From: a virus
Taxonomy: Duplodnaviria; Heunggongvirae; Uroviricota; Caudoviricetes
Virus record (IMG/VR): IMGVR_UViG_2721755712_000001
Length of the DNA stretch: 64,000 bases
Reading direction: 5' to 3' (one strand)
Under the pieces are notes generated by a model that was given only the letters and a program-made list of their open reading frames with translations, had not been told where the DNA came from and ran no database searches. Both the position numbers and the translations under genes were made by a program. Positions 1 to 64,000 of this stretch are shown here, one piece after another; the first letter of the stretch is position 1; each line of letters starts with the position of its first letter.

Positions 1-17
1 CCGTCGACTCGGCTCTT

Positions 18-344
18 GTGGGCTTAAGCGATATCGCGGAACTGACAGACCTGTCTCGCCAGGCAGTGGCGTTGCTCAAAGACGGTAAGCGCGGAAGCGG
101 CGACTTCCCTTGCCCTGTACAACGCATAAAAGGCCAGTCTCCTCTCTGGGATTGGGCTGATGTGGCTGAATGGCTCATGAATAACGGACGACTTAAAGAG
201 GGCGATCAAATTGTCCAAAATGCCCGAACTTTGAGTAAATGGAATCTGGCGCTTCGAAACAGCGTCTCGAAAGATTTCAACGAAATAGAGCAAATTGCGG
301 AGAAACTGATTAAACGCCGCAAAGATATTGCGAAATGCGCATAA
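18..344 (+). CDS. hypothetical protein, possible HTH DNA-binding protein
   Basis: 108-aa ORF from the track; followed directly by a hairpin terminator; no recognisable catalytic motif. Confidence 0.4.
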   Translation: MGLSDIAELTDLSRQAVALLKDGKRGSGDFPCPVQRIKGQSPLWDWADVAEWLMNNGRLKEGDQIVQNARTLSKWNLALRNSVSKDFNEIEQIAEKLIKRRKDIAKCA

Positions 345-345
345 T

Positions 346-369
346 GATGCCCGCCAATTGGCGGGCATC
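346..369 (+). terminator. Rho-independent terminator-like hairpin
   Basis: perfect inverted repeat GATGCCCGCC-AATT-GGCGGGCATC immediately after the stop of the 18..344 ORF, followed by a T-containing tract. Confidence 0.6.
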
Positions 370-673
370 TGTTCTCTGTAAAGGTGTCTGGCATCGTCTG
401 GTTCGTTAACGTTTACTAAACCAATGGTGACAAAAATTAGTTATCTTTGAAAAATAAAGGTTGCATGAAAAGAAGGGGTATGCGTTAATAGCATCGTTGG
501 TTTGCAAGACAGACCTTATGTAAGCAGTTTTAGTAAAGCAGTCTCAGTTCAGTGTTATCTTCTGATTTCCCTTCTTCGTGAGTCTCCTCCTTAAGTGCCT
601 AAGTAAGTCCCAATCTATACAGATCAAATTCTCGCCGCACTATGTGGCTCACAAAATTAAGAAGGTAATATCT

Positions 674-889
674 ATGTCTAATAAAATGACTGGTTTAGTA
701 AAATGGTTTAACTCTGATAAAGGCTTTGGCTTTATTTCTCCTGCTGATGGCAGTAAAGATGTTTTTGTACATTTTTCGGCAATTCAGAGTAATAATTTCC
801 GCACTTTGGAAGAAGGCCAGCAGGTCGAATTCTCTATCGAGAATGGTGCTAAAGGCCCAGCAGCAGCAAATGTCGTTGCTCTAAGCTGA
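674..889 (+). CDS. cold-shock protein, CspA family
   Basis: ORF 578..889 contains [21 protein letters not shown]...VFVHFSAI, the RNP1/RNP2 motifs of CspA-family proteins; start placed at the internal Met (residue 33), leaving a long 5' leader. Confidence 0.85.
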
Positions 890-1166
890 TTCAACGCTGA
901 TGATCCTCATTTCTACAATAACGAAGACGGTGTAAGCCTGAGTGGATAGATTTGTAGGATTGTACAAGTTGAATAAATTAGCATGGTAAGGCCATGCTAA
1001 TTAAATCGACACAACGGCCAGTTTATTCCATAAAAGTGAATTGCCCATTGTGGCGAAATGCGGGGTTGCCGCATGAATAGTCAAAGGCAGAAGCTAACTG
1101 CCGGCATGGCAAAACAAAGTGCGTAAGAGGAGTGACTTCCTCAACAAGCGCCATAATTCTTTATAA

Positions 1167-1190
1167 ACCCGCCAACAGGCGGGTTTTCTT
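1167..1190. terminator. hairpin terminator between the csp gene and the polymerase gene end
   Basis: inverted repeat ACCCGCC-AACA-GGCGGGT followed by TTTCTTTATT, located directly 3' of the minus-strand polymerase stop. Confidence 0.55.
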
Positions 1191-1192
1191 TA

Positions 1193-4100
1193 TTACTTAT
1201 TTATTGTCTCCGCGATATCAGCCAGAATGGCCTCCAGTCGCTCTCCTTCTTCCGGTCGGAAGTACAGGATATTCGGGTTAAATCCGTAGAAGACGGTTGC
1301 ATCAAGCTCTGGGAAGTACTCCTTACGACCAATCAGATCTGATGGTTTACTCTTATTGTTAAATAGTGCGGTTGAACGACTACCACACGTCAAAATGTAG
1401 GTTGGTCGTACAAGATTAATTTCTTCCCGCATAAAGTCTGTGAACTGGCCTATCTCGTCTTTGGTATAGTCTTTCTCTTTGTCCTTAACCTTCTTACAAA
1501 CACCCGTGACATAAAGATCGCCCATGCGCAGATCTCCAACTGTCAGTAGTTTTGCCTTAAAGTCGTCGTATCCGTTCTCCATGAAGTAGCCGGTACGAGC
1601 GTCATTGCCGTTCGCATTGTCCAGAATGATCATGATTTTGGGTTTAATACCAATAGTCGGGCGTATCAACTCCTCACCCAAGCCCATTTCAGCCGCCATA
1701 CGTGTCATGAGTACGTTGATTTCGGCAGAACGCTTAGGATTCATTTCGAACGGACGTGATGCTTTAACAGCGTCAATGATGAGATTGCCCATCAGCTCAG
1801 CCTGGTCGCGCAGTCGTTCAGGATCAGTTGCTGGCAGACTGCCTGGCTCAATTGACGCAAAAGCCCCTACTTTATGAAGCGACTCGCGTACACGACTGTT
1901 ACATGCACGCTTCTCGACCGCTTCATCGAATTGTGCCACTGACTCGAATTTGCCACCAACTTTCTCACGCGCACGCATAATTGCCTGACAACCATTTTCA
2001 GAACAGCCTTTCACAGCAGAGAATGGCGCATACAGTGCCTGACTGCCGTCTTCGAGTGTGCGGATCTCAATTCGGTTAGATGACACATTAACGTCTGGTG
2101 GCAATACGCGAATGCCATAGGTCAGCGCATCCTTCACCAGCCCCTGATGCTTATCCTCGCCCAGAATGGTGAGCGCAGCTGCGAAGAACTCAGCAGGGTA
2201 GTGCGTCTTTAGCCACATAGACTGATAACTGATTAAAGAATAAGCAACGGAGTGTGATTTATTGAACTGATAGGCTCCGTTTTTCTCAAATGCGGTCCAG
2301 ATCTCCTTCGCTTTCATCTCTGATAGCCCTGGATGTGACGCTGTAACGCGTACTGCGTTTATAGGTAGTTTTGCGCCGTGCTCAAGTGCCTCTTCGACAG
2401 TTTTCAGAGTTCCGTCTTCGCATTTAAAATGTTCCGCACGGTGAATGCGCTGTGTAGTGCCATCTTCCAGCTCAACGTCTATCCAGCCAGCTTGAGCCTG
2501 AACGATGAACTTCTCGCCCATGCTCTTCATTTTTTCCATGTTCTTCTTACCGATTGCGGAACGCACAGCGTCAGCTTCAGCCATTGTGAAGCCGGCAAGC
2601 AATCGAGTCGCGTTCATCGTCTGTTCCTGATAGAGAATCACGCCATTTGTTTCCGCGGTAAGTTCATCAAGAACGGGGTGTAATGATTCCGGCGTCATAA
2701 AGCCTTTGGCGACAGAAACATAGTCATCCAACATGCCTGATTGAATTGGCCCCGGCCGGAAGAGCGCAGTTGTAGCGACGACCGTTTTAAAGCTCATTGG
2801 CTCAATTCCACCACCTAAATCTTTAAGCAGCTTGCGCATTGGGCCTGATTCAAGCTGGAAAACACCTTGAGTGTACCCAGCAGCAAAACCATCCAGCACC
2901 TTGCGATCTTCAAGAGAAATGGCATCAAGATTGATATCTTCACCTGTGTTCTCTTTTATGTAGCGTTTTGCACTATCGAGCAAATCGAGAGTTGCCAGGC
3001 CAAGCACGTCCAGCTTAATTAGGCCCATAGCCTCGCAGTAACGCTTGTCAAATGCGATACAACGCGCGTCACCACGGCGCTCAACCGGTGTACGTTCTGT
3101 CAGAGGAACACCTGCTACGATCATCCCTGCCGCATGTCTACCAAAGCCACGCATAAGGCTTTGTAACTTGCAGGCTGCATTGAATGCATCAGGATATTTT
3201 GTTGCGTATTTGTCGAGACTTGCCAGTTGTTCGCGCAGCTCTTCCAATGGAAGGCTATCATCCTCGACGTTCTTCAGTTCTTTTGATACCGCCATATCTG
3301 CGGACTCCACACCATAAATACGAGCGGTATCACGTAGTGCAGAGGCTGCGCCCAGGTAGGTGAAGTTCGGAATACCCGCAACGTAATCTTCGCCGTAGCG
3401 TTCATTCAGATACTCGATCACCTCATGGCGACGTGCCTGGCTGAAGTCCAAGTCCGCATCCGGCAAGTCGAGACGCTCAGGGTTGATGAAACGCTCAAAC
3501 AGAAGACCGTGACGGATTGGGTCGACGTTGGTTATGCCTATGCACCACGCCACCAGAGAACCGGCAGAGGAACCACGACCAGGCCCAACGGGAATGCCAG
3601 TTTCACGACTATGATTCATCAGATCGCGTACCATCAGGAAGTAACCACAAAATCCCAGGCGAGTCAGCGTGTCCATTTCGTACTTTAGCCGCTCAACATA
3701 AACCCTGTTCTCAGAAGCAGGTGGTGTGTAGCCAAACTCTTTTGTGGTAAGACGTTTACGCAGCCCTGCAACAGCCAGTTTCATAAGCGTTGCAGGCTCG
3801 TCGTCTGCCATCTTTGGCAGTGCTGGCGGCAATTCATGCCAGCGCCATGTGCAGGCATCGATAATGGTATCCTGCGTTGTTGAGGCCATTGCAGCTGTTA
3901 CCGGCACATCCATGCGAACGGAGAAGGCTTTAAGCGCCTCAAGGAGATGGCGGCGACCATTGACGGCGTTATCTCGCTGGTGGGGGATACGCAGACGATG
4001 CGGCTGGTCGATTTTGATGTTGTTCGTAACCATGTGCGCAATGTCTTTAATGTCTGCATCGTCGATCGATTCGTAATAAGCGGGATAGAACGCCACTGGC

Positions 4101-4711
4101 TCTATTTTCAATGCGCTGGCGACTTTCATCGCCCGGACGTTAATCTGGTCGTAGAATGGGGTAGGGTGCGGATAAACCACACTATAGAAGTTGTCTTTTC
4201 CACCCGCTGTAATCAGTGTGCTTATGATTTTTGCAAAATCGTTGCGTTGGAACACGCTACCGATGTCGGAAGTAAGCAGGATGATGTTGCCTTTGGCATA
4301 TGTAGAAACCAACTGTTCGAGCGAGAGACGCGGTACAAAGTAGAACTGTTCTCGTGTGTTGGCCACCGTCATTAGTTCGCAGATGTCGCGATATCCTTGC
4401 TCATTTTTAATTAGAGCGGTAAACGAGTAGTTACGTCCCCGCTCTAATGATTCCATACATCTCATAGATTCTTTAGCAAGTTTAGCCCGGTGCTCGTATG
4501 TGGGATCATCAACAATGTTTAGTTTCACACCACAAATAACCGCCATGTCGTCACCAGCGGCACGTTGTAGTGGAATAACGCTCGCAATATTCATGCTATC
4601 TGCTGAAATTACAGCGGTGTAGCCAGCTTCTCTGGCAATCTTCACCGCGTTTTCTGCTTTTAGAGCCGACTCCCCAAGTGAGAAGTCAGTTCGAACCATC
4701 AGTGCTTTCAT
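1193..4711 (-). CDS. DNA polymerase III alpha subunit-like replicative polymerase (DnaE family)
   Basis: 1172 aa; contains GPGRGSSAGSLVAWCIGITNVDPIRHGLLFERFINPERLDLPDADLDFS, matching the DnaE palm/catalytic-aspartate region; N-terminal PHP-like region appears degenerate (no His cluster). Confidence 0.9.
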   Translation of the reverse strand: MKALMVRTDFSLGESALKAENAVKIAREAGYTAVISADSMNIASVIPLQRAAGDDMAVICGVKLNIVDDPTYEHRAKLAKESMRCMESLERGRNYSFTALIKNEQGYRDICELMTVANTREQFYFVPRLSLEQLVSTYAKGNIILLTSDIGSVFQRNDFAKIISTLITAGGKDNFYSVVYPHPTPFYDQINVRAMKVASALKIEPVAFYPAYYESIDDADIKDIAHMVTNNIKIDQPHRLRIPHQRDNAVNGRRHLLEALKAFSVRMDVPVTAAMASTTQDTIIDACTWRWHELPPALPKMADDEPATLMKLAVAGLRKRLTTKEFGYTPPASENRVYVERLKYEMDTLTRLGFCGYFLMVRDLMNHSRETGIPVGPGRGSSAGSLVAWCIGITNVDPIRHGLLFERFINPERLDLPDADLDFSQARRHEVIEYLNERYGEDYVAGIPNFTYLGAASALRDTARIYGVESADMAVSKELKNVEDDSLPLEELREQLASLDKYATKYPDAFNAACKLQSLMRGFGRHAAGMIVAGVPLTERTPVERRGDARCIAFDKRYCEAMGLIKLDVLGLATLDLLDSAKRYIKENTGEDINLDAISLEDRKVLDGFAAGYTQGVFQLESGPMRKLLKDLGGGIEPMSFKTVVATTALFRPGPIQSGMLDDYVSVAKGFMTPESLHPVLDELTAETNGVILYQEQTMNATRLLAGFTMAEADAVRSAIGKKNMEKMKSMGEKFIVQAQAGWIDVELEDGTTQRIHRAEHFKCEDGTLKTVEEALEHGAKLPINAVRVTASHPGLSEMKAKEIWTAFEKNGAYQFNKSHSVAYSLISYQSMWLKTHYPAEFFAAALTILGEDKHQGLVKDALTYGIRVLPPDVNVSSNRIEIRTLEDGSQALYAPFSAVKGCSENGCQAIMRAREKVGGKFESVAQFDEAVEKRACNSRVRESLHKVGAFASIEPGSLPATDPERLRDQAELMGNLIIDAVKASRPFEMNPKRSAEINVLMTRMAAEMGLGEELIRPTIGIKPKIMIILDNANGNDARTGYFMENGYDDFKAKLLTVGDLRMGDLYVTGVCKKVKDKEKDYTKDEIGQFTDFMREEINLVRPTYILTCGSRSTALFNNKSKPSDLIGRKEYFPELDATVFYGFNPNILYFRPEEGERLEAILADIAETINK

Positions 4712-4895
4712 GTGTTTTTACCTTTATGGTTTTTTTGATTTTGTCATTGGGGAAGCCTACGAACTTCCCATACATCGAAATCGCAACTTCTTTTGCTGAT
4801 TGGTGACAATCGGGCTTGTCTGGACATACCAGACAAGCCTTACCAGTTTCAGAAGCAGCGATAAGAGAGCCGAAACATCCTTTACGCACGATCAA
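4686..4895 (-). CDS. small Cys-rich protein, possible zinc ribbon
   Basis: 69-aa ORF overlapping the polymerase start; C-x2-C...C-x4-C spacing; coupled between CobS-like and polymerase genes. Confidence 0.35.
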   Translation of the reverse strand: MIVRKGCFGSLIAASETGKACLVCPDKPDCHQSAKEVAISMYGKFVGFPNDKIKKTIKVKTHESTDGSN

Positions 4896-6127
4896 CCAAA
4901 TATTTTTTGAACAACTTCACGAGCCGCTTGTGCAGAAGCTGAAGGGAGTTTGTTAATGAAAGAACGCTCAATACCTGTCACAAAGTCGCCTCGCATCATT
5001 CCAATCTTGGCCGACAACAAAAGTTCACGAGGGCCAATTGGCTGACTGATAAGGTGCTCTTCGTATCCATCGCGAACGATACCGGCAAACTTAACCATCT
5101 TTTCTGCGTATTCATCCACGATACCGGCATTTATCAACATGTTGATCTCTGCCTCTTTGCTCATGTATTTCACATTCGAAACGATGCCAAAACGCGAAAA
5201 GTTCGCGGCGTTCTGGATGTTTGTACCCTGGTACAAGCCGGTTTCATCACCAGATCCGTTCGTGTTGCCAGTGCCAATGAAAGCAAACCGTTCATGCGGA
5301 GTAATGCGACGCCATTCTGGAGTCGCCTCTTTGATGACCAACGCTTCACCTTCCAGCACTGGCTGATACACGCCAAGAATCTGTGGAAACGCAAAGTCGT
5401 ATTCATCCGCGAGGTAAACCCAGCCATGCTTCATTGCGAGCGCAAGCAAGCCAGGCTCGAAATACGTAGAGCCATCACGCGCCAGAATTTGCCCCGTAAC
5501 ATGTGCCTCTTCCATTGATGCTGTATGTTGGGCACGGATCAACGGACGATTGAGCAAAGCACATAGTTGTGTAGGCAATGACGATTTGCCTGTTCCTGCA
5601 TGACCCCACAAATAGCCAGGTATGCCAAGTTCAAGCATCATGAAAATGTCTTTGATCAGTTCGAAGTCGCCATATACGTAGCCCTTCTTCACTTCTGGAA
5701 CGAACTCTGGAAACGGCGTATTGACGTTGACGCTAACCATGAGCGGCGTCCCACGTTTTGTTCCGAGTTCTTTCACCGTTACATTTAGCAGTTCGTGAGC
5801 TGCGACCAGATCTGTCTTGTACTCAACTGTGCCTGTGTAGCCTGGGCTACTGGTCACGCCAGATGATTTGGCCATTTCGCTTTTTTGCTCGGCACGTTTA
5901 GCTTGAATTGCATCAAGTGCCTTTTTCGATAGCGTTGGCTCATCTGGAAACTGTGTTGTGTACATTTTCAGTACGGTGTCAGGATCGGCATCTTTTACTG
6001 ACTCAGGAATGCCCTCGCAATTACCATTGGCTACATGGGACTTAAAATAGTGAAATGATTTTCCGCACCACTTGCAAACAAGGTAATCAGAAGGATTTTT
6101 TTCATTTTGCAGTGCAGTAGTAGTCAT
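4892..6127 (-). CDS. AAA+ ATPase, CobS/MoxR-like, with N-terminal Cys cluster
   Basis: Walker A GHAGTGKS, Walker B VYLADEYD; N-terminal CKWCGKSFHY...C motif; paired with a downstream vWA protein as in CobS/CobT pairs. Confidence 0.65.
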   Translation of the reverse strand: MTTTALQNEKNPSDYLVCKWCGKSFHYFKSHVANGNCEGIPESVKDADPDTVLKMYTTQFPDEPTLSKKALDAIQAKRAEQKSEMAKSSGVTSSPGYTGTVEYKTDLVAAHELLNVTVKELGTKRGTPLMVSVNVNTPFPEFVPEVKKGYVYGDFELIKDIFMMLELGIPGYLWGHAGTGKSSLPTQLCALLNRPLIRAQHTASMEEAHVTGQILARDGSTYFEPGLLALAMKHGWVYLADEYDFAFPQILGVYQPVLEGEALVIKEATPEWRRITPHERFAFIGTGNTNGSGDETGLYQGTNIQNAANFSRFGIVSNVKYMSKEAEINMLINAGIVDEYAEKMVKFAGIVRDGYEEHLISQPIGPRELLLSAKIGMMRGDFVTGIERSFINKLPSASAQAAREVVQKIFG

Positions 6128-6222
6128 GCGTTTTTCCTTTGTTTTCTAATGAGCGTTCAACTTCTTATATAAATATATCATTATCTATCGTAAGTGGTTA
6201 CTTATCGTTAAGGCTGTTTTGT

Positions 6223-8331
6223 TCACTTTAAAATGATACGAGATAGTTCAGTAACTACAGATGAACCAAGACTATCAACGCTCGTTACCAGGGCATGATT
6301 TGAGTAAAATCTCTCCGGTGCGTCAGTCATGATGCCAATTGCCATCAAATCAATGTCAGTCTGCGTTTCAATTTGCTTCGCAACCGAACGCAAATGAGCG
6401 TCAAAACCTCTCCCAACAGCCCACGGCTCGCCATCGCTCAGAACAAGCATGATCTTCCTGTCCTCCATGCGACCGGAAAATAACGATGCAAGGCTGGCTA
6501 TGCTTTCACCATCCACGTTATTAAGAAGTGGGAATGTGTAGCCTACGCACCCCATACGTGAGCGAACTTCGCGAGAATTTACCTTTTCATTCCAATTTTT
6601 GATGATAGGTAGCATTAAAGATTCAAAGCGAGAGAACTCATACTTGACAGCCTTAAGTTCTCCTGCCGCCATATGACTACCAAATGTAGTGAAGCCTGTG
6701 ATAATGTTGGGAACATTTATTCGATCAAGGGCATCGGCGATGGTATATGCACTTGCAAGAGCCAATTGTATCGTTATACCCCTCATTGAACCTGATAAAT
6801 CAATCACTTGTTGAACACAGGCGTTAACGGCTTTAGATTCTTCTTTTTTACGAAACACGCGATCATCATTCATTGCTAATCTGTAGATACTAGAACCATG
6901 AATGCGCCCCCGACGCTGGCCCGGTATAAACTGAACTCTGTTTCTGCTTGCTATTGCTCGCTCCAGGTCTTTTGCCAGCGTCGACGAAACACCTGACGAA
7001 AGATGCTTTTCAATATATTTGTCGAAGAGCTGGTTGCCTTCAGGAACGATGCGATAGCGGCTGATTGGACATCCTCCTAAATCAATATCGGAGAATGTTT
7101 TAATAAGCCGTTTGATATGGGCTTCTGCCTGATCAATCGAGCCGATGAAGTCGTATGAGCGATTGTATGGCCTGTATTCGCTTTTCGAGCTTTCTGTTAA
7201 CTCGCTTTTAATCGTTTCGGATAGAGCATCTTCTGTCATGCCTCCGACTTCATCTTCTATGCTATCCAGCTCCTCTAAAGCCTCTTCCAGACTCATTTTT
7301 GACGGAGTTGGGATATCTGAAGAGCCGTCTTCTGTCGTTTTTCTTTTTTCGTGGTCAGCGGTTAATGATTCTGACGCCGCGTTATCAGAAGCATCAGAAT
7401 CTGATACCTCTTTATCATTTTCTGTATCATCGAATATTGTTTCTGATGATTCAGATAATTCTGAATCATCACTGTTGTTATTATCATGTTTGTGCTTACT
7501 ATGTGATTCTGATTTGATAGATTTGTGGTTATCTAACGATGAAGATGTCTCATGATCTTCGTTGTCTTCATTGTTTTCTCCAGAGGCATCCGTCTGGTCA
7601 GCGTCTGAAGGATCGGAAGTTTTTCCCGGAGCTGACTCCTTACCATTGCTTTCACTTTCAGTGTCTTTGAGGATCTTAGCTATGGTCGCAGCCACCTTTA
7701 CACAATCCTCGGTGCAAGACATGTTACGCACGGCCACATCGATACCATGTTCTTTTAATAATGAAATTGGTTTCTCAATGACAGGCCAGTATTCATCCAT
7801 GAAATCTACGAACGGTGCTTGGCCATCCCAGGCTCTTACAACCGGACAGAGAAAGAAGTTTAGAAAAAGCGCGCGCTGATCTTTGCCACAATAAGCAATA
7901 GCCTCTGAAGCCTTTGGTTTAAAGACTTTTTCGATTATAAGGCGCTGAGTTGCCATCAGATTACGTCTTGTTCCGTTAAAGACCTGACCCATTTTTCGCT
8001 CGATGAACACGTCTTCTAAGGCATTCCATAGCGACCAGGAAGGAACGCGTCCTTTTTCTCTCATTTTGTTGGACACACGAATATCGGTAAACAAAATGTG
8101 AGCAACCTCATGATCGAGAAATCCGCGCACAGCATTCATCAATGCCGGTGTTGCGTTATCCGGGATTGATGGGATGTTTACGAGAATTGGCTCTCCATCA
8201 TCGTTATAGCGTACATAAGCGTCGTCCCCTCGTTCTGCAACAGGGATGTTTTTACCTGAAAGGAGAGCGACTACTCGTTTTACACTGTCACGGAAGTCCT
8301 GAACCTCTTTGATGGAACGTTTTTTAGACAT
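6223..8331 (-). CDS. CobT-like von Willebrand factor A protein with acidic Ser/Asp/Glu-rich linker
   Basis: C-terminal MIDAS-like motif VIDLSGSM; central low-complexity acidic region; N-terminal HEVAH (HExxH) motif. Confidence 0.6.
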   Translation of the reverse strand: MSKKRSIKEVQDFRDSVKRVVALLSGKNIPVAERGDDAYVRYNDDGEPILVNIPSIPDNATPALMNAVRGFLDHEVAHILFTDIRVSNKMREKGRVPSWSLWNALEDVFIERKMGQVFNGTRRNLMATQRLIIEKVFKPKASEAIAYCGKDQRALFLNFFLCPVVRAWDGQAPFVDFMDEYWPVIEKPISLLKEHGIDVAVRNMSCTEDCVKVAATIAKILKDTESESNGKESAPGKTSDPSDADQTDASGENNEDNEDHETSSSLDNHKSIKSESHSKHKHDNNNSDDSELSESSETIFDDTENDKEVSDSDASDNAASESLTADHEKRKTTEDGSSDIPTPSKMSLEEALEELDSIEDEVGGMTEDALSETIKSELTESSKSEYRPYNRSYDFIGSIDQAEAHIKRLIKTFSDIDLGGCPISRYRIVPEGNQLFDKYIEKHLSSGVSSTLAKDLERAIASRNRVQFIPGQRRGRIHGSSIYRLAMNDDRVFRKKEESKAVNACVQQVIDLSGSMRGITIQLALASAYTIADALDRINVPNIITGFTTFGSHMAAGELKAVKYEFSRFESLMLPIIKNWNEKVNSREVRSRMGCVGYTFPLLNNVDGESIASLASLFSGRMEDRKIMLVLSDGEPWAVGRGFDAHLRSVAKQIETQTDIDLMAIGIMTDAPERFYSNHALVTSVDSLGSSVVTELSRIILK

Positions 8332-8429
8332 GGCTAATCCTTTGTTATGAAAACAAATTATTTACTAGTGTGTTTAATGTAGCACTGCGCGAACAGGGAA
8401 CTAAGCCATTCGCGCAGGGAGAAGAGGGG

Positions 8430-8642
8430 TTAACAGATTCTGACGGCTAAAGACCCGGAGCCGGTATTGAGAAGCGTGAAGCGTTTGTTGTTAAGTTCGA
8501 ATATAAATCCAGTTGTGTCATTCACACCAACCTGAATCTGCTCATTCGGTAGATCGGTGAGGATGTCAGCTACACACTCATCAACTAATTTCTGTACGTG
8601 TCCGATCTCAAGAGCGATTAGGCTGGAAATAGTGGTGTTCAT
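8430..8642 (-). CDS. hypothetical small protein
   Basis: 70-aa ORF in an otherwise empty interval; no motif recognised. Confidence 0.25.
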   Translation of the reverse strand: MNTTISSLIALEIGHVQKLVDECVADILTDLPNEQIQVGVNDTTGFIFELNNKRFTLLNTGSGSLAVRIC

Positions 8643-8893
8643 TCAATCAATCCATTCTAACTTATACTATGGTAAGGAATACTACTAAAATTTGTATCAA
8701 TACTGAATACATTCATATCATATGCAAGTTGATTTTCTTACCTATTTTTGGCTAATTTTTCTCCGTGCAATGGCCTTTAACCGGTCTTTTAAGTGCCTAT
8801 CGAAAAAAATGATAATAGCTTTACAACCCTAACCTTTGATGTAATATCGGTAAGCACTTACCAGAGAGAATTGAACGCGCAAAGGTTGTAACC

Positions 8894-9280
8894 ATGTCTG
8901 ATAACAAGATTGAATTTATAGAAAGTCGCTACGCTGCTTTTATCGCAGGGTTGATTGAATCCTCACCTATGAGCCAGGCCCAGATAGCCAAAACAATTGG
9001 GTATAAAAACGCCAACAACCTTTCTTTAATTAAAAGCGGCAAAATTCCTTTGCCTATCGATAAGGTTCGTCCGCTGGCGCTGGCACTGGGTATTGAGCCA
9101 AGTCGTCTTATGATGATGGTGCTGGAAGAACGCCAACCCGAACTCGCAGCATTTTTATACAAAGAAGGCACTGCTCCTCTTAACGAGGACGAAAAACAGG
9201 TTCTTGCTGCATATAACGAGCGATTCGGTAAAGAGAAAGGCGCATCACAAAAGGTTGTTGAGGCCATAAAGTCTCTATGA
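8894..9280 (+). CDS. XRE-type helix-turn-helix transcriptional regulator
   Basis: 128 aa; segment SQAQIAKTIGYKNANNLSLIKSGK fits an HTH with flanking hydrophobic core; convergent with the recombinase gene. Confidence 0.55.
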   Translation: MSDNKIEFIESRYAAFIAGLIESSPMSQAQIAKTIGYKNANNLSLIKSGKIPLPIDKVRPLALALGIEPSRLMMMVLEERQPELAAFLYKEGTAPLNEDEKQVLAAYNERFGKEKGASQKVVEAIKSL

Positions 9281-10378
9281 AAAATTTACACGAATAAGCT
9301 CTGTTGATAGACGATCTCCCTTAAATTTGTGGTCAATTTCGTCTAAATCCGGTTGCTCTACGATTGATGCGATGTACGTCGAGAAACTTTCTAAGGCGTC
9401 TCGCATCTCGTCCATATAATCGTGCCGGTCGTAGACCCGATCTATCCCCTCAAGACTGTGGTTCATGATTTTACGTGATACCTCCTGGCTTATGCCTAAT
9501 GCTGGGAAGTAACTACGCGCAGTACGGCGCAAATCTCGGGGTGTAAATGGCTCAAGCTCCATCAGTTCTGGTCGTTCCAGAATACGACGTAATGCCTGGG
9601 CTATTGCCACTTTAGACATAGGAAGGTCTTTCCCGATTTTTTTATTCGAAGGCACGAGCCACTGGCTGTCTTTACCATATTCGAACAACTCTTCAATACA
9701 AGTGCGCATTAATGAGCTTAAAGGCAGAGAATGCTCACGGGCAGATTTGTTCCTCTTGCCTTGATTCCAAACCCCACGCTTAAGATTGAACTCACTTTTT
9801 TTAGCCCGCAGTACTTCGTCAGGTCGTCTTGCGGATACAAGACATAGCCTGGCCGCCCATTTTGTACCAGCACACACATTGAAGTAGTCCCATATATTCC
9901 AGAACACCCATACCTCTGCGTCGGTCAGCTTCCGCTCGCGAGGTGTGGGCTTTGCGCCACCGGCAACTTTGTTAAGTGACATATCGTTTAACGGTGACAC
10001 GTCTATCATCCCCTGGAAGGCGCACCAGCTAAGGAACTGCTTCATCAGAGAGAAAACGCGGCGGCCCATAACAATTTTGCCATCCAGTATTAGTGGGTTG
10101 ACCAGTTGGTTCACCATGAACCTATTAATGTCACTTACTTTTACATCGGCAATGTGCGGCAAAACATGTATCAAAATACAATGAACAGCGATCTCTGGCC
10201 GACGTCTGGTTATCAGCAGAGATAAGCGAGTGAATAACATGAATGCGTCCGAGAATCTCATGTCATTGCTGACCTGGGAGATCATAACGGCCTGCATTTG
10301 AGATGCTCTTTCGAGATACTCTATCGCCTCTTTTGAGGTGTTCTCCGCAGCGCGTGCTCTGTCAAAGCTATTTTTCAT
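9275..10378 (-). CDS. tyrosine recombinase (integrase/resolvase family)
   Basis: 367 aa; C-terminal region with conserved Arg (LRRTARSYF), His (IMNHSL) and a Tyr near RVYDRHDY, in the R-H-R-Y arrangement of tyrosine recombinases. Confidence 0.65.
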   Translation of the reverse strand: MKNSFDRARAAENTSKEAIEYLERASQMQAVMISQVSNDMRFSDAFMLFTRLSLLITRRRPEIAVHCILIHVLPHIADVKVSDINRFMVNQLVNPLILDGKIVMGRRVFSLMKQFLSWCAFQGMIDVSPLNDMSLNKVAGGAKPTPRERKLTDAEVWVFWNIWDYFNVCAGTKWAARLCLVSARRPDEVLRAKKSEFNLKRGVWNQGKRNKSAREHSLPLSSLMRTCIEELFEYGKDSQWLVPSNKKIGKDLPMSKVAIAQALRRILERPELMELEPFTPRDLRRTARSYFPALGISQEVSRKIMNHSLEGIDRVYDRHDYMDEMRDALESFSTYIASIVEQPDLDEIDHKFKGDRLSTELIRVNFS

Positions 10379-10551
10379 ATGACAATCACCGAGTTACGCC
10401 GATGCACTGTATAAGTAAACAGTATATTAGGCATAGATTCTTATAGGATCAAGAGTAAAAGTAACTCATTTTCAGCAATGATTCCATACATAGTAGGTAT
10501 GGAATCATTTAAGGGAGGAATTTAAATTCTGAGGCGTTATTAATATGATTG

Positions 10552-10962
10552 TTAAGGGTTAGTGAGAGCTTGAAATGCGGCCGCGTAGGCAGCGATATCG
10601 ACCATAATTTTTGGATCTTTCGCGTACTGATGTGCGTTGTTAGGGAAGATTGCCAATAGGCTATACACATCTTGGAAATGTGCATGTTGACTGTAAACGA
10701 GTGCACGGTCGCTTGTGCAATTGAATCTGCTGCGGCTGCTGGTTCGTTCTTGCTTCGTGAACAAGAGATGAACGTGATAGACGCGGGAGGACACGATAGC
10801 ACCAGGAGCCGTATACGGGCCATCTTTGCCGAATATGGCTGGGTACATGCCTTGTTTAAACGACTTGAAATCGTTGAGTAACGTAATCTCTAAGTCAGGC
10901 TTTATATCGAAGGTCGGCTTTAAAAATTGGGCGTAACTATCACTGTTCCATGTGATCTTCAT
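10552..10962 (-). CDS. hypothetical protein
   Basis: 136-aa ORF, co-oriented and adjacent to the 10972..11580 ORF. Confidence 0.35.
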   Translation of the reverse strand: MKITWNSDSYAQFLKPTFDIKPDLEITLLNDFKSFKQGMYPAIFGKDGPYTAPGAIVSSRVYHVHLLFTKQERTSSRSRFNCTSDRALVYSQHAHFQDVYSLLAIFPNNAHQYAKDPKIMVDIAAYAAAFQALTNP

Positions 10963-10971
10963 CGTTCAACC

Positions 10972-11580
10972 TCAATGGAATGAGAAGTTGGCGAAGACGT
11001 CCTCATCAATGAGGCCAGTCTGCGATTCGATGACGTCTACGTCGTTAAAACACTGATTTAAAATCAATAGCAGATCAGAGATAGCTAAACGATACTCAGT
11101 TACAGAATCGCTCAAGCGTTTCAAATATGGATGAGGTTGCTCAGAGTCGCGAATCAACTTGTTAACGAATCCCTCCAAACCACGAATGGTCAGGTCAACG
11201 TTCTTCAGTTCTTCGTAACGACTTTCACCGAAGTTGCTGCGAATCTTTTCCGCTTTCCATCCAGAGATGGCATGGGCTAAGCGAACGTGTTTCGCCGTCA
11301 ATTCTGCGAGCTTGCTTTCAATCTTTGCCAGCTGTGCCGCATCGCGGTTTTCTTGAACAGGAATAGCCGCAGTGCTCACATAGGTTTGTGTTTTGAATCC
11401 TGTGAATTTCGCAGAGGGCTTCATCGTGCCACGGAAGCGTCGATATCCACGCGGTTCAATAAAATCACGCCCAGATTTAGCTGTAGGCTTTGCGTTTGAA
11501 AAGCGTGAAGCGTTAGAGGTCACAGTAGCAAGGGCATTGCTAATGACACTCATATCTTCTAGGCAATTTTCTAAACGCAT
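10972..11580 (-). CDS. hypothetical protein
   Basis: 202-aa ORF; no motif recognised. Confidence 0.35.
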   Translation of the reverse strand: MRLENCLEDMSVISNALATVTSNASRFSNAKPTAKSGRDFIEPRGYRRFRGTMKPSAKFTGFKTQTYVSTAAIPVQENRDAAQLAKIESKLAELTAKHVRLAHAISGWKAEKIRSNFGESRYEELKNVDLTIRGLEGFVNKLIRDSEQPHPYLKRLSDSVTEYRLAISDLLLILNQCFNDVDVIESQTGLIDEDVFANFSFH

Positions 11581-11675
11581 AAAACCTCTTAACTGCTCAA
11601 TGGCTCGTAACTAAGTGTACGCTGTGCTGATGAAAGCTACAAATAATAAATGGCCCCAAAAGGAGCCGTATTGTA

Positions 11676-11921
11676 TTACAGAGTGCTCGCAAAAGCAGCA
11701 AATTCTGTGTATCCGCCAATCGGCTGGCCATCGATCAGCACCTGGGGGATCGTCTCTACCGGTTTACCAACAATTTCGCTAAGTTTTTCCTTCTCGATAC
11801 CGGCAGTGGTGATGTCGATGTACTCATAATCACCGTAGCCATGTCCCTTTAGTTGCTTCGCCAGCTCGACCGCACGTTTGCAGTATGAGCAGTTATCTCG
11901 TCCGTAGATAGTGATCGTCAT
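11676..11921 (-). CDS. glutaredoxin-like protein (NrdH/Grx fold)
   Basis: 81 aa; active-site CSYC near the N-terminus and C-terminal IPQVLIDGQPIGGY typical of glutaredoxins. Confidence 0.8.
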   Translation of the reverse strand: MTITIYGRDNCSYCKRAVELAKQLKGHGYGDYEYIDITTAGIEKEKLSEIVGKPVETIPQVLIDGQPIGGYTEFAAFASTL

Positions 11922-12094
11922 AACTTAACAAATACCTTTATAAATATTGATTCGAACATATCAGACTATACTACAAACAGATTTTTTTGATAAGTATGTA
12001 GTAACTTATTGGTTAACTAGTAAACAATTGAAGTGATTACGACAATAGATTACAGTAAGGATTGCCTTGAAATGTACATTTTATAGAGGTTTTA

Positions 12095-13003
12095 ATGATT
12101 GGTAAGTTGTCTGATTCTTTGATTGAAAATAAATACAACGAATTTAGAGAAGAAATATCTTTACTTTTTGACTATTTAAATCAGATAAATGATACAACAA
12201 AGAAAAATATAAAACGTCTTCTTAAAGAAGTGGAGTATGCACAGAATCCAGATACTATTATTAATATTAATGAAACTATTAAGATTAAGTGTGGCACAAC
12301 GTTAGCTCGCCATTTATGTTCAAACCCATATACAGGTTCAACATTAGAGATAGGTAACAGCGCCATTGATTTAGAAGAAAAGATAAGATTGTGTAATACT
12401 TTGAAAAATAAACAATATCAGTGGGTTATTACTGAAGCCTATGAGTTACTGGAAGACTATATTGAGGCAATATATGTCTATACTGTATGTGTTCGAAATG
12501 ATTTATGGTCCTCAAGTGATTTTGGTAAGGTTGAAGATGATGAAATTGGGAAAAGGGAAGTTTATTACAGATTATTAAAAGCAAAAAGTAACCCATCGAA
12601 AAAAATAACTAAAATTTTCAGAAATAAAATACCTGGCTTCAAAGAGATAGAAACAAACAACAAGATTGGCAAAAACTATCGCTTTAACATCAAGCTAATT
12701 GAACTACTAAGACATACAATAGTACACAATAGTGGACGATTCAATGATACAGAAAAATTTATAAATAAGGTTTTAGATGAATCTGAAATAAACGGTAAGA
12801 AAAGAGTTATTGGAGAAAGAGCTGTTAGAAGTTACATTACTAAAGTGCAAGAAGATGATATTGTGATGCTCTTAGAAAGACCATCTGAAATTTTAGGTTC
12901 TTTTGGTGGGTATTTTAACAGAGCAAAATTTTTACTAAGTGATATTTTAGAATACTCACTAATCATTAAAGAAGAACTAAAATCATATCTAGGCAATCAT
13001 TAA
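12095..13003 (+). CDS. AT-rich hypothetical protein with HEPN-like R-x4-H motif (possible abortive-infection-type protein)
   Basis: 302 aa; strongly AT-rich and Lys/Asn/Ile-rich relative to neighbours; motif LLRHTIVHNSG (R-x4-H); own terminator. Confidence 0.3.
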   Translation: MIGKLSDSLIENKYNEFREEISLLFDYLNQINDTTKKNIKRLLKEVEYAQNPDTIININETIKIKCGTTLARHLCSNPYTGSTLEIGNSAIDLEEKIRLCNTLKNKQYQWVITEAYELLEDYIEAIYVYTVCVRNDLWSSSDFGKVEDDEIGKREVYYRLLKAKSNPSKKITKIFRNKIPGFKEIETNNKIGKNYRFNIKLIELLRHTIVHNSGRFNDTEKFINKVLDESEINGKKRVIGERAVRSYITKVQEDDIVMLLERPSEILGSFGGYFNRAKFLLSDILEYSLIIKEELKSYLGNH

Positions 13004-13004
13004 C

Positions 13005-13034
13005 AAAAAAGGGGCCGAAGCCCCTTTGGATTTT
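13005..13034 (+). terminator. Rho-independent terminator
   Basis: A-tract, GGGGC-CGAA-GCCCC hairpin, then TTTGGATTTT, immediately after the 12095..13003 stop. Confidence 0.75.
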
Positions 13035-13183
13035 GCGCTTAAAAAAGTGTTGCTAGGATGTTAGCAAGCTATATGGTTAAGAACGTCTGCCGTAATTGTC
13101 TATCACAGCGTTGAGCGGTCTGGTTTATGTTAGCGGAGTCTTAATCGAGTTGATTAAAAGGCCAAACCGCTCAACGCTGTGTC

Positions 13184-13270
13184 TGGCGGAGAGTAATGGA
13201 ATCGAACCATCATCGTTTGCACAATGGGACGGTTTTCAAGACCGCTTGAGCACCATGCTCCCTACTCTCC
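13184..13270 (-). tRNA. tRNA-Ser (anticodon UGA), long variable arm
   Basis: reverse complement folds with acceptor GGAGAGT/ACTCTCC, anticodon loop CUUGAAA, T-loop GGTTCGATTCC, encoded GCCA 3' end. Confidence 0.8.
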
Positions 13271-13590
13271 AGCTATTGTGATGGTCGGTACTGAACTCCG
13301 ACACAGGGTTGTAGCAAGCCCCGCAAAGCGCGCACTACTGTAGTTGCGGCACATCAGCCTGTGCATTCATCACAACGGTAAGATCACTACCTTTCGACCA
13401 GTCATTGTGCACATGAACGACGATTAACCGTAATGATATTATCGTTGTGTTGTGAAGCCAGATGCTTATCTTCTGGTTGCTTCAAAGAGCTGCACTTCCT
13501 CACAACGGTAAGAGCACTGGTCTGACTCTATCGATTTACGGCCTTGTGGGTCAGTATCGCCGATTCGCCCAATGCTCTTACCTGTTGTGT

Positions 13591-13666
13591 TGGTGCCGGT
13601 TAACGGACTTGAACCGCTGGCCATTCGCTTACAAAGCGACTGCTCTACCAACTGAGCTAAACCGGC
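13591..13666 (-). tRNA. tRNA-Thr (anticodon UGU)
   Basis: acceptor GCCGGTT/AACCGGC, D-arm GCTCAGTTGGTAGAGC, anticodon loop UUUGUAA, T-loop GGTTCAAGTCC, encoded CCA. Confidence 0.75.
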
Positions 13667-13670
13667 AATT

Positions 13671-13757
13671 TGGTGGGGAGTGATGGAGTCGAACCACCCG
13701 AGTCGCCATGACAGTAGATTTACAGTCTACACCGCTACCTCTACGGACTAACTCCCC
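13671..13757 (-). tRNA. tRNA-Tyr (anticodon GUA), long variable arm
   Basis: acceptor GGGGAGT/ACTCCCC, anticodon stem GTAGA/TCTAC with loop CUGUAAA, T-loop GGTTCGACTCC, encoded CCA. Confidence 0.8.
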
Positions 13758-13762
13758 TAAAT

Positions 13763-13837
13763 TGGCGATGGTGGGTGGATTCGAACCACCGACCAGTTGG
13801 TTAACAGCCAACTGCTCTACCGCTGAGCTACACCATC
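13763..13837 (-). tRNA. tRNA-Asn (anticodon GUU)
   Basis: acceptor GATGGTG/CACCATC, D-arm GCTCAGCGGTAGAGC, anticodon stem GTTGG/CCAAC with loop CUGUUAA, T-loop GGTTCGAATCC, encoded CCA. Confidence 0.8.
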
Positions 13838-14615
13838 AATTCAGCACTGCCAGTATTTATTACTCAACAGTGCCAATCGCGACGGTTTAGTTTCTGCCAG
13901 GAAACGCACCGCTACTTGCACTTTTCGTTAGTGCCAGACGCTTTCGACTTCGCTCAATAGTAGAAGGCAAAATCTTTAAGTAGATGATGTTTCTGAGGAC
14001 AGCACCTACTTTGTAATTTATACAATGTGATGTATGGAATCATTTGTTGTGAAAACAGGCACCAATGGCAACAGTGGTTAAACCTACACAACAATCCCGT
14101 CTTCACAACGTTGAGGCCACTACTCCGATTGAATGTTTGCCCAACATGTTACATATCAACGCTCGCCGGTATCTCTGTGAATAGAACCTTAGAATTGATA
14201 AAAATGTAATGGCCTCAACGTTGTGTGCTGGCTAACCATACCAGCCGGGCTACGTCGCCGCTTTTTAACCCAGTATAAACGACATAATTGAACAAAATGA
14301 CGTAACAGGATGGGCGGTCAGTGGCTAAGAATCCGGGAGTCATATGGAGTTGAAAATATACCAACCGCCCATTCTGTTACTTCATCGGAGGGAACATGAA
14401 TGTTCCCTCCTGCGTTCTGCAATCACACTCGCTCAGTGTGTCCCATTTCGGTAACGAGGCTGGAAACTGACCTCGCTGGTGTTGGGCTTATTAGGCTACT
14501 GCCAGATAGACTTCTTCGTTTGCACTTGTATTTAAGTTCAAACAGTCGCGTCTCAACGAAAACAAAGTCATCTTATACATAAAAGATAAGTAAGTAAATA
14601 CTTATCATGATGTTT

Positions 14616-14906
14616 TTATTCGGTTGTGACTTTTTTGATCAAGGCCACTCTACGACTAGGTGTTCTTGTGATGGTGGCAGTGAATCGTTTCGCCTGGATA
14701 GTAATGGTTTCGTTCTCCTTAAGTTGCCCGTAGCGAGTTTCCACCAGGGTGCCAAGACGCCACAGACCATCATCGATACGTTTATGACTAGCAAATTTTA
14801 TCAGCAACAGTTTTACGACTAACTGACCTACGTAAAAGGCGAATGCGACTCCGGCCGCTAAGAAATAGGTGGCCAACCACCAGTCCCAAGAAGTTAAATT
14901 GCTCAT
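14616..14906 (-). CDS. small membrane protein
   Basis: 96 aa; N-terminal hydrophobic segment WWLATYFLAAGVAFAFYVGQLVV consistent with one or two TM helices. Confidence 0.4.
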   Translation of the reverse strand: MSNLTSWDWWLATYFLAAGVAFAFYVGQLVVKLLLIKFASHKRIDDGLWRLGTLVETRYGQLKENETITIQAKRFTATITRTPSRRVALIKKVTTE

Positions 14907-15051
14907 TTTCTAACCTTTGTTTCATGAACTACCCGATACACACGCTTTCCGATGCACAGTGTTTTGGTTTTAAGTTCCTGCTTAATTAAATCACGACAGA
15001 TGCCGAAGCCAATAAGGAAGCCACCCATAAAAGCTAATGAGATGTATGGAA

Positions 15052-15267
15052 TCATTTTAACGCTCCTGATTCTACTAACCGCTGTAGCAATACTTTCCCT
15101 TTATCAGTTAACTGGTAGTTGGCCGAACACCACGTTTCAGAAACGTTTGCAACCAACCCTAACCGCTCTAACTTAGCCCGCGTTTTAGGCTTCCAGTACT
15201 CAGGGAACTCCGGCCACTTACTGATTTCATGAAGCGTTTCCTTCTCCCGCTTACTTAATACGATCAT
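15052..15267 (-). CDS. hypothetical small protein
   Basis: 71-aa ORF upstream of the ligase gene in the same orientation. Confidence 0.35.
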   Translation of the reverse strand: MIVLSKREKETLHEISKWPEFPEYWKPKTRAKLERLGLVANVSETWCSANYQLTDKGKVLLQRLVESGALK

Positions 15268-15426
15268 CCTTAATCTCCTTCACTGTGTGGGTTATTTCTA
15301 CAATGCGATAAATACGTCCGCGTCGTTCTATAACACCGCTTTTAATGTAGTCATTGATGCAACTGGACATCACAACAATACCGATTAAAAAACCAACCGC
15401 TAAAAATGCAATCATCCAGCCGAGCA

Positions 15427-16749
15427 TCATTCTTTATCTCCGATTCGATCTTCTGTATCGCGTAAGCAACGCGGCCATTTCAGTCGTGGGTGGCGTAAGC
15501 TGCCGTCCGGTGTTTTCTCGTGACAATGAACCTCGACAATACGACCACGGTACTTCTCTTTGTTGTTCCAGATCTCGTCCAGATATTTATGCTTAATGCC
15601 GCTCGCACGAACGATGACGCCGTTTTCAAGACGAATAACAATTTTTCCAAGTGTGTTGGCAAAACCAGAGTCCGGGTCGCCCGGCTCAAAGTCGATAATT
15701 TCACCATCTTCTGAATCTTCGTCTTTTAACTTCCACCAGCTGCGGGTACGTTTAAACTCGTAAACAGAGTTCGGATCTTTGCCCATCTCCCCTTCTTCGT
15801 TATCGTCCAGGCGTTTCATGAAGCGTTCGATGAAGTCTTCGTGGCTATGGATGATGTAGAACGGATGTAGGTGAATGTCTTGCGCGTAGTCTTCACTGCG
15901 ATCGTTTTTGAACAACGCCACGAGAATAGCCAGGCGCTCTTTCAGCTTCATACCTGTCTTTGCATACTCTTTGGATTTAGCCTGTGCCCGCCATTCCGGT
16001 AGGAAGAAGTCGAAAACATGATAAATAGCGCCAATTGCCTGCACGTTCTTTTTGCGCAATGCAGATACGGACTGGTTAAATGAACCGGCTGTTCCTTCAC
16101 CATCGAAGAAGATGTGTTTGTGGCCTGAAAGTTTGCCTAATTCGAGCATGGCTGGCTTTAGGTGATCGAGAGACGTGATTGGATTACCAGTACGAGAAAG
16201 GAAGTTCACCTCTTCCTCGTCAACAATAACCTCACAAATTACTCGCAAACCATCGAGCTTAAGACTGCCAATCATCGGCCATTTTGCTTTAGGATTTGGC
16301 TTGAAGGGGTATTTGTCGCCTTTTTCTTTATACGGTGACGCCAGCTGCACCTCGAATTTCGGAATGGGATTTTCAAAAACCTTGTTGCATAGGCTAATCC
16401 CAACACCTGCTTTCGGGTCTTTTAAGAGGAAACGACGGAACACGTCCTGCCCATCGGCGCACATTGACGCCACGATAGACTCAACAGCAGCTATTGCTGC
16501 GTTCCCCGTTAGCTCGCGAGAGGCCAGCTTATTCAGTACATCAATGGCTTTTTCGTCACTTGGGATGGACTCACTAAGCGGCTCTGCCACTTTGTATTTC
16601 TTTACCCCAAAACGGATGAAAGGGTTGAGCATCAATGAAACCATGCTTTGCTCGAAGTCATCCATGTTGGCCAATGCCTCTTTTTTTGCATTGGTTCCCA
16701 TAGCTTTCATTTCGTCCAGCTTATGCTTAAGTGCGATCAACTTTTTCAT
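15427..16749 (-). CDS. ATP-dependent DNA ligase
   Basis: 440 aa; adenylation motif I SLKLDGLRVICE (KxDG) followed by a nucleotidyltransferase-like core. Confidence 0.8.
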   Translation of the reverse strand: MKKLIALKHKLDEMKAMGTNAKKEALANMDDFEQSMVSLMLNPFIRFGVKKYKVAEPLSESIPSDEKAIDVLNKLASRELTGNAAIAAVESIVASMCADGQDVFRRFLLKDPKAGVGISLCNKVFENPIPKFEVQLASPYKEKGDKYPFKPNPKAKWPMIGSLKLDGLRVICEVIVDEEEVNFLSRTGNPITSLDHLKPAMLELGKLSGHKHIFFDGEGTAGSFNQSVSALRKKNVQAIGAIYHVFDFFLPEWRAQAKSKEYAKTGMKLKERLAILVALFKNDRSEDYAQDIHLHPFYIIHSHEDFIERFMKRLDDNEEGEMGKDPNSVYEFKRTRSWWKLKDEDSEDGEIIDFEPGDPDSGFANTLGKIVIRLENGVIVRASGIKHKYLDEIWNNKEKYRGRIVEVHCHEKTPDGSLRHPRLKWPRCLRDTEDRIGDKE

Positions 16750-17228
16750 TGTTGTTTTGCCTCCATATGTTGATCGATTTGCTCATGTGTTTCTTTTGTT
16801 GTTTCTTCAAGCAACGCCGCATACACGTCAGTGATCGCTGTTTGTGATGTGGTGCTCTTCTTAACCATGCTATTAATCGTTACACTGTCACGTTTTCGTT
16901 TTATAGTTCTGGCTTGTTTATTCCGTTCTTCAACCTCCTTAATGAGCGCGGTCATATCTTCGAAATACAGAGATTCTCCTTTACGAATCTCTTCAACCAT
17001 CATTTTTAACGCCTTGCATTTGCCTGCTTTAATAGCGGTTGCGCACGACTGGAAAGAAGTTCGAGGAAGACGGTTTTCTTTGAAGGCAAGAATGGTGTGC
17101 TGGCAAACGGAATAGCTGCAATATGCCGACTCACCGTTTATCTTTACTTCCTCACAACGAAGTGAATAACCGTTATTTCCTGAAATAGAAGGGATTTTTG
17201 ACAAATCAGCTTTCACAACTACCGCCAT
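16746..17228 (-). CDS. hypothetical protein with N-terminal Cys cluster
   Basis: 160 aa; several Cys in the first 80 residues; translationally coupled to the ligase gene. Confidence 0.35.
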   Translation of the reverse strand: MAVVVKADLSKIPSISGNNGYSLRCEEVKINGESAYCSYSVCQHTILAFKENRLPRTSFQSCATAIKAGKCKALKMMVEEIRKGESLYFEDMTALIKEVEERNKQARTIKRKRDSVTINSMVKKSTTSQTAITDVYAALLEETTKETHEQIDQHMEAKQQ

Positions 17229-17283
17229 AAATAATCTTGTACTTACCTATCGTTATTTGCGTAAAAAACGACGCGCGGAGAGA

Positions 17284-18060
17284 TTACCAACTTCCCCAGC
17301 TAACCATCTTGCGCTGATTGCTTTCTAAGCGATAGGGGACAAGAAGCTCTGTGACATGATTGGTGGCGTATGATTTGGCCTCTTGCTCTATCATCGGTAA
17401 TTCGTTAGCAATCCTGACCACCTTCCAAGCAAATTCCGCCATTACGCCATCACATGCCTTCCCAGCATCAATAACGATATGCACCAGATCCAACTGGCTT
17501 TTGCACATGTCGCAAAGAGACGCATACTCACTCTCTCTGATTACATTTACGGCATCATTAGCCCCTTTATTAAGCAAGACTTCCAACAGATTTTTCGGGG
17601 TAACGAAATCTGCTTTCAGAGATAATGTCTTTTCACCACTTATCGAACGCAAGTACTCTTCGTAGTTATTCTTCATCAAACCGCTGCTGCGCATTGCTAG
17701 AACTGCTTCTTGAATGGCCGCTTCAATAGTTTCGTCGTTTGAAAGACAAAAAACGGTATTTGTGTAGATCACTTTTCCATCCATCCATGCACCAACCTGC
17801 ACTTTAAGACTGAGCGGGTTTTCTTTGCTAATAAAAACAACTAATGCAGAACGCCGTGAACAAGAAGGTTCACCCCATACGTGTAACTCAACTTTCAGAT
17901 AAGGTAGCCCTGGTAGCGGGATCTCGACCAAACGAGTGGCGATATGATCCATTGCTGTTTTTACGGCTTTTTCAATGATGTCTAGCCGATTGCTCTCGCT
18001 GATTTCTAAACCAGTTTTATCAATGATGTCGCAGGCTAATTTCTGAATTTCGTCTTTCAT
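17284..18060 (-). CDS. hypothetical protein
   Basis: 258-aa ORF between the primase and ligase genes. Confidence 0.4.
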   Translation of the reverse strand: MKDEIQKLACDIIDKTGLEISESNRLDIIEKAVKTAMDHIATRLVEIPLPGLPYLKVELHVWGEPSCSRRSALVVFISKENPLSLKVQVGAWMDGKVIYTNTVFCLSNDETIEAAIQEAVLAMRSSGLMKNNYEEYLRSISGEKTLSLKADFVTPKNLLEVLLNKGANDAVNVIRESEYASLCDMCKSQLDLVHIVIDAGKACDGVMAEFAWKVVRIANELPMIEQEAKSYATNHVTELLVPYRLESNQRKMVSWGSW

Positions 18061-18138
18061 ACCAACTCCTAGCTAACAGATGAAAGTATTCTCACAGAAA
18101 GATAAGTAATCATCTACTTATTTTAAAGGTGATTGTTA

Positions 18139-19389
18139 TCATAGAGCCTTAATGCCCAAAACCTTGCTTTGTAACTCCAACTGCTTGGTATACGGTTTTG
18201 CCCGATAATAGGCTTTGATGATTTGCTCTGGCGTTGCATCGCCCGGGTCGAGTCCTTCCTCGCCCAAACACGCCACTTTGACATTAAGACCAATACTGGT
18301 CAGTCGCCTGGCTGCGGCCATCGTATTACGTATAGCTTGCTTTTCACTATCCCACATCATGATCACATTACGTAACCCACGCGCCTTGAGCGTCAGGAAC
18401 GCGCCTAACTGATCTTCTGCATCCTGAGTGGTGTTACCAGATAGATGCATCCCGAACGTTCCTATTGGTTCCACGTAATCACGTAATGTTTCTTCGTCAA
18501 AAATAGCTCGTTTAACCCCCATAACATCGAACGCCCCCTCACAGACAACTACAGTCTGTTTGCCGACTGCATTATGGCCGTTGTAGAGAAACTTACCTGA
18601 AGCTGGAAGCTGCATAGGAAAGAGGTAGCGGCGTTCTGCTGTACCGGTAATGTCTCGTCCCTGAAATGTCTTCATTACCCCATCCAGATCGTAAACCGGT
18701 ATCAGTATTCGCATATCGAATATCTGTCCTTTAACCTGATCTGTATACGGATCTACATAGGCGTGCTTACCTTCGACGCAGTATCGTAGGTCAAAATACT
18801 TTGCCATTTCAGGCGATATGTTTCGTTCAACCAGATAGTCTGGAAGACGGCCATCTATAGGAAGTTCGTAATGACGAGGGAGTGCAAGTGGTCCCTCTAA
18901 CTCGACTGTGCTTGCAAGCACTATCTCTTCTTTCTTTGGTGCCCACCCCTGGGAAAGAAGGGCGTTCTGCACATATTCCTCGAACTGTCGTCGTGATTTG
19001 CCGCTGTAGTGCTTGAGGAAGACCAGCTTATTGAACTGAATCTCTTCGGGATGATCACCAGCGAAGCATTTACCGACGCCACTGGTCAGATTGAAATATA
19101 CCTTCCAGTTGGAGCTGCCGCATACCGGACACTCCTTGATATTCACTTCACGACCGCGAGCACTCACGCCTCCACGTCGATAAACGATACCTTCAGTGTC
19201 CAACCATTGTTCAAAATCTAATTCGGTAATTAGCTCTTTCAGCTCGCTCACGATAATTCCACTTTTAATAGGCAATATTGTGACCAACCTAAATGTTGAT
19301 ATAACATAAAGGCTCATGTGTTTTTCTTTTGTGGTTTGGCAAAAGAAAAGTTGTTTCACCAATGAATCAAGCGTGGAGGTGTTCTCCAC
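18139..19389 (-). CDS. DNA primase (DnaG-like, zinc finger plus Toprim)
   Basis: CPVCGSSNW...KCFAGDHP zinc-binding motif and Toprim-like VVVCEGAFDVMGV acidic cluster. Confidence 0.7.
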   Translation of the reverse strand: MENTSTLDSLVKQLFFCQTTKEKHMSLYVISTFRLVTILPIKSGIIVSELKELITELDFEQWLDTEGIVYRRGGVSARGREVNIKECPVCGSSNWKVYFNLTSGVGKCFAGDHPEEIQFNKLVFLKHYSGKSRRQFEEYVQNALLSQGWAPKKEEIVLASTVELEGPLALPRHYELPIDGRLPDYLVERNISPEMAKYFDLRYCVEGKHAYVDPYTDQVKGQIFDMRILIPVYDLDGVMKTFQGRDITGTAERRYLFPMQLPASGKFLYNGHNAVGKQTVVVCEGAFDVMGVKRAIFDEETLRDYVEPIGTFGMHLSGNTTQDAEDQLGAFLTLKARGLRNVIMMWDSEKQAIRNTMAAARRLTSIGLNVKVACLGEEGLDPGDATPEQIIKAYYRAKPYTKQLELQSKVLGIKAL

Positions 19390-19398
19390 GCTTATTTT

Positions 19399-20739
19399 TT
19401 AGGTAACGTCTAAGATTCGCTCAATGAAGCGCATTTGTTCGAGGTTTTGTTTAACGCGAATGCTGATCCCTCCCTGCTGGTTACGTGAACCAGCAAAGTA
19501 GAGACGAGCCTCTCCTTTCGCTTCTTCTTCTTCTGTTTTGTTGATCGTTATTACCAGGTCAGCAATACGTACTTTTTCGATGTTGTCGGCAGCGTGCATC
19601 ATTGTGGCAACTTCTGACGCGCCACCTTCACGGTTTGTTTGCGATGCTGTGATACCAGCAACGTTGTGTTTGTCATAAAGAGCACGTAAGTCGGTATAGA
19701 TACTACGTATGTTGGCGCGATCATCACGAAGGTCATAACTGGCACGCATCAAATCTGCATAGTCGACAACAACCATGTCAGGCACCATGCCATTGGCTTT
19801 CATGCTGTTAAGCATACGATCCAGATCTGCCGGTGACATACTTCCTGACGGACGCTCAACAACCCACAAACTACCAATCCCCTTCGTGGCTCCCAACTCT
19901 GCCAACTTACGATGAACCTCATCGCGCCGTTCCACCAGCTTGGACATTTCTGTCTCCGACAATCTTGCATCAAAACGGTCGGATAAAATGGTGGTGTGAA
20001 CCTCCAGCGAGAGATACAGAACATTGTAGCCAGCAAGCGTTGCGTTTATGGAAAACTCACCCATTGCGGTCGATTTACCGGATTTAGCGAACCCCATGAA
20101 GAGCACCATTTCACGCTTCGCCCAGCCTTTTTGGTACAGCAACCTATCGAGCAGAGGGAGTCCAGTTGTAATGCTGTTTGGCACATACTCCTCTGAAGCC
20201 TCATATTCACGCGCTTTCAATCGCTCACTTGCGGAGGTGTAGTAGTCATAGATTCCGGTCGCTTCGTTCGATCCAATCTGCTGAACCTTGGCCATGATTG
20301 CCATCGCCCCCTGAAAGTCGCCCTTCTCTTTCAGTTCAGCAGCCTTAATCAGAGCATCATCAAACGCTACGCTTTTTGCGAAGGTTGATACCTGGTCAAC
20401 CATGTACGAGGTATCAGACAATTTTTCTGCAAGGATGCGCTTAAACGCAGCAACAACATCGGCGAATAGTTCCTCACGGATAGTCTTATCGCGTTTCGCA
20501 CGCTTAAGCATATCCAGAATCGCAGATGAAGAGGGCGCGCTCTTGTACATACGGTAATAGCCCGAAACCATATTAACCAATATGGCATTGGCCGCATTGG
20601 CAAATTGGCTAGGTACAACCAGATCTCCAGCACGAGTAAGAAACTCGTGATCACGACAAAAATAGGCCGTCAATCTGTTCTGAAAATCTTCATCAAACTC
20701 TTCGGACAGCCCGCGTCCTGTATGGCAAAGTTCGGTCAT
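19399..20739 (-). CDS. replicative DNA helicase (DnaB-like RecA-fold ATPase)
   Basis: Walker A GFAKSGKST, Walker B VVVDYADLM, ITASQTNREG resembling the DnaB-family Q/R motif. Confidence 0.7.
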   Translation of the reverse strand: MTELCHTGRGLSEEFDEDFQNRLTAYFCRDHEFLTRAGDLVVPSQFANAANAILVNMVSGYYRMYKSAPSSSAILDMLKRAKRDKTIREELFADVVAAFKRILAEKLSDTSYMVDQVSTFAKSVAFDDALIKAAELKEKGDFQGAMAIMAKVQQIGSNEATGIYDYYTSASERLKAREYEASEEYVPNSITTGLPLLDRLLYQKGWAKREMVLFMGFAKSGKSTAMGEFSINATLAGYNVLYLSLEVHTTILSDRFDARLSETEMSKLVERRDEVHRKLAELGATKGIGSLWVVERPSGSMSPADLDRMLNSMKANGMVPDMVVVDYADLMRASYDLRDDRANIRSIYTDLRALYDKHNVAGITASQTNREGGASEVATMMHAADNIEKVRIADLVITINKTEEEEAKGEARLYFAGSRNQQGGISIRVKQNLEQMRFIERILDVT

Positions 20740-20782
20740 GTGCTTTCCTTTGTTTTTTAAACAAATTGTTTTCTAGTATTAG

Positions 20783-23071
<2,289 letters not shown>

Positions 23072-23491
23072 CCGTCGTGCAGCTGCGGAAAGAACGGTGG
23101 AGATAAAGTAGTCGTATGAGCAGCAATAGCGGTCAGCAAACTGGCGTGCTTTCCATAGAGACGTTTTATTGGCAGTCGACAACTCCTGATAAGGCAGGCG
23201 TTTTAACCCGGTGGTGAACGGAGCTGTTTCAAAGTGTTCGCGACCGTGCGTCAGCATGATATTTGAGTACTGACGTTTGTATGCCTCCGTAAAAAGACAG
23301 GTGGCCATGAGAGGATGCATGTCGCGGTAATCAAACCACTTCGTCTCGAAGAGTTCAGCCTCATCTTTACAGCGCGACAAACCAATGTTTTCAGCAACCC
23401 ACTTGTCCATAACAGCGGTATTCCACTCTGTCATGAAGTCGTACTGGTTGTTGTCGATGGTATCGAAAAAGATTTGGCTCATGTGGCTCAC
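23072..23491 (-). pseudogene. N-terminal fragment of the phage gene interrupted by the IS element
   Basis: ORF 23015..23491 continues into the IS right end before stopping; first 140 codons are phage-derived. Confidence 0.6.
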
Positions 23492-23597
23492 CTGGTAGGT
23501 AGTTACTTACTTATCACGATGAGCGGATGATAGCGACTGGTGGCAGTTTTTGGAAGTGGAAACGGAAGGGAGTTGTTCTGGTGGTGTCTTTTAAAAG

Positions 23598-23652
23598 ACC
23601 TGCTTCCGTATATATTTAATAAGTTACTTATTATTTATATATACAGAAGCAG
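23598..23652. repeat. 55-bp near-palindromic element, copy 1
   Basis: CCTGCTTCCGTATATATTTAATAAGTTACTTATTATTTATATATACAGAAGCAGG, identical to 54905..54959; sits in the divergent region between the interrupted gene and the GIY-YIG gene. Confidence 0.9.
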
Positions 23653-23764
23653 GCATAACTTGTCGTCTTAGACGCCCAGAAGCTCTACACTTTGAGCCTG
23701 TTAAATTGATTAAAAACTTATGTGTAAAATAGAACGCATTAGTCAGTAGCAAAGAGATGCAATA

Positions 23765-24532
23765 ATGGACGATTTATCGGTATACGCGAGATCATTGGAT
23801 AAGGCTAAATACTATGTTTACTGCCTCTATGATACAGAAGACAAGATGAAAAGACCGTTTTACATAGGAAAAGGCAAATCGACTCGTTGTCTCGATCACA
23901 TCAAGTATCCCGATGACTCTCCCAAATCCATGCGGATCAAAGAACTTTTGGCTAATAAAAAATTAGGCATAGATATTCTTCGTCATGGTATGGATGAAAC
24001 CACAGCCAAACTTGTTGAGGCGACATGCATCGACCTTATGGGGGTCGGAGAGCTTACGAATAAGGTACGAGGAAGTGGTTCCATGATGGGCAGAATATCA
24101 CTGGACGCCTACCATCACTTAGTGCTGCAAGAGGAAACTGAAATTGCTCCTGAGCACGCCGGTCTTGCCTTCCTGCTAAACAGCACCTACAAGTCAGGAA
24201 TGTCCGCTCTGGCATTATATGAAGCTACGCGTGGCGTATGGGCAAAGGTTCCAAGAGACGAGAATCTCAAATATGCCTACGCTACATATGGTGGGCTAAT
24301 AATGGAAGTTTATCAGATTGAATGCTGGGTCAAAGCCGGTTCTCAGCAGTACTTTACAAGGGATATAGCTCTTGGCCCCGACACAAAACGTTATGAATTT
24401 GTTGGCAGAATAGCCGATGAGCATATTAGAAAACTGTATGTAGGCAAATTAATCAAGAAGCCACCAAGCTACGGTAGCCCTTTTGTGAAGGTTGGGGTGG
24501 TTAGGACTGAACATAGTGTTAGCGCGGCATAA
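23765..24532 (+). CDS. GIY-YIG nuclease-domain protein with uncharacterised C-terminal region
   Basis: N-terminal YYVYCLY...PFYIGKGK...R...H matches the GIY-YIG catalytic motif; about 150 C-terminal residues without a recognisable motif. Confidence 0.6.
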   Translation: MDDLSVYARSLDKAKYYVYCLYDTEDKMKRPFYIGKGKSTRCLDHIKYPDDSPKSMRIKELLANKKLGIDILRHGMDETTAKLVEATCIDLMGVGELTNKVRGSGSMMGRISLDAYHHLVLQEETEIAPEHAGLAFLLNSTYKSGMSALALYEATRGVWAKVPRDENLKYAYATYGGLIMEVYQIECWVKAGSQQYFTRDIALGPDTKRYEFVGRIADEHIRKLYVGKLIKKPPSYGSPFVKVGVVRTEHSVSAA

Positions 24533-24547
24533 AGCTGACACTGTAGT

Positions 24548-24580
24548 TATGCATTGGCGCAATGTACGCGCCAATGCATA
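24548..24580. terminator. bidirectional hairpin terminator
   Basis: perfect inverted repeat TATGCATTGGCGC-AATGTA-GCGCCAATGCATA followed by ATTTTTAA, between convergent GIY-YIG and partition genes. Confidence 0.7.
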
Positions 24581-24584
24581 ATTT

Positions 24585-24944
24585 TTAACCTTTCTTCATC
24601 AACTCTCGTTTGATTTCATCGGTACGCATCGTGACATCGGCAGCGGTGATCGCCTCATTCAATTTCACGATGTCCTCGATTTCCTGCGGTGACTTCTCTG
24701 CCAGATGGAAAATGGCTGCTCGAATCACGTCAGAACGAGTGAACTTCTCGAAGCGAGGGATGAACTTCATCATCTCCAGCAGTTCGAAGTATTCGTCCTC
24801 CAGTGACATTGTGCGGCTTTTAATTTTCTCTTTGCCACGAGTCGGGCGTCCCTGTGGTCTGACTGGTTGGCGCAAAGGAGTTGTGTTCTTAGCCGGTGCA
24901 TCAGGCTCTTTGCGCTTTGCTAGGTCACCCATTTTCATGGACAT
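24585..24944 (-). CDS. partition centromere-binding protein, ribbon-helix-helix (ParG-like)
   Basis: 119 aa; basic disordered N-terminus then C-terminal RHH-like segment; stop/start overlap with the parA-like gene. Confidence 0.5.
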   Translation of the reverse strand: MSMKMGDLAKRKEPDAPAKNTTPLRQPVRPQGRPTRGKEKIKSRTMSLEDEYFELLEMMKFIPRFEKFTRSDVIRAAIFHLAEKSPQEIEDIVKLNEAITAADVTMRTDEIKRELMKKG

Positions 24945-25612
24945 TATTCTTCTTCCTCCAGACTCAACAGATAATCTACAAATTCTTCAAACTCGGCTTC
25001 CGCCTTTTTGTCGCGCTCGCTACCGGTCATTTCAAAGATAGAACGACCAGACTCTTCCGCATCATCATAGACGTTGCGGTTATATAGATTGACTGGCGCA
25101 GACTCGATTCCAAACGTCTCAACAATCTCTTTAGCCGCCAGAATGCGAGACACTTGTGATGGCAAAGCCGGGCACTGGTTCATGACCGCGCGGACCTTCA
25201 CTTTATCGTTTACATTGCGAACATTGTCGATAATAGGATCGATGTCACGTAAAGATTTCAAATCACGACGCTTAGGACGCAGCGGGATAATGATAACGTC
25301 AGCCATCAGCATCGCTTGTCGCTGAATTTCGGAGTCGAAGCCACCAGCATCTACCACTACAAACTCAGCTCTACCCTGAAGCGATTTTAGGTGCTTAATG
25401 ATGTCATCCTGAACGTATGCAAAAGGAATCAGCTCAAGGTCTTCGTTCTGTCGACGGTCTTCACACCAGCTCGTTGTCGTGCGCTGAATATCTATATCGG
25501 TAATATAAACCTTCTTCTTCTTTTTGACTTTCAGGCAAACGGCAATTTGCTGGGCAACGGTGGATTTGCCAGGCCCGCCCTTTGTGCCGCCAACCACAAA
25601 GATCTTGGTCAT
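24944..25612 (-). CDS. parA: ParA-family partition ATPase (small, type Ib-like)
   Basis: 222 aa; deviant Walker A GGTKGGPGKST near the N-terminus. Confidence 0.8.
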   Translation of the reverse strand: MTKIFVVGGTKGGPGKSTVAQQIAVCLKVKKKKKVYITDIDIQRTTTSWCEDRRQNEDLELIPFAYVQDDIIKHLKSLQGRAEFVVVDAGGFDSEIQRQAMLMADVIIIPLRPKRRDLKSLRDIDPIIDNVRNVNDKVKVRAVMNQCPALPSQVSRILAAKEIVETFGIESAPVNLYNRNVYDDAEESGRSIFEMTGSERDKKAEAEFEEFVDYLLSLEEEE

Positions 25613-25930
25613 TGGAGAGTTCCCTTTGCGTATATAATTATCGTCTGAAACAACTTGTTTTCTTATATGTGATATAGCCTAAATGCCTACGGCTGCGGTG
25701 TAAAGGTTAAATGGTAGGTTGTGATTAACAATTGGCAATCATAGCTTGTATTTGTCTGTTGAAAAAAGTAACAATGACCTCTATATTACAAGTACGGTGA
25801 TATGCCGTACACAATTTGATAATGCACACGTAATGGGCTATAGCCTTTTAAAGTAATTTTTGAGTCGAAAACTCAGTTTGAACAGAGGAGATTGATGGCC
25901 TTCCTACATCACGGCCATCAGGAGGAATAC

Positions 25931-26200
25931 ATGTCAGCACTAAAAAAGCAGCGCATCGATTTGAGATTAACCGATGACGATAAAAGCATCATCGAGGAAG
26001 CTGCCGCAATGTCTAACCAGAGCATTACTCAGTTTATGGTTAGCAGTGCATCTGAACGTGCCGTGAAAGTTATAGAGCAACACCGTAGACTAGTTCTGAA
26101 TGAAGAATCCTGGAATCTGGTTATGGACGCTATAAGCAATCCTCCGGCACCGAACGACAAGCTGAAACGAGCTGCTGATCGTCTGAAAAGCATGGAGTAG
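25931..26200 (+). CDS. antitoxin, RHH/DUF1778-like (TacA-like)
   Basis: small protein immediately upstream of and coupled to a GNAT gene; start placed at internal Met MSALKKQRIDLRL; the track ORF begins at 25892. Confidence 0.6.
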   Translation: MSALKKQRIDLRLTDDDKSIIEEAAAMSNQSITQFMVSSASERAVKVIEQHRRLVLNEESWNLVMDAISNPPAPNDKLKRAADRLKSME

Positions 26201-26207
26201 TTTACTC

Positions 26208-26729
26208 GTGAGCAATACAACGATAGAGATTTTCTCTGGAGAGAAAGATTATGATCTAAACGGTTTTGATTGCGGCGAAGAGTCACTAAACGCCTTTTTA
26301 GCCAACCACTTAAAAAGGCAGCATGAGGGAAAAATTCTTCGTGCTTATGTGCTTTGCACTCAAGAAGAAAGGCCAAAAGTGTTAGGATATTACACTTTGT
26401 CAGGTAGTTGTTTTGAAAAGGAGTCCTTACCTTCAAGAAGCAAACAAAAGAAGGTTCCTTATCGGAATGTTCCAAGTGTCACTTTGGGTAGGCTGGCTTT
26501 GGACAAGTCCCTTCAAGGTCAAGGATTTGGCTCAATGCTTGTAACACATGCAATGCGCGTTGTGTACAATGCATCTCTTGCTGTAGGCATTCATGGGCTT
26601 TTCGTTGAGGCGTTAAATGACAAAGCCAAGGCGTTTTATAAAAGTTTAGGCTTTATCCAGCTGGTTGGTAACAACGAGCGTTCTTTGTTCTATCCTACAA
26701 AATCTATCGAAAAATTGTTCGAAGAATAA
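26208..26729 (+). CDS. GNAT-family acetyltransferase toxin (TacT-like)
   Basis: 173 aa; acetyl-CoA binding motif QGQGFGSMLV; 8 bp after the antitoxin gene. Confidence 0.65.
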   Translation: MSNTTIEIFSGEKDYDLNGFDCGEESLNAFLANHLKRQHEGKILRAYVLCTQEERPKVLGYYTLSGSCFEKESLPSRSKQKKVPYRNVPSVTLGRLALDKSLQGQGFGSMLVTHAMRVVYNASLAVGIHGLFVEALNDKAKAFYKSLGFIQLVGNNERSLFYPTKSIEKLFEE

Positions 26730-26761
26730 TGTGTTCCCCTCATTTGAGGGGAACTTCGACA

Positions 26762-26947
26762 TCACCAACCACAAACCCTCTCTCCCATCGTATTGTGAAA
26801 AAGGATTTGGCGTTCGGTTTCTTCAGTCATTACATCATTATTGCTGATATAGATAGGCTCAGCCCCATCGCAGAACAACACGCTGGCTGTTTGTGGTTTA
26901 ATGACGCACCCACTTATCATACAACTCACGATGAACGGCAGAAGCAT
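26762..26947 (-). CDS. putative o-spanin (Rz1-like outer-membrane lipoprotein), overlapping the i-spanin gene
   Basis: alternate-frame ORF starting inside the i-spanin gene; predicted start MLLPFIVSCMISGC with lipobox ISGC; short Cys-containing mature peptide. Confidence 0.45.
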   Translation of the reverse strand: MLLPFIVSCMISGCVIKPQTASVLFCDGAEPIYISNNDVMTEETERQILFHNTMGERVCGW

Positions 26948-27149
26948 CTTTCTGACGTATTTTACTGCTCGTCTCATTCACCACTTTCACTGTGTTTTGA
27001 AGTCGTTTTCTGTCTTCCTGTTTTGCCTTCTCTTCCATTGCTCGTCGCGCCGCATTCCCGCCCATCGTGTAAGCGCCGACAAGAACGAAAAGAACGGCAG
27101 CCAGCGTAATCAAAGCAACTTTTAGCTTTGTCATCAGGCTGCCTAGCAT
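26898..27149 (-). CDS. putative i-spanin (Rz-like type II membrane protein)
   Basis: 83 aa; N-terminal TM LKVALITLAAVLFVLVGAY followed by a charged coiled-coil-like periplasmic region. Confidence 0.5.
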   Translation of the reverse strand: MLGSLMTKLKVALITLAAVLFVLVGAYTMGGNAARRAMEEKAKQEDRKRLQNTVKVVNETSSKIRQKDASAVHRELYDKWVRH

Positions 27150-27150
27150 A

Positions 27151-27870
27151 TTAGACCATCCCTTTCTGGTGTTTTCTTACCTGCGACCAGGCAATGAATC
27201 CTGCCACAACAATAGTGGCAATACCGAAGATGATGCGTACTGTATCCCCGCTAGAGATATGACCTTGTGCTTTATCCATAGCAGCGGAAACCTGCGGCAT
27301 AACATCGGCCAGCTGCGCCAGACCAATACCTGCTGTAACAGTTGCGCCTGCGGTTTCTTTAGTTACAGGAACAGCCTTCACGGTTTTCACCGGCTTAACA
27401 ACGCCAGCTCGACGCAGACCTTCCTCAATAACTTCTGCCGCATACCAGGTGTTCAGCGTTTTTAGCGGGCCTCGGCCATTCTCGTGGCGAATGATTGCCT
27501 CAACCAAAGGTCGAAGGATGTCGTAATCATGCAGATCGATGATCATGTCTGCGGTTACACCAACGGCTTTAGACACCTCATTAATGTAGGCGTCAGTATT
27601 GTTTTCATTCGGCGGTGCCCAGCGTTCAATAACTTCACGAATGGTATCGATACTTGTGCCGTCTTTTGCGCGACGTTTGTCGTGGTAGGTAATTAGAGTC
27701 ACCGCCAGCGCACGAATCCCCCAAACAGGGTCTTTAAACGTGCAAAAGCGCGGTTCGTCTGGATTCGCAACCAGACCTTGCCACGGTGATCCTTTATCAA
27801 GATTACCGGGGTTATTATTACGAATGCCTCTCGGAGTCTTCATCCTTGATCTCCTGTTATTGCAGTCCAT
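27151..27870 (-). CDS. putative peptidoglycan hydrolase (endolysin candidate) with C-terminal TM segment
   Basis: 239 aa; lies between holin-like and spanin genes; conserved-looking GIRNNNPGNL motif; C-terminal hydrophobic helix IIFGIATIVVAGFIAW; enzymatic class not determined. Confidence 0.4.
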   Translation of the reverse strand: MDCNNRRSRMKTPRGIRNNNPGNLDKGSPWQGLVANPDEPRFCTFKDPVWGIRALAVTLITYHDKRRAKDGTSIDTIREVIERWAPPNENNTDAYINEVSKAVGVTADMIIDLHDYDILRPLVEAIIRHENGRGPLKTLNTWYAAEVIEEGLRRAGVVKPVKTVKAVPVTKETAGATVTAGIGLAQLADVMPQVSAAMDKAQGHISSGDTVRIIFGIATIVVAGFIAWSQVRKHQKGMV

Positions 27871-28192
27871 TTTTTACGCCATACGCGGCTAACCCCAAAA
27901 GCAGTGCAGTAATAATGAACGACGTTATTTTAGAAACAATGCCGCCAAAGAACCCACTGGAGATGGAATCTAACCGGTTAAGGAGTTTGTCCAGATTGGA
28001 GTGTTGAATACTATGTTGCGCCGGGGTCATATCACCAAAGTAGGTTTTCAGCTGATCATTGACCTCCTGGCCAATTTCTTCACGTAGCTCTTTACCTAAT
28101 TTACCAACAACCTCCCGAGCAACGATCGCGGCAATACGCTCAACTTGCTCTGTTGTAACGCCCGCCATCTCGTTCGACATGTTTTCCTCCAT
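27857..28192 (-). CDS. putative holin-like membrane protein
   Basis: 111 aa with a single C-terminal TM helix ITSFIITALLLGLAAYGV; overlaps the start of the endolysin candidate. Confidence 0.35.
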   Translation of the reverse strand: MEENMSNEMAGVTTEQVERIAAIVAREVVGKLGKELREEIGQEVNDQLKTYFGDMTPAQHSIQHSNLDKLLNRLDSISSGFFGGIVSKITSFIITALLLGLAAYGVKNGLQ

Positions 28193-28382
28193 GAAAAGTC
28201 AAATCGGGATGGCGGATTTATATCACATTTCACCCTTTTGTTGTAGGTGTGTACTTACCTATCTATGTATATACCGTTTAACGGCTGTTCAAATTCGTAT
28301 CTAGTAACTCACTAATATATCCCTATGATTGCGGCTGTGAGATCGCATTTTAAACCTCACAGCCATATAAATAATGTCTAAA

Positions 28383-31300
28383 TCAGTTACTTGTTGCCCC
28401 AACAGTACCGGCAAATTTCAGCCATTGACCTGACGGACTTCTATTACTGCGGTAGTGATAAACGAGGATTGCGTTTGTCACTCCACCGTAATCAGCTTTA
28501 TGTGACGTTGTTAAACGAATTGTATAATCACCGTTAGGTAGATTAAAAACTTCGATTATAGATTCTGCTAATTCTACAGCACCAAATCCCGTTATATTGT
28601 TGATACTGCCAGCATTGAATCCCATAGCATCGCCAAAGCCAATCCAATATCTTTTGCTAAACGCCCCATTTGATTTAAGGTGGCTAATGAATGTGGACAA
28701 ACTCATGCCCATATCCCCACCTGAAATAGAGGAAGTTCGCACAGTCATGCTTGGAAGAGCACTGCTCTTCACATAGGAACTTAGAAGATTCGTTACCTCT
28801 GTTTTCGTATAAGCATTAAGGTTAGCCGCAGTCAAAGTAATATCGGCAGAGCCATCAAACGCCACACCAGCAATTTTCCTTGCTGTCTGCAATTTTGTGG
28901 CGGTTGCTGCATTGCCAGTTGTATTCTGATTGCCAGTGGCATTCACACCAGGAATGGAGTCCCTTGATGTATATACCTGCGCCCACGCTGACCATGCCGC
29001 ATCTGTGGTATCTCTTCGTGAGCGAATGAAAACTGGCGCATGTGCACCGCTCGTACCACTCCAGCCAATAAGCAACTCGCCCTCACCAGCAGCACTCGCA
29101 CCTTTCATGTGCAATACGTTGCCATACGTGGTCGGGTAGCTAGTGCTGTACGCCTCGTACATTTGAATGCCAGCAGTGCCTTGAGTAGAGCCGCTTAACG
29201 CCGTAACTCGGCCACGAGATACCAATGTATTAATATTGATATCGCCTGAACCATCAAACTTAACACCATTGATGTTTCTCGCTGTTTGCAACTTCGTAGC
29301 AGTAGCCGCGTTGCCCGTTGTATTCTGATTACCTGCCGTATTTACACCAGGCAAATTTATGTTCGCAGATCCATCGAAGGCCACGCCGCCGATAGTTCTT
29401 GCAGTCTGCAATTTCGTTGCTGTAGCAGCATTTCCTGAAAGACTTGAAATAAATGGATGTGAACAGTAATAACCTCGTCCATTTTTAAAGTCCAAAATTA
29501 TCTGTGCATTCGTACTTTCTGATAAAGGATCAGTTGCCCCCCACTTATAAGTGGTTTGACCAACTGCATAATCAGCCGTTGGAACAATTACGTTCAAGCC
29601 CTCCTCAGCAAATATCTTGATAGGGAATGCTCTGGCTTCAACGTAAAATACACTACACAAATCGTCATCTTTCACACTTGAAATAATCGAGTGTATAGCT
29701 CGCTCAGCAGTAGAATATATTGAGAAAAAACCAGCCGCATATGAACCGCGATCAGACCAACCGCCAGGCATAACAAACCCATTAAATTCACAATTATTCA
29801 TGGCGTATCCGCCAACTGAGGAACCAGTAGTTATCACAACTCGTGAGGCTAATTCATCGGTACTGCCTCTAGATCGGCGAAAGACTATAGGATACCACTT
29901 ACCGCTTACTGCATTTGCAGGCGCTGAAAAAGTGTATTTTCTCATCCCTTTTTTATTGTCTATTTCGCTTTTGCTGTATACGTCAAGGTTCGCAGGAGTC
30001 AGCGTTATGTCCGCAGAACCATCAAACTTAACACCGTTGATTGTACGCGCTGTCTGTAGTTTTGTAGCGGTTGCAGCATTGCCGGTAGTGCTCTGATTAC
30101 CAGCCGTATTAACACCTGGCAAATTAATATTCGCAGTACCATCAAAGCTCACGCCGCCGATAGTTCTTGCCGTCTGAAGTTTTGTAGCAGTTGCAGCATT
30201 ACCAGTGGTGTTCTGATTACCCGTAGTATTTACACCTGGAAGGTTGATATTTGCAGAACCGTCGAAACCAACTCCACCGATAGATCTTGCCGTCTGCAAT
30301 TTCGTTGCTGTACTTGCATTACCATTTAATGTTCCGGTGATACCACCAGTAACAGACAACGGACCTGAAACTGTTCCTCCGGTTGTTGGCAGTGCTCCAA
30401 TATCTAACGGCGTCGGTTTCTGATGTGTGCTATACATCGTATAAACAACACCATCGGTAACGCTGGAAGGCTTACTCGCTGAATATGTTGGCGATGTATA
30501 AATAGAAACTGACGCATTTGCAGTACAATCCCAATGGATATTTACACTCGTCGCATAATTGCCAATTTCAACGTAAATATCATATGTATCGCCGGATGTG
30601 TTGATCCAGGCGAAATTCGCTAATCCGACAGCTGTACGCTTCCACAAAGCACCTGTAATTCCTTTGGGGTTTCCATTGCCTGCTCGTAGAACCAGTTCTG
30701 AAATGCCTGCCTGATGTGGGGAACCGACGTTGTAACCAGCGCCACCAATCAATGCGATGTAAACGATGGAACTCGCTTGTGGCATGGTAACCGTAGCCAG
30801 TTTGAACCACCCTGCCCCGCCAGAGAAAGACATCGTTACTGAATTTAAAGTACCAATATCTTTCGGCGTTAATGTGATATCCGCAGTCAGTGCTTTTCCG
30901 TTAACTTTTCGGTTAGATGGCACCCTGCTATTCGCATTGTCATTGGCTGCTTTAACTGCTTTTGGCGTTGCGGCCAGCGATTCACTGGTGCTGTCGACAG
31001 CACTGCTAAGTTTCACAACACCTTTAGTTGTAAGGCTTGCGTCTTCCATCGCAACTGCACCGGCAATCTCTTCAGCACGATCAGCAGCAGCTTCCGCACG
31101 GGTCGCAGCGGATTCAGCAGCAGTTTTGCTCTGAGATGCTGCCGTCGCACTGCCTGCCGCCTCTGTTGCTTTCGTGGATGCCGTCGTGGCGCTGCCCTTC
31201 GCTGCTGACGCCTGTCTGGTCGCCTCATCTTTTGAAGCAGACGCCGATGATGCCGATGACGCCGCCGAACTGGCGGACGATGCGGCTGCCGTTTTTGAGG

Positions 31301-32411
31301 ATTCTGCACGGTTTTCCGACGCTTTCGCGTTCGTTTCGGATGTCTTCGCTGCGGAAGCAGACCTCGCTGCTGCGCTGGCCTGTTCAGTGGCTTGGCCAGC
31401 CTTCGTTGTGGCTGTTGAAGCAGACGATGCGGCACTTTCTGCCGATTTTCCGGCGGCGGTGGCACTGGCTGAGGCCTGCCCGGCACTTGTTGACGCGGCA
31501 CTGGCAGACGACGCAGCCGCTGTTTTTGAGCCTGCCGCAGCCGAGGCGCTCTGTCCCGCTGCCGTTTCAGAAGACCTGGCGTTCGTCTCGGACGTTTTTG
31601 CCGCCTTCGCGGAATTTCCTGCCGCCGTTGCCGAGGAAGCGGCATTACTGGCGCTCGAGGCTGCGCTCGTTTCTGATGATTTCGCTGCCTCTTTTGAGGC
31701 CGCCGCATCCCGGGCTGAGGTGGCAGCTTCTGACGCCTTCGTGGTCGCGGTGGATGCAGAAGTGGCTGCAGATTTTTGTGACGCTGCAGCATTCGTTTCA
31801 GATTTTTTCGCAGCAGTTGCACTCGCACTTGCGGCACTTTGTGAGGATGCCGCAGCGGATGCACTTTGAGACGCTTGAGAGGCTTTTTCTCCAGCGGCAT
31901 TGGCGCTTTTTGCTGCTGCGGCAGCACTGGCCGCCGCCTCACGAGCTTTGTCGCCAGCAGCATCAATCGCGTCAGTGTTATTTTTATACCACTCAACGTT
32001 TTCGTTGTGCTCGTTGACGATCTGCATTAGCGGCTTAACGGTCACTTCTGTACCGTCTTCACGCTCGATTGTCACCTCATCCAGCGCAGTCAACCAACTG
32101 CGTATGGACTTGGAATCAGCCGACATACGCGACATTAGCGCAGTAAAGCGCGCGCTAAACTGTGTTAAGTCGCCTTCATAGGTCGTAATGATTCGGCACG
32201 GAACCTCAGACTGAGTTTCGCCGGTATAAGGTTCTGAGAGAACAATATTCGTATCGCTTATTACGCGCTTGATCTCGTACAGCTTATTGTCGGGGCCAAT
32301 GACGATCATCCCCGGCAACACACCATTAGCTGTTACGTTCCAGGCTGTCCCTGCCCCAACCAGAGTATTGCTACCCTGTGTAAATGTGATAGTACCTTCC
32401 CTGTACCACAT
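28383..32411 (-). CDS. tail fibre protein with Ala/Ser-rich region and repeated fibre motifs
   Basis: 1342 aa; about 300-aa Ala/Ser/Thr low-complexity tract; at least five copies of ...NTTGNAATATKLQTAR.IGGV.FDGSANINLPGVN... Confidence 0.8.
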   Translation of the reverse strand: MWYREGTITFTQGSNTLVGAGTAWNVTANGVLPGMIVIGPDNKLYEIKRVISDTNIVLSEPYTGETQSEVPCRIITTYEGDLTQFSARFTALMSRMSADSKSIRSWLTALDEVTIEREDGTEVTVKPLMQIVNEHNENVEWYKNNTDAIDAAGDKAREAAASAAAAAKSANAAGEKASQASQSASAAASSQSAASASATAAKKSETNAAASQKSAATSASTATTKASEAATSARDAAASKEAAKSSETSAASSASNAASSATAAGNSAKAAKTSETNARSSETAAGQSASAAAGSKTAAASSASAASTSAGQASASATAAGKSAESAASSASTATTKAGQATEQASAAARSASAAKTSETNAKASENRAESSKTAAASSASSAASSASSASASKDEATRQASAAKGSATTASTKATEAAGSATAASQSKTAAESAATRAEAAADRAEEIAGAVAMEDASLTTKGVVKLSSAVDSTSESLAATPKAVKAANDNANSRVPSNRKVNGKALTADITLTPKDIGTLNSVTMSFSGGAGWFKLATVTMPQASSIVYIALIGGAGYNVGSPHQAGISELVLRAGNGNPKGITGALWKRTAVGLANFAWINTSGDTYDIYVEIGNYATSVNIHWDCTANASVSIYTSPTYSASKPSSVTDGVVYTMYSTHQKPTPLDIGALPTTGGTVSGPLSVTGGITGTLNGNASTATKLQTARSIGGVGFDGSANINLPGVNTTGNQNTTGNAATATKLQTARTIGGVSFDGTANINLPGVNTAGNQSTTGNAATATKLQTARTINGVKFDGSADITLTPANLDVYSKSEIDNKKGMRKYTFSAPANAVSGKWYPIVFRRSRGSTDELASRVVITTGSSVGGYAMNNCEFNGFVMPGGWSDRGSYAAGFFSIYSTAERAIHSIISSVKDDDLCSVFYVEARAFPIKIFAEEGLNVIVPTADYAVGQTTYKWGATDPLSESTNAQIILDFKNGRGYYCSHPFISSLSGNAATATKLQTARTIGGVAFDGSANINLPGVNTAGNQNTTGNAATATKLQTARNINGVKFDGSGDININTLVSRGRVTALSGSTQGTAGIQMYEAYSTSYPTTYGNVLHMKGASAAGEGELLIGWSGTSGAHAPVFIRSRRDTTDAAWSAWAQVYTSRDSIPGVNATGNQNTTGNAATATKLQTARKIAGVAFDGSADITLTAANLNAYTKTEVTNLLSSYVKSSALPSMTVRTSSISGGDMGMSLSTFISHLKSNGAFSKRYWIGFGDAMGFNAGSINNITGFGAVELAESIIEVFNLPNGDYTIRLTTSHKADYGGVTNAILVYHYRSNRSPSGQWLKFAGTVGATSN

Positions 32412-32504
32412 GTTGAATATGCTCCTTGATTTGGCGGGCTATCCTTGCCCGCCATTAAGTAATTACTTACCTATTCTTACCGATATAAAATTTTTTTTCC
32501 ACCA

Positions 32505-35500
32505 TCACAGACGGCCAATTCTTACTCGTAAGACGTTGTTATCGTCATAAACGTCAATCCGCTGACCATTTATAACCAATCGCCCATTGCCGCCGCTATT
32601 ACCGTTGATCTCAAGCGTTCCATTTTTGCCGAACCGCCATCCAGATCTACCGCTAACAAAATTGGTAGATTGCAGATCGCCTACTTTTGCATTGGTGATT
32701 GTGCCATCCTTGATATACGCTCCATTCATATAGGCGATACTGTTTTCGATAACAAATGGCGTTGTGATCTTCCCGTTAACAGAGTTGACCAAACCAAACC
32801 TGTCCGCCTGAACCAAAAACTGAGATAGCCCAGTGGTGTCAATACCAAGCGCAATACCGGCAACATACTTCTGCCCTCCGCTCGTTGAAGTCTCCATTTT
32901 CAACGTCCACGCGGTTGATACTTTTTTGTTGGTATCAGCAATAGCTGTTGCCTGCTGTTGAATTGTCGCGGTATTTCCATCCACCTCTGCTTTCAGAGTA
33001 TCGATTCGCCCACTCAGAGCATTATCTGCCTGCGTTCTCGCTGTCGTTTCAGTTGTTACCGCCGCGGAAATGTTGGCTGCCGTTTGAGACTCTAAGTTTG
33101 TGATTTGAGTCGCCAGTGCCGCATCTTGCTCTGTACGCGTTTTCGTTTCGGTTGCTACAGCCGCTTTAATATCCTCTTTGTATTGAGAGGTCAGCTTGGT
33201 GATCTGAGACGACAACGCCGAGTCAGCATCAGTTCGAGCCTGCGTTTCAACTGCAACGGCCGCACTAATATCTTTCGCAGTCTGTGCTTTTAAACTTGAA
33301 ACCTCTTTTGTTAAAGCGGTATCACCATCTGCACGAGCCGTTGTTTCTCTGGCAAGAGATGCCTCAAGATCATTAGCTTTTGCTGTAAGAGACGTAATCT
33401 GAGTGGACAATGCACTATCGGCATCAGTCCTTGCTTTTGTCTCTACAGCAACCGCTGCGGCAATATCAGTTCCGGTTTGTGCTCGCAGGCTGTTAATTTC
33501 TCGTGAGAGCGCCTGGTCAGCACTTGCTCTGGCCTCCTGCTCCTGAGTGATGGCAGCGGATATATCACCGTCAACCTTTGACTGAAGCTGGTTTATTTGT
33601 TTGGCTAACGCAGAGTCCCCGCTTGCTCGGGCCTCCTGCTCACTACGTATTGCAGCAGAAATATCATCATCAACCTTTGCCTGAAGTTGGGTGATCTGGC
33701 TTGCCAGAGCCGAATCTTCCGTTGCTCGGGCTTCTTGCTCTTCCTTAATAGCTGCGACGATATCGTTGCTTACTTTCGACTCAAGCTGAGTGATCTGTGT
33801 CGTCAGAGCTTCATCGGCAGATGTACGAGCCTCCTGCTCTGTACTAATCGCCGCGCTGATATCTCCTTCAAACTTAGATTGCAGCTGAGTGACACGCTTT
33901 GCCAACGCTTCATCGCCATCGGCACGAGCGGTGGACTCTTCCAGAATACTGGCCTTAATGTCTTCGCCAATTTCTACGCGAATTTCCTCAACCTTCGTGG
34001 CCATTGCAGACATATCATCAGCAAAGGTTTTCTGTGTTGTTGCGATCTTCGCGTTATTGACCATCTGCTTGTGCTGGTCTTCATCTTGACGAAGAGCCAG
34101 GTCAATATTTGTTTTGGCCAACGCCTCAATGTTCGTAGTCAGTTCTGCACTGGCACGATCGACCTCTGCAACCGTCTTTTTCATTTCTTCAACGGCAGCG
34201 GAGCTTTCCTCTACCGTTGACTGCAACACTTCCAGTTGTTTAGCGTTTGCAGCATCGCCTTCAACACGAGCCTCGCTTTCCTTAGCAATAAGAGCCGCCG
34301 CTTCATCTCTTGCAGCCTTTATTGCCTCGACTGTATTAGCGAGAGCTTTATCGTGTTCAGATACGGTGTTTTCGATTTCAACAATTGCAGCATCAGTAGC
34401 ATCAATTTTTTCAAACGCTTCATTGACCTTGTCGATCGTTGCCGAAACCTCACCTTTAAGCTCGGTTTGTGCGTTCTCCAAAGCATCGCTACGCTCGTTG
34501 AATTTTATTTCAAAATCCGCGAGGTTATCGCTGAACTGCTTATCTAATTCAGCTATATCTTCCTTAACGTCGTTTACCGACCCCTCCAAAGATTCGACGC
34601 TCTGGTTGATATGCTCATTTAACTCGTCAACTGCTTCTTGAGAGGCTTTGCTGTTGATGTCCTCAAGCAGAGCCTGACCAAGCTCGGAAGATGTAATTTT
34701 GCCAGTCAGGAACGACAGTACATCGCGAGTTGTCGCCTCTGTACCCAAGTTTGAGTTCGGAGGACTTAACATACCTCGCTTGTTCGATGCTCGAACCCAG
34801 TAATACCACGTTTCGCTATCCCCAAGACCAGCATGTGTAAAGGTGGTGCTTGCAGACTCTGCGATCAGTTTCGCCGTATCCAGATTGTTGGTCTGGGATG
34901 CGTAAACATTAATGTGATCAAGGTCCACCGAATCTGGATTAACCCAATTCAGTATCACATTACGATAGTCTCCAACGGCCGTTAATGACGTTGGTGCATC
35001 CGGCGGTGTCATTGTGCCCAGCACCTGATAAACGGTACTGATAATTTCTGTTTTTTTACCGTTGAATGAAACCGCATACAGTTGGAAGTCGTAGCGTCCA
35101 TTCTCCGCGACATTAACGATTTCGTATTGCTCTTCGGTTACACGCGCCGATTGCCAGTTCGATACATTGTTTTCATCAGAACGTCGCCAACTGATCCAAT
35201 ACTCTGGAGATTTCCCTTCCCATGTTGCAGTCAGTTTTACTGACAGGTTGCCAGGGCTTGAGAGATAAGTCCCTTCGGTGATTTGCAAATTAGACGGCTT
35301 GGAGTAAGTCGGGTCCAATACCGTCGTATTTTGCGGGATAAGCGTTGCACCATTGTCGATCGCCTCATATTTAGACGGATTGTTCTCAACAGCGGTGATG
35401 TCAAAGCTACCCGGCGTTTCCCCCTGCGCGATGTTAACGATGCGAACGCGCATAGGTTCGAGGTCTGGTTCTGTAATAGTCCAGACGCCGTTCAAAACAG

Positions 35501-37238
35501 GCGTTTCAGCCGAAGACAGGGATTTTGAAAACGTAACTTTTGTTATATTTTCGCCAGTTTCAAGAACATCGCGTTCAACGATTTTGCCTTCCTGATTCAG
35601 TATTCGAATAAAGCAGCCGCCTTTGGCTAACGACACCGGCGCATCGAGTGTGACGCTGTTTTTGGTAAACGCCACAATTCGACCTGAGTTACGTTTGCCT
35701 GCGCGATATTTGTTCTGAATCAGAACGGTTTCACCAGGCATCAGAAATGACGCGTCTAAGCCGGCAGTAAATGTAATTACATCCGACTCCATTCTGGCGG
35801 TATATAAAAGCCACAAACCAACTCGGTGAGCCTGCCCTCGGCTTGTACAGCCAAATGCTACGACTTCTGTCTTACGCTCACCATAACGGCGCATTGCGTC
35901 CTGATCTTCAACGTACTCGATGTTTTGCTTATAACCGTCCTCCTTGTTGTTGTAGGTTACGAGCGCAACGGATGGGCGATCTTTACGCGCAGAACCTTTA
36001 TAGGTAAACAATCCATCTTTGACGTTAGAGTTGGTAAACATCATTACCGGATCTGATGGGCTATCCTGCATGATGTTAACCATCCCACCAGCCCAAAACA
36101 CCATGCCGCGGAATGCTCCAGCAATATCCTGAATTAGTCGGTATGCGTCCTGTCGACTGGTGATCTGCGTATTGATTGCAAAGCGTTTCTCTTTGCCACC
36201 AAAGCCATCATCGACCTCTTCGTCACAATATCGACCAATCTGGTACAACTGGCCAAGGTCAATCATAGATTCCGACACATACTGACCAAGGCCATATCGA
36301 GCATTGGTCAGCAAATCAAAGAGAATCCACGCGGGGTTCGAAGAAGACAACAGCTTAAAAGTGCCATCCCATACCCCAGCGTAAGTGTTACTGGACTCGT
36401 TATAGTTTGAAGGTACTCGAATTTTTAGGCCACGCACCAGATAAGAGCGAGATGGCATGGTGCTGCCGAATTGCTCAGAGTTTACCTTCAATCCAACTAA
36501 AACAGAGTTTGGATAGTTCATCGGTGTATCGACAATTTCCCCGATTGAATCCACCCATGTATCGTTATAGAGATACTGGCTACTGTTATCATCGGTAATA
36601 CGGACTACACGAACCTTGTATGCGCGTCCAGGCTTAGGCAGCTTCAGCTCGTAGCTACGGTAATAAACGCCGGTCTTCTTTGCTGTTAGCTTAATGCCAA
36701 CGCTTTTTTCACCTTCCGCGACCACATCTACAAATGTTGAGTCGCCATTTGCTATCTGGAACTTGTACTCAACAGTCGTACCGTTCGTGTCACCAGTTTT
36801 TTTATCTATGCTTCGCAAAGAAGGAAACTTCATGATGACACGAACCCGATCAGCTTCATCGTTATCGATTGAAACCGTTACATAATGTGTTTTTTTTAAC
36901 TGGATATTGACGGATTTAGGCGTTTCAACGAAATCAAAGCCAGACATTGGAGTTTGGTCTTGCGAACCGTCGCGAAAATCCCATGTGATTCCGCTGAAGT
37001 TGGAGGAACCGTCTTCATTTACAATCGGCAGATCGTCGATAAAAATAGATCTTGCGCCATTTACTAAGCCGCCAATTACCCCTTCCCCAAGAAGATCGAG
37101 GATAGCGGCCATTGCACGAGAATTTACGGTATCGTCGGCTTCAACCGGTGTACGGCTGGAGCTTTTGCTGCTTTTTTTACCACCCGCACCGGCAATAAAC
37201 AGCGGTAGCTTTTTCTTCTTGAACTGTTCCATGTTCAA
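32505..37238 (-). CDS. J: central tail fibre / host specificity protein, lambda J-like, with expanded coiled-coil repeat region
   Basis: 1577 aa; N-terminal and central regions share long motifs with lambda gpJ (VLVGLKVNSEQFGS, AFGCTSRGQAHRVGLWL); about 15 tandem copies of a roughly 33-aa heptad-like repeat before a J-like C-terminal domain. Confidence 0.9.
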   Translation of the reverse strand: MNMEQFKKKKLPLFIAGAGGKKSSKSSSRTPVEADDTVNSRAMAAILDLLGEGVIGGLVNGARSIFIDDLPIVNEDGSSNFSGITWDFRDGSQDQTPMSGFDFVETPKSVNIQLKKTHYVTVSIDNDEADRVRVIMKFPSLRSIDKKTGDTNGTTVEYKFQIANGDSTFVDVVAEGEKSVGIKLTAKKTGVYYRSYELKLPKPGRAYKVRVVRITDDNSSQYLYNDTWVDSIGEIVDTPMNYPNSVLVGLKVNSEQFGSTMPSRSYLVRGLKIRVPSNYNESSNTYAGVWDGTFKLLSSSNPAWILFDLLTNARYGLGQYVSESMIDLGQLYQIGRYCDEEVDDGFGGKEKRFAINTQITSRQDAYRLIQDIAGAFRGMVFWAGGMVNIMQDSPSDPVMMFTNSNVKDGLFTYKGSARKDRPSVALVTYNNKEDGYKQNIEYVEDQDAMRRYGERKTEVVAFGCTSRGQAHRVGLWLLYTARMESDVITFTAGLDASFLMPGETVLIQNKYRAGKRNSGRIVAFTKNSVTLDAPVSLAKGGCFIRILNQEGKIVERDVLETGENITKVTFSKSLSSAETPVLNGVWTITEPDLEPMRVRIVNIAQGETPGSFDITAVENNPSKYEAIDNGATLIPQNTTVLDPTYSKPSNLQITEGTYLSSPGNLSVKLTATWEGKSPEYWISWRRSDENNVSNWQSARVTEEQYEIVNVAENGRYDFQLYAVSFNGKKTEIISTVYQVLGTMTPPDAPTSLTAVGDYRNVILNWVNPDSVDLDHINVYASQTNNLDTAKLIAESASTTFTHAGLGDSETWYYWVRASNKRGMLSPPNSNLGTEATTRDVLSFLTGKITSSELGQALLEDINSKASQEAVDELNEHINQSVESLEGSVNDVKEDIAELDKQFSDNLADFEIKFNERSDALENAQTELKGEVSATIDKVNEAFEKIDATDAAIVEIENTVSEHDKALANTVEAIKAARDEAAALIAKESEARVEGDAANAKQLEVLQSTVEESSAAVEEMKKTVAEVDRASAELTTNIEALAKTNIDLALRQDEDQHKQMVNNAKIATTQKTFADDMSAMATKVEEIRVEIGEDIKASILEESTARADGDEALAKRVTQLQSKFEGDISAAISTEQEARTSADEALTTQITQLESKVSNDIVAAIKEEQEARATEDSALASQITQLQAKVDDDISAAIRSEQEARASGDSALAKQINQLQSKVDGDISAAITQEQEARASADQALSREINSLRAQTGTDIAAAVAVETKARTDADSALSTQITSLTAKANDLEASLARETTARADGDTALTKEVSSLKAQTAKDISAAVAVETQARTDADSALSSQITKLTSQYKEDIKAAVATETKTRTEQDAALATQITNLESQTAANISAAVTTETTARTQADNALSGRIDTLKAEVDGNTATIQQQATAIADTNKKVSTAWTLKMETSTSGGQKYVAGIALGIDTTGLSQFLVQADRFGLVNSVNGKITTPFVIENSIAYMNGAYIKDGTITNAKVGDLQSTNFVSGRSGWRFGKNGTLEINGNSGGNGRLVINGQRIDVYDDNNVLRVRIGRL

Positions 37239-37249
37239 AAAATCCTTGT

Positions 37250-37843
37250 TTACATTAGCTGGTCAATCGTGATTGAAGAACTCACAACCTGTGAGCCAAC
37301 CAGAATTTCCTCGCCATAGATAAGTTGTACTGGGTTGCCCTGGTTTTCTGTATTTTGAGGGCCGTCGAAATAATAAGAGTTCGAGTTATCTGCCTGTCTC
37401 ACACTTTCGTTAGTGGCTTGCGGCGATATGATTTGTGATATGCCGCCCATCATCAGTGACAAACCGAGAGGTGCTAAAGCAGGCATCACTACCGCCGATA
37501 CAACCAACAAAGCGGCCCCTACTACCGTCTGAAACCACCCAAAAGCAGATCCACCGCTTCCTCGCGGAACAGGTGTAATGCGGATTTTGGCAATGTTGTC
37601 AGACTGCCCCATCATCTGATATTCACTTTCGTCAACAGACCACTTGTGGCCCTGTTTATTGGTGATCTGGATGTGGTAACGGTCATAGGTTTTGATATTG
37701 CGCTTCATCCATGCTTTAAACCCAGGCTTGTTGGCCTCAATTAAATCCAGAGCCTGTTTTGTATTGCGCACCTTTAGATGCCAGTGGCGGCCAAAATGTT
37801 TGGCCATAGGGCCGCCAAGCTGCACATGAACTAACTCAGACAC
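37250..37843 (-). CDS. I: tail assembly protein, lambda I-like
   Basis: 197 aa; position between K-like and J-like genes; C-terminal hydrophobic Gly-rich segment. Confidence 0.65.
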   Translation of the reverse strand: MSELVHVQLGGPMAKHFGRHWHLKVRNTKQALDLIEANKPGFKAWMKRNIKTYDRYHIQITNKQGHKWSVDESEYQMMGQSDNIAKIRITPVPRGSGGSAFGWFQTVVGAALLVVSAVVMPALAPLGLSLMMGGISQIISPQATNESVRQADNSNSYYFDGPQNTENQGNPVQLIYGEEILVGSQVVSSSITIDQLM

Positions 37844-38655
37844 GTCTCATCTCCCTTGAGCAAGTCTCTGTGACGCAAGTGATGCGTCGTATGTTTCTGA
37901 TACATTCCGCCGTAATAAGCACGACAACTAAGGCGGTCGATCTGGTGATGAAGAATCATTCCATCGCCGATATAAACCGCGCAGTGGTCAGGCATTTTCC
38001 CGTATTGGATAAAGAAGATGTCCCCACGTTGAGGCTCTGTTCCGGGCGCAAGACGCACCAATCCCTCGTTACGGTAGTTCTGATCGAGAATGTCGTTATC
38101 GCCGGTGTACCACGATGGAATATGCAGGTGTGCGTTCGGGTTTAGTTCGACGTTAAACTCACGCTTCAAATAGTCCCGACACAACATCCAGCAATCGAAT
38201 ACGCCAAATACATACGGTCTGCCCAGGTATGGCATTTCGAAACCATCAGGTGTGATCACATTCATCTCGCTAAAATGGAAAGGGGCATCTCCCTCAACAT
38301 TCTTGCGAATAGCCAGAATCATCCACGGAACTTCCGTCGCTTCGCAGCCTGCACGATCGGCATCAGATGCTTCTGCTGATTCATCAGTATGTGAATGCCA
38401 GATTGCGATAACATCACCCGCATCCTCTGCCGCCATAATGTCGTCAACGTGCATTACAAAAGTGTTCTGCGGGTTCTCCGAAACATTCCGCGCTTCCATA
38501 AAGCGATATTTGTCGCCATTAGTTCTAACCAGAAAGCCACACGCTTCATTAGGGTAGCGATTTATGGCGCAGAGATAGATTTGCTGCATAACGTCAGAGC
38601 CAAGCTCAGGGATTGCTTTATTACCCATACCGCGTAGCTCCAATAAATCCGCCAA
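37831..38655 (-). CDS. K: tail tip assembly protein, lambda K-like (JAMM/MPN plus NlpC/P60)
   Basis: 274 aa; JAMM-like motif AIWHSHTDESAEASDAD and a C-terminal Cys/His cell-wall hydrolase-like half. Confidence 0.8.
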   Translation of the reverse strand: MADLLELRGMGNKAIPELGSDVMQQIYLCAINRYPNEACGFLVRTNGDKYRFMEARNVSENPQNTFVMHVDDIMAAEDAGDVIAIWHSHTDESAEASDADRAGCEATEVPWMILAIRKNVEGDAPFHFSEMNVITPDGFEMPYLGRPYVFGVFDCWMLCRDYLKREFNVELNPNAHLHIPSWYTGDNDILDQNYRNEGLVRLAPGTEPQRGDIFFIQYGKMPDHCAVYIGDGMILHHQIDRLSCRAYYGGMYQKHTTHHLRHRDLLKGDETCLS

Positions 38656-39352
38656 AATGGATCACACCGTCGGCAAAATAATTCCGACGCGCATTACAGG
38701 CGTCATAACGTTTTGTGCAGTAATCCGCACCAGACATAGACGTCTGCTGGTTATTTTTGTCGAAATATGGACCGGTATAGCCGCATTCTGGCCCTCGGTA
38801 TTTCCACGGGCAGGTGTTTTTAATGATCTGACGATACGGCAGTTGCACCCCCATCAAATCGAACACACTAGACAATTCAAACTCGACAACCTGATGAGTT
38901 TCGAGAGTTTTCTGTTCGATAAACCACATTTCATCCGGGAAATGTTGGTTTGGATCTGCTGTTGGGTTGCCGTCTTTAAAATTAACGGCATCGAGGAAGC
39001 GAGCCAGCGTCATCTTGCGAATAATGCGGCAGCCAACAAGATCGTCGTTTGCCTGAACTTCCGCAGAGACAGTTCCGGCAAAGTTCGATACCTGAATTTT
39101 TGGACGTGGCAACGTTCCCTGGCCAGTTTTGTCAAAGCCTGATGCTTTGATTGGCCACGGCTCGTATGTCACTCCTTGCCAGACGACCGGTTGCATCAGT
39201 TCGTTTGTTCCGGCGTGGAAGAATAGCTTCCCCCCTGAAGTTGTGTTCGACATATCCAGTACGAACAACTCAATGAGTGCAGAGGGAGATAAGCTCTGAA
39301 TATCAGCTTTAATTCCCATTGTTTCATCCTTGAAATAAGTAGGCGCTAACAT
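38621..39352 (-). CDS. L: minor tail protein, lambda L-like
   Basis: 243 aa; motifs ARFLDAVNF and CGYTGP plus C-terminal Cys cluster matching lambda gpL. Confidence 0.85.
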   Translation of the reverse strand: MLAPTYFKDETMGIKADIQSLSPSALIELFVLDMSNTTSGGKLFFHAGTNELMQPVVWQGVTYEPWPIKASGFDKTGQGTLPRPKIQVSNFAGTVSAEVQANDDLVGCRIIRKMTLARFLDAVNFKDGNPTADPNQHFPDEMWFIEQKTLETHQVVEFELSSVFDLMGVQLPYRQIIKNTCPWKYRGPECGYTGPYFDKNNQQTSMSGADYCTKRYDACNARRNYFADGVIHFGGFIGATRYG

Positions 39353-39401
39353 CCTGTCAGCGCCACAATGATAGTAAATTAGTACTTACTTATCCAGATG
39401 C

Positions 39402-39737
39402 TTAAGCCTCAAATACTTGTCTGAATGTAGCAGTTAAGACACAGTACCCCTGATATCGCTTGACCGTATGACTGTCACATACAACTACAATCCGTTTTCC
39501 TCTTTGATTAACCCAATAGAACGACTCAACGCCTGCTCGCTCAGTCAGGAAGTCATCGATTGCATTAATTTCGTTGTATGATCTGGTAAAGGTTAACGAC
39601 CATTCTTCTTTAATACGATTAAGACCTTGAGCCTGTCGCTGCTCGTAGTCATCACCAAAATTAAGTATCGTTACATTCGGTTTTACGCTTTTTTCAGATT
39701 CGTAATCTGGATACCAATTAAACGTTTGTCTTTCCAT
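39402..39737 (-). CDS. M: minor tail protein, lambda M-like
   Basis: 111 aa; FGDGYEQR motif and size match lambda gpM. Confidence 0.75.
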   Translation of the reverse strand: MERQTFNWYPDYESEKSVKPNVTILNFGDDYEQRQAQGLNRIKEEWSLTFTRSYNEINAIDDFLTERAGVESFYWVNQRGKRIVVVCDSHTVKRYQGYCVLTATFRQVFEA

Positions 39738-39779
39738 CTCACATCCTTGTGAGACTGCCCCGGTCGGGGCAGTCGATAG

Positions 39780-42700
39780 TTAGTTACGTTGAGTGTTTGG
39801 GTTGAGTGATCCGCCAGGGCGTTTCTCTTGAGCGATAGTCTCAAGCGCGATTGCTTTCATCCGTTGAGCGGCATTGTTCCATATGCTTTCTGTATCGCCG
39901 GATTCAGTTGTGCTACCGTCACTATGGACGTTGATCTCAATTGATACCGGAGAAAGAACATTTCCTCCTCCACTCATACCATCGGTACTGAGCGTTACAG
40001 GGATTGTTCGACCATCAGGCAATGGAACATACGCCTCATTCATATCGCCTTCCCCAAACAACGCCAATTGAGGTGAGTTGGCGATACCGCCTTTCTGGTA
40101 TGCCCGGAGCGGGATCACGCCGTCTTTTCCGAATATGCCACCATTTGCAAACTTCGGAATTGCAGGAATACCATTCGTGCCATCGGCAGCAGAACTGGTC
40201 AGATTGTTGAACCCGGAAGTTGAACCAGAAGAACCGGACATCAATCCATCGAATCCACCACTAGCCCATACTGAAACCAAACCAGATGCAACTGTCGCGC
40301 CGAAATTCAACCACTTATTACCAGAGCCGGAAGCATTAGCTCCAAGCATTGCAAACGCGGCAGACAGCGCGCCGGTAACAGAACTGAGGTTCTGCATCGA
40401 GAAGATGGAGTCCTTCACGGCTTTTGTCTCGGCATCTTTGGCTTCAGTGCTATCAAATAGCCCTGATACCCAGCTACCAATCGCATTTGTTGCAGTGCCA
40501 ATTGCGCTGGTGGTCTGCTGTGTTGTTTGCCCCAATCCAGTTACCGAACTGGACGTCTCCTTCGTGGCTTCTCCTACCGACTTGTCGCCATTAACAGTGT
40601 TGCTTATGCGCACACCTTGATTGGCAACTGCGGAAGCAACCCCGGTGAGCAAATTACCACTCTGTGAACTACCAGCTGCGGTGGCTCCCATCCCCAACAT
40701 GTTCATTAGAGGCAGCGTGATTTGCGACTTCACGACCATATTGGTGATATCTTTCAAAATGGACTGAGACAGGCTGGAGAAGCTCATCTTCCCGTTAATA
40801 ACGAAATCAGTCAGGACATCAGTTAAGCCACTAAACAAATCAGTCCAGGTGCTTTCGATCTGCTCTGCCAGGTTTTCGTATTCCAGTGCCAACTTCTGCG
40901 TCGCAGTCCCCGTCTCTTTAATAAGCGCGGTATTGCCAGCAGCAATCAGTTGATTGATTTTCTTTGTATAAAGCGCCACAACTTTAGGATCAGACGCCTT
41001 ATCACGAAGTTCTATCAACGCTTTGAGATTGCGGTTGTAGGTGTCTTCGAAATCAGCAACTTTATCTTCGCGAGACGGCGTATAGCCAGCACTAATAATG
41101 GAATCCGCCTTCGGTGCCCAAGTGGAGATCATCTGCTCAACATTGCGGCGATTAAACATCTCGCGATATTCAGGTGTCGCATTTTTGAGGTCTTCAAGAC
41201 GTTTTTTCGCCTTGTCGATCATCTCTTGAGTGATGAACTCGTTAGGAACCGCATTAGCCAAATCTGTCAGCGATTTCGTTGTATCGCGAAGAGACTGATC
41301 AAACGATACCGTAGCCTTAGAGCTTTCACCCATTTGCCCCATAAGCTGATCGGCTTTGTCCAGAGCCTTCTGGTATCCGGCTGCCAGTTTCTGTTGCGCT
41401 GCCTGTTCCTTCTTGGCCGCACGCTGCGAGGCGTTAGCTGATCGTTGGGCTGCTTTCTCGGCAGCTGCTGCATCCTGTTCACGAGCTTTAGTCAGTGCAG
41501 CAATGGCTGCGGCACGCTCTTCATCGCTCATTTTCTCCAGAGAGCTGGCGCTGGATGCTTTCTGCAAATTAAGCTGCGTCTTGAGTTGTTTAGGCCCAAT
41601 AATCGGCTTACCTTCGAAGTCCATCATCGGAGTGCCGTCAGGCAAAGTACGTTGATAAGTCGCAGAATCCATCTGGTTTCGCATATATTGCGCCAGCGCC
41701 TTCTGAGCAGCTTTATCAGTTGTACCTAACCCAAGAACATCTCCATTGATTGACACTAAGCCATTACCACTTTTGGCCGCGTTATCCCTCTTAAACTCTG
41801 CCTGAGTCAGTTCCTGAGCAACGACTTCCAAATGCTCCTGATAGCCACGAATACTTCCTTGCAGTTTCTGAATCTGCTCGGTATTTCCTTCCTTTTTCGC
41901 TTTTTCAAGCTGATCATTAAGAGTCGCGATTTGCTTCTCGGTCGCATTCTTACGAGAAGAAAGTGAATCAACCAGTTTTTGCGCAGGCTCCAGATAGCTT
42001 TTGTTTACCGTTTCACGTAACGGTGCCAATAGCTTGTTCTTTTCGTCATCCGAAAGTGAACCGTCATCCTTGATTTTCTGGATTTTCTCCAGAGCCTCCT
42101 GACGAGCTTTCACGAACGTTGCCGCAAAGTCTCTATTCTCTTCGAGTATTTTCTCTATCTGGGATTCTGCCGTCTCTTTTGCCAGACGTTTGGCTACAGC
42201 CAAATCCCCTCTGGCAATAGTTTCATTGGTTTCATCGCGTTTCTTACGAAGTTCATTTAGCTCATTTTCTATTCGCTTACGTTCATCATGATTAATCTTT
42301 ACTGTAGTTCCGGCCATACCCGGCCCATAAACCACCTTTTCGCCAGATTTTAACTCTTGTTCCTTTTGCGTGATTTGTTGCTCAAGACGCGCTTTATACT
42401 CGGCCATCTGTGCACGTTTAGCCGCCGTCATCGCTTCTGGTATTTTCCTAATCTCGTCAACGACCTTTGAAGTTTCGCTACGAAGCATGGTCATATACGT
42501 GATTAAGCCAGCAACAGCGGTCATTGCAGCAGTGAAAACAAAACCTATCGGATTCGCCGCAATAAACGCAGTCAGGCCAGCAAAAGCGCCTTTAAGCCCC
42601 GTAATCGCCCCACGGATGGCGAAAATAAGAGAGGGGATCGGAGCCAGCCCCATACGTGCCGCACGATTGAATCGGGTTACTGCTGTAGCGCCGAGGTTAA

Positions 42701-44378
42701 ATGGAGTCTGTATGGCGGTCGCCATCGTGGCAAAGGTGCTAACCATCTGGCTGCCTGCGCCAACTACCCCCATGATCCCTGCTCGCATCAGTTTGAACGC
42801 AACCATCGCGGCCACGACCTTACCGAGATTAATCACCAGCTCTTGGTTCTTTGCTAACCATTGAGCAAGCTGACGCAACCCATCGATTGCCGTTGTTAAC
42901 CCCGAACCTAAAGAATTGGCAAACGAAATCCCTTCGGCGCTATTCATGATTGAAGCCAGTTCTTTCATCCCCTTCGATAGAGAATCCAGATATCCGGCCT
43001 GACCAACCCGATCAGCAAATAACGAGAATGACGTCTGAAGTTGCGCCAGCGCACCTGTGTAGGTTTGCATCATGTCTTTCGCTGCGTTCTCATTCTCCGC
43101 ACGCAGACCAACAAACATCAGAGACAACGCCTGTTTTGCCTCAACCATACCGCTGGCAACGGCTTTAGTCAGTTCCCCCATAGTGATGCCTGCGGCGTCT
43201 GCCATTGCCTGCATCGCGTTAGGAACGGCTTCACCTAATTGCTGACGTAGCTCTTCCATTGACACAACGCCCTTACCGGACATCTGCTGAACGGCCACAG
43301 CCGCACGTTTCAACAGCTCACTATCACCACCAAAACGAGCAACGGAGTCCACCAGCGCCTTCAGAGAACCATCGGTTGGATCTAAGCCAGCAGAACGAAA
43401 CTTCACGAAGGAGTCTGTTAACGCCTGCATCGCGAACGGCGCATTTTGAGCCATGTCTACGATGTACTTCATATCATCAGCGGCAGCCTGGCCCGGGTTG
43501 GACTTCTCCTTATTCAACCCTCGAAGCATCACCCGCATACGTTCCATTTCGGCCGCAGCTTCAACAATAGGCTTCTGCCACCCAAACATGATGTCAGTAA
43601 CCGTTCTGGCTGCATCTCCGATCTCGCCAAGCAGGAAAATGTTGCCACGAAGGCCAGAGAACATACCTCCTTCGTTACTTTTACCGCTATGGCCAGAAGC
43701 GCCGCTACGCCGCCCGCTACCACCATCGCCACTTCCAGATGTACGAACGCGTACCGGCTTGCTAATCAGTTGCTGACGTCCGATAACTTCGTCCATCTGC
43801 TCACGAACCTTTTTCAGTCCCTCGGCAGCCTGACTCGTTGTGACACCCCAATTACTGAGTCGCTTCGTCGTGGTATTAAGGCGCGTATTCATGCCACTCA
43901 CGGACGCAGAGGCTTCTTTGACCTCCGTACCAAAGCGGCTTGCGCTTTTGCTTGCATAGGTCGCCCAATCAGAGAAATCATTTAGCTCTGATTGCACTTT
44001 ACGTAATGACGCGGTGAGTTTATCTACTGAAGAAGTTGTCGTATCGACGCGCTCAATCAGGGCTTTAAGACCAGAATTGAGGCTGGTGATGTTGCCACGC
44101 ATTTTACGCGTAGCATCTGAAGCAAGCTCAAAACCGGCAGCTACATCCTGTAGTTTATCTGCCGTAGAATCGAGCTTGCTTTCCAGAACGCCAATGATAC
44201 GGGCGACCGAACCCAAAGAGCGTTCAAAGGTTTGGATTTTTTGAGCAGGCTTTGTTACCTGCTCACCAAATCGAGTAAGCAGTTTCCCCGCACGATCGAT
44301 TGACGCTGTAAACTGTTTGTCTTCCAGCGACAGGATAAACTCTACGTTTTGTGACATTCCCTTGTCATCCTCTGCCAA
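39780..44378 (-). CDS. tail tape measure protein
   Basis: 1532 aa; long coiled-coil stretches, Gly-rich and hydrophobic segments; immediately downstream of the G/G-T chaperone genes. Confidence 0.85.
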   Translation of the reverse strand: MAEDDKGMSQNVEFILSLEDKQFTASIDRAGKLLTRFGEQVTKPAQKIQTFERSLGSVARIIGVLESKLDSTADKLQDVAAGFELASDATRKMRGNITSLNSGLKALIERVDTTTSSVDKLTASLRKVQSELNDFSDWATYASKSASRFGTEVKEASASVSGMNTRLNTTTKRLSNWGVTTSQAAEGLKKVREQMDEVIGRQQLISKPVRVRTSGSGDGGSGRRSGASGHSGKSNEGGMFSGLRGNIFLLGEIGDAARTVTDIMFGWQKPIVEAAAEMERMRVMLRGLNKEKSNPGQAAADDMKYIVDMAQNAPFAMQALTDSFVKFRSAGLDPTDGSLKALVDSVARFGGDSELLKRAAVAVQQMSGKGVVSMEELRQQLGEAVPNAMQAMADAAGITMGELTKAVASGMVEAKQALSLMFVGLRAENENAAKDMMQTYTGALAQLQTSFSLFADRVGQAGYLDSLSKGMKELASIMNSAEGISFANSLGSGLTTAIDGLRQLAQWLAKNQELVINLGKVVAAMVAFKLMRAGIMGVVGAGSQMVSTFATMATAIQTPFNLGATAVTRFNRAARMGLAPIPSLIFAIRGAITGLKGAFAGLTAFIAANPIGFVFTAAMTAVAGLITYMTMLRSETSKVVDEIRKIPEAMTAAKRAQMAEYKARLEQQITQKEQELKSGEKVVYGPGMAGTTVKINHDERKRIENELNELRKKRDETNETIARGDLAVAKRLAKETAESQIEKILEENRDFAATFVKARQEALEKIQKIKDDGSLSDDEKNKLLAPLRETVNKSYLEPAQKLVDSLSSRKNATEKQIATLNDQLEKAKKEGNTEQIQKLQGSIRGYQEHLEVVAQELTQAEFKRDNAAKSGNGLVSINGDVLGLGTTDKAAQKALAQYMRNQMDSATYQRTLPDGTPMMDFEGKPIIGPKQLKTQLNLQKASSASSLEKMSDEERAAAIAALTKAREQDAAAAEKAAQRSANASQRAAKKEQAAQQKLAAGYQKALDKADQLMGQMGESSKATVSFDQSLRDTTKSLTDLANAVPNEFITQEMIDKAKKRLEDLKNATPEYREMFNRRNVEQMISTWAPKADSIISAGYTPSREDKVADFEDTYNRNLKALIELRDKASDPKVVALYTKKINQLIAAGNTALIKETGTATQKLALEYENLAEQIESTWTDLFSGLTDVLTDFVINGKMSFSSLSQSILKDITNMVVKSQITLPLMNMLGMGATAAGSSQSGNLLTGVASAVANQGVRISNTVNGDKSVGEATKETSSSVTGLGQTTQQTTSAIGTATNAIGSWVSGLFDSTEAKDAETKAVKDSIFSMQNLSSVTGALSAAFAMLGANASGSGNKWLNFGATVASGLVSVWASGGFDGLMSGSSGSTSGFNNLTSSAADGTNGIPAIPKFANGGIFGKDGVIPLRAYQKGGIANSPQLALFGEGDMNEAYVPLPDGRTIPVTLSTDGMSGGGNVLSPVSIEINVHSDGSTTESGDTESIWNNAAQRMKAIALETIAQEKRPGGSLNPNTQRN

Positions 44379-44751
44379 ATATTTGCATCAGTTGCTCTTT
44401 GGCGTCAGGGTCTGCCTTATCCTGGCTTGGATCGTAGACTTTATCTGTTACGACTGGTCTTCCAATCCTGAGTTGCAAACCCTCCATGAACGCCTTCACA
44501 GCCTCGCCATCCGCCTGGGACGCACGAGCGACTTGTAAGTTGCGGACATCCTCTTCCGCACGCAGACGGTCTATATTGCGACTGAGCATCCAGAACATCG
44601 TGAGAGGAACGTTCAGTAGCTCTAATGGCGACACGGCGTAGTGAGCAACTACACGACTGAAATAGAATCCGAGATCTATTGAGACGGTCCTTGTCCCGGA
44701 TTCATCGCGGGAAATTACTTTGCCCCTTCGCCAGCCGCTTTTTCGTTTTCT
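44365..44751 (-). CDS. T segment of the tail assembly chaperone G-T fusion (reached by -1 frameshift from G)
   Basis: this frame is open from 44751 and overlaps the last 11 codons of the G ORF in the -1 frame; minus-strand A-run GAAAAAG at about 44738..44744 is a candidate shift site. Confidence 0.5.
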   Translation of the reverse strand, partial: RKRKSGWRRGKVISRDESGTRTVSIDLGFYFSRVVAHYAVSPLELLNVPLTMFWMLSRNIDRLRAEEDVRNLQVARASQADGEAVKAFMEGLQLRIGRPVVTDKVYDPSQDKADPDAKEQLMQIFGRG

Positions 44752-45032
44752 TCATCAATCACTTCCATAGCGAAGGTGAAGATCTGCTGGAGTTGCGGAA
44801 CAGTCAGTTTTTCAAGAACTTCGTCAGGTACTGAAGGGATAACCTTACGAACCAGATCTGCATAAGCTGTCACTTGCTCAACAGGAGACATGTTCATGAG
44901 ATCTTTGCCTTCCATCTGCTTGATGGAAACGAACAGACCTACCGTCATTTCAACGATGGGATATTCCTGACCGCCAAATTTGATGCTTTTCTTCGGAGGC
45001 AGAATGGAATCGAGATCGAGTAATTTGGTCAT
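44715..45032 (-). CDS. tail assembly chaperone, lambda G-like
   Basis: 105-aa acidic protein between the major tail protein and tape measure genes. Confidence 0.7.
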   Translation of the reverse strand: MTKLLDLDSILPPKKSIKFGGQEYPIVEMTVGLFVSIKQMEGKDLMNMSPVEQVTAYADLVRKVIPSVPDEVLEKLTVPQLQQIFTFAMEVIDEENEKAAGEGAK

Positions 45033-45087
45033 TGGTTAAAATCCTTTTAAAAGAGAGGCCCATCCTGAGCCTCTGCTTAATTACTGA

Positions 45088-45834
45088 TTAATCTGCGGGG
45101 TTAATCGTTACTGACTTAGTTGCCTTCTTACCACCGCTATTGCTGGTGAAGGAAATATTTGTAGAACCCTGCGCCACACCACGTACCAGACCCGTTTGAT
45201 CTACCGTGGCCTTTTCCTGGTCTTCGGATTCCCAAACACCGGTTTTGTCTGCGGCATCAGCTGGAGTGATTTCGGCTGTCAGTTGCACAGTTTCTCCAGC
45301 TTTTACGGTTGGAGATTCCGGTGAGATCGACACAGTTTTTACCGGTTTAGGACCGCTCATTTTGCCCAGAACGCCTTCATCATCCGGGTATGCGCTGAAC
45401 TGAACAGAGAACACACGAACATCATCAGACTGGTAGGTCATAGTGAAGTTGCCCGCGGTTGCCGCTTTCGGGATGGTCAACACATAGTCGGTGGTGTCCT
45501 GCGGAGTCAGAACCAGCTCCTTCGCCACATCAATCAGGTTAACGCCCTGTGCAGATGTGATCGTGACAGAGTTGTCATCTTCGCTCAGAGTAGAACCAGG
45601 CATCAGGTCAACCATGTTTTGGAGTACAGACTCAGCCAGAGGCGCGGTGATGGTAATGTTGCGCCCCTGAACTAATTCGGAAATTACGGTCTGCCCCAAC
45701 TGATCGACGGTGACTTTCAGCGTTTCAGTGGCTACTTCAACCTGAACACCACCTTTGGTGTAACCCAAATCCACACCACCAAACGACACCTTACAGGCAC
45801 CAAGTTTGATGTTTTTTACATGGGTATTAGACAT
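45088..45834 (-). CDS. major tail protein with C-terminal Ig-like (Big_2-type) domain
   Basis: start at internal Met MSNTHVK preceded by AAAGGAG; C-terminal TVSISPESPTVKAGETVQLTAEITP...ATVDQTGLV fits a bacterial Ig-like fold. Confidence 0.7.
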   Translation of the reverse strand: MSNTHVKNIKLGACKVSFGGVDLGYTKGGVQVEVATETLKVTVDQLGQTVISELVQGRNITITAPLAESVLQNMVDLMPGSTLSEDDNSVTITSAQGVNLIDVAKELVLTPQDTTDYVLTIPKAATAGNFTMTYQSDDVRVFSVQFSAYPDDEGVLGKMSGPKPVKTVSISPESPTVKAGETVQLTAEITPADAADKTGVWESEDQEKATVDQTGLVRGVAQGSTNISFTSNSGGKKATKSVTINPAD

Positions 45835-45908
45835 TGATGGAAAACTCCTTTTTCCGTTAATTCTACGCATTCATTGCGCTAATAGTAAGTATATACTTAC
45901 TAATTGAG

Positions 45909-46265
45909 TTAATTCAATAAATAGCCAGCAAATTCAACAGGAATGCCTGCTTCTATTAATGCCCCATCATTTTTGGGATAAATGATTGGCATCGCCATCG
46001 GTCGTACAAGTCGAAAATAAACACCACCAGATTCCGTTTCCTCTACTGGAAACATCTCAATGATTTTATTGGCTTTCTCAACCGTCGTAGTAATTGACGA
46101 ACCACGCACAATGATTGTGAATGATTCGAGATAAAAGCCCTGTAGCTCATGATCGATGCTGATACCGGTATTTGGGTTAATAAGCAGGACGCCAGATTTC
46201 ACATTGGCAGGCAAGTAGTGACAGAAAATGTCAGTCCCGACCGTGCCAATCTTTGCCTTCTGCAT
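45909..46265 (-). CDS. tail terminator / tail completion protein (lambda U-like position)
   Basis: start taken at internal Met (residue 51 of the track ORF) just downstream of the preceding stop; position matches lambda U. Confidence 0.45.
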   Translation of the reverse strand: MQKAKIGTVGTDIFCHYLPANVKSGVLLINPNTGISIDHELQGFYLESFTIIVRGSSITTTVEKANKIIEMFPVEETESGGVYFRLVRPMAMPIIYPKNDGALIEAGIPVEFAGYLLN

Positions 46266-46293
46266 CAAACTTGCAAACGCTTCAATAAACACA

Positions 46294-46767
46294 TTAACCT
46301 CTCGTAAATCCGGCTTTTCTGGCAGCCTCAAGAATCGCTTCTGAGAACTGCTTCTCGCTAATTTCCACCGCTCTTTCCAGAAAGTGTGGCCCAACACGGG
46401 GTTTAACACCGGCAATTGGTGGGTTTGTCACGTTCTTCATTCGAGAAAGATAACCGAGTCGGTATTTACCCAGCTCCATGTACTTAGCATAGTCACCTAC
46501 TTCTACGCCCGGATGCCCCTGACGTGGTTTTGCTCCAGACACAGAAAGCTCAATACGCAGCCCTGAATAACCTTCTTTAATCACCCTGGCAAAGATGGCT
46601 GTCTCCAGAGATCCGGTTTCCAGCGGGGCCATTGCACGGCTGAGACGCTCAACCAAACGCGCCAGCTTTTCCATGTCCCGAATAAGATATCGCTTAAATG
46701 CTTTCTGGCTGTTGTTGAGTCGATTCCCCGCACGTTTGAACTGATGCGCATCGTATTTCAGACCCAT
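46294..46767 (-). CDS. head-tail connector / tail completion protein
   Basis: 157-aa ORF in the head-tail joining block; positional inference. Confidence 0.45.
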   Translation of the reverse strand: MGLKYDAHQFKRAGNRLNNSQKAFKRYLIRDMEKLARLVERLSRAMAPLETGSLETAIFARVIKEGYSGLRIELSVSGAKPRQGHPGVEVGDYAKYMELGKYRLGYLSRMKNVTNPPIAGVKPRVGPHFLERAVEISEKQFSEAILEAARKAGFTRG

Positions 46768-47198
46768 ATATTCGCCCCTACTTCAAGATGCCCAGGTCTT
46801 CCTCGTAGCCCCCAGCGGCGATGAACACTGGACACCTTTAATTTTTGACCTTCAAGGATCAGTACATCATCAAGTTGTACAGCCGCTTCCAAAGGGACAA
46901 CTAACACAGCATCAAACAGCTCCAGACTCGCCTTACCACGACTACCAGAGCTATCAGCACGAACTGACGATTTCTCATTACTCTGTTCGAACTTAACCAC
47001 GCCGACATTCGTCTTCCTGACGAATTGTAATTGCGCCTCACCGTAAACGTTCTTTGCGCCAAAGCGGTAGATCGCAATTTCTGTTTGCCATGAAATATTC
47101 ATGCTCTCTCCCTGTTGTTGTCGGTCGCTCTCATTACTGGCCAAAAACCCTTTAGACCAAAAGTAAATAATGCGACTGGCGTTACGCACGGCGAACAA
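46758..47198 (-). CDS. head-tail joining protein
   Basis: 146-aa ORF overlapping neighbours by a few codons in the structural operon. Confidence 0.4.
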   Translation of the reverse strand: MFAVRNASRIIYFWSKGFLASNESDRQQQGESMNISWQTEIAIYRFGAKNVYGEAQLQFVRKTNVGVVKFEQSNEKSSVRADSSGSRGKASLELFDAVLVVPLEAAVQLDDVLILEGQKLKVSSVHRRWGLRGRPGHLEVGANIWV

Positions 47199-48015
47199 TC
47201 ATACGGTTGTTGATGTAACTGACCAGCAAGCGCCAGGTACTACGAGCCACATGCACGTTTGCAGCTTTACCGGTACGGTACATGTTGGTTGTTTCACCGA
47301 TTGACTCTGACAAAATACCATCCTCTCGTGCTGCGGCAACATCATTGCCATTTGCGATCTCACACGCTTCGTTGACAACGGCAAGCATCAACGCTTCTTT
47401 GAAGTAGTCAGGGAACTCTTCAAACTTCTCCTGCGTCATCTTTTCCCAATCGACTAAATCATGCCGGTACGCTCCATCTGCTCCCCACGGAATGTCATAC
47501 ACATTCAGCATATTTTGAGGGCGATCGTATCGGTCAAAGTCGATACGTAGAATTTTGCGGATTGAGAACGGTAAAGTTTTAATACGTCTGGTAGCCTCAA
47601 TGAGACGCTTGCGCATTAAGCCTTCACCATCCGACAGCAAAGTGTCCCCATTCAGCATATCGATCGCCTGCATTTGAGCATCAGCGACAGTTGCAAACGA
47701 CTGTTCTGGTATCGACAGTTCAAAAGTATTCAGCAGAACATACATTTGACGCTCTTCATGCGTCAGGCCCGATGCAACAGCCTTCACAATGACGTACCGC
47801 AGATCTCGCTCTTTCTCAGAGAGCTGGTTATATTCAGCCGACACGACAACCGGAATCGACATTTGACCGTTGGTAATTTCTAGCGGCTCGCCATCAACGA
47901 GAATAGCCCCGGTACTGTCCTTTACTGTGTAGGTGGCAGATTCGATATCCAGCACGTTGAAGGCAAATGAAAGAGAAACAGCTTCACCGCTACGATACGA
48001 GTCGATCTGCGCCAT
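47182..48015 (-). CDS. hypothetical structural protein
   Basis: 277-aa ORF in the head module; no motif recognised. Confidence 0.4.
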   Translation of the reverse strand: MAQIDSYRSGEAVSLSFAFNVLDIESATYTVKDSTGAILVDGEPLEITNGQMSIPVVVSAEYNQLSEKERDLRYVIVKAVASGLTHEERQMYVLLNTFELSIPEQSFATVADAQMQAIDMLNGDTLLSDGEGLMRKRLIEATRRIKTLPFSIRKILRIDFDRYDRPQNMLNVYDIPWGADGAYRHDLVDWEKMTQEKFEEFPDYFKEALMLAVVNEACEIANGNDVAAAREDGILSESIGETTNMYRTGKAANVHVARSTWRLLVSYINNRMIVRRA

Positions 48016-48449
48016 TACTCACCACCTTGTGCTTTCAGGATGCCGTCAATCATTTCGACAATTCCTTTCGCTTTGACACCAACCTGATTACCAATAACTC
48101 GTAGACCGGCAATACCTTCGTTGTCTGCAATTGACTCCAGTTCTTCTCGTGTGAAAGTCTGGATCTGTTTGGCCGGTTCATCTGGTGTCCCACGTTTCAT
48201 TGGCACAATGTCAGGCGCTGCTGGCTCGGTAATCAGGTCTGCTGTCAATTCACCACGATCACTGTATGCGGCAGACGGAGAAACATTTTTGCCCTCTACT
48301 GTTGACGCTCGCATTGAAGCACAAATCCTCTGCTGATCGATAAAAGGCAACTCCGCTACGGATACCCCGTTCTCGAACTGAACGCCACACAGCATTCCCG
48401 AATAACCGGAAAATTGCGGTTCTAATAAAACAATTTTTGCTGGTTTCAT
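48015..48449 (-). CDS. hypothetical head protein
   Basis: 144-aa ORF translationally coupled within the head module. Confidence 0.4.
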   Translation of the reverse strand: MKPAKIVLLEPQFSGYSGMLCGVQFENGVSVAELPFIDQQRICASMRASTVEGKNVSPSAAYSDRGELTADLITEPAAPDIVPMKRGTPDEPAKQIQTFTREELESIADNEGIAGLRVIGNQVGVKAKGIVEMIDGILKAQGGE

Positions 48450-48493
48450 AACGCTTTCTCTCCACTTGGGCGGCGAAAGCCGCCCAATATCAG

Positions 48494-49414
48494 TTATTCC
48501 TGTGCGGCAGTAACTTCTACAGTTGCTGTCGCTTTGTGGCTACCATCTTGGGTAGTAACCTCGATTGTGGCAGTACCAGCCGCAACGCCAGTTACAACAC
48601 CGGTTTCGCTATCCACCGTTGCAAACTCGGTATTTTTGGATTCCCAAGTAACGGTTTTATTTGTTGCTCCTGCCGGCTCGACATTTGCGGTCAGCTGAAC
48701 AGTTTTGTTTGCCTCAACGGTTGTGCTATTTGGGTCGATTTCGACGCCGGTAACAGCCACAACAGGCGCAGTTACTTCCACCGTTGCAGTTGCCTTTTTG
48801 CTGCCATCTTGGGAAACGATCTCAATCGTCGCAGTGCCAACTTCTACACCAGTAACGTTCCCGCTCTGGTCTACCGTTGCCTTATCTTCATTTTTTGAAG
48901 ACCAGGTAACAGCCTTATTCGTCGCATTTGACGGCTGAACATTCACTTTCAGACTGACTGATTTCCCTTTCTCAACAGAGGTTGAGTCTGGCGTTACCGT
49001 TACGGATTGAACGGCTACCGGATTTACGGTGACTTCCACTGACGCGGAAAGCTGGGTTTCCTGATCAGTTGCAGTAATTTTTACTTTGCCTGGTGATACG
49101 CCAGTTACTAATCCAGTGCCGTTAACGGTTGCAATTTGATCATTCGCTGACTTCCAGGTGAATGAACTGGCACTCTTACCCATACTAATACCTGCACTAA
49201 GTTGAACAGTTTTCCCAACCAAAACTGACGGTGAAGCCGGGGTTATGTTTACGGATTGGGAGAGGGGAACCGCCTGCAAACAAGCAGATAGCTGACTTTG
49301 TTGCCGCTCGGTTAAAGGTTCATCGGAGATAGAATTGGTAAATCCGGCGCGGCACATATGCCCCGTAAAATCCGAAAATGCCTCTTCCGTAATCTTCATC
49401 TTTTGTTCTGGCAT
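48494..49414 (-). CDS. head decoration / Ig-like repeat protein
   Basis: 306 aa with three tandem Ig-like repeats of pattern TVQL.A...W.S.N...ATVD..G.VTGV..G.A.I. Confidence 0.6.
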   Translation of the reverse strand: MPEQKMKITEEAFSDFTGHMCRAGFTNSISDEPLTERQQSQLSACLQAVPLSQSVNITPASPSVLVGKTVQLSAGISMGKSASSFTWKSANDQIATVNGTGLVTGVSPGKVKITATDQETQLSASVEVTVNPVAVQSVTVTPDSTSVEKGKSVSLKVNVQPSNATNKAVTWSSKNEDKATVDQSGNVTGVEVGTATIEIVSQDGSKKATATVEVTAPVVAVTGVEIDPNSTTVEANKTVQLTANVEPAGATNKTVTWESKNTEFATVDSETGVVTGVAAGTATIEVTTQDGSHKATATVEVTAAQE

Positions 49415-49487
49415 TTCTTGCTCCTACAAAAAGGGTGGGCGTATAGCCCACCCTTTAACATAGATAATTACTTATCTACTGCACTGA

Positions 49488-50363
49488 TTAAATTTTTACA
49501 TTGGTCAGTGCAGCGATAGCCTTATCGTGCTTATTCGCCAGAGAGCAGTACCACTTCACACGGGTACGTACTGCGTCTTTGTTCTGTACAGTGCCAATGT
49601 TTTCAACAACGATACCTGCGTTGTCGCCGCCATACAGACCAGTAACGCCGTTCTCTTCTGACAGGTGCAGGCAGTAGATGCTTGCTTTGCCAGAATCGGT
49701 CGGGATGAAGTCGTTGATGATGAACGGAACGCCGTTATGACACAGCATCGGACGACCAAAGTTCTCCATCATGATTTCAGACGGACCTACGTTTACTGTA
49801 CGCAGCAGCGCACGATAAGCACGCAGGTGCTCTGAACGCATCATGATGCAGTCAGCACCAAGATCTTTCACCGCATCGACCAGTTCGTCGAACATAGAGA
49901 AAGTCATAGATGCACCGGCGATATCGATCTTCTGATCTGCGTGCATCAGGCGTGGAATGCCGTCAAACGCCTTGTTGTTGGAGCTGGAGTCACCCAAAAT
50001 CAGGTTGCGACGGAACGCACGAGCCAGACCTTTAACTTTCTGACGAACCTGAATAGCCAACTGGTTGTTGGTGTCGGCCATAGTGGTCGCCAGGAATTTA
50101 TCAACGTCTACGTCACCAGCCAGAATACGCAGTTTCGCAACGCATTCTTCGAAGGTTGCTGCACCTTCAGGGATGGTGTCGTTAACGTCGATGAAGGTAG
50201 CTTCACTCAGCGTTTTTTCACGGTTGTACAGATATGCCTTTGAATTAATTTTCATAAAAGGCAGGATGGCAAACAGGTCATCGCGATCGATGATAGTTTC
50301 GATCACACCCTGTTCAAGTTCGTTGTTAGACAGCTTTTCAGCTTCTTCACGCAGTAATGGCAT
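49488..50363 (-). CDS. putative major capsid protein
   Basis: 291-aa ORF directly downstream of the scaffold-like gene and upstream of the decoration gene; positional inference. Confidence 0.5.
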   Translation of the reverse strand: MPLLREEAEKLSNNELEQGVIETIIDRDDLFAILPFMKINSKAYLYNREKTLSEATFIDVNDTIPEGAATFEECVAKLRILAGDVDVDKFLATTMADTNNQLAIQVRQKVKGLARAFRRNLILGDSSSNNKAFDGIPRLMHADQKIDIAGASMTFSMFDELVDAVKDLGADCIMMRSEHLRAYRALLRTVNVGPSEIMMENFGRPMLCHNGVPFIINDFIPTDSGKASIYCLHLSEENGVTGLYGGDNAGIVVENIGTVQNKDAVRTRVKWYCSLANKHDKAIAALTNVKI

Positions 50364-50388
50364 CTATCAATTCCCTTTGATTTAGATG

Positions 50389-51276
50389 TTACTTAAGTCC
50401 AATTTTCCCCAGACCGGAGGCCAACTTATCCATAGTCGACTTGTTCTTCGGTCGGGATATTGTGTAGGTCGATTTGGAATGTGAGCCTACACCCTGCTTG
50501 GCTTCGCTACGCATCAATGCGTCAGCTTCCGGATCTGCCCGCACAATGCGTTCAATCGCGGATTCAAACGGCAACGGCTTACCTTCACCGTCAACCAGAA
50601 CAGCTCGTTCTTTGTGACCTGCCGGTTTGTCATAACCCACTACGCTACCGTCTTCACCCACTTCAAAATGAGAACCGTAGATCACGCGGGCTTTTGCCGG
50701 GGTCATCAGAACTTTGTCACGTAGGAAGAGAGAGTTACTGAAGGAAGCGCCCACGGTCATCTCGACTAATTGAGATTTCAGTGATGCGTTTTCACTTTCC
50801 AGTGCTGCATAACGTTCGTCACGCTGTGCCAGCTCTGCCTGGTGTGCTTCGATCATCTGTTTTTTAACAGCATCGAACTCACCACGACGCTCCAGTTCAG
50901 CTTGCTCCGCCTCACGACGTGCGTTTTCTGCGGCTTGTTCAGCTTCTAAAAGCTGGCGAGCACGAGCCGGATCGATATCACCGTACTGAGCAAGCTGATC
51001 GGCCAATGTGCGCTCTTTCTCTTTGCGCTTCATGTTCTCCTTCAGCAGTTCAGCACCAGCTTTCTTGGTTTTACGAAGTTCGGCCAGTAACTCTTCCTGA
51101 GTCATGCCAGCGTATTCGTCATCGCCCTTCGGCTGCTCTTTTTGTTCACCCTGTTTGTCAGGATCTTGTGTACTCTGCTCATTATCAGCAGCTACACCGC
51201 CAGCGCCTCCACGCTCATGCGCTTCAGCGACATCCATCAGACCACGACGGGCCAAAAGCATTTGCCACAGATTCAT
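50389..51276 (-). CDS. putative scaffolding protein
   Basis: 295 aa; Glu/Ala/Arg/Gln-rich coiled-coil core; located between portal and capsid genes. Confidence 0.5.
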   Translation of the reverse strand: MNLWQMLLARRGLMDVAEAHERGGAGGVAADNEQSTQDPDKQGEQKEQPKGDDEYAGMTQEELLAELRKTKKAGAELLKENMKRKEKERTLADQLAQYGDIDPARARQLLEAEQAAENARREAEQAELERRGEFDAVKKQMIEAHQAELAQRDERYAALESENASLKSQLVEMTVGASFSNSLFLRDKVLMTPAKARVIYGSHFEVGEDGSVVGYDKPAGHKERAVLVDGEGKPLPFESAIERIVRADPEADALMRSEAKQGVGSHSKSTYTISRPKNKSTMDKLASGLGKIGLK

Positions 51277-51297
51277 AAAAATTCCTTTTGTTACTTA

Positions 51298-52872
51298 TCA
51301 CTCGTTCTCTTGAGTAGATGAGTCCCCATTCCCTCGGGGTTGATCTTGCCCGCTTTCTTGGGCTGCACCACGATCATAAGTAAGTACTGACTTATTTTCA
51401 AGGGTATTTAGATCATTTTTTGGAGGAAAATTCAAGAGATCTTTATCAAATTCCTTTTTCATCGCCTCAGTAATGTTCGGGAAAATCTTCTCAATAAGCA
51501 TTTCCATCTGGTGACGACGTACAGAGTCCGGTGCCTGAAGTAATGACAGTTTCTCGGCAACAGAAAATTCATCAGTAAGGCCACGAATATCGAAACTTTC
51601 TGGATACGCAATTAAAGAGTGGTCTTCGTCCAGATCTACCCCCATCCATTTCGCAACCAGTAGCATGATTTGGCGTTCAGCCCTTTCCAGACGCTCTGCT
51701 TTTGTGACAAGCAAGCTATTTACACGCTGGAAGTCATACATTTTTGCGGCACCAGATGAGTTATCGATTCCCTGTGCGTTGTCCTGCTTCGTTCGCTCAC
51801 CAGCTACACCAACTGAATGGTAGATTTCGTTAATCACCGTCTTAATCGTAGTGATGATCATCTGAGCTTGTTTCGGGTCTGGTGACAGATAAAACGGCTG
51901 GTTTCCACCTTCAGAATCGTAGGTGAAGACTCGCTTTGTGCCCATTTCAAGCACTTTAGTGTGGTTTTCATCACCAGGTAAAAGCGACTGTACCGGTATA
52001 GCCAACTGGCTAAATGTCTGATCCTGAATAATGGCATCAAGGTTTGACAGATAGTTTGCAACCGCACGATCAAGATAAGCGATATCATCGATCAACGATG
52101 GGCTGAAATACGGTGATTCACTTTCTCCAATACAATCAACAGGAAATACAGGAACTACGCCGAGATTATGCGCGCCGCTGTCCTCTAAAATAACTTTTGC
52201 CTGACGACGACCTGCTCCACCAGCGCCCTTCTTCACTTCCTCACGGAACAGATACCACTCGTTTTGTGTCCACAGACGATAACGTTGGTATTCCTGACCT
52301 GTAGAAGTAAAAGGATCTGCGTCATCGCGAGCGACTTCCACAATTAACGCCCATAACATATTCCCGTCGTCGTCCCATGCCACATCCAGCATTTGCTGAG
52401 GTGAAATCCAGTAGGCGTAGGCGCGAGCATCTTTCTTTTTCTCGTCAGCTACTGACTCAACATCACCACTCATCGTGCTATCGACAACAACCCATATGCG
52501 ACCGTAAATAGACGACTGCAAATCAATAGCGGCCATAAATGAGTCAATAGAGGCATTCTGGCGAGTCGCACGTTTCCAGAAATTGCGGATCTGCTCTGGT
52601 GCCTCTTCGATATTTCTATGAATGTCTTCTTTAAAGAGATATTTGTTGATGAGGTTTACCACCTCACGAGTGTGGTTGAAGCGATAAGCACGTTCAACTC
52701 GCTCCTTAAACTCCTGATCTCCCTCTTTAAAGTAACGAAAGATATTGTCTGTAAACCAACCACGCCCGCCAGCGTAAGTGCTGGCGAGGAAGTCCCAATG
52801 TTCTTTTTTCTTTTCGTATTCCGGGTGGCGTCGCGCCACCAGATCCTTAATTTGTTTGTCGTTCAATTCCAT
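51298..52872 (-). CDS. portal protein
   Basis: 524-aa ORF immediately downstream of the large terminase gene; size and position typical of portal. Confidence 0.6.
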   Translation of the reverse strand: MELNDKQIKDLVARRHPEYEKKKEHWDFLASTYAGGRGWFTDNIFRYFKEGDQEFKERVERAYRFNHTREVVNLINKYLFKEDIHRNIEEAPEQIRNFWKRATRQNASIDSFMAAIDLQSSIYGRIWVVVDSTMSGDVESVADEKKKDARAYAYWISPQQMLDVAWDDDGNMLWALIVEVARDDADPFTSTGQEYQRYRLWTQNEWYLFREEVKKGAGGAGRRQAKVILEDSGAHNLGVVPVFPVDCIGESESPYFSPSLIDDIAYLDRAVANYLSNLDAIIQDQTFSQLAIPVQSLLPGDENHTKVLEMGTKRVFTYDSEGGNQPFYLSPDPKQAQMIITTIKTVINEIYHSVGVAGERTKQDNAQGIDNSSGAAKMYDFQRVNSLLVTKAERLERAERQIMLLVAKWMGVDLDEDHSLIAYPESFDIRGLTDEFSVAEKLSLLQAPDSVRRHQMEMLIEKIFPNITEAMKKEFDKDLLNFPPKNDLNTLENKSVLTYDRGAAQESGQDQPRGNGDSSTQENE

Positions 52873-52898
52873 TTGAATAACCTTAGATAATTACTTAC

Positions 52899-54155
52899 CT
52901 ATCGAGAACCACCAAGAATAACACGGTTTTTGACTGGATACCTACGATGTACTGGATAGCCCAATGCGTCTGCACTATGCTCAATGCCACCTGTCTTATC
53001 CATATCTCGTGTTCCAGGCTTGTAGATGACTTTTTCCAGTGAATCAATCAAATGCTTGCACTTCGGATCGATATACAGCCGGATATCTCCAGATGCGGTC
53101 ATCAGCATTCGGTTAACAGCATTAACACGATCCGCAATTGGCGGGTGCTTTTTCGAATAATCGACACGTAAGAATCCCTTCTCTTTGAATATGTCGACGT
53201 CAGACTCCCCGCGAGCATGTTGGCGATAAGCACCTGCCGGATCTGGAAATACCGTTATCTGTGATTTCCAGCGCCAGAAGCGTCTCTCAAGCTCATCACA
53301 AACCTCTGCCGTGTTAGAGGAAAAGAGCACCAATTCATCAATTGCCCATAGCTCACCATTTGGCTGAGGTTGCAAAATTACGGAAGACATCGGGTCAATG
53401 TTGAAGTCCTGCCCTACCCATATAGGCAACCGAGGGTTGAACTGAAGCGGTTTTACATGCACGTTACGATCAAACGGGTAGTAAACGCGCCCGGACATGT
53501 TCTCAAAGCTGGCCAGGTACTCCTGAGCGAACGATTTGGGGTCCATATCGTTCTTAGCAGCTTCAATTTCCGCCGTAGGTACAAACGGAGAATCGGCAGT
53601 TACAAACTGCCAGCTCTTCCACTGTCCCTTTCTTTGCAGCTCTACGTTCTGGCCTATAGTCCACAGTTTGTGAAATTCCGAGAAGCCTTTTGGCGTACCA
53701 ATGATCAGTGCACCGCCGCGTGTCGATGAAAGAGTAGGTCGTAACACCTTGTACCAGGTGTCAGCCTTCATATCCTGAAATTCATCAAGCACTACAAAAT
53801 GCAACGCTACGCCGCGCAGAGTGTCAGGCTTATCAGCACCTTTGAGGGCGATCTCCGAACCGTTCTTCAACACGATTGTCATCGTGGTGTCGTTCTTTTT
53901 CCTAACCCACTTACGAGGCAGAACTTCCTGTAGATCGTCCCACAAAATCTGGCGAGCCATTTGGTAAGTAGGAGCGACATACCAGACCCTTTGCTTTTTT
54001 TCCTTTGCCGCCGCACGAATAATAGTGGAGATCGACAACCGGGATTTTCCCCAGCGTCGACCAGCACAAACAACTTTAAATCGATGCGGAGACTGGAAGA
54101 CTTTCATCTGTCCAGAATGCAGTTGCACAAGACTGAGCGAGGACGGGATTGCCAT
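52899..54155 (-). CDS. terminase large subunit
   Basis: 418 aa; Walker A-like VVCAGRRWGKS, Walker B HFVVLDEF, and an acidic C-terminal nuclease-like half. Confidence 0.8.
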   Translation of the reverse strand: MAIPSSLSLVQLHSGQMKVFQSPHRFKVVCAGRRWGKSRLSISTIIRAAAKEKKQRVWYVAPTYQMARQILWDDLQEVLPRKWVRKKNDTTMTIVLKNGSEIALKGADKPDTLRGVALHFVVLDEFQDMKADTWYKVLRPTLSSTRGGALIIGTPKGFSEFHKLWTIGQNVELQRKGQWKSWQFVTADSPFVPTAEIEAAKNDMDPKSFAQEYLASFENMSGRVYYPFDRNVHVKPLQFNPRLPIWVGQDFNIDPMSSVILQPQPNGELWAIDELVLFSSNTAEVCDELERRFWRWKSQITVFPDPAGAYRQHARGESDVDIFKEKGFLRVDYSKKHPPIADRVNAVNRMLMTASGDIRLYIDPKCKHLIDSLEKVIYKPGTRDMDKTGGIEHSADALGYPVHRRYPVKNRVILGGSR

Positions 54156-54787
54156 TATTCGTCCTCCTCTTCACTTCCATCATCTGTCGCATCAAATTCG
54201 CTTAGAGCTTCTTCTTCCAACGTCTCAAGCAATTCGTCATCGATGATTTCAGGCTCGTCGTCTTCCTGACGTAATTTCGCCACCTGGGAAGGCGTAAGCT
54301 CACCAAATACCAGGTTCGGAATTTCTTCCTCGTCATTTTCCGCATGATCCATGCCCAATGCTTTGGACGAAACTTCAAAGCATTTTGCAAGGGTATTACT
54401 GGCTCTCTGTAAGCTCTTGAGAGAATCCTCAATCGCCCCTAAAGGCTTACCCTCACGTTTGGCCGTAGTGACTTCGACCATCACCATCTGCCCCAACGCA
54501 TACGCCCAGCCGTCATAACGTGTACGACGTTCTTCTATCTTTTCCGCACGGGCTTTAGCGCGAAGCTCTGCGTCAGATTTAAGAGACTCACGAACCATCT
54601 TCCCAACAGAGTCCGCACCTTTCTCTAATCCTCGCTTTTTGAAATGTCTGGAGAGTGTTTCACGACGAATGCCGTACTCTTCCTCCAGCTTTGAGAGTGT
54701 ATATTCGCCTGACGTCCATTTGGCTTCAGCTTCGGCCCACTCCGCTGGTGTCAGGCGAGTTTTTACCTCGTCTTTTTCGACCGTCAT
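54155..54787 (-). CDS. terminase small subunit
   Basis: 210 aa; N-terminal HTH-like LSKLEEEYGIRRETLSRHFKKRGL, acidic C-terminal tail; overlaps the large subunit start. Confidence 0.55.
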   Translation of the reverse strand: MTVEKDEVKTRLTPAEWAEAEAKWTSGEYTLSKLEEEYGIRRETLSRHFKKRGLEKGADSVGKMVRESLKSDAELRAKARAEKIEERRTRYDGWAYALGQMVMVEVTTAKREGKPLGAIEDSLKSLQRASNTLAKCFEVSSKALGMDHAENDEEEIPNLVFGELTPSQVAKLRQEDDEPEIIDDELLETLEEEALSEFDATDDGSEEEDE

Positions 54788-54904
54788 AGATCCCTCTAAA
54801 ACACACAGAGCGCGTCCATGCGCTCTAAAACAACTTGTTTACTGAATCTGCTAACCAACTTGTTTTCTGGGGTGTTTAATTAGGTCTGGGCATGTCTTAT
54901 TAAG

Positions 54905-54959
54905 CCTGCTTCCGTATATATTTAATAAGTTACTTATTATTTATATATACAGAAGCAGG
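54905..54959. repeat. 55-bp near-palindromic element, copy 2
   Basis: identical to 23598..23652; about 120 bp upstream of the small terminase start. Confidence 0.9.
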
Positions 54960-54983
54960 TCTTTAAATAAGCTCCCAGACCGA

Positions 54984-55250
54984 TTACATCACCAGTAACT
55001 TCGCTTTGGCTCGACCTAAAGTGGTTAACCCAAGAGTTCGGCGGTGATAGCGATTGTCACTGCGTTGGCGCGTATGCCCTTTCTCCACCAGCCCCTTTTT
55101 TATCAGAGCGCGAATTGAGAACTGGATACTTTGCTTGGTTGTCTTGTACGGCAAAACTTCAAGCAATTCGTCCAGATCAAGTAAATGACCTCGCTCATAA
55201 CCGAGATTGAGCGTTTTGATGATGTCCTTTTGTTTATCGGTTAACGTCAT
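54984..55250 (-). CDS. small DNA-binding protein (winged-helix-like)
   Basis: 88-aa basic protein ending the upstream operon; helix-turn-helix-like core TTKQSIQFSIRALIKKGLVEKG. Confidence 0.4.
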   Translation of the reverse strand: MTLTDKQKDIIKTLNLGYERGHLLDLDELLEVLPYKTTKQSIQFSIRALIKKGLVEKGHTRQRSDNRYHRRTLGLTTLGRAKAKLLVM

Positions 55251-55259
55251 GGCAAATCC

Positions 55260-56150
55260 TTATGCCGGTAAAGCAATTTCTAACGGTTTATCCAAAGGTT
55301 GTTTGTCGAATGCCAGCAGTGGCAGCGTGTCAGGCAGCCGACGACCAAAGTCAGGGTTTCGGTACACACCATACAACGGAGACGTAAAGCTCAGGTTGTG
55401 AATGTCCTTGAGCAGCTTCACAATGCTGGCCTCGTCCACCAGACTGTCGGCAATGTCCTGAATCGTCGTGCCACGATTCCGCCCAGCTTTTGCCAGGGAA
55501 CTGTTCTTGTGGTAGTCCGCTACCAGATCACGCAGTGCACGGCGACGACGAGACTCGCTCATTGCGAACAACTCTTTGACGATCGCCTCGTTATCACCCG
55601 GGTCGGAACGGAAATGGCGCTGGAATACACGCAGTGCACTTTCATAGCTCTTCGGTCGCTCAGGGCGGATGAACTTAAACCCTGCTTTCATGGCGAAGGG
55701 ATTGTATTTGCTCATCGAGGACTGGATCTCAATGATTGGCCGGTCATGCATCCTGCTAACCAGGTTAATCATTCGATAAGAGACGCCTACGCCACGATAC
55801 TGAGTATCCACAACTGAGCGACTGATCACCGCAAAGTTGTTATTCACGTACCGACCCCAGTACTGGTTAGCCACGGTGGTATTAGTGGTTGGTTTCAACT
55901 TAGGAAACATGCGGTGGCGAGGTGCCAACAGTAGTTTCGGGTAAGCCATAACCACGACGCCCACCAGACGGTCATCAAGTTCGCAGCGATAGTAAGTTGG
56001 CGCGAAAGGTTTGCCGTCTGTTTTGTAGTGAAGCGACTTAAGAGCGTGCCAGTCCTCTACAGTTCCCTTTGTGACAGTCATTCGCTCCAGAAAGTCCAGA
56101 TGACGCGGAAACTCTTCAGGGCGGTAGCGTTTAATGATGATGTCCGTCAT
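55260..56150 (-). CDS. hypothetical protein with GNAT-like acetyltransferase motif
   Basis: 296 aa; VVDTQYRGVGVSYRMINLV (Q/R-x-x-G-x-G) and NPFAMKAGFKFI resemble GNAT motifs A and B; about 130 extra C-terminal residues. Confidence 0.35.
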   Translation of the reverse strand: MTDIIIKRYRPEEFPRHLDFLERMTVTKGTVEDWHALKSLHYKTDGKPFAPTYYRCELDDRLVGVVVMAYPKLLLAPRHRMFPKLKPTTNTTVANQYWGRYVNNNFAVISRSVVDTQYRGVGVSYRMINLVSRMHDRPIIEIQSSMSKYNPFAMKAGFKFIRPERPKSYESALRVFQRHFRSDPGDNEAIVKELFAMSESRRRRALRDLVADYHKNSSLAKAGRNRGTTIQDIADSLVDEASIVKLLKDIHNLSFTSPLYGVYRNPDFGRRLPDTLPLLAFDKQPLDKPLEIALPA

Positions 56151-56812
56151 AAATGAACCTCATCATGACTACCATTGTGATATTCCACCTTCACGCGTTC
56201 TTTGTAGTGCTTGGTGATCTGCATATCCGGGCGCAGCGCGTTCTTCAGGTCTTCGTGAGTCGTCGCCACCATTACCGTCGCACCAACCTTTCGAGCGGCA
56301 CGCTGGAGGTTAGATGCCACAACCTGAGCGGTTACACGGTCTAGAACAGCCCCGAACTCGTCAGCAGCCCACACTTTAGCGCCTGACTCAATCAGTTTGG
56401 CAATCTTGAGACGATATTTCTGGCCGTCTGACATTTCAGAAGGCTTGCGAACAAACAGATATGCATCGTTCAGACCAGCCATAGATAACAACCCAAGCGC
56501 ATCACTGGTCGTTTTGCCCAACTGATCGATGACGTTAACCTCATTATCGAAGGTAAAATCATCGATGGAGGCTACAGACAGCCCTTCATCCTTCATCTGT
56601 CGTTGCAACTCGCGCAGCACAACGGATTTGCCGGATCCGGATTGGCCGGTGATGTACACCACATCGCCCTGCTTCACTTCCAGCTCCAGATTGTCGTAAA
56701 GCGTCCACTCTTTTTCGTCCAGGCCAAGCCCGAACGACTCAGCGATTTCCAACGTGCGCGTGGTTTTATTTACGCGTGTCTGAAACGATACGTTGATGAT
56801 GTATTTGCTCAT
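56147..56812 (-). CDS. small ABC-type P-loop ATPase
   Basis: 221 aa; Walker A GQSGSGKS, signature-like LSDGQKYRLKIAKL, Walker B KVWAADEF, H-loop-like ATTHED. Confidence 0.6.
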   Translation of the reverse strand: MSKYIINVSFQTRVNKTTRTLEIAESFGLGLDEKEWTLYDNLELEVKQGDVVYITGQSGSGKSVVLRELQRQMKDEGLSVASIDDFTFDNEVNVIDQLGKTTSDALGLLSMAGLNDAYLFVRKPSEMSDGQKYRLKIAKLIESGAKVWAADEFGAVLDRVTAQVVASNLQRAARKVGATVMVATTHEDLKNALRPDMQITKHYKERVKVEYHNGSHDEVHL

Positions 56813-57510
56813 GCAGCCATCTCCCCGGAAGAGATCTTCTCCGCATATGCCACAAATGCGTCTACCCCGCTTTCTCCTGTCATTTCTTCCATGTGGGCAA
56901 GCAAATCACCAACAACAATGGCAGAGCCAGCAGGGAGCGTTTTAAAGCCCAATACGTCGACAACACGTACTTCTTCCGCTGCAACTTCACGACTGATCTC
57001 GGTGTGTTCATCCTTCTGTCGTTTAGTTTCTTCGCCAAGATCGATAACTAGCGAGTCGGTGTCCATTTCTTCTGTCATACTGCCAACGAGAACATTCAAC
57101 TCACGCTCTTCAAAGCCGAAAACCTCGATATCGTCCAGAACAAGCGACTCAAGCTCTTTCTGTAGCTTAATTGCATCGTAATCAATGCTGGCTAGTCGGT
57201 TATCTTCAAGGCGCTTCGCACGAACCTCGTCATCACTGAGATCATCGCGAACAATAACCGGTACGCGCTCAAGTCCAGCAAAAATTGCAGCCTCACGGCG
57301 GCCGTGGCCAGTAATAATTACGTCGTTCTTATCGACCGTAATTGGCTGGTCAAATCCGCGCTTTTTAATGGCTGCGGCCAGATCTCGGATCTGCTGTTCA
57401 TCATGCTTTTTGGCATTCATCTCATAGGGAATAAGATCTGCCGGGTCGCGATATACGATTTCAAACTTTTTGGTCATTACATACGCTCCTTGTAGTAGTC
57501 GACCAGCCAC
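56809..57510 (-). CDS. ParB/Srx-like nuclease-domain protein
   Basis: 233 aa; ParB-type motif IITGHGRREAA; acidic C-terminal half. Confidence 0.55.
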   Translation of the reverse strand: MAGRLLQGAYVMTKKFEIVYRDPADLIPYEMNAKKHDEQQIRDLAAAIKKRGFDQPITVDKNDVIITGHGRREAAIFAGLERVPVIVRDDLSDDEVRAKRLEDNRLASIDYDAIKLQKELESLVLDDIEVFGFEERELNVLVGSMTEEMDTDSLVIDLGEETKRQKDEHTEISREVAAEEVRVVDVLGFKTLPAGSAIVVGDLLAHMEEMTGESGVDAFVAYAEKISSGEMAA

Positions 57511-58175
57511 ACCAGAGCCTCACCAGCGTTCTCCATTTCATTACCGGTGTTAATAGCCTGCTCTTTGATGATGTTTTTTATGGTTTCTGCAACGCGATCT
57601 GACGCATCGAAGGTTACTTTGAAGCGCATGGTCTGATGTTCCGCACCGACACGTTCGGTTTTCTCTCGTTTGTCGGTATCGACAGGCTCGTCACCGCCAC
57701 GAGACAACGCCTCCAGTGCTTCAAGGTCGATTGCAGCCTCTTTTGCTAAAACCATCGAGATTTCGTCGTCATACGGGGCGATTTCAGACAGTTGATAGTC
57801 AAGTTCTGACTGAATTTCTTCAATGAAGCGTTGCAATGCGATTTGGTCGTCTTCACCGTATCGCTCGTTGTCCACCAGTGACATCTGTTTAGCTACGACA
57901 TCGCTAATTTTGCCCACAGAAAGCACCGGAACCGTTGAAATTCCTTGCTCAATAGCAGCACGCCAGCGATGTTCGCCGCCGAGGATTTCAAAAAATCCAT
58001 CTTCAAGTTCACGAGCCAAAATTGGCTTAAAAAAGCCCAATTTTTCGATAGAACCTTTCAGTTTTTCAAAATTCTGCGCACCAACCGAATTGGTGTTCCA
58101 GGTATTCGGGCGAAGGTTGGCAACATCAACCTGCAAAATCGTGATTTTTACATCCATTTTATTGCTACAATCCAC
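57477..58175 (-). CDS. ParB/Srx-like nuclease-domain protein
   Basis: 232 aa; canonical ParB box motif ILGGEHRWRAA. Confidence 0.65.
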   Translation of the reverse strand: MDCSNKMDVKITILQVDVANLRPNTWNTNSVGAQNFEKLKGSIEKLGFFKPILARELEDGFFEILGGEHRWRAAIEQGISTVPVLSVGKISDVVAKQMSLVDNERYGEDDQIALQRFIEEIQSELDYQLSEIAPYDDEISMVLAKEAAIDLEALEALSRGGDEPVDTDKREKTERVGAEHQTMRFKVTFDASDRVAETIKNIIKEQAINTGNEMENAGEALVWLVDYYKERM

Positions 58176-58239
58176 TAAGTAATCACTTACTTATTATAAT
58201 AGCCAAATAACATACAAAAGGCACTAAGGAAAGAGGTTT

Positions 58240-59799
58240 ATGACTGTTCGGATTGTATCTAACGCAGTAAATGCGCTTATTTCTGGCGCAGATGACAAGG
58301 TAAAGCAAATGGTGCAACAGATGTTGAGCTACGAAGTCGAGACTGGCGACTGGAAGGGCACAAGCACGATGTTCAACTGGAGTAAAAACTCGTTCCCTGC
58401 TGGCTTTGCCAAGCCTGTAGCGGCGAACTTGAACAAGGCGGGCATCAAATGTGTTCATATCCGCAAAGACAAAGCCCCGGCGCTTGGTAAACCAAATCCG
58501 GCGGTTAACCCATTCCCATACAATCCTGATTATGCGTATCAGGATCAGACTGTGGAAACACTGGTTCGAGAGGGAATGATGATTGCGCAGATCGCTACTG
58601 GTGGCGGGAAATCTAATGTTGCCTGCAAAGCAGCTGCACGTATCGGTCGAATGACATTATTTTTAACAACCCGCTCTGTTCTGATGTTTCAAATGGCCGA
58701 AAACTTCCAGAGATCCATCGACTACCGCGCCAAAAATGGCGAACCGTGGTTAAAAGACCAAAAGGTTGGAGTCATTGGCTCGGGTGAGTTCCAGGTATCA
58801 CGACATATCAACGTCGCTACAGTTCAAACTCTTGCAAGTTTCCTCGAAGAACCACCACGCGATGCAACACCAGATAAGAAAAGCTACCACCTCAAACGTC
58901 GGGACTTGGTGAAACGCTTCCTTTCAAGTGTGTCTCTGCTTATTCTGGAAGAGGCGCATGAGTCTTCAGGTTCTAATTTCTATGACATTGCCAGATTATG
59001 TGTGAACGCAGACTATCGTCTGGCACTTACGGCCACGCCGTTCATGAAGGATTCTACAGAAGCCAACATGCGTCTGATGGCTGTGGCTGGGCGAATTGAA
59101 ATCAAAGTCACAGAAAAGTACCTGATTGATCGAGGCATTCTGGCAAAACCGTACTTCCTTTATCATAAAGTTGCCTACAAGCCAGACGAGGCCAGAATCA
59201 AGGCCGAACTTGCCAACAAACACCTCAATTTTAGAGTTGGTATGAGCACCGCCTACCAAAAGGCTTATCAGTTGGGGATCGTGTATAATTTGGGACGTAA
59301 CGAGGCCATTGTGCGCGAAGCATTGCTCTATAAGCAACATTCTCTCAATTGCATGACTCTGGTTCGTCTTAAACGCCACGGGCAAATCCTGATGGAAATG
59401 ATGAAAGAGTCCGGCCTTAGAGTTGACTTCATTTATGGGGAATCGAACCAGTCGACAAGGCAAGCAAAGCTGAACAGTTTAGCGTCTGGTGAAATAGATG
59501 TTTTAATAGGCTCGACTATTCTGGATGTTGGTGTTGATGTGCCAAGCGTTGGTGCGGTCATTCTTGCTGGTGGTGGGAAAGCAGAAGTTGAAATGAGACA
59601 GCGTGTCGGTCGTGGCTTACGAGCCAAGAAGAATCAGGCAAACGTGTGTTTTATCACTGATTTCATTGACATTAGCAACAAATACCTGTTGTCTCACTCT
59701 TATGAGCGAAAACACATCATCGACACCACACCTGGCTTTGCAGAAGGTGTATTGCCTATTGATGGCGCATTCGATTTTGGAGTTCTGAAACGAGATTAG
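58240..59799 (+). CDS. superfamily 2 helicase (DEAD/DEAH-like)
   Basis: motif I ATGGGKS, motif II LILEEAHE, motif III LTATP, motif VI QRVGRGLR. Confidence 0.75.
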   Translation: MTVRIVSNAVNALISGADDKVKQMVQQMLSYEVETGDWKGTSTMFNWSKNSFPAGFAKPVAANLNKAGIKCVHIRKDKAPALGKPNPAVNPFPYNPDYAYQDQTVETLVREGMMIAQIATGGGKSNVACKAAARIGRMTLFLTTRSVLMFQMAENFQRSIDYRAKNGEPWLKDQKVGVIGSGEFQVSRHINVATVQTLASFLEEPPRDATPDKKSYHLKRRDLVKRFLSSVSLLILEEAHESSGSNFYDIARLCVNADYRLALTATPFMKDSTEANMRLMAVAGRIEIKVTEKYLIDRGILAKPYFLYHKVAYKPDEARIKAELANKHLNFRVGMSTAYQKAYQLGIVYNLGRNEAIVREALLYKQHSLNCMTLVRLKRHGQILMEMMKESGLRVDFIYGESNQSTRQAKLNSLASGEIDVLIGSTILDVGVDVPSVGAVILAGGGKAEVEMRQRVGRGLRAKKNQANVCFITDFIDISNKYLLSHSYERKHIIDTTPGFAEGVLPIDGAFDFGVLKRD

Positions 59800-59801
59800 T
59801 T

Positions 59802-60080
59802 ATGAGCGAAAAGAAAACAACTTATTGCCAGGTGGCATTGTCTGATAAGGCCAATGAAAAACTTGGAAAATTCCAAATAAAACTCAAAGAGAAAAAAATC
59901 AAGATGTCTAAGGCTGAAGTTATCAATGCCATTCTGGAGACGATGACTATGGCTGAATTTGACAAAGTCACATCTGCCGTTGGGGTTTCCGCTAAGACGC
60001 GTGAGAAAATCATGCGCATCTATGAAAACTCCAATATGACAAAAAAAGATCTAGAGGAAATACTGAGCAGGTTGCCGTAA
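59802..60080 (+). CDS. hypothetical small protein
   Basis: 92-aa Lys-rich ORF coupled to the helicase gene. Confidence 0.4.
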   Translation: MSEKKTTYCQVALSDKANEKLGKFQIKLKEKKIKMSKAEVINAILETMTMAEFDKVTSAVGVSAKTREKIMRIYENSNMTKKDLEEILSRLP

Positions 60081-60145
60081 CATTTCATATTTACCCCCTA
60101 TCTACTAATTCTATGATGTGCTCACTTGTTAGAAAGGAGCACATC

Positions 60146-60712
60146 ATGAGTTGGTTAAAAGAATTATCATTTGTTGACACCACTGGCGCTAAGAAAAATC
60201 ATTCTTTCTGGAAAGTCAGCGATCCTTCTGATTTTCTTGTTGGTGCTAATGCTGCTTTTGAATTGCTTAACTTTTATCAACGTTATCCAGAAATGAAACA
60301 CAGTCCACTCCTGTACAGAATAACAAACGATATGAATAGGTCTGGTTTATTATCAAGTGAGTCAGCGAAAGGCTTTTTTAGCAAAATTACGCCTCACATA
60401 TCATTCGATGCAACAAACGAAATTGATTATCTATCCACGAAATCTCAAGAACAATTATCTGTACCACCTGAGAAAAAAGAAAGACGAATTGCCAGCATTG
60501 AAAATATATCGAAAGAGCTTCGCACAACAACGTTGAGGCTGCTGAACTTTCTTACGCTGCTTAATTGGATAGATGATCAAACATTGATTCCATCAACAGA
60601 TGCGTTGGATAACAGAGTCCTTAGGCTGAACAAAAAATCGCAATTTGGTTTTGTGTTCACCAAAAAAGGTGAAGATTTAATCAAAAGAAAATATAGATTA
60701 TTGAATGATTAA
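60146..60712 (+). CDS. AT-rich hypothetical protein
   Basis: start placed at MSWLKEL after AAAGGAG; the track ORF begins at 60113; low-GC cargo-like composition. Confidence 0.45.
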   Translation: MSWLKELSFVDTTGAKKNHSFWKVSDPSDFLVGANAAFELLNFYQRYPEMKHSPLLYRITNDMNRSGLLSSESAKGFFSKITPHISFDATNEIDYLSTKSQEQLSVPPEKKERRIASIENISKELRTTTLRLLNFLTLLNWIDDQTLIPSTDALDNRVLRLNKKSQFGFVFTKKGEDLIKRKYRLLND

Positions 60713-61001
60713 TAGTCTACATGCAGGTGTATGAGAGCACCTGCATGTGACATTCATCACATTTTTGAATGTATATACCTTCGGCTGAAAAAGATCTTGA
60801 TAGGCTGAATGATATTTGTAGGCTTCGCCTCCGAAGAAATTCGGAGGATATATGCGACAATTTATAAAAACGTGTGACCTAAGAAATATAGTAGATGATA
60901 TTGCATGTGATGAAATTAGCAAAAAAGAGAAGAACAAAAACGCCAATTAACGCTATCTACCTATAAATCTGAAGAGTTCAATAGGATGCATATCTGAAAC
61001 A

Positions 61002-61037
61002 CGCCCTCGACAATACCAAAAAGATTTGTCGAGGGCG
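61002..61037. terminator. hairpin terminator downstream of the lipoprotein gene
   Basis: 10-bp inverted repeat CGCCCTCGAC / GTCGAGGGCG with 16-nt loop. Confidence 0.45.
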
Positions 61038-61096
61038 TCGGGCTTTCCCTATGTCTGAACGATTAAATTTTACAGCAATTAAATATTTTGTATATG

Positions 61097-61897
61097 TTAT
61101 TCTTCTGGTGGCACGACAAAATCATCGAGCTTATTCTTTTCGTCTCGAAGCAACTTGATTTCTTCTTCTGTTATACATTTGTCATAATCTGTTTGTTCAG
61201 AATGGCACAGTGTAACCGCGAATGGATAGCCGGTATAAGACAGTCCCCTAACAGGTTCTAGTTCACCGTTGTCTTTTTTCCTAAATTTGTAAAAGTCAGG
61301 AGTGTCATAATTGGTGACGCTAACAAGAGCATATTTATCATTTTCTCTTGCATACACTTCACTAACACCTCTCGATTCGCCCAACTCTCTACTCACATAT
61401 GTCGAATCACTTGCAGCATCAAACACAGCCTGACCTAATGGAGTTTTTTTTAAATCATCTATTTTCTCTTTTTCCTTCCTGATTTTAGATTCGTTTTCCA
61501 GATAAAGTTTCACACCGTTTTCTTTGCATGCTAGATTTTGGCGTTCAAAACGTAATCGTTCTCTTGCCGAGTTGGTACTTTTATCCATTGTAACGAATAC
61601 AATCGGGTTACGTTCACGAACATCAAAGATGTGCGCATTGAATGCGGTCGCACCTGTATAGGCATTCAAGACGTTTTTGCCATTCACCTCTCCACATACC
61701 ATATATGAATAGCTATTTTCACCTAACTGAATAGCTCGCATATTCGTGAACCGACCAGCATCAGGATCTAGCAGTGTAGAGCGAATATCCTTTTCAACTA
61801 GATCTATGGCTCGCTCTTCGTCAGAATCACAACCTGTTAATAGTAAAGCCGCTATTAACAATGCTAATGAGTATTTTTTATTCACCCCATTCTTCAT
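61097..61897 (-). CDS. AT-rich lipoprotein
   Basis: 266 aa; signal peptide with lipobox LLLTGC (ALLIAALLLTGCDSD). Confidence 0.6.
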   Translation of the reverse strand: MKNGVNKKYSLALLIAALLLTGCDSDEERAIDLVEKDIRSTLLDPDAGRFTNMRAIQLGENSYSYMVCGEVNGKNVLNAYTGATAFNAHIFDVRERNPIVFVTMDKSTNSARERLRFERQNLACKENGVKLYLENESKIRKEKEKIDDLKKTPLGQAVFDAASDSTYVSRELGESRGVSEVYARENDKYALVSVTNYDTPDFYKFRKKDNGELEPVRGLSYTGYPFAVTLCHSEQTDYDKCITEEEIKLLRDEKNKLDDFVVPPEE

Positions 61898-61999
61898 GAA
61901 ACTTATTCCATAATCAATTTTTGGTGGAATGTACGGTTAGTCTGTCTACGCATCATAGAGATGTATATAATGACCAAAAAAGACTTAAAAAGGTAGACT

Positions 62000-62521
62000 A
62001 TGGTTAAAGACATCACCTACGGCATACCGGCTGAAGTCTGGCCGCGAGACTACGAACATGCTGAAAACATACTTATGTTCTGGCGGAAGAACAACATTCC
62101 TGTAAGAGTCACGCTTGAAGACGGTCAGGTGTTTTGCATGTACGTTCAGGGGACAATGCCTTCCCGCAATAAGCTAGATTTATGCCCGCTTCCATATGAT
62201 AAAGAAAATCGTATAAGACTCCCACTTGAGCGCATTAGCACAATTGAATCAGGTGTAATCGATGGCATTGCTCGCGAGTTCAAAGGTAGGCTAACAATAC
62301 ATCCAGACTATGTTGACAATCAGCCATCACGCCGTGACTTTTTTGCGATATGTCGCAAGGCTTATCAAAACGACCAATCTATAAGGGTCTACATGACAGA
62401 CGGTCGTGAAATAGAAGGGGTGTCAAGAGGCGTTGATGCTTGCCAGGTCACTCTTAAGTTAGAAGACGGCAGAAAAATACTTGTTTTCTTCGATTGGGTT
62501 GAACGAATCCTTCCATTTTAA
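62000..62521 (+). CDS. hypothetical protein with internal tandem duplication
   Basis: 173 aa; two similar halves (VRVTLEDGQVFCMYV and VTLKLEDGRKILVFF); followed by a terminator. Confidence 0.45.
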   Translation: MVKDITYGIPAEVWPRDYEHAENILMFWRKNNIPVRVTLEDGQVFCMYVQGTMPSRNKLDLCPLPYDKENRIRLPLERISTIESGVIDGIAREFKGRLTIHPDYVDNQPSRRDFFAICRKAYQNDQSIRVYMTDGREIEGVSRGVDACQVTLKLEDGRKILVFFDWVERILPF

Positions 62522-62533
62522 ATCTATAAGGGT

Positions 62534-62564
62534 AATAACCGGCTAAGCCCGGTTATTATTTTAC
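62534..62564 (+). terminator. Rho-independent terminator
   Basis: TAATAACCGG-CTAAGC-CCGGTTATTA hairpin followed by TTTTAC. Confidence 0.65.
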
Positions 62565-62816
62565 ATGCCATTCGTTTAAAACTCTTTCAATGTCACTCTG
62601 TATAAATATATAAGGTTAAAAGCCCGAATTGATTATTTATTTAGGGAACACCTTCGACGATCTCGCTTTTATTTCTAGGACTTTCATCCCTGCAGAAAAT
62701 TTAAAAAAAATACTTGCAATCTTTTTTCACGTATCGATAATTGAACTCGTCGAAAGCGAGCTAGCTAACGACAGTAAAAAATAAATTCATTTTAATTTTT
62801 CGTAAGGATGTCCATC

Positions 62817-63467
62817 ATGACTAACATTATCATTTCTAAAAAGTCCATCATTGAAGCTGCTGCCATTGTATCCGACGAGCTGCGCGAAAAAGCAGATCTG
62901 GCAACTCAAACATATAACGAACATTATAAAAATGGTACGCACACAAAAGCAGACAAAGCAAATATGCAAGCTGCAACCACTAAACTTGCTTACTTCATCA
63001 ACAACGTTGTAAACGCTGTAGAAGACGAAAAATTGTGCTCTGTTTTCTACTATGCGATCAAAGCAAGCAAACAAGCGCCAGAAGTATTTTTCCGTGATGC
63101 AATGACTAATAGTTATTCTCTGGAAAAACTGGTTTATCTGGTTAAATCCATTAAAGCTGGAAAGTGTGTTTATTCCGTCGCTGATATGTCCGGATCTCGT
63201 GTATTCGCATTAATCGATATGATTAACGACGAGATCGACACGTTCACCAATGGCGCTGTTTTCGATTTAATGAATGAAGCGAAAAAAGCGTGCGAAATTA
63301 AATTGGACGCTGGCTATACTCAAGCCAACCAGTTGATCAATCTTTGCGAACGTCTTGGACTTGTTGAAAAAGTCAAAGGAGCTGGGAGCGCGAAAGCTGG
63401 TACTCAGCAATATCGCTTCATTAAAAATGATTTCTATAACTATCTGGCTGATGCTTTCAAAGCGTAA
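62817..63467 (+). CDS. hypothetical protein
   Basis: start taken at the second ATG with better spacing from TAAGGA; the track ORF begins at 62808. Confidence 0.45.
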   Translation: MTNIIISKKSIIEAAAIVSDELREKADLATQTYNEHYKNGTHTKADKANMQAATTKLAYFINNVVNAVEDEKLCSVFYYAIKASKQAPEVFFRDAMTNSYSLEKLVYLVKSIKAGKCVYSVADMSGSRVFALIDMINDEIDTFTNGAVFDLMNEAKKACEIKLDAGYTQANQLINLCERLGLVEKVKGAGSAKAGTQQYRFIKNDFYNYLADAFKA

Positions 63468-63480
63468 TTAATGGAATCTT

Positions 63481-63501
63481 GCGCCCACTATGGGCGCTTT
63501 T
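63481..63501 (+). terminator. hairpin terminator/attenuator
   Basis: GCGCCCA-CTA-TGGGCGC followed by TTTT, between two co-oriented genes. Confidence 0.6.
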
Positions 63502-63514
63502 AAGGAGCTTAATC

Positions 63515-63745
63515 ATGTTTATTCTTATCGCTGGCGTTAACGTACGTAATGAATATTTTGTCAATCGCATCGCTGGGATCGCTGGTTACGCTGGGCGCGC
63601 AGTCGAGTTTATCGATGAAACGACGCGCAAAATTGACTTATTGAGCGACCAGGAGCGAAAAAAAGCAGACGTGAATGACGCTGATATATTTTTAATGTTA
63701 AAAGCGTTTGTAGAAATGGGATTTGAAATCAGTTTACATAAATAA
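63515..63745 (+). CDS. hypothetical small protein
   Basis: start at MFILIAGVNV preceded by TAAGGAG; the track ORF start at 63479 would overlap the upstream terminator. Confidence 0.45.
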   Translation: MFILIAGVNVRNEYFVNRIAGIAGYAGRAVEFIDETTRKIDLLSDQERKKADVNDADIFLMLKAFVEMGFEISLHK

Positions 63746-63751
63746 AATCGA

Positions 63752-63775
63752 GCGCCCACTATGGGCGCTTTTTTC
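63752..63775 (+). terminator. Rho-independent terminator
   Basis: second exact copy of GCGCCCACTATGGGCGC followed by TTTTTT. Confidence 0.65.
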
Positions 63776-63798
63776 GTTTCCAATACTTCCACCATAAC

Positions 63799-63821
63799 GC
63801 GCCAATGATGGCGCTTTTTTT
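63799..63821 (+). terminator. Rho-independent terminator
   Basis: GCGCCA-ATGA-TGGCGC hairpin followed by TTTTTTT. Confidence 0.6.
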
Positions 63822-64000
63822 ATTGTCTTTGACTCAAGCCAACAACATAAAAATAAGCGCCAAAATAACGCCATAGACGCGCTTTTATATCCTTACCAGT
63901 ACATACCCATTACTTAGCGCATTAACGCGCTTAAATCGCGTTATATTGCGTTATGGTGTATGGTTAATCATTGGCTTTTATTCTTGCTATGTGATCCGCG

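What the first reader, a model, noticed from the sequence alone, without database searches (positions are those of the whole stretch)
24585..26729. Plasmid-style maintenance block (ParA plus RHH partner; GNAT toxin with RHH/DUF1778-like antitoxin) inside a phage genome
A small ParA with a ribbon-helix-helix partner, followed by a GNAT acetyltransferase preceded by a small antitoxin-like ORF (the arrangement of TacAT-type modules whose toxins acetylate charged tRNA), indicates the element is maintained extrachromosomally as a phage-plasmid. The interval 25613..25890 carries short inverted repeats (for example GTACGGTGATATGCCGTAC) that could be the centromere or operators.
Basis: partly seen in the sequence, partly recalled or inferred. 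Interest (0 to 1): 0.5.

Follow-up and report, generated by a model that had tools for sequence, protein, structure and literature searches.

The report
Phage-plasmid partition genes plus toxin-antitoxin
This stretch carries the plasmid-keeping genes of a known SSU5-type phage-plasmid of E. coli: a ParA partition ATPase with its small partner, and next to it an AtaRT/KacAT-type toxin-antitoxin pair. It is correctly read but ordinary and already annotated in near-identical published genomes.

Summary
Window 24585-26729 holds, on the minus strand, a 222-aa ParA overlapping by one base a 119-aa partner gene. Divergently, on the plus strand, it holds an 89-aa DUF1778/TacA antitoxin and a 173-aa GNAT toxin.

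The window is an SSU5-like phage-plasmid. This region is 98.9-99.9% identical to pLF82 (phage Cyrano) and to phage CMS-2020a. It occurs in 263 of 5426 complete E. coli genomes, always on plasmids and never on a chromosome.

The toxin-antitoxin pair belongs to the AtaRT/KacAT clade. The toxin is 70% identical to AtaT and the antitoxin 80% identical to KacA. The catalytic Tyr144 and the acetyl-CoA-site Gly108 are kept.

It has the half-sites and spacing of the crystallised KacAT operator, sits on the predicted transcription start, and occurs only in loci that carry the cassette.

The partner's ribbon-helix-helix fold is only weakly indicated. Its link to ParA rests on conserved gene order. No centromere was found.

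The parA leader is unusually conserved and contains one copy of a 13-bp palindrome found 18 times across pLF82. This is already known biology and of low interest.

The parts
24585..24944 (-). 119-aa ParA partner (candidate centromere-binding/adaptor protein). It has a conserved N-terminal MGDLAK(R/K) peptide, a basic disordered stretch, then a helical core.
   Evidence: ORF; its start overlaps the parA stop by one base. The family is narrow: 25 clusters and 19 representatives among 1.84 billion proteins. It is always encoded directly after a ~221-229-aa ParA in distant relatives. PHROG 5111, function unknown. AF2 gives residues 1-47 disordered and helices at 48-59, 70-82, 86-97 and 101-118. 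RHH is hinted only below threshold.
24944..25612 (-). ParA-family partition ATPase, 222 aa, with no N-terminal DNA-binding domain (type Ib-like). Deviant Walker A KGGPGKST at residues 11-18.
   Evidence: Pfam MipZ, AAA_31, CbiA, ParA. NCBIfam ParA_partition E=1.9e-33, 115.7 bits, below the equivalog cut-off of 180. Closest solved structures are ParF of TP228 (4dzz) and the chain deposited as 'ParA' (5u1g), both E=1.2e-10. Sequence.
25613..25722 (-). Conserved parA leader. Predicted promoter: -35 TTTACA at 25704-25699, 17-nt spacer, -10 TAGGCT at 25681-25676. 13-bp palindrome AAACAAGTTGTTT at 25660-25648. Shine-Dalgarno region near 25618-25626.
   Evidence: Present in all 8 SSU5-like elements compared. 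Positions 25645-25722 are 90-96% identical where parA itself is 78-84% identical. The promoter register is shared with other copies of the palindrome on pLF82. The promoter assignment is inference.
25759..25787 (+). Predicted sigma-70 promoter of the toxin-antitoxin operon (TTGAAA-17-TATATT)
   Evidence: Best promoter-like site in the region, 10 of 12 matches. Equivalent TTGAAA...TATAGT sequences precede the operator in L006 and L007.
25792..25810 (.). Toxin-antitoxin operator: palindrome GTACGG-N7-CCGTAC across the predicted transcription start
   Evidence: Same half-sites and 7-bp spacer as the crystallised KacAT operator AAATGTACGGTTATTAACCGTACATGA (PMC6698736). Unique in the window. Found only in the 4 of 16 loci that carry the DUF1778-GNAT cassette. 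The KacA base-reading residues R8, D10 and R12 are conserved in the antitoxin.
25931..26200 (+). DUF1778/TacA-family ribbon-helix-helix antitoxin, 89 aa (AtaR/KacA clade)
   Evidence: PF08681 E=5.7e-26. KacA (5zgn_A) E=6.6e-42 and AtaR (6ajm_C) E=1.3e-40. 80.5% identical to KacA and 76.1% to AtaR.
26208..26729 (+). GNAT acetyltransferase toxin, 173 aa (AtaT/KacT clade), GTG start 7 nt after the antitoxin stop
   Evidence: AtaT (6gts, 6ajm) E about 1e-79 and KacT (5zgn_C) E=3.9e-75. 69.8% identical to AtaT without gaps. Of 15 AtaT residues shown to matter, 12 are identical (including Y144 and G108), 2 are conservative changes and 1 is changed, R40 to E (residues from PMC7595197).
26733..26754 (.). 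GC-rich hairpin between the toxin stop and the Rz/Rz1 lysis genes (terminator-like)
   Evidence: Terminator-like site. Function inferred.
24547..24581 (.). Perfect 14-bp inverted repeat followed by a T-run, between the convergent GIY-YIG gene and the partner gene (terminator-like)
   Evidence: Inverted repeat I1; sequence. It is not conserved in relatives, whose matches begin at about 24585, so it is unlikely to be the centromere.

Best explanation
The block is the plasmid-maintenance region of an SSU5-like phage-plasmid. It has two independent parts.

**1. Conserved parA-partner operon**
- It is read leftward from a strongly conserved leader.
- ParA is a small Walker-type ATPase of the type Ib kind.
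- The translationally coupled 119-aa protein is most likely its adaptor. Its helical core, probably RHH-like, would bind plasmid DNA. Its conserved basic N-terminal peptide would stimulate the ParA ATPase. Together they would move plasmid copies apart over the nucleoid before division.

**2. Accessory AtaRT/KacAT-type toxin-antitoxin cassette**
- It is read rightward and sits in the variable slot between parA and the lysis genes.
- The toxin would acetylate the amino group of charged tRNAs and stop translation.
- The antitoxin would wrap the toxin and, as an antitoxin4-toxin2 complex, repress its own promoter at the GTACGG-N7-CCGTAC operator.
- Cells that lose the element would be inhibited as the antitoxin decays.

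**Shown versus inferred**
- Shown here: gene identities, homology, operator identity, conserved gene order, exclusively plasmid location.
- Inferred: DNA binding and ATPase stimulation by the partner, the position of the centromere, toxicity, and post-segregational killing.
For: **Element identity and episomal state**
- 99.8% identity to phage CMS-2020a and 98.9% to Cyrano.
- 736 plasmid records match, 702 of them non-mobilizable.
- Both ends of the window are collinear with E. coli plasmids of about 107-114 kb, including pLF82. pLF82 has repA and an IncFIB replicon.
- 263 of 5426 E. coli genomes hold the region, at 265 places, none chromosomal.
- Cyrano has 5.5 copies per cell and produces virions. 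Its toxin, antitoxin and partner genes are expressed in the lysogen at 35, 60 and 9 times background (PMC9928086).

**ParA and partner**
- ParA family matches.
- The partner gene follows parA in 5 of 5 distant relatives.
- The N-terminal G-x-L-x-K motif and the SRTxS...RSDV core are conserved.
- Sub-threshold RHH hits: 15 of 19 family members hit aCcr1 and 2 of 19 hit RHH_1. aCcr1 is an RHH protein (PMC9976878).
- The leader is more conserved than the genes.

**Toxin-antitoxin pair**
- Homology and key residues.
- Operator.
- A GNAT-type toxin-antitoxin pair, GmvAT, promotes vertical transmission of the Shigella plasmid pINV (PMC6519299).
Against: - No centromere was identified. The parA leader has no iterated repeat array, and no tandem array was found in the window near par.
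- The toxin-antitoxin cassette is dispensable for the element. SSU5, PhiR41_1, pHCM2 and pJN2-26 lack it, as do about 114 of the 263 E. coli genomes with the par genes. It cannot therefore be the main maintenance device.
- Neither toxicity nor plasmid stabilisation has been measured for this allele.
Confidence: 0.85

Rival explanations
1. The 119-aa protein is a RelE/ParE-type toxin, as annotated for CYRAN_29 in phage Cyrano, and not a ParA partner.
For: Only the product name in OV696614.1 and the listing in PMC9928086.
Against: - No Pfam hit of any kind, RelE/ParE included, even at E<=10, and no PDB sequence hit.
- The predicted structure is a disordered basic N-terminus plus helices, not an alpha/beta RelE fold.
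- The gene is translationally coupled to parA, and this gene order is conserved in 5 of 5 distant relatives.
Confidence: 0.03
2. The toxin-antitoxin cassette serves mainly as something other than addiction. It could be anti-phage abortive infection, competition between related phage-plasmids, or anti-addiction against chromosomal AtaRT/KacAT homologues. It would then contribute little to vertical stability.
For: - The cassette is accessory and sits in a hot spot that holds different cargo in different lineages, with divergent DUF1778-GNAT alleles in Enterobacter and Citrobacter elements.
- A candidate defence gene (PD-T4-3-like GIY-YIG) lies on the other side of par.
- With about 5.5 copies per cell plus a par system, stability may already be high.
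- Cross-neutralisation between chromosomal and plasmid GNAT-RHH pairs has been reported (PMC9431474).
Against: - No PADLOC defence model matches either protein.
- A GNAT-type toxin-antitoxin pair is documented to promote plasmid inheritance (PMC6519299).
- The pair lies next to par on a replicon that is always a plasmid.
Confidence: 0.25
3. The ParA-like ATPase positions something other than the plasmid. It could act like MipZ or MinD in modulating cell division, as some records annotate it, or have a role in the lytic cycle.
For: The best Pfam hit by E-value is MipZ, 7.3e-14. Some RefSeq records name it 'division plane positioning ATPase MipZ'.
Against: - The MipZ match covers only the N-terminal nucleotide-binding half.
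- The best NCBIfam family is ParA_partition, 1.9e-33.
- The closest solved relatives are the plasmid partition ATPases ParF (TP228) and the chain deposited as 'ParA' (5u1g).
- It is paired with a small basic partner, as in type Ib systems, and sits beside the replication genes on an obligately plasmid replicon.
Confidence: 0.05

Closest known systems
AtaR-AtaT (E. coli O157:H7) and KacA-KacT (Klebsiella pneumoniae), DUF1778/RHH antitoxin with GNAT toxin
   Same: - Antitoxin-then-toxin gene order with a 7-nt gap.
- Toxin 69.8% identical to AtaT, with Y144, G108 and most tRNA-contacting residues kept. Antitoxin 80.5% identical to KacA and 76.1% to AtaR, with the DNA-reading residues R8, D10 and R12 kept.
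- Operator with the same GTACGG/CCGTAC half-sites and 7-bp spacer over the transcription start.
   Different: - It is carried on a phage-plasmid next to par. The O157 ataRT locus gave no megablast match.
- AtaT R40 is Glu here. KacA Q70 and R77 are Asn and Lys here.
- tRNA specificity and toxicity are untested for this allele.
TacA-TacT (Salmonella) and ItaRT, more distant GNAT toxin-antitoxin pairs
   Same: Same Pfam families and the same overall logic of acetylating charged tRNA.
   Different: Much more distant. TacT-like chains score E of 1e-20 to 1e-11, against 1e-79 for AtaT. 'TacAT-type' is correct at family level, but the clade is AtaRT/KacAT.
ParF-ParG of plasmid TP228 (type Ib partition, RHH adaptor with a flexible N-terminal tail)
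   Same: - A small ParA without a DNA-binding domain; ParF is the closest solved structure.
- A small partner encoded immediately downstream, with a disordered basic N-terminus followed by a folded core.
   Different: - ParA is only distantly related to ParF (E=1.2e-10).
- The partner shows no detectable similarity to ParG (hhalign probability 0.4%). It is longer, 119 aa against 76, with two extra C-terminal helices and a longer loop between the two core helices.
- No ParG-style repeat array was recognised upstream of parA.
par and toxin-antitoxin genes of phage-plasmid Cyrano (pLF82) and other SSU5-like elements
   Same: Same locus at 98.9% nucleotide identity, already annotated as ParA, KacT toxin and putative antitoxin. 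Published as a phage-plasmid.
   Different: In this window a PD-T4-3-like GIY-YIG gene lies beyond the partner gene, where Cyrano has a different gene (CYRAN_30 in the phage record, a DUF2971 protein in the plasmid record). An IS21-family insertion lies nearby.
GmvAT of the Shigella pINV plasmid
   Same: A GNAT-type toxin-antitoxin pair on a low-copy plasmid that promotes vertical transmission (PMC6519299).
   Different: Not compared by sequence here. Cited only as functional precedent.

Membership tests
DUF1778/TacA-GNAT type II toxin-antitoxin (AtaRT/KacAT clade) | Antitoxin belongs to the TacA1/DUF1778 family | tested here: met
   PF08681 E=5.7e-26, 90.7 bits against a cut-off of 21. KacA E=6.6e-42, AtaR E=1.3e-40.
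DUF1778/TacA-GNAT type II toxin-antitoxin (AtaRT/KacAT clade) | GNAT toxin with the catalytic Tyr and the acetyl-CoA-site Gly | tested here: met
   Y144 and G108 are conserved in an ungapped alignment with AtaT. Their roles come from PMC7595197.
DUF1778/TacA-GNAT type II toxin-antitoxin (AtaRT/KacAT clade) | Bicistronic antitoxin-then-toxin operon | tested here: met
   Antitoxin 25931-26200 and toxin 26208-26729, same strand, 7-nt gap.
DUF1778/TacA-GNAT type II toxin-antitoxin (AtaRT/KacAT clade) | Palindromic operator over the promoter, read by the antitoxin RHH strand | tested here: met
   GTACGG-N7-CCGTAC lies 4 nt after the predicted -10. It has the same half-sites and spacing as the KacAT operator, and R8, D10 and R12 are conserved. 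Binding itself was not tested.
DUF1778/TacA-GNAT type II toxin-antitoxin (AtaRT/KacAT clade) | Toxin inhibits growth by acetylating aminoacyl-tRNA and the antitoxin neutralises it | not testable with these tools
   Inferred from 70-80% identity to characterised proteins. No experiment exists on this allele.
Type Ib plasmid partition system (ParA + small adaptor + centromere) | Small Walker-type ParA with a deviant Walker A and no N-terminal HTH | tested here: met
   222 aa, K11GGPGKST18. ParA_partition E=1.9e-33, below the equivalog cut-off. ParF is the closest solved structure.
Type Ib plasmid partition system (ParA + small adaptor + centromere) | Small partner gene immediately downstream in the same operon | tested here: met
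   One-base overlap of stop and start. Gene order conserved in 5 of 5 distant relatives.
Type Ib plasmid partition system (ParA + small adaptor + centromere) | Partner is a ribbon-helix-helix DNA-binding dimer | tested here: inconclusive
Type Ib plasmid partition system (ParA + small adaptor + centromere) | Cis-acting centromere of repeated partner-binding sites next to the operon | tested here: not met
   No iterated array was recognised in the leader or downstream. Only a conserved promoter region and a single 13-bp palindrome are present, and that palindrome is genome-wide rather than par-specific.
Type Ib plasmid partition system (ParA + small adaptor + centromere) | Confers segregational stability | not testable with these tools
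   Needs a plasmid stability assay.
SSU5-like phage-plasmids | Phage structural and lysis genes together with plasmid replication and partition genes on an extrachromosomal replicon | tested here: met
   literature.
RelE/ParE toxins (database name of the 119-aa protein in Cyrano) | RelE/ParE fold or family signature | tested here: not met
   No Pfam or PDB similarity. The model is helical and disordered.

The most novel reading that the evidence does not exclude
The 119-aa ParA partner may found a new, lineage-restricted family of partition adaptors that does more than partition. It could bind the 13-bp palindrome AAACAAnTTGTTT. That palindrome sits just downstream of sigma-70-like promoters at 18 sites on pLF82, in front of parA, the helicase operon, nrdB, many small early genes and the gene upstream of the large terminase. 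The partner would then act like KorB of RK2, omega of pSM19035 or SopB of N15: dispersed centromere-operators would couple plasmid segregation to control of phage genes. The evidence does not exclude this. The simpler alternatives are that the palindrome is the operator of the element's lysogeny repressor, or part of a reusable promoter cassette.
Probability: 0.1. Interest if true: 0.6.

Novelty: already known. Interest (0 to 1): 0.2.

Why it matters
SSU5-like phage-plasmids are common in clinical Enterobacteriaceae. This par region occurs in about 5% of complete E. coli genomes, and such elements can carry resistance genes. Knowing what keeps them in the cell is therefore useful.

The gene content found here is already annotated in published near-identical genomes, and the toxin-antitoxin family is structurally and biochemically characterised. 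The finding adds nothing new at that level.

The open points are narrower:
- The ParA partner belongs to a small uncharacterised family.
- It is mis-named as a RelE/ParE toxin in the Cyrano phage record.
- The centromere of this very widespread par system is unknown.
- The parA leader shares a regulatory palindrome with many other operons of the element.

Tried and rejected
**Tests of the RHH fold of the partner**
- Pfam at E<=10 gave nothing.
- phmmer and a profile search of the PDB gave nothing.
- hhalign against ParG gave a probability of 0.4%.
- Only scanning every family member turned up recurrent sub-threshold RHH hits.

**Centromere hunt**
- Repeat searches and a k-mer comparison found no par-specific array.
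- The k-mer comparison instead revealed the genome-wide palindrome.
- In parA leaders of distant relatives, the palindrome is present in L011 and, as a variant, in L014. It is absent in L012, L013 and L016, although the partner's SRTxS strand is kept in L012 and L013. This argues weakly against the partner binding it.
- The 14-bp inverted repeat below the partner gene is not conserved and looks like a terminator.

**Rejected readings**
- The GTACGG palindrome as centromere.
- The RelE/ParE annotation of the partner.
- A defence-system assignment for the toxin-antitoxin pair: PADLOC found no hit.
- Chromosomal integration, despite a tyrosine recombinase gene at 9275-10378.
Full report
**1. What is there**

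The interval holds four genes in two divergent pairs.
- On the minus strand, a 222-aa ORF (24944-25612) is followed by a 119-aa ORF (24585-24944). The start of the second shares one base with the stop codon of the first.
- On the plus strand, an 89-aa ORF (ATG at 25931, ending 26200) is followed 7 nt later by a 173-aa ORF (GTG at 26208, ending 26729). The ORF list extends the first to a TTG at 25892. The ATG is preceded by AGGAGG and matches the start of the homologues KacA and AtaR.
- A 318-nt intergenic region separates the two pairs.
The quoted palindrome lies at 25792-25810.

**2. What element this is**

The region is 99.8% identical to Escherichia phage CMS-2020a and 98.9% to phage Cyrano. 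Its par half is 80-87% identical to Salmonella phage SSU5 and to Klebsiella SSU5-like elements.

Cyrano is the plasmid pLF82. The two records have the same length, 108,379 bp. pLF82 is a circular IncFIB non-mobilizable plasmid with repA, dnaE, helicase and primase genes. It also carries a full siphovirus structural and lysis module.

Both ends of the window align at 98-99% to E. coli plasmids of about 107-114 kb.

In the plasmid collection 736 records match, and 702 of them are non-mobilizable. Among 5426 complete E. coli genomes, 263 hold the region at 265 places. All are on plasmids and none is on a chromosome.

The literature describes Cyrano as an SSU5-like phage-plasmid with about 5.5 copies per cell. 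It produces virions and is induced by genotoxic stress. In the lysogen its KacT-like toxin, its antitoxin and the 119-aa gene are expressed at 35, 60 and 9 times the local background (PMC9928086).

**3. The toxin-antitoxin pair**

Family and clade:
- The antitoxin is a clear TacA1/DUF1778 member (PF08681, E=5.7e-26).
- It is 80.5% identical to KacA and 76.1% to AtaR.
- The toxin is a GNAT. It matches AtaT chains at E about 1e-79 and KacT at 4e-75, but TacT-like chains only at 1e-20 or worse. It aligns to AtaT without gaps at 69.8% identity.

Functional residues:
- Fifteen AtaT residues affect toxicity when mutated (PMC7595197).
- Twelve are identical here, including the catalytic Y144 and the acetyl-CoA-site G108.
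- Two are conservative changes (R71K, K77R). One is changed (R40E).

AtaT acetylates several charged tRNAs (Gly, Trp, Tyr, Phe and initiator Met) and blocks translation. The same activity is inferred here but not shown.

**4. The palindrome is the toxin-antitoxin operator**

- The best sigma-70-like site in the region is TTGAAA-17-TATATT at 25759-25787 on the plus strand. The palindrome begins 4 nt after the -10, so it spans the expected transcription start.
- The KacAT complex was crystallised on AAATGTACGGTTATTAACCGTACATGA, a palindrome that spans the kacAT start site. KacA R8, D10 and R12 read the bases (PMC6698736).
- The window has AGTACGGTGATATGCCGTACA, with identical GTACGG/CCGTAC half-sites and the same 7-bp spacer. 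The antitoxin keeps R8, D10 and R12.
- The pattern is unique in the window, against 0.04 expected.
- Among the 16 loci fetched, it occurs only in the four that carry a DUF1778-GNAT cassette: Cyrano, pLF82, and an Enterobacter and a Citrobacter plasmid. In the last two the toxin is only 62% identical and the flanks are unrelated.
- It is absent from SSU5, PhiR41_1, pHCM2 and pJN2-26, which have parA and the partner but no toxin-antitoxin pair.
- The palindrome therefore travels with the cassette and not with par.

**5. The toxin-antitoxin pair is cargo**

Homology with relatives that lack the cassette stops at about 25719-25722. The slot between parA and the Rz/Rz1-endolysin-holin genes holds different genes in different lineages:
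- two minus-strand genes in SSU5 and in PhiR41_1
- one plus-strand gene in pHCM2 and in pJN2-26
- divergent DUF1778-GNAT alleles in the Enterobacter and Citrobacter elements

In E. coli, 149 of the 263 genomes with the region cover at least 80% of it, which means they carry this cassette. The pair is an accessory module placed beside par and not part of the core maintenance machinery.

A plasmid-addiction role is the most likely function. The precedent is the GNAT-type pair GmvAT on Shigella pINV (PMC6519299). A role in defence or in competition between elements cannot be excluded. PADLOC has no model matching either protein.

**6. ParA**

- The protein has the deviant Walker A motif KGGPGKST at residues 11-18 and no N-terminal DNA-binding domain.
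- Its best curated family is ParA_partition (E=1.9e-33, below the equivalog cut-off).
- Its closest solved relatives are ParF of TP228 and the chain deposited as 'ParA' in 5u1g (both E=1.2e-10).
- The MipZ name in some records reflects a match to the nucleotide-binding half only.

**7. The 119-aa partner**

The family is narrow. It has 25 clusters in the 5.8-billion-protein collection and 19 representatives among 1.84 billion. It has no Pfam family and only a PHROG of unknown function.

In five distant relatives whose contigs could be read, the gene always follows a ParA gene of 221-229 aa directly. This is the strongest evidence that the two proteins work together.

Conserved features:
- an N-terminal G-x-L-x-K(R/K) peptide
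- a basic stretch
- a core of the form I-K-S-R-T-x-S-[LMI]-E-[DE]-E-[YF]...[FL]-[TS]-R-S-D-V-x-R-A-A

AlphaFold models the first 47 residues as disordered. It then places four helices in the full-length protein, and two confident helices preceded by an extended segment in the core-only model.

On the RHH fold:
- By eye the core resembles an RHH strand-helix-helix with a loop about five residues longer than in CopG or ParG.
- Formal tests were mostly negative.
- The only positive signals are below threshold: 15 of 19 family members hit the RHH family aCcr1 (best E=4.9e-5, 23 bits against a cut-off of 60), 2 hit Pfam RHH_1 (best 0.0053), and 1 hits ParD. aCcr1 is an RHH protein (PMC9976878).
- I rate an RHH-like fold as more likely than not, at about 0.6, but unproven.

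The RelE/ParE toxin name given to this gene in the Cyrano record has no support.

The proposal that the N-terminal basic peptide stimulates ParA rests on established knowledge of ParG, Spo0J and SopB. It was not tested here.

**8. The parA leader and the missing centromere**

The 110 nt upstream of parA are shared by all eight SSU5-like elements compared. Positions 25645-25722 are 90-96% identical in elements whose parA is 78-84% identical. This non-coding stretch is therefore under stronger constraint than the genes.

Read on the minus strand, it contains:
- TTTACA (25704-25699), a 17-nt spacer and TAGGCT (25681-25676)
- then, 15 nt later, the palindrome AAACAAGTTGTTT (25660-25648)
- then the ribosome-binding region

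No iterated repeat array of the kind that forms type Ib centromeres was found here, downstream of the operon, or elsewhere in the window.

The palindrome is not specific to par:
- With at most one mismatch it occurs 18 times on pLF82, against 0.4 expected. The window holds five copies: 8351, 20759, 25648, 54828 and 54853.
- Sixteen of the 18 copies lie 12-66 nt upstream of the start codon of an annotated minus-strand gene. The copies at 75481 and 76972 are further from any annotated start.
- Most copies lie about 15 nt downstream of a GATAAT-like -10.
- The genes include parA, the DnaB-like helicase, nrdB, many small genes, and the gene that precedes the large terminase.

It therefore looks like a shared operator or leader element of many promoters. 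What binds it is unknown.

Among parA leaders of more distant relatives, it is present in L011 and, as a variant, in L014. It is absent in L012, L013 and L016, although the partner's putative DNA-reading strand is kept in L012 and L013. This argues weakly against the partner as its binder.

The centromere of this widespread par system remains unidentified.

**9. Verdict**

The content is already annotated in published near-identical genomes, and the toxin-antitoxin family is well characterised. Novelty and interest are therefore low.

Corrections and remaining points:
- The example palindrome is the toxin-antitoxin operator.
- The RHH nature of the ParA partner is unproven.
- The toxin-antitoxin pair is accessory cargo.
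- The centromere is not in evidence.
- The residual interest lies in the uncharacterised partner family and in the genome-wide palindrome.

Noticed in passing
window 8351-8363, 20759-20771, 25648-25660, 54828-54840, 54853-54865; pLF82 (L008-L010), 18 sites: The 13-bp palindrome AAACAAnTTGTTT (often extended to AAGAAAACAAnTTGTTT) recurs 18 times on pLF82, against 0.4 expected. Sixteen of the 18 copies lie 12-66 nt upstream of an annotated minus-strand gene start, and most follow a GATAAT-like -10. It looks like a regulon-wide operator or a reusable promoter cassette. Its binder is unknown.
   Followed up: partly
window 23765-24532 (+): A 255-aa GIY-YIG protein directly beyond the partner gene matches the PADLOC candidate anti-phage defence protein PD-T4-3 (E=1.3e-23). 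It is present in PhiR41_1, but Cyrano and SSU5 have other genes there.
   Followed up: partly
window 21204-23005: An IS21-family insertion. Its second ORF (22223-23005, 260 aa) reads as an IstB-type ATPase, judged by eye from the translation and not scanned. The insertion appears to split a gene whose halves are 20783-21151 and 23015-23491; the second half matches phrog_2500 and the gene corresponds to CYRAN_31.
   Followed up: no
window 56147-58175 (-): Two adjacent ParB N-terminal-domain proteins (PF02195, E=1.5e-8 and 3.4e-13) next to an ABC-type ATPase. They lie in the packaging-proximal region, far from parA. Whether they relate to partition is unknown.
   Followed up: no
window 62000-62521 (+): A 173-aa protein with a strong match to the FljA 'repressor of phase-1 flagellin' family (PF03614, E=1e-80). 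It may let the phage-plasmid modulate host flagellin expression.
   Followed up: no
window 8894-10378: A tyrosine recombinase (9275-10378, Phage_integrase E=2.9e-10) next to a small weakly HTH-like regulator. Since the element is never chromosomal in 263 E. coli genomes, this is more likely a dimer-resolution enzyme than an integrase.
   Followed up: partly
window about 54883-54981: A long imperfect AT-rich inverted repeat (arms CCTGCTTCCGTATATA and TATATACAGAAGCAGG, with outer GGTCTGGG and CCCAGACC). It lies in the intergenic region upstream of the gene that precedes the large terminase. It could be a packaging site, an origin or a terminator. Seen by eye.
   Followed up: no
L006 about 4250-4300 and L007 about 4240-4340: In the Enterobacter and Citrobacter elements, the toxin-antitoxin leader between operator and antitoxin start contains tandem heptamer arrays (AAAACTG)n of differing copy number.
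   Followed up: no
window 25896-25923: An 8-bp-stem inverted repeat (TGATGGCC...GGCCATCA) ends immediately before the antitoxin's Shine-Dalgarno sequence. It may be a translational or stability element in the toxin-antitoxin leader.
   Followed up: no
L001 4999-5358 (OV696614.1, CYRAN_29): The public annotation of the ParA partner as 'RelE/ParE putative toxin' appears to be wrong. RefSeq records call it a hypothetical protein and start it two codons later.
   Followed up: yes

Follow-up and report, generated by a model that had tools for sequence, protein, structure and literature searches.

The four co-oriented genes at positions 26762-28192, on the minus strand of the window (the whole 64,000-nucleotide stretch of viral DNA analysed here), are the late host-lysis operon of an SSU5-like phage-plasmid (pLF82, that is, Cyrano). 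We consider it highly likely that this operon works through a membrane-tethered endolysin that gains access to the murein when a membrane lesion triggers lysis. For its four genes we established gene identity, family membership, conservation of the catalytic residues, membrane segments and operon layout. The cassette is ordinary and mostly known, as it is already annotated in public records and its endolysin class has already been described; its sole truly uncharacterised member is the small first gene, labelled holin.

The lysis operon and its closest relatives

The ORFs were all found where the original prediction had placed them, and in order of transcription the genes are as follows.

27857..28180, minus strand: first lysis gene, phrog_5093 family, 107 aa (maximal ORF 28192..27857, 111 aa)
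27151..27843, minus strand: Enc34/M4Lys-type endolysin, 230 aa (maximal ORF 27870..27151, 239 aa)
26898..27149, minus strand: i-spanin (Rz-like), 83 aa; TM segment N-terminal (residues ~8-28), periplasmic part helical and charged
26762..26977, minus strand: o-spanin (Rz1-like) lipoprotein precursor, 71 aa, of which the mature part is 48 aa

The cassette shares 99.9% nucleotide identity with phage Cyrano/pLF82 (E. coli LF82), which yields virions (PMC9928086), and approximately 82% with Salmonella phage SSU5. Gene content and order are the same in both records, with no substantive difference from the window, and the four genes are labelled holin, endolysin, Rz and Rz1 (CYRAN_22-25 in Cyrano and SSU5_026-030 in SSU5); extra Cor and membrane genes lie between the tail fibre and the cassette in SSU5 only. 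In the window, the operon directly follows the tail-fibre gene, and its 3' end lies at a palindrome common to it and a convergent toxin-antitoxin locus. Homologues of the cassette genes are conserved and number in the hundreds, and the products match phrog_5093 (E 8e-69), phrog_873 "endolysin" (E 6.5e-89), phrog_1026 "Rz-like spanin" (i-spanin, E 7e-25) and phrog_1275 "Rz-like spanin" (o-spanin, E 1.3e-24), indicating that the ORFs are real genes and not chance ORFs. Searches of Pfam and NCBIfam gave no significant match for any of the four proteins. The predicted lysis cassette was thus borne out by the Cyrano and SSU5 annotation, by lytic homologues of the enzyme and by the PHROG and Chi gp39/gp40 matches of the spanins.

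An Enc34-type catalytic domain

The endolysin product is most likely 230 aa long and not 239 aa, since AGGAG precedes the ATG at 27843 and the homologues are 230 aa long. Of the endolysin first described, the 239-aa ORF and its GIRNNNPGNL motif near the N terminus stand, and the product is most likely shorter.

27843..27394, minus strand: endolysin catalytic domain, residues 1 to ~150
27483..27481, minus strand: codon of the catalytic Glu121

The class of the hydrolase, previously left unassigned, was settled by sequence and fold searches. As seen with phmmer, residues 10-160 of the 239-aa ORF match PDB 7q47 (Enc34 ORF39) with E 3.9e-54, and Foldseek recovered the same structure (E 2.5e-16; TM score 0.81, target-normalised; 59% identity). 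The full-length identity to Enc34 ORF39, BSPM4 M4Lys, Chi gp38 and the Siskin endolysin is 55-59%, with 56% for Chi gp38, C-terminal domain included. The family has experimentally lytic members: a crystal structure and lytic activity have been reported for Enc34 ORF39 (PMC8943055), and M4Lys is lytic (PMC7143992). Residues Trp75, Tyr86 and Glu121 are invariant in 44 homologues and align to Enc34 Trp79, Tyr95 and Glu131, and AF2 models the catalytic domain with a pLDDT of 84-96 over residues 31-150. Judged by homology and modelled fold, the protein is a glycosidase-type peptidoglycan hydrolase of the Enc34/M4Lys/Chi gp38 type with the Enc34 fold, which is the alpha-lobe of the lysozyme fold and a distant relative of GH23 and GH73. 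This membrane-tethered class is not confined to Chi-like phages, as its carrier here is a phage-plasmid of ~108 kb (Cyrano), whereas the Chi-like Casjensviridae phages are ~59 kb.

A C-terminal membrane domain with two helices

Both the endolysin and the holin candidate had been described as having a single C-terminal TM helix and no N-terminal one. This holds for the holin candidate; the endolysin likewise has no N-terminal TM segment, but its conserved C-terminal membrane domain contains two helices, not one.

27369..27154, minus strand: conserved C-terminal membrane domain of the endolysin, residues 159-230
27360..27268, minus strand: H1, residues ~162-192, a conserved AF2 helix of weak hydrophobicity and high Gly/Ala/Ser/Thr content
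27249..27166, minus strand: H2, residues ~199-226, an AF2 helix and strong TM segment

AF2 confidence for this domain is low (pLDDT <50 over residues 159-198). Across the family, H1 has a Kyte-Doolittle value of 1.2 with 54% G/A/S/T and H2 a value of 2.1, and in the window H2 is followed by the basic tail SQVRKHQKGMV. Among the 44 homologues, invariant residues also occur in the C-terminal domain (PVTKE, Q177, P183, SSG and Q221). The alignment of this domain with Chi gp38 runs through to the end, and in tblastn the domain alone matches Chi-like endolysins; the window endolysin and the Enc34-type group share the 7Q47 fold, the Trp/Tyr/Glu residues, the two-helix C-terminal domain and the basic tail. 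The atypical C-terminal anchors are therefore real, and for the endolysin this architecture had already been published, for Siskin in 2019 (PMC6498227), M4Lys in 2020 (PMC7143992) and Enc34 in 2022 (PMC8943055).

On average, family members have 2.8 Lys/Arg residues ahead of H1, 1.1 in the loop between the helices and 2.4 in the tail. This charge pattern predicts an N-in, loop-out, C-in topology for the hairpin, and the same N-in/C-in topology was predicted for the Siskin endolysin (PMC6498227). No hydrophobic segment is present in residues 1-160, so the protein is unlike a SAR endolysin, although H1 itself resembles the SAR domains of phage 21 and P1 Lyz in being weakly hydrophobic and rich in Gly/Ala/Ser/Thr; SAR-like, Sec-type export of the catalytic domain is not expected, because the membrane domain lies C-terminal to the enzyme. 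The succession of H1, H2 and basic tail resembles a class II holin hairpin (pinholin S21 68), with no sequence homology. A C-terminal TMD needed for lysis and localisation is also found in LysAP of Acidovorax phage AP1 and in Xanthomonas phage lysozymes (PMC8879335), but these have a GH24 lysozyme fold and an unrelated TM domain, so the architecture is convergent.

An overlapped spanin pair

The start codon of the i-spanin gene lies one base after the endolysin stop, and the o-spanin gene, read in another frame, begins within the i-spanin gene and continues past its end, with an overlap of 80 nt. The i-spanin has its TM segment at the N terminus (maximum Kyte-Doolittle value 2.38); the Rz/Rz1-type arrangement proposed earlier was confirmed. 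It shares 26% identity with Chi gp39, with a C-terminal K-W-(V/M)-R motif common to both. The o-spanin has a signal-like hydrophobic N terminus in the Kyte-Doolittle scan; its sequence reads with MRRAVKYVRKMLLPFIVSCMISG as signal peptide and ISG/C24 (Cys codon 26908..26906) as lipobox, confirming the ISGC lipobox that had been noticed in the alternate-frame ORF. The residue at +2 is Val and not Asp, which fits outer-membrane sorting, and the mature part contains two further conserved Cys residues. Its identity to Chi gp40 is 51% (E 1.6e-17).

The flanking overlapped spanins of the Enc34-type group are homologous to those of the window. Both the overlapped layout and homologous o-spanins recur in Aeromonas phage BUCT551 and in L015, one of the phrog_5093 contexts described below; the layout is likewise present in Chi. 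A published census lists the SSU5 pair among the overlapped two-component spanins, grouping its o-spanin with those of Chi and Enc34 and leaving its i-spanin as a singleton family (PMC6139136). The same arrangement is found in the P2 LysB/LysC-type spanins and the Chi o-spanin family (Kongari et al. 2018); compared with overlapped relatives, the window spanins are both very short (83 aa, and 48 aa in the mature form) and the i-spanin has no Cys. As judged by these features, the two proteins are a genuine overlapped two-component pair. In the Cyrano record, Rz1 is annotated as a 39-aa fragment that omits the signal peptide and lipobox.

The first gene encodes a tail-anchored phrog_5093 protein

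Since the second ATG (28180) is preceded, at a distance of 5 nt, by a GGAGG Shine-Dalgarno sequence and the homologues are 107 aa long, the first-gene product is most likely 107 aa and not 111 aa. It consists of an acidic helical N-terminal part of ~78 aa, a conserved motif YFGDMTPAQHSIQH, a TM segment at residues ~80-103 and a tail of 4-8 residues holding one Lys. The Kyte-Doolittle scan of the 111-aa ORF gave one strongly hydrophobic segment, at the C terminus, and none at the N terminus, and the charge pattern around the TM segment allows no orientation to be deduced. The AF2 model is all-helical and of low confidence (pLDDT 48). In an alignment of 30 diverse members, all of which fall in phrog_5093 (annotated "unknown function"), G49, H56 and H60 are invariant. 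No dual-start motif was found in the gene, and the second Met of MSNEM is not conserved across the family.

Holins of class I have three TM segments, those of class II have two, and those of class III have one N-proximal TM segment and a large periplasmic C-domain. As a small membrane protein with one TM segment, encoded next to the endolysin gene, the 107-aa protein resembles a holin, but it has neither a class I-III topology nor a charged C-terminal tail. It matched no known holin family in Pfam, NCBIfam or PHROG, and it has no detectable sequence similarity to gp37, the putative holin of Chi. The putative "class IV" holin of Chi and Siskin (gp37; BSPM4 ORF_37) occupies the same first-gene position, and the upstream "holin" genes of the window and the Chi-like cassettes are non-homologous. 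Both products have a single TM segment and a long, charged, helical extramembrane part (112 aa in gp37 versus 107 aa); the TM segment, however, is near the N terminus in gp37 and at the extreme C terminus in the phrog_5093 protein. The label "holin" has gene position as its sole ground and denotes a candidate; given that no holin family was matched and that related cassettes usually encode another holin-like protein, the 107-aa phrog_5093 protein stays a holin candidate and may be a holin or a lysis regulator.

A tblastn search of 50,697 phage genomes with two remote phrog_5093 members recovered the same 12 SSU5-like records and no others; by this search, no cultured phage outside the SSU5-like group appears to carry phrog_5093. 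The family was also viewed in its gene contexts, a small and metagenomic sample of 8.

Predicted flanking and control elements

26733..26754, unstranded: GC-rich palindrome GTTCCCCTCAAATGAGGGGAAC, lying between the stop codons of the o-spanin gene and the convergent GNAT-toxin gene
28162..28215, minus strand: predicted mRNA hairpin, an inverted repeat that takes in the start codon of the first gene and its Shine-Dalgarno sequence

The palindrome is likely a bidirectional terminator closing the lysis operon, as a pattern match only, the number of terminator-like sites in the region being not above shuffle expectation. The mRNA hairpin has an MFE of -28.1 kcal/mol (z = -4.6 versus shuffles) and may control translation of the first gene. 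A single C-G to U-A compensatory pair was seen among 11 distinct SSU5-like sequences, and the covariation was overall too sparse to be significant. A sigma-70 promoter scan of the region was not above chance.

Candidate makers of the membrane lesion

From these features we infer the topology of the endolysin, the timing of lysis and the role of the first gene. Given an N-in, loop-out, C-in topology, the endolysin would gather at the inner membrane on its cytoplasmic side, separated from the murein. A membrane lesion made by the 107-aa protein, the endolysin hairpin or both would then trigger lysis and let the catalytic domain reach the murein, after which the spanins, by homology, would disrupt the outer membrane. 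No mechanism is known by which a C-terminal hairpin could bring a folded N-terminal domain to the other side of the membrane (PMC8943055).

It is quite plausible, although short of probable, that the 107-aa phrog_5093 protein is itself the holin, with a new topology in which the only TM segment sits at the extreme C terminus, and that its lesions release or activate the tethered endolysin. Its gene has the canonical holin position, first in the operon and 13 nt upstream of the endolysin gene, and it encodes the sole small non-spanin membrane protein of the cassette and of the 64-kb window, where no other small multi-TM protein is encoded. Remote phrog_5093 relatives head lysis operons with four different endolysin types, which suggests a general, endolysin-independent role in lysis, and the best-conserved parts of the family are the TM segment and the juxtamembrane motif. 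This is offset by the missing holin-type tail, class and family noted above. Moreover, related operons usually also encode a separate small protein with 2-3 TM segments, so the phrog_5093 protein need not be the hole-former, and the Chi-type gene at the same position, though non-homologous, is non-toxic on expression (PMC7143992).

We regard as possible, but somewhat less so, a self-sufficient endolysin, that is, a natural endolysin-holin fusion whose hairpin provides both hole and timing, with the phrog_5093 protein acting as an antiholin or as a regulator of lysis timing. No holin is needed for M4Lys to lyse E. coli, and azide does not block this lysis, which depends on the TMD and on the last ~13 residues; the TMD alone is bacteriostatic, and the Chi-type upstream gene does no harm by itself and causes a slight delay of lysis (PMC7143992). 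Full-length Enc34 ORF39 is toxic, and the protein lacking its TMD is soluble and active (PMC8943055). T7 overexpression was the only condition under which M4Lys was seen to lyse cells independently of a holin, and the Enc34 authors caution that lysis on overexpression could be an artefact (PMC8943055). The gene contexts show a complementary pattern: cassettes with soluble or SAR-type endolysins (L005, L010, L014, L008, L013 and L009) also encode the separate 2-3 TM protein, which is absent where the endolysin bears its own membrane hairpin (the window cassette and L015), in a sample of 8 metagenomic contexts. The L015 endolysin homologue has lost all three catalytic residues and kept the hairpin, no small membrane-protein gene lies upstream of the BUCT551 endolysin, and the invariant polar residues of the hairpin exceed what a passive anchor would need. 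On the other hand, tblastn against the 50,697 phage genomes gave no obvious stand-alone, holin-like copy of the hairpin, the annotated matches inspected being endolysin-type genes, so the fused-holin idea goes without that support. A P2-like layout would also account for the order of first gene, endolysin and small multi-TM protein. In P2, the lysis genes are ordered Y-K-lysA, the first being the holin and a later one the regulator.

An improbable alternative is that the 107-aa gene encodes a tail-fibre-associated or superinfection-exclusion membrane protein, situated between the tail and lysis modules and having no lysis role. The gene does follow tail-fibre or tail-tip genes in contexts other than L005, and the corresponding interval of SSU5 holds Cor and other exclusion and membrane genes. 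Yet the gene directly adjoins or overlaps the following lysis gene in all contexts, at a spacing of -4 to +13 nt, 40-280 nt separate it from the tail genes across the 8 independent contexts, and in L005 it is preceded by a radical-SAM gene and not a tail gene; this reading was rejected on gene context. Rejected on the same ground, and very improbable, is a role for the 230-aa protein at infection, as a virion-associated cell-wall hydrolase and not the endolysin: its catalytic domain is also matched in virion proteins (tape-measure, internal-core and "virion protein") and is named "virion protein" in CDD (PHA02564; PMC7143992), but the protein is short, stands alone with a hairpin between the holin-position gene and the spanins, has demonstrated lytic proteins of Chi-like phages as full-length homologues, and no other endolysin is annotated in the Cyrano and SSU5 regions examined.

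Significance for SSU5-like phage-plasmids

The proposed lesion-triggered access of a membrane-tethered endolysin to the murein leaves room for a broader view of the first gene, which we would advance only with doubt. The phrog_5093 family might form a new, widespread, tail-anchored lysis class, either a holin of a fourth or fifth topology or a universal timing regulator with the invariant G..H...H, which serves at least four endolysin types, while the hole-former of SSU5-like and Chi-like cassettes would be the endolysin hairpin, in natural endolysin-holin fusions. Because the SSU5 cassette pairs an Enc34-type endolysin with a different first gene, phrog_5093, it offers a natural swap by which the roles of hairpin and "holin" could be separated. 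SSU5-like phage-plasmids are common in Enterobacteriaceae, and 407 plasmid records carry this cassette, some of them with ESBL genes; understanding how they lyse their hosts would therefore be of some practical value.

Organization and origin of the lysis cassette

All four ORFs of the cassette (4/4, window 26762-28192) are co-oriented on the minus strand. The ORFs and two predicted elements are as follows.

28192..27857, minus: maximal ORF of the first gene (phrog_5093), 111 aa
27870..27151, minus: maximal ORF of the endolysin gene, 239 aa
27149..26898, minus: i-spanin ORF, 83 aa
26977..26762, minus: o-spanin ORF, 71 aa
28162-28215, minus: predicted mRNA hairpin with an 11-bp inverted repeat (-28.1 kcal/mol, z -4.6)
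26733-26754: GC-rich palindrome flanked by the stops of the o-spanin gene and the convergent GNAT-toxin gene

A GGAGG ribosome-binding site lies 5' of the ATG at 28180 in the first gene, and AGGAG lies 5' of the ATG at 27843 in the endolysin gene. Judging from these positions and from the lengths of the homologues (107 and 230 aa), the true products are most likely of these two sizes, so that the 239 aa originally predicted for the endolysin represents a maximal ORF, which overshoots. The palindrome, a pattern match only, probably ends both convergent transcripts.

The cassette region is 99.9% identical to that of Escherichia phage Cyrano (plasmid pLF82 of E. coli LF82) and ~82% identical to that of Salmonella phage SSU5. 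It is also found in 407 plasmid records, mostly non-mobilisable, ~110 kb and from Enterobacteriaceae. Cyrano is an active phage-plasmid that produces siphovirus particles, and its describing paper makes no mention of its holin, endolysin or spanin genes (PMC9928086). The homologous genes are labelled Holin, Endolysin, Rz spanin and Rz1 spanin in the Cyrano record, with equivalent labels in SSU5, supporting the interpretation of a lysis cassette. The cassette is, then, already annotated in public records, and its endolysin architecture and overlapped spanins are already in the literature.

Neighbouring genes and repeats

The palindrome is common to the lysis operon and to a convergent toxin-antitoxin pair (window 25892-26729, plus strand), in which a 102-aa ORF encodes the antitoxin, of RHH type, and the 173-aa toxin is a GNAT acetyltransferase (KacT in the Cyrano annotation). 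Next come a ParA partition gene (24944-25612) and, past it, a RelE/ParE toxin. On the other side, window 28383-32411 (minus) encodes a 1342-aa tail-fibre protein, annotated in Cyrano as a P1 S tail fibre homologue, with a long Ala/Ser-rich low-complexity stretch and repeated units containing GNAATATKLQTAR. SSU5 differs in carrying Cor and other membrane genes between the tail fibre and the lysis cassette, which are absent in the window. The tail-fibre stop is closely followed, ~150 nt before the lysis operon, by a perfect 9-bp inverted repeat (28333-28364; GGCTGTGAG N14 CTCACAGCC), which could be a terminator or operator.

An Enc34-type endolysin with a C-terminal membrane hairpin

The hydrolase, left without a class in the original prediction, has no match in Pfam or NCBIfam. 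It matches PHROG 873 'endolysin' (E 6.5e-89) and the crystal structure 7Q47 (Enc34 endolysin of a Hafnia phage, catalytic domain; E 3.9e-54). An AlphaFold model built from 44 homologues was confident in the catalytic domain (pLDDT 84-96, residues 31-150) and superposed on 7Q47 with a TM of 0.81 and 59% identity. The catalytic and substrate-positioning residues of Enc34, Glu131, Trp79 and Tyr95 (PMC8943055), correspond here to Glu121, Trp75 and Tyr86, which are invariant in the homologue alignment. Because of these matches, the superposition and the invariant residues, we assign the predicted fold to the Enc34 type, the alpha-lobe of the lysozyme fold and a distant kin of GH23/GH73. The GIRNNNPGNL motif corresponds to the N-terminal signature conserved in this family, with N11-P12-G13-N14 invariant.

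Full-length homologues (55-59% identity, 99% coverage) are found in Chi-like phages, namely, Chi gp38, Siskin, BSPM4 M4Lys and Enc34 ORF39, and the endolysin adds a new member, from a phage-plasmid lineage, to the Enc34/M4Lys class. N-acetylglucosaminidase-type products have been reported for M4Lys, which alone lyses E. coli, is not blocked by azide and requires its C-terminal domain, itself bacteriostatic when expressed alone (PMC7143992).

Hydropathy scans of the first two proteins of the cassette revealed one strong hydrophobic segment each, C-terminal, and none at the N terminus. The C-terminal anchor proposed for the endolysin thus stands, but it is made of two helices and not one. A P-V-T-K-E motif is followed by H1 (residues ~162-192), weakly hydrophobic (mean KD 1.2; Gly/Ala/Ser/Thr 54-58%), a short S-S-G loop, H2 (residues ~199-226), strongly hydrophobic (KD 2.1), and a basic tail; several polar residues of this domain are invariant across the family. 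Since the mean number of Lys/Arg residues is 2.8 ahead of H1, drops to 1.1 within the loop and rises again to 2.4 in the tail, the counts fit a hairpin with both ends cytoplasmic. Such an anchor is indeed atypical, but it is already published: an endolysin ending in two TM domains, with a predicted N-in/C-in topology, was first flagged in the Siskin genome note (PMC6498227), and according to the Enc34 paper the route of the N-terminal domain to the wall is not accounted for by any known mechanism (PMC8943055).

An overlapped spanin pair

The predicted spanin pair was confirmed as an arrangement already known. The 83-aa and 71-aa ORFs overlap by 80 nt in different frames; the former encodes an N-terminal TM (hydropathy scan) and the latter a signal-like N terminus ending at the lipobox I-S-G-C24. 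Both proteins match Rz-like spanin PHROGs (E 7e-25 and 1.3e-24, respectively). Chi gp40 shares 51% identity with the o-spanin (E 1.6e-17), and the matching residues include the lipobox Cys plus two additional Cys; identity between Chi gp39 and the i-spanin is 26%. In the census by Kongari et al. (PMC6139136), SSU5 already appears among the overlapped two-component spanins, and its o-spanin is placed in one group with those of Chi and Enc34. Because the Cyrano annotation of Rz1 (26762-26881, 39 aa, versus 26762-26977) begins 3' of both the lipobox and the signal peptide, it is truncated.

The first gene belongs to a family found in lysis operons

The 107-aa protein belongs to phrog_5093, 'unknown function', and has no Pfam or NCBIfam family. 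As predicted for the holin candidate, its single TM is C-terminal. Chi gp37 is encoded at the same position, with its TM close to the N terminus; since the two sequences are not similar, the first gene is replaced relative to Chi-like phages, which have the other three cassette genes in common with the window. The RefSeq label of Chi gp37, 'Rz-like spanin', seems to be an annotation error.

In a set of 50,697 phage genomes, phrog_5093 is restricted to 12 SSU5-like records. An exhaustive profile search added ~60 cluster representatives, comparable in size but more remote, and the 30 examined (30/30) belong to the family; they have in common an N-terminal part that is acidic and helical and a TM helix located at the very C-terminal end. 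The invariant motif is G49...H56...H60 (FGDM-x4-H-x3-H), with a common juxtamembrane segment, D-x2-S-x-N-F-W-G. Charge counts of the 107-aa protein favour neither orientation, and its AF2 model is unreliable.

Both the start codon and the Shine-Dalgarno sequence of this gene lie within the predicted hairpin at 28162-28215, which may control translation of the gene and is reminiscent of lambda's sdi structure. Across 11 distinct SSU5-like sequences, one pair changes from C-G to U-A by way of a silent substitution in an Ala codon, and overall covariation is not significant.

Genomic contexts and possible roles of phrog_5093

The contexts of eight remote members were inspected; one of them, the 1-kb contig L012, is not long enough for classification. 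In these members, the phrog_5093 gene is always first in the lysis operon, adjoins or overlaps the next gene and lies 40-280 nt from upstream genes, mostly tail-fibre genes.

Endolysins and separate small membrane proteins in the window and in loci with remote phrog_5093 members
Window: Enc34-type with own hairpin; none in the whole 64-kb window
L015: Enc34-type with own hairpin; none
L005: Peptidase_M15_3; separate 2-TM protein
L010: Peptidase_M15_3; separate 2-TM protein
L014: Amidase_2; 2-TM-like protein, homologous to that of L005
L008: SAR-like N terminus; 3-TM PHROG 'holin'
L013: SAR-like N terminus; small membrane protein with one strong TM segment
L009: partner endolysin not recognised; 2-TM protein

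In this small sample, a separate small membrane protein is absent where the Enc34-type endolysin has its own hairpin. This complementary pattern allows two readings. The phrog_5093 protein might be a regulator or antiholin, with the fused hairpin replacing the separate membrane protein. M4Lys lyses alone, and the Chi-type first gene is harmless and slightly delays lysis (PMC7143992), both in favor of this reading, as is the L015 homologue that keeps the hairpin without Trp/Tyr/Glu; however, a stand-alone hairpin homologue was looked for and not found in the 50,697 phage genomes, and the context sample is small. The pattern also allows phrog_5093 to be a holin of new topology, with the other small membrane proteins accessory, for which the P2-like layout is a model.

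The L015 homologue (3368-4063; metagenomic contig, Logan SRR30563942) lies in a complete homologous cassette, beside a phrog_5093 gene, an i-spanin and an overlapped o-spanin. Its three catalytic/positioning residues (3/3) are replaced (ERWAPP to LDFCEY, AY to AT and RHENG to VMYNG), its hairpin is well conserved, and it may be a pseudo-enzyme retained for membrane function. Aeromonas phage BUCT551 (L004, Casjensviridae; 1992-3077) encodes an Enc34-type endolysin with a hairpin and an overlapped spanin pair; the endolysin is not preceded by a small membrane-protein gene, and two membrane-protein ORFs lie downstream on the opposite strand.

For the window, we infer that the operon would be expressed late and that the endolysin would accumulate, hairpin-tethered, at the cytoplasmic face of the inner membrane. 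A timed lesion, due to the hairpin, to the phrog_5093 protein or to the two together, would give the catalytic domain access to the murein, and the i-spanin/o-spanin complex would then destroy the outer membrane.

In several metagenomic contigs (L005, L009 and L014), a PhoH-family gene follows the phrog_5093 member within ~2-3 kb; in L006 and L015, the downstream genes include DnaB-family helicases, and one of the contigs with remote members is 114 kb. Contigs of the L005/L009/L014 type may represent uncultured lineages distantly related to SSU5-like phage-plasmids, with a swap confined to the endolysin. The family of the first gene is here extended and placed in lysis operons.

Follow-up and report, generated by a model that had tools for sequence, protein, structure and literature searches.

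The 64,000-nt viral DNA stretch analysed here (the window) contains a 1342-aa ORF between a J-type tail-tip gene and a lysis cassette (holin, endolysin, Rz), with limits in the ORF listing exactly as given in the initial annotation (Table 1). Its earlier description as a tail fibre was borne out by PHROG assignment to tail-fibre families and by annotated homologues. Over its full length, the gene showed 97% nt identity with the 'tail fiber protein' of phage Cyrano and 98% with plasmid pEC7518-111k. Near-full-length matches (at least 80% coverage) occurred in 51 E. coli genomes, those listed lying on plasmids of ~100–160 kb. The long start is supported because both the AAGGAG Shine-Dalgarno and the MWYREGTITFTQGS N-terminus recur in gene 021 of Salmonella phage SSU5. 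The N-terminus is of SSU5 type, the gene occupies the slot directly after the J-like tip gene and the phage-plasmid is of ~100–115 kb; judged from its sequence, the ORF encodes the tail fibre of an E. coli phage-plasmid of the SSU5-like group. As such the locus is ordinary, being already annotated and having near-identical public copies.

Table 1 Features of the tail fibre locus, with window positions and supporting evidence.
Feature	Position	Strand	Evidence
Hairpin ggcgggc..gcccgcc, just upstream of the Shine-Dalgarno	32433-32453		Sequence read
Shine-Dalgarno AAGGAG	32422..32427	minus	Sequence read; 10 nt before ATG
Tail fibre gene, 1342 aa	28383..32411	minus	ORF listing; ATG at 32411, TGA stop
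N-terminal domain, aa 1-147, SSU5-type, presumed tail-attachment	31971..32411	minus	74-78% nt identity with SSU5 fibre N-terminus
Ala/Ser heptad tract, aa 148-454, 44 uninterrupted heptads, predicted trimeric coiled-coil shaft, TA-free DNA	31050..31970	minus	Heptad periodicity, AF2, lambda stf/stfR identity
PF03406 (Phage_fiber_2) motif, aa 459-499	30915..31037	minus	Pfam E = 2e-19 on sub-sequence; Mu S residues 105-156 (PDB 5yvq, 8ju3)
Globular insertion 1, aa ~503-690, beta-rich	30342..30905	minus	AF2 pLDDT 55-75, all beta strands; conserved in lambdoid phi458
Repeat block R1-R3, aa 697-816, 3 x 40 aa	29964..30323	minus	Regex, DNA repeats, alignment A2
Exchangeable module 2, aa 817-992	29436..29963	minus	Replaced in Cyrano and pMB3825A_2; 97% identical in phage HdSG1
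Repeat block R4-R5, aa 993-1065	29217..29435	minus	DNA repeats, regex, alignment
Exchangeable module 3, aa 1066-1149	28965..29216	minus	Replaced in Cyrano; 71% nt identity with SSU5
Repeat R6 with PGVNATGNQNT leader, aa 1150-1205	28797..28964	minus	DNA repeats, regex, alignment
C-terminal tip domain, aa 1206-1342, likely receptor-binding end	28386..28796	minus	Mu S' match
Antisense ORF, 231 aa, shares wobble positions with fibre frame, very probably not a gene	31174..31869	plus	Length expected from codon shuffles
Antisense ORF, 326 aa, probably not a gene	31037..32017	plus	Open only through missing T-A codon junctions
Same-strand +1-frame ORF, 327 aa, pure composition by-product	31013..31996	minus	Open in 100% of codon shuffles

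The N-terminal domain (aa 1–147) matched no Pfam or NCBIfam model, and the Stf collar domain PF08400 ('prophage tail fibre N-terminal') gave no Pfam match on aa 1–150; the AF2 model was poor in this domain (pLDDT <50). Among the relatives, P0003 has a lambda-type N-terminus (MAVKISGVLKDG) and PF08400. The domain is followed by what had been called a low-complexity Ala/Ser tract of ~300 residues at 31000..31950. This extent was nearly correct, since an A+S+T content of at least 0.6 spans aa ~150–450 (~31050..31970 in the window), but the tract is not merely of low complexity: it is a strict heptad array with the pattern S-A-T/S-A-A-x-x. Its 301 residues include 120 A, 70 S and 30 T, its periodicity is 7.0/3.5/2.33 with an autocorrelation peak at each multiple of 7, and heptad position 4 is Ala in 43 of the 46 rows of the register table. 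The tract DNA was 80–95% identical to lambda stf, stfR and many lambdoid stf genes, and 75% of complete E. coli genomes carry the Stf-type coiled-coil tract, with roughly 6500 copies in E. coli. A weak match of the fibre to the shaft of T7 gp17 was also seen.

Pfam and NCBIfam scans of the full-length fibre protein returned no match. Splitting the protein before the Pfam scan recovered PF03406, and the full-length miss is most likely due to the biased tract. The region around this motif (aa 451–502) matches the constant part of Mu S, and near the other end of the protein aa 1230–1321 match residues 215–304 of Mu S' (PDB 8ju3; i-E 5e-7). In tblastn, the tip was 36–39% identical to the Sv'/Sv parts of Mu, D108, P1, P7 and D6.

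The distal half contains repeats, of which the initial annotation had counted five; the repeats are genuine, but regex and alignment gave six copies in a 3+2+1 arrangement (GNAATATKLQTAR.I.GV.FDGS..I.L; starts at aa 697, 737 and 777, at 993 and 1033, and at 1166). The repeat alignment confirmed a period of 40 aa (120 nt) with 19 of the 40 columns invariant. DNA repeats were located at 28802–28952, 29201–29435 and 29969–30323, with 64–80% identity, far beyond chance, in agreement with the earlier positions near 28850..29450 and 29950..30300; TRF reported a 120-nt period with 2.3 copies at 30052–30324. Although ~17,500 protein clusters (50% identity) carry the repeat, a three-repeat segment matched nothing in NCBIfam, nor in Pfam at E up to 1, and a literature search with the motif string found nothing relevant. 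Assignment of the six repeats to PF03406 was rejected, as that motif is restricted to aa 459–499 and hhalign of the repeat profile against aa 455–532 gave 4% probability; a seventh, degenerate half-repeat at aa 489–513 (VNGKALTADITLTPKDIG) was likewise unsupported (hhalign probability 4%). The repeat profile did match PhiM1 fibre gp47 and the C-terminal stalk of phage L Dec (PDB 6e3c; residues 97–133, ANAETADKLSTARTI...FDGSANVTI, E = 8e-5). Dec bears a single copy on a capsid protein, in contrast to six in this fibre, and its stalk was modelled by homology and not solved experimentally. A match to T4 gp34 in the PDB profile search (alignment A3) was not counted, because its columns came from modules of relatives, and this fibre itself gave no direct match to T4 gp34. 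The repeats may form beta-structured (beta-helical) shaft segments.

Comparison with relatives pointed to the repeats as conserved joints between swapped modules, because the similarity breakpoints cluster in them. Of 40 similarity end-points, 29 lay inside repeats, which span 35% of the sequence (binomial P = 1.6e-6), although the end-points are not independent events and BLAST tends to extend into any conserved repeat. In three relatives similarity stopped at nt 3427–3443, just before R6; one relative lacks exactly 120 nt, and repeat spacings among relatives come in 40-aa units. An AF2 monomer model of aa 445–1342 from a 40-sequence alignment was unusable (mean pLDDT 35), insertion 1 being the only stretch that reached 55–75. 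The fibre is best read as a mosaic, ordered as an SSU5-type N-terminus, a 44-heptad shaft, PF03406, three globular modules split by 3+2+1 repeats and an S'-like tip. High conservation of the repeat DNA would provide joints for homologous recombination, the probable mechanism of exchange, by which modules may be swapped and repeat units gained or lost, and such changes may diversify host range. The shaft from ~aa 175 onwards was probably taken from the lambdoid Stf/StfR lineage via a crossover inside the coiled coil. Chi sites were rejected as a reason for a role of the tract in recombination, since the fibre gene contains none (0).

As in lambda Stf (Ur-lambda) and StfR of the K-12 Rac prophage, the fibre contains a homologous heptad coiled coil (fibre nt 525–1478; 80% nt identity with lambda and 90% with stfR) followed by the same PF03406 motif, and the same antisense ORF artefact is found in lambda. 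With many chromosomal stf genes the next domain is also shared, up to repeat R2. In contrast to lambda Stf and StfR, this fibre has an SSU5-type N-terminus instead of the PF08400 collar domain, its distal half lacks the gp37-like His-rich tip and no tfa gene lies behind it. SSU5 gp021 occupies the same slot after J, with the N-terminus and Shine-Dalgarno noted above, but its heptad tract is a separate, more diverged one in which TA is only mildly depleted (11 observed vs 20 expected), its repeat has just two copies and a distinct adhesin gene lies downstream; Cyrano differs in having another module between R3 and R6. The constant S motif region (PF03406) and the variable S' domain of Mu, D108, P1 and P7 (S/S'; PDB 5yvq, 8ju3) are both present in this fibre. 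However, the matching domain is internal in Mu S' and at the extreme C-terminus here, and the gene order contains no second S'/U' set. A Mu/P1-like invertible segment arrangement was rejected, because no inverted repeats of at least 18 nt occur in 26000–33000 except one small palindrome. The S' proteins of Mu and P1 need a Tfa/U-type chaperone gene. Neither a tfa-type nor a U/U' chaperone gene was found 3' of this fibre, where a 190-nt gap without an ORF and then holin, endolysin and Rz follow.

Two features of the fibre allowed a different interpretation. The Ala/Ser tract might be a flexible, disordered low-complexity linker with no structured rod, as its 73% content of Ala+Ser+Thr and its lack of a Pfam domain could suggest; coiled-coil cores of small residues are also unusual. 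However, the heptad register is perfect across 44 repeats without a break, and tract lengths among relatives (307, 202, 335 and 230 residues) differ solely by multiples of seven. AF2 predicted a helix over residues 146–459 with high confidence (pLDDT 79–91), although a monomer run speaks for helicity, not oligomerisation. In the Ur-lambda study, the homologous segment (Stf residues 102–393) was modelled as a trimeric proximal coiled coil and fitted in cryo-ET. A disordered linker is therefore very unlikely, and the tract is, as predicted from these features, a coiled-coil rod whose homologue in both lambda Stf and K-12 StfR is the proximal coiled coil. By analogy with lambda it is probably trimeric, and the shaft would be ~45 nm long if aa 148–454 are helical. 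The repeats, for their part, had been proposed as receptor-binding shuffling units. Their part in shuffling agrees with the clustering of breakpoints, but receptor binding by the repeats themselves, such that changes in their number or sequence directly shift host range, appears quite improbable. Close relatives do carry 4–7 copies, and duplication of a small adhesin motif expands T4 host range. However, no other part of the distal half is as conserved as the repeats, which keep 75–80% nt identity even between otherwise unrelated fibres, whereas variability sits in the inter-repeat modules and the C-terminal domain. Their occurrence in the stalk of a capsid decoration protein further argues for a structural role. 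The receptor binder is likely the C-terminal Mu/P1 S'-like domain.

The initial annotation had also noted large alternative ORFs on both strands, and the ORF listing contained three, all over the tract. Their attribution to biased composition was correct for the 327-aa same-strand and 231-aa antisense ORFs, but not for the 326-aa antisense ORF, which needs near-total avoidance of TA. Hydrophobic (xTx) codons are missing from the tract and TA is almost absent, so that most stops cannot form in several frames; the same-strand ORF is open because its stops need T at codon position 2, which is absent from the tract codons. The length of the 231-aa ORF was reached in 21% of codon shuffles. Its homologues include phi458 Orf45 (92%), pNT1F31 WP_156262519 (99%) and lambda orf206b (J02459 20147..20767, complement; 63% aa), which uses the same wobble-sharing antisense frame of the homologous tract but has different start and stop positions; the stop positions of the 231-aa frame shift between relatives. 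In the 326-aa frame, permutation of synonymous codons gave an expectation of 10.1–10.5 ± 2.5 stops against 0 observed (0 of 5000 permutations). Protein-level constraint was found in the 1342-aa frame alone; note that the substitution-phase test is blind to the difference between the fibre frame and the wobble-sharing antisense frame, since their third positions coincide.

The tract contained one T-A codon junction vs 13–14 expected, with a symmetrised rho(TA) of 0.03 and otherwise well-mixed third positions, and this loss is statistically robust. Its origin in an ancestral 21-nt unit free of TA was discounted, because the avoidance persisted with codons permuted inside the same heptad position. 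A genome-wide or coiled-coil-wide bias was also rejected, as other long ORFs of the window had observed/expected ratios of ~0.5–1.1 and the J coiled coil had 49 TA vs 58 expected. TA avoidance could instead keep a frame open for a real overlapping gene, either the 326-aa ORF or the orf206b-type 231-aa ORF. The lack of stops in the 326-aa frame, with protein and codon counts fixed, would fit this explanation, as would the fact that all six SSU5-like E. coli copies, and lambda as well, keep this frame open over the full tract. Some public records annotate both antisense frames as CDS, the ev099 record listing the 326-aa type as hypothetical VUF53544, and two of the seven distinct T-A positions in relatives give antisense stops vs 63% expected, a hint only (P ~0.07). 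However, the loss is not specific to stop contexts (AGT, CGT, GAT or AAT before A, which cannot form an antisense stop, occurred once vs ~6.5 expected), and the 326-aa frame is broken by two stops in phi458 and in ev099 and by 11 in SSU5; these two results make it unlikely to be a gene. ORF ends differ among relatives, no plus-strand promoter-like site was found for the 326-aa ORF, the translated products resemble antisense noise and composition fully accounts for the orf206b-type frame. Knock-down of lambda orf206b in a CRISPRi map caused no plaque-formation defect (EOP ~4, scored non-essential). An overlapping antisense gene is thus very unlikely, and very probably none of the three large overlapping ORFs is a gene.

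It is doubtful, though the idea deserves a small weight, that the near-absence of TA in this 0.9-kb Stf-type module is actively maintained for a nucleic-acid-level function beyond codon-pair bias. Candidate functions would be an antisense reading frame held open for an overlapping gene, a late mRNA stretch shielded from UA-directed cleavage, or exclusion of –10-like promoter elements on either strand. As a whole, the account of one trimeric mosaic tail fibre whose large overlapping ORFs are not genes is highly probable.

These results bear on annotation, as the heptad tract misleads gene callers: among the closest 120 public protein clusters, 38 begin immediately behind the tract and only 28 at the true ATG. 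Database entries from lambda orf206b (1982) to recent RefSeq records include antisense "hypothetical proteins" over it. In scans of the full-length protein the tract most likely also hinders Pfam detection, and neither Pfam nor NCBIfam has a model for the 40-aa repeat, very common as it is (~17,500 clusters). Synonymous constraint that depends on context is seen cleanly in the TA-free coiled-coil module; if TA loss were maintained for function, a classic lambda gene would be under a constraint that is unrecognised and yet widespread, the module being present in ~75% of E. coli genomes. The fibre locus itself is a textbook case of how tail fibres evolve as mosaics.

The 1342-aa ORF at 28383..32411 (-) that the initial annotation designated as a tail fibre appeared with the same coordinates and length in the ORF listing. 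Its best full-length relative is a 'phage tail protein' gene on the E. coli plasmid pEC7518-111k (98% identity), followed by the 'tail fiber protein' of Escherichia phage Cyrano (97%). Of the complete E. coli genomes, 51 carry near-full-length copies; among the matches listed, all are on plasmids of ~100-160 kb. The J-type tail-tip gene lies upstream, and holin, endolysin and Rz genes lie downstream, with a toxin-antitoxin pair and ParA beyond them; the window is an SSU5-like phage-plasmid. Since gene 021 of Salmonella phage SSU5 has an identical MWYREGTITFTQGS N-terminus and AAGGAG ribosome-binding site, the true start of the fibre gene is 32411. No tail-fibre chaperone gene was found after the fibre gene, which is separated from the holin gene by a 190-nt spacer (28193..28382). 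The hairpin in this spacer (ggctgtgag...ctcacagcc, about 28333-28364) lacks a T-run. Sister alleles differ at the 3' end, having either a terminal Peptidase_S74 chaperone domain or a gp38-like adhesin gene next to them.

The J-type protein (32505..37238, -; 1577 aa) contains FNIII-A_GpJ, Phage-tail_3, fn3 and C-terminal Phage_Tail_Tip domains. Its insertion of about 600 aa, especially at about 33000..34900, carries ~33-aa repeats (DISAAI..EQEAR...D.AL..QI.QLQSKV; TRF period 99 nt, 33523-33740) and forms a long coiled coil within the central fibre. The J gene is intact in the window and broken by IS1203 (IS3 family) copies in pEC7518-111k (7400-8613 and 1-588 of the locus compared), so that the latter phage-plasmid is probably tail-defective. 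Elsewhere in the window, a 302-aa ORF (12095..13003, +) on the strand opposite to its neighbours lies in a 29% GC island (window average about 47%) and matched nothing in Pfam or PADLOC; the phage-plasmid thus has an AT-rich accessory gene here.

Features of the fibre protein (residues) and large ORFs overlapping its Ala/Ser tract (window positions)
Feature	Position	Strand	Remark
N-terminal domain, SSU5-type	aa 1-147		no curated family (Pfam, NCBIfam)
Ala/Ser tract	aa 148-454		window about 31050..31970
PF03406	aa 459-499		sole Pfam match, E = 2e-19; also matches Mu tail fibre S, PDB 5yvq and 8ju3
Globular module	aa about 503-690		beta-rich
Repeats R1-R3	starts aa 697, 737, 777		three 40-aa units
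Module 2	aa 817-992		between R3 and R4
Repeats R4-R5	starts aa 993, 1033		two units
Module 3	aa 1066-1149		between R5 and R6
Repeat R6	start aa 1166		single unit
C-terminal domain	aa 1206-1342		
Same-strand ORF	31013..31996	-	+1 frame
Antisense ORF	31174..31869	+	wobble positions common with fibre frame
Second antisense ORF	31037..32017	+	

PF03406 was detected only when the fibre protein was scanned piecewise. Residues 1230-1321 are 36-39% identical to the variable S' part of the Mu (8ju3), P1, P7, D108 and D6 fibres, and no invertible segment is present at the fibre locus. AF2 modelling of aa 445-1342 gave a pLDDT of 35, too low to use, so the module and repeat folds are inferred.

The Ala/Ser tract proposed at about 31000..31950 was evident, with A+S+T above 60% between about aa 150 and 450; however, its designation as low complexity did not hold, and the tract is very probably a heptad coiled coil. 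Autocorrelation of its residues peaked at each multiple of 7 as far as lag 56, and Fourier peaks were located at periods 7.0, 3.5 and 2.33. Aligned in seven-residue rows, it showed 44 consecutive S-A-(T/S)-A-A-x-x heptads without any register shift, with Ala at position 4 in 43 rows out of 46. The tracts of relatives are 307, 202, 335 and 230 residues long, all differences being multiples of seven. AF2 produced a helix spanning aa 146-459 (pLDDT 79-91) with one break, which in the model probably reflects the monomer folding back on itself. A cryo-EM/ET study of Ur-lambda modelled Stf residues 102-393 as a trimeric proximal coiled coil.

Nucleotides 525-1478 of the fibre gene share 87-95% identity with side-tail-fibre genes of lambdoid phages; identity to K-12 stfR is 90% and to lambda stf 80%. 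Of 5426 complete E. coli genomes, 4071 contain the tract, in roughly 6500 copies altogether. Similarity along the gene is of SSU5 type from nt 1 to 741 and lambdoid from nt 525 onward; this overlap places the junction of the two lineages inside the coiled coil, a few heptads past its start.

The large ORFs overlapping the tract had been ascribed to biased composition. Three were found, on both strands, and composition explained two of them. The +1 frame remained open in 100% of codon shuffles because stops there need T at codon position 2, which is absent from tract codons. The length of the antisense ORF sharing wobble positions was attained in 21% of shuffles; it has homologues in lambda (orf206b), phi458 (Orf45) and pNT1F31 (RefSeq WP_156262519), and the stops of its frame shift position among relatives. 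The second antisense ORF, in contrast, contained 0 stops versus 10.1 +/- 2.5 expected when synonymous codons were permuted with the protein fixed, and versus 10.5 +/- 2.4 when they were permuted within heptad position only (0/5000 in each case). This frame is open because the tract almost totally avoids a codon ending in T directly before one starting with A (T|A junction; 1 observed versus 13-17 expected). Four-fold codons preceding A-starting codons ended in G (23), C (20) or A (16), never in T (0), and before G-starting codons T was used in 30 of 104 cases. Nowhere in the window is the TA odds ratio lower than in the tract (rho(TA) 0.12 versus a median of 0.72 in 900-nt windows); the symmetrised value was 0.03, versus 0.89 in the rest of the fibre gene and 0.60 in the J coiled coil. 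T|A junctions were likewise below expectation in the tracts of lambda (2 versus 9.1), phi458 (3 versus 18.4) and ev099 (6 versus 16.6), and weakly so in SSU5's own tract (11 versus 20.2).

Avoidance of nnUAnn codon pairs is a general phenomenon, but the other long ORFs in the window stood at 0.5-1.1 of expectation. The depletion in the tract does not single out stop contexts, since AGT, CGT, GAT and AAT before A were affected too (1 versus about 6.5 expected). The TA avoidance in the tract is real. As to whether the second antisense ORF is a gene, its frame is broken in relatives (two stops in phi458 and ev099, eleven in SSU5), and no promoter-like site was found on the + strand. We concluded that the ORF is probably a by-product and not a gene. 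Substitutions relative to lambdoid copies fell mostly at third positions of the fibre frame (15/11/33 and 21/15/54).

Instead of the five fibre repeats initially counted, six copies of GNAATATKLQTAR.I.GV.FDGS..I.L were found; they recur every 40 aa and, when aligned, have 19 columns invariant. The corresponding DNA repeats were located much as proposed, at 28802-28952, 29201-29435 and 29969-30323 (TRF period 120 nt). Cyrano matches the fibre gene at 98% identity as far as R3, then carries another module of the same length, and returns to 98% just ahead of R6; pMB3825A_2 differs only within the R3-R5 interval. The B-1109 plasmid fibre is missing exactly one 120-nt unit; shortly before R6 it departs from the fibre gene, as does that of pNT1F31. 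Chromosomal prophage stf genes are similar as far as R2, and phage HdSG1 has only module 2 and R4 in common. We counted 40 distinct end-points of similarity in the distal half; 29 of them fell within repeats, which make up 35% of that half (P = 1.6e-6), although the end-points are not independent and BLAST also extends alignments into conserved repeats. Close relatives have 4-7 copies, with spacings altered in 40-aa steps. This clustering, together with the stepwise changes in copy number, indicates that the repeats are conserved joints on either side of modules that can be exchanged. For stf, segment exchange by homologous recombination has been demonstrated experimentally. Searched as a profile, the six units matched phage L Dec in its C-terminal stalk (E = 8e-5) and PhiM1 fibre gp47. 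In a representative library of 1.84 billion proteins the profile retrieved 17,548 clusters at E up to 1e-3, single proteins carrying as many as 18 copies. The units have no model in Pfam-A or NCBIfam; the repeat is a candidate new curated repeat family.

All components of the fibre have known counterparts, and near-identical sequences are already annotated. The N-terminus (aa 1-147) corresponds to that of the SSU5 fibre, the tract to the coiled coil of lambda Stf/StfR, and the wobble-sharing antisense ORF to lambda orf206b. Canonical Stf has a PF08400 collar and tfa, whereas the fibre gene is without both; the S motif and S' domain of the Mu/P1 S fibre are shared, but the invertible segment and U are absent. 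The gene is best classed with the fibres of SSU5-like phage-plasmids, its shaft being lambdoid. Annotated starts among the 120 closest public protein clusters fall at MWYREG (28), at M455 (MEDASL), an internal Met just after the tract (38), and at M93, M119 or elsewhere. Antisense 'hypothetical protein' CDSs within the tract are recorded in RefSeq pNT1F31-113kb, phi458, ev099 and lambda, both antisense frames having been deposited. The practical value is a lesson for annotation: starts of these fibre genes are assigned inconsistently, and antisense frames are recorded as CDSs.

What the first reader, a model, noticed from the sequence alone, without database searches (positions are those of the whole stretch)
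33000..34300. Expanded tandem coiled-coil repeat insert in the J-like central tail fibre gene
The J homologue matches lambda gpJ at the N-terminus, centre and C-terminus, but between them carries about 15 tandem copies of a roughly 33-aa repeat (for example EQEARASGDSALAKQINQLQSKVDGDISAAI), which is about 99-bp DNA repeats. Lambda J has only a short segment here. Such repeats could form a long stalk that changes tip reach and are prone to length variation by recombination.
Basis: seen in the sequence. Interest (0 to 1): 0.5.

Follow-up and report, generated by a model that had tools for sequence, protein, structure and literature searches.

The report
Repeat-built helical shaft in phage tail-tip protein
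The tail-tip protein J of this SSU5-like E. coli phage-plasmid carries ten (not fifteen) tandem 33-residue helical repeats that lengthen its central fibre. This is a real but common feature of a repeat family recently shown in pyocins to act as a coiled-coil-to-beta-prism spring.

Summary
The repeat is real, but there are 10 contiguous 33-aa units (window 32952..33938, minus strand), not about 15. There is also a half unit and one isolated degenerate copy. The array sits in a proline-free helical segment of about 568 aa (32952..34655) that lambda J lacks. The window is an SSU5-like phage-plasmid, 99.7% identical to phage Cyrano/pLF82 over the J gene. The exact protein occurs on 149 public contigs, so this is not an assembly artefact. 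The DNA units are old: 40-70% identical, with shared exact words of 12 nt or less. Copy number still varies in whole units among relatives: 10, 9 (three independent single-unit (33-aa) deletions), 7, 5, and 20 in a Klebsiella J. The C-terminus matches lambda's beta-prism fibre domain but not lambda's receptor-binding domain. The units are homologous to the alpha-helical shaft of F-type pyocin central fibres. In those fibres a 163-residue coiled coil refolds into a beta-prism on cell contact (2026 preprint). Each unit here carries that paper's SxSxxMxxLxS motif once forward and once reversed, with the E/R salt-bridge pair. [quoted passage not shown] I rate it a new member of a known kind, of modest interest.

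The parts
32505..37232 (-). J-like central tail fibre / tip attachment gene (1575 aa from the ATG; the ORF listing ORF extends to a TTG at 37238)
   Evidence: ORF. The gene is 99.7% identical to Cyrano CYRAN_20 'tail host specificity protein J', in the gene order M-L-K-I-J-side fibre. Pfam finds FNIII-A_GpJ, Phage-tail_3, fn3 and Phage_Tail_Tip. PDB sequence matches include lambda gpJ and the F2-pyocin fibre.
34656..37232 (-). Conserved hub domains plus FNIII domains (aa 1-861), colinear with lambda J 2-835
   Evidence: blastp gives 31.5% identity over 869 columns, E 8e-118. Pfam domains.
33939..34655 (-). Non-repetitive, mostly heptad-type helical segment (aa 862-1100). It contains one isolated degenerate unit (34194..34280) and a half unit (33945..34010). 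It also holds a sequence island conserved between E. coli and Salmonella relatives (about aa 1015-1100).
   Evidence: Hydrophobic periodicity 3.56 and no proline. Unit-profile hits. In-register 7-aa and 25-aa indels, and the conserved island, are visible in the alignment of relatives.
32952..33938 (-). Array of 10 tandem 33-aa (99-nt) units, aa 1101-1429; unit 6 has 32 aa. Unit boundaries on the window: 33840-33938, 33741-33839, 33642-33740, 33543-33641, 33444-33542, 33348-33443, 33249-33347, 33150-33248, 33051-33149, 32952-33050.
   Evidence: Invariant positions are E1, R5, D9, A11, L12 and L19. Periodicity is 3.65, i.e. 33 residues per 9 helical turns. AF2 predicts a continuous helix. The forward SxSxxMxxLxS motif is present in 10/10 units and the reversed motif in 9/10.
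32562..32966 (-). Phage_Tail_Tip (formerly DUF1983) beta-prism fibre domain, aa 1425-1559, followed by a short C-terminal tail up to the stop codon at 32505-32507
   Evidence: Pfam E 1.4e-41. Aligns to lambda J 839-971. Foldseek matches lambda gpJ 8xcj and SU10 7z4b. Nearly identical in E. coli and Salmonella relatives.
28383..32411 (-). Downstream side tail fibre gene (1342 aa); a possible partner of the J shaft
   Evidence: ORF. Cyrano annotates it as a tail fibre, P1 S homologue. Its proximal Ala/Ser-rich coil is 72% identical to lambda Stf over 148 aa, while its N-terminal 200 aa are unrelated to lambda StfN.

Best explanation
The array encodes most of the alpha-helical shaft of the trimeric central tail fibre of an SSU5-like siphovirus (a phage-plasmid). 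The shaft lies between the FNIII domains that close the tail tip and the distal beta-prism fibre domain.

Shown here:
- There are ten diverged 33-residue units (33 residues = 9 helical turns) plus about 240 residues of heptad-type helix.
- The units are homologous to the shaft of lambda J and F-type pyocin central fibres.
- Unit number changes in evolution by exact 99-nt steps.

Inferred:
- In the virion the segment forms a long three-stranded coiled coil. At 0.148 nm per residue that is about 49 nm for the array and up to about 84 nm for the whole helical segment. This holds the tip domain far from the tail.
- The coil is metastable. Invariant E1, R5 and D9 lie on one helix face and would put charged layers in the core.
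- On cell-surface contact at least the distal units refold into antiparallel beta strands that extend the tip's beta-prism. This has been seen on a small scale in lambda (residues 841-861) and on a large scale in the F7 pyocin (163 residues). The refolding would loosen the FNIII plug and release the tape-measure protein and DNA.
- Each 33-aa unit would supply one beta-hairpin: forward motif at positions 11-21, reversed motif from position 29 to position 6 of the next unit, with Gly/Asp-rich turns between them.
- Adding or removing units changes reach, and if the switch occurs, also the stroke and stored energy, without disturbing register.

The confidence of 0.6 is for the combined statement. 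Taken separately, I put the extended coiled-coil shaft at about 0.9 and the refolding of at least the distal units at about 0.45.
For: Identity and context.

Repeat anatomy.

Helix prediction: with an alignment, pLDDT is 70-87 over aa 1079-1405; the single-sequence run agrees.

Homology of the units to solved central-fibre shafts:
- Coil plus tip against the F2-pyocin fibre 25vf residues 882-1193, E 1e-24, and against 9l9p, which has the same 33-aa repeats.
- The unit profile alone hits the F2 fibre at 1039-1071 (E 8e-5), 9l9p and 9ze4.

Fold-switch precedent and motif: He et al. 2026 (PMC12874032). Lambda's shaft residues 841-861 become beta strands on LamB binding (PMC11101478). The two F2-pyocin structure papers describe the same helical shaft: PMC13455828, and 10.64898/2026.02.24.707460, which calls it metastable.

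Motif test: 16 forward matches and 10 reversed matches, against 2.8 +/- 1.6 in shuffles, at fixed phases 11 and 29. E1 sits at an 'M' position with R5 at i+4.

Whole-unit, register-preserving indels among relatives.

Same architecture with 20 units in a Klebsiella J.
Against: - No trimer prediction or experiment was possible. Both AF2 monomer runs gave only helix, so the beta state is untested here.
- Because the units repeat, the motif enrichment is really one observation per consensus unit. The chance that a random unit of this composition carries both orientations is roughly 0.06, so the motif is suggestive, not decisive.
- I could not reconcile my two-strands-per-33-aa mapping with the 'five to six strands' shown for the switching regions in the preprint's figure legend.
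- He et al. note that 20-60 N-terminal residues of such coils do not switch. An array twice as long as the pyocin's may switch only in part.
- One F2-pyocin paper (10.64898/2026.02.24.707460) describes a heptad register for that shaft, whereas the array here averages 3.65-3.67 residues per turn.
- The fold-switch paper is a preprint.
- No micrograph of SSU5 or Cyrano virions that I could read describes a long central fibre.
Confidence: 0.6

Rival explanations
1. Passive spacer only. The repeats form a stable coiled-coil stalk whose sole role is to set the distance between the tail tip and the distal fibre domain, for example to reach through O-antigen or capsule. There is no refolding.
For: The helix is predicted in both AF2 runs. 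Unit-wise length variation among hosts fits length tuning: E. coli 10/9, Yersinia 7, Salmonella 5. He et al. state that the N-terminal part of such coils does not switch.
Against: The units share sequence, the motif and the E/R pair with a shaft that does refold in the F7 pyocin and, on a small scale, in lambda. Invariant charged residues E1, R5 and D9 spaced four apart on one face are odd for a purely structural, maximally stable coil.
Confidence: 0.3
2. Docking scaffold. The long shaft mainly serves as the platform on which the side tail fibres (gene 28383..32411) are mounted, as PyoF13 trimers mount on the F-pyocin shaft.
For: In F-pyocins the side fibres bind a kink in the shaft and are needed for particle integrity. 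The side fibre here lacks a lambda-type StfN collar domain. An island in the heptad part (about aa 1015-1100) is conserved between E. coli and Salmonella relatives while its flanks diverge.
Against: A docking site needs tens of residues, not ten repeats. The conserved island lies outside the array. No interaction was tested. This role is compatible with, rather than an alternative to, the main explanation.
Confidence: 0.1
3. Contingency-type hypervariable locus. The tandem DNA repeats are there to generate frequent in-frame length variants by recombination or slippage within populations.
For: Three independent single-unit (33-aa) deletions occur in close relatives, at different unit boundaries. 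Two of them are in alleles 97.7% and 99.5% identical to the window's J at the protein level; the third is seen between PhiR41_1 and its close relative CMS-2020a SCU-175. The two read at the DNA level are exactly 99 nt, with 3-12 nt microhomology.
Against: The units are only 40-70% identical at the DNA level, with exact words of 12 nt or less. Most close relatives keep the same 4734-nt gene: most rows sampled from 164 plasmid records that hold most of the gene, and the exact protein on 149 contigs. Variation is therefore rare and slow, unlike true contingency loci.
Confidence: 0.05
4. Assembly artefact: the copy number is inflated or collapsed by mis-assembly of repeats.
For: None found. Many database copies of J are truncated at contig ends in the coil region.
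Against: Diverged units are unambiguous for assemblers. The gene length is identical in Cyrano/pLF82 and many independently assembled complete plasmids, and the exact protein is on 149 contigs.
Confidence: 0.01

Closest known systems
F-type pyocin central fibre protein (PyoF10 / PA0641; F7 and F2 pyocins; PDB 25vf and related entries)
   Same: Same domain order: hub, FNIII, trimeric alpha-helical shaft, Phage_Tail_Tip beta-prism, and no built-in lambda-type receptor-binding domain. There is sequence homology through the distal shaft and tip. The shaft carries the SxSxxMxxLxS pattern and E/R i+4 pairs.
   Different: The shaft there is about 163-175 residues and is not described as a regular repeat. 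Here it is about 568 residues, of which 330 form a regular 10 x 33 array. No small PyoF11/F12-like genes follow J here; the next gene is the large side fibre. The fold switch is demonstrated there and only inferred here.
Lambda gpJ (tip attachment protein J; PDB 8iyk, 8xcj)
   Same: Homologous hub and FNIII region (31.5% identity) and homologous beta-prism fibre domain. Same gene neighbourhood, M-L-K-I-J. Lambda's short helical shaft (809-861) also partly converts to beta strands on receptor binding.
   Different: Lambda's shaft is about 53 residues with no 33-aa units. Lambda has a C-terminal LamB-binding domain (972-1132) that is missing here.
J proteins of other SSU5-group phage-plasmids (SSU5, Yersinia pestis pMT1-type plasmids, PhiR41_1, CMS-2020a, Klebsiella elements)
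   Same: Same gene, same flanking genes and the same repeat family. The tip domain is nearly identical in the E. coli and Salmonella members.
   Different: Unit number differs (5, 7, 9, 10, 20). One Klebsiella lineage replaces the array with coils interrupted by globular, carbohydrate-binding-like modules (2201 aa).
Central fibre of the phage in PDB 9l9p ('putative tail fiber protein', 1172 aa)
   Same: Contains near-perfect 33-aa repeats of the same family directly upstream of the same tip domain.
   Different: It has only about 3 units. I did not identify the phage.

Membership tests
Lambda gpJ-like tip attachment / central tail fibre protein | Hub and FNIII domain set (FNIII-A_GpJ, Phage-tail_3, fn3) colinear with gpJ | tested here: met
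   Pfam E 1.5e-29, 7e-34 and 2e-05. blastp to lambda J 2-835, E 8e-118. PDB hits 8iyk and 9e7m.
Lambda gpJ-like tip attachment / central tail fibre protein | Position in the tail-tip gene cluster after the M, L, K and I homologues | tested here: met
   Annotation of the 99.7% identical Cyrano region. ORFs upstream at 37250..39737.
Lambda gpJ-like tip attachment / central tail fibre protein | Beta-prism central straight fibre domain (Phage_Tail_Tip) | tested here: met
   Pfam E 1.4e-41. Foldseek to 8xcj, E 2.4e-07.
Lambda gpJ-like tip attachment / central tail fibre protein | C-terminal Ig-like receptor-binding domain as in lambda (residues about 972-1132) | tested here: not met
   No alignment beyond lambda 971. 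The protein ends 28 aa after the aligned block. This feature defines lambda's own subtype, not the wider family; the F-pyocin fibres also lack it.
Fold-switching coiled-coil / beta-prism central fibre shaft (He et al. 2026) | Long helical, coiled-coil-prone segment between FNIII-2 and the beta-prism tip | tested here: met
   No proline in 568 aa and periodicity 3.56-3.65. AF2 gives a continuous helix. Trimeric state is inferred from homologues only.
Fold-switching coiled-coil / beta-prism central fibre shaft (He et al. 2026) | Sequence homology to the pyocin shaft region | tested here: met
   The unit profile hits the F2 fibre at 1039-1071, E 8e-5. Coil plus tip gives E 1e-24 over 882-1193. 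Homology is clear for the distal units and weaker further up.
Fold-switching coiled-coil / beta-prism central fibre shaft (He et al. 2026) | SxSxxMxxLxS pattern in alternating orientation, with Asp/Glu at M paired with Arg at +/-4 | tested here: met
   The forward motif is at phase 11 in 10/10 units and the reversed motif at phase 29 in 9/10. E1 and R5 are invariant. Significance at the level of one consensus unit is only about 0.06.
Fold-switching coiled-coil / beta-prism central fibre shaft (He et al. 2026) | Alternative beta-prism conformation predicted or observed for the same residues | tested here: inconclusive
   Only monomer AF2 was available; both runs gave helix. A trimer prediction or cryo-EM is needed.
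Contingency / hypervariable tandem-repeat locus | Near-identical DNA units that allow frequent slippage or recombination | tested here: not met
   Units are 40-70% identical with a longest shared word of 12 nt. TRF sees only 2.2 copies.

The most novel reading that the evidence does not exclude
The whole 10-unit array (330 residues per chain, possibly with part of the upstream helix) is a modular alpha-to-beta spring. Each 33-aa unit becomes one beta-hairpin rung of a triangular prism. A roughly 49-nm coiled coil would then collapse to a prism of about 10 nm on receptor contact, pulling the tail tip to the membrane. That would be about twice the largest fold switch yet documented (163 residues). 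Natural variants with 5, 7, 9, 10 and 20 units would form a ready-made series in which reach, stroke and stored energy scale with unit number.
Probability: 0.25. Interest if true: 0.65.

Novelty: new member of a known kind. Interest (0 to 1): 0.3.

Why it matters
How non-contractile phage tails obtain the energy to open and breach the envelope is an open question. The 2026 pyocin work proposes that a coiled-coil-to-beta-prism switch supplies it. SSU5-group phage-plasmids are common in E. coli, Salmonella, Yersinia pestis and Klebsiella. They offer natural alleles of one protein that differ only by whole 33-residue units (5 to 20). That gives a clean way to ask whether shaft length sets reach, host range or ejection energetics. 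It also shows that the switching motif can be packaged as a duplicable module. As a sequence feature, however, it is already abundant in databases and fits a known protein family.

Tried and rejected
- TRF and seed-based repeat finding badly under-call the array at the DNA level. Protein-level profiles were needed.
- The first repeat finder failed on strand syntax. One script failed on the file layout; listing the files fixed it.
The unbiased survey of viral contigs was therefore replaced by a profile search of 1.84 billion representatives.
- The word-indexed protein search listed only proteins of 1251 aa or less among its best 120 hits, many of them truncated at contig ends. It could not give an unbiased length distribution.
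- One Pfam call exceeded the residue limit.
- AF2 monomer predictions, with and without an alignment, cannot test a trimeric beta-prism and gave only helices.
- Pfam finds nothing in aa 862-1424, so the unit is not a curated Pfam repeat.
- Rfam finds nothing in 28000-38000.
- The antisense ORFs (33687..34220, 34114..34641, 34236..34547 on the + strand) translate to Cys/Ser/Leu/Phe-rich low-complexity sequence and change length between relatives. I rejected them as genes.
- Assembly artefact and contingency-locus readings were rejected on DNA divergence and database recurrence.
- The Cyrano paper says nothing about the tail tip.
Full report
WHAT THE WINDOW IS. The J-like gene (minus strand, 32505..37238 as listed; real ATG probably at 37232) is 99.7% identical over its whole length to 'tail host specificity protein J' of Escherichia phage Cyrano. 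Cyrano is the SSU5-like phage-plasmid pLF82 of E. coli LF82. The neighbours are the tape measure, M, L, K and I homologues upstream and a 1342-aa side tail fibre downstream. Pfam places FNIII-A_GpJ (aa 104-238), Phage-tail_3 (360-523), fn3 (747-826) and Phage_Tail_Tip (1425-1559) on the protein. It finds nothing between 862 and 1424. Residue numbers use the TTG start; residue n begins at window coordinate 37238-3(n-1).

CHECK OF THE OBSERVATION.
- Period. The 33-residue period is unmistakable. Identity at lag 33 is 0.48 over aa 1101-1429, whereas 2000 shuffles never exceed 0.19 at any lag.
- Copy number. Anchoring on the E-x-x-A-R motif and building a unit profile gives ten contiguous units at aa 1101-1429, window 32952..33938. 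There is also a half unit just upstream and one isolated degenerate copy at aa 987-1015. The count is therefore 10 to 11.5, not about 15. The figure of 15 probably came from dividing the whole helical region by 33.
- DNA level. The repeats are old. Units are 40-70% identical and share no exact word longer than 12 nt. That is why TRF reports only 2.2 copies and the repeat finder only four.
- Comparison with lambda J. Window aa 20-861 aligns with lambda 2-835, and aa 1420-1549 with lambda 839-971. About 558 residues are inserted where lambda has three.
- C-terminus. The C-terminal match is to lambda's beta-prism 'central straight fibre', not to its LamB-binding domain. That domain has no counterpart; the protein stops 28 residues after the aligned block.

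ANATOMY OF THE HELICAL SEGMENT.
- Residues 862-1429 contain no proline.
- The first 239 residues have hydrophobic periodicity 3.56, close to heptads. The array has 3.65, which equals 33 residues per nine turns, a hendecad-like average.
- Six positions of the unit are invariant: E1, R5, D9, A11, L12 and L19. A4 and A29 are nearly invariant.
- E1, R5 and D9 are spaced four apart. They would lie on one helix face, in line with the hydrophobic positions 12, 16, 19, 23, 27 and 31. This suggests charged layers in the core; that is an inference.
- AlphaFold2 on aa 1077-1577 predicts a single uninterrupted helix from 1079 to 1405 with a 44-sequence alignment, at pLDDT 70-87. Without an alignment it predicts two long helices. 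In both cases a beta-rich tip domain follows.
- At 0.148 nm per residue the array would span about 49 nm and the whole segment about 84 nm if fully extended (inference).
- Antisense ORFs over the region are compositional artefacts. No Rfam family matches.

RELATED SEQUENCES AND COPY NUMBER.
- Counts with the same unit profile: Cyrano and two CMS-2020a records have 10 units, PhiR41_1 has 9, SSU5 has 5 and lambda has none. Yersinia pestis proteins have 7.
- The alignment shows that all differences are exact unit multiples. PhiR41_1 lacks 33 aa relative to its close relative CMS-2020a (strain SCU-175). SSU5 lacks 66 + 99 aa. The heptad part differs by 7 and 25 aa, which also preserves register.
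- Two further single-unit deletions occur in very close alleles, at different unit boundaries. One is in the plasmid of E. coli AH04 (97.7% aa identity). The other is a Shigella sonnei protein (99.5% identity).
- The two deletions I could read at the DNA level are exactly 99 nt and are flanked by 3-12 nt of microhomology within imperfect homology of about 20 nt.
- The 10-unit allele dominates. 164 plasmid records carry at least 80% of the gene, and most rows sampled across them show the full 4734-nt span. The exact 1575-aa protein is on 149 contigs, in a 90%-identity cluster of 1980 members.
- The copy number is therefore not an assembly artefact. Length variation is real but slow. It is better explained by occasional short-homology deletion or duplication than by efficient homologous recombination.

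HOW UNUSUAL IS IT?
- A profile of the ten units was searched against 1.84 billion cluster representatives. It finds 1252 proteins at E <= 1e-3 and 537 at E <= 1e-10, some with more than 20 matched stretches.
- I recounted the 145 newly fetched of the 150 best-scoring proteins. The longest uninterrupted tandem runs are 20 (a 2138-aa Klebsiella pneumoniae 'phage tail protein'), then 11 and 10. The Klebsiella protein has the same Pfam architecture and sits on a 102-kb contig. Most of the others have runs of 3-6.
- The commonest unit spacing in the wider family is 32 residues, not 33.
- Among 1715 phage records with a tblastn match to coil plus tip, only 8 cover at least 80% of it.
- The array here is thus in the upper tail of a large, widespread repeat family. 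It is neither unique nor the longest.

WHAT IS KNOWN ABOUT THIS SEGMENT.
- PDB sequence searches link the coil and tip to the F2-pyocin tail fibre (25vf) at residues 882-1193, E 1e-24. They also link it to 9l9p, which has near-perfect 33-aa repeats of the same family, and to 9ze4 and 23gd.
- The unit profile alone hits the F2 fibre at 1039-1071 (E 8e-5). That position lies inside the resolved coiled-coil shaft.
- Three 2026 papers describe that shaft as a trimeric coiled coil carrying the side fibres.
- He et al. (PMC12874032, preprint) show that in the F7 pyocin the 163-residue coil (921-1083) converts into a triangular beta-prism on cell contact. The conversion opens the tip and ejects the tape measure. 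Small-to-Gln substitutions that destabilise only the prism abolish killing. AlphaFold-based sampling predicts the same switch in 21 of 24 siphophage central fibres. Each prism strand carries SxSxxMxxLxS, oriented with the strand, with Asp/Glu at M often paired with Arg four residues away.
- Lambda shows a miniature version. Its shaft residues 841-861 become beta strands on top of the prism when LamB binds (PMC11101478).

TEST OF THAT MOTIF HERE.
- Scanning aa 862-1440 finds the forward pattern at unit position 11 in all ten units (A11-x-A13-x-x-I16-x-x-L19-x-S21).
- The reversed pattern starts at position 29 in nine of ten units (A29-x-I31-x-x-E1'-x-x-A4'-x-A6'). The M residue E1 is paired with invariant R5 at i+4.
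- The intervening stretches (22-28 and 7-10) are rich in Gly, Asp and Asn.
- Counts are 16 forward and 10 reversed, against 2.8 +/- 1.6 in shuffles.
- Because the units are copies of one another, the fair null is per consensus unit. On that basis the chance of finding both orientations is roughly 0.06. The result is suggestive only.
- It leads to the concrete hypothesis that one 33-aa unit equals one beta-hairpin. I could not reconcile this fully with the 'five to six strands' in the preprint's figure legend.

MOST LIKELY FUNCTION. I conclude that the array is the expanded alpha-helical shaft of the central tail fibre.
- Shown: its helical character, its repeat structure, its homology to the lambda and pyocin shafts, and unit-wise evolutionary length change.
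- Inferred: trimeric coiled-coil geometry and length, and metastability with refolding of at least the distal units into beta structure on cell contact.
The switch mechanism is the better-supported extension, at roughly even odds.
- SSU5 is reported to use LPS core through a tail fibre, gp22, as cited in PMC12312913. The protein here has no lambda-type receptor domain. The distal tip of J may therefore act as a trigger sensor rather than as the primary adhesin (inference).
- A docking role for the side fibre on the shaft is possible. This side fibre lacks lambda's collar-type N-terminus, and a conserved island lies in the heptad part. This was not tested.

NOVELTY AND VERDICT.
- The gene is already abundant in public records under generic names: 'phage tail protein', 'DUF1983 domain-containing protein', 'tail host specificity protein J'. 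Its family and probable mechanism are described in current literature.
- The papers I read do not describe the regular 33-residue modularity, the presence of both motif orientations in each unit, or the natural series of unit numbers in SSU5-group phage-plasmids.
- I rate it a new member of a known kind, interest about 0.3. The untested, more novel reading is that the whole array is a modular spring about twice the size of the largest documented fold switch.

Noticed in passing
window 28383..32411 (-): The downstream 1342-aa side tail fibre has a long Ala/Ser-rich low-complexity coil that is 72% identical to lambda Stf over 148 aa. Its first 200 aa or so have no match to lambda's StfN collar domain. 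It also carries about six copies of a roughly 40-aa 'GNAATATKLQTAR..GV.FDGS.NI' repeat (TRF period 120 at 30052..30324). Pfam finds no family in it.
   Followed up: partly
window about 33945..34194 (aa about 1015-1100 of J): An island in the non-repeat helix ('AAVEEMKKTVAEV...NIDLALRQDEDQHKQMVNNAKIATTQK...') is almost unchanged between E. coli and Salmonella SSU5 relatives, while the flanking coil diverges. It may be a side-fibre docking or kink site like that of F-pyocin shafts.
   Followed up: no
L006 (Klebsiella phage vB_KpnS_p4727), J homologue starting near 4001: The Klebsiella SSU5-like J is 2201 aa. After the conserved 870-aa hub it has coiled-coil stretches interrupted by several globular modules that look carbohydrate-binding-like, instead of the 33-aa array. 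A different K. pneumoniae J (P0121, 2138 aa) has 20 tandem units.
   Followed up: partly
plasmid NZ_CP053233.1, hit H74: The J gene matches in two pieces spanning 6044 bp instead of 4734 bp. An insertion of about 1.3 kb, possibly an IS element, therefore interrupts J in that plasmid.
   Followed up: no
proteins P0070-P0116: Dozens of 98-100% identical J fragments end at aa about 950-1090, i.e. at contig ends inside the helical region. Some are on contigs as long as the whole phage-plasmid. Short-read assemblies seem to break there often, and the reason is unknown (shared sequence with other prophage J genes?).
   Followed up: no
proteins P0121-P0265: Across the wider repeat family the commonest start-to-start spacing of units is 32 residues (537 cases), followed by 36, 33 and 39. 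The 33-residue register seen here is thus a minority variant. Unit 6 of this array is itself 32 residues.
   Followed up: no
window 33687..34641 (+): Three antisense ORFs of 103-177 aa overlap the repeat region. They translate to Cys/Ser/Leu/Phe-rich low-complexity sequence and vary in length among relatives, so they are compositional artefacts rather than genes.
   Followed up: yes
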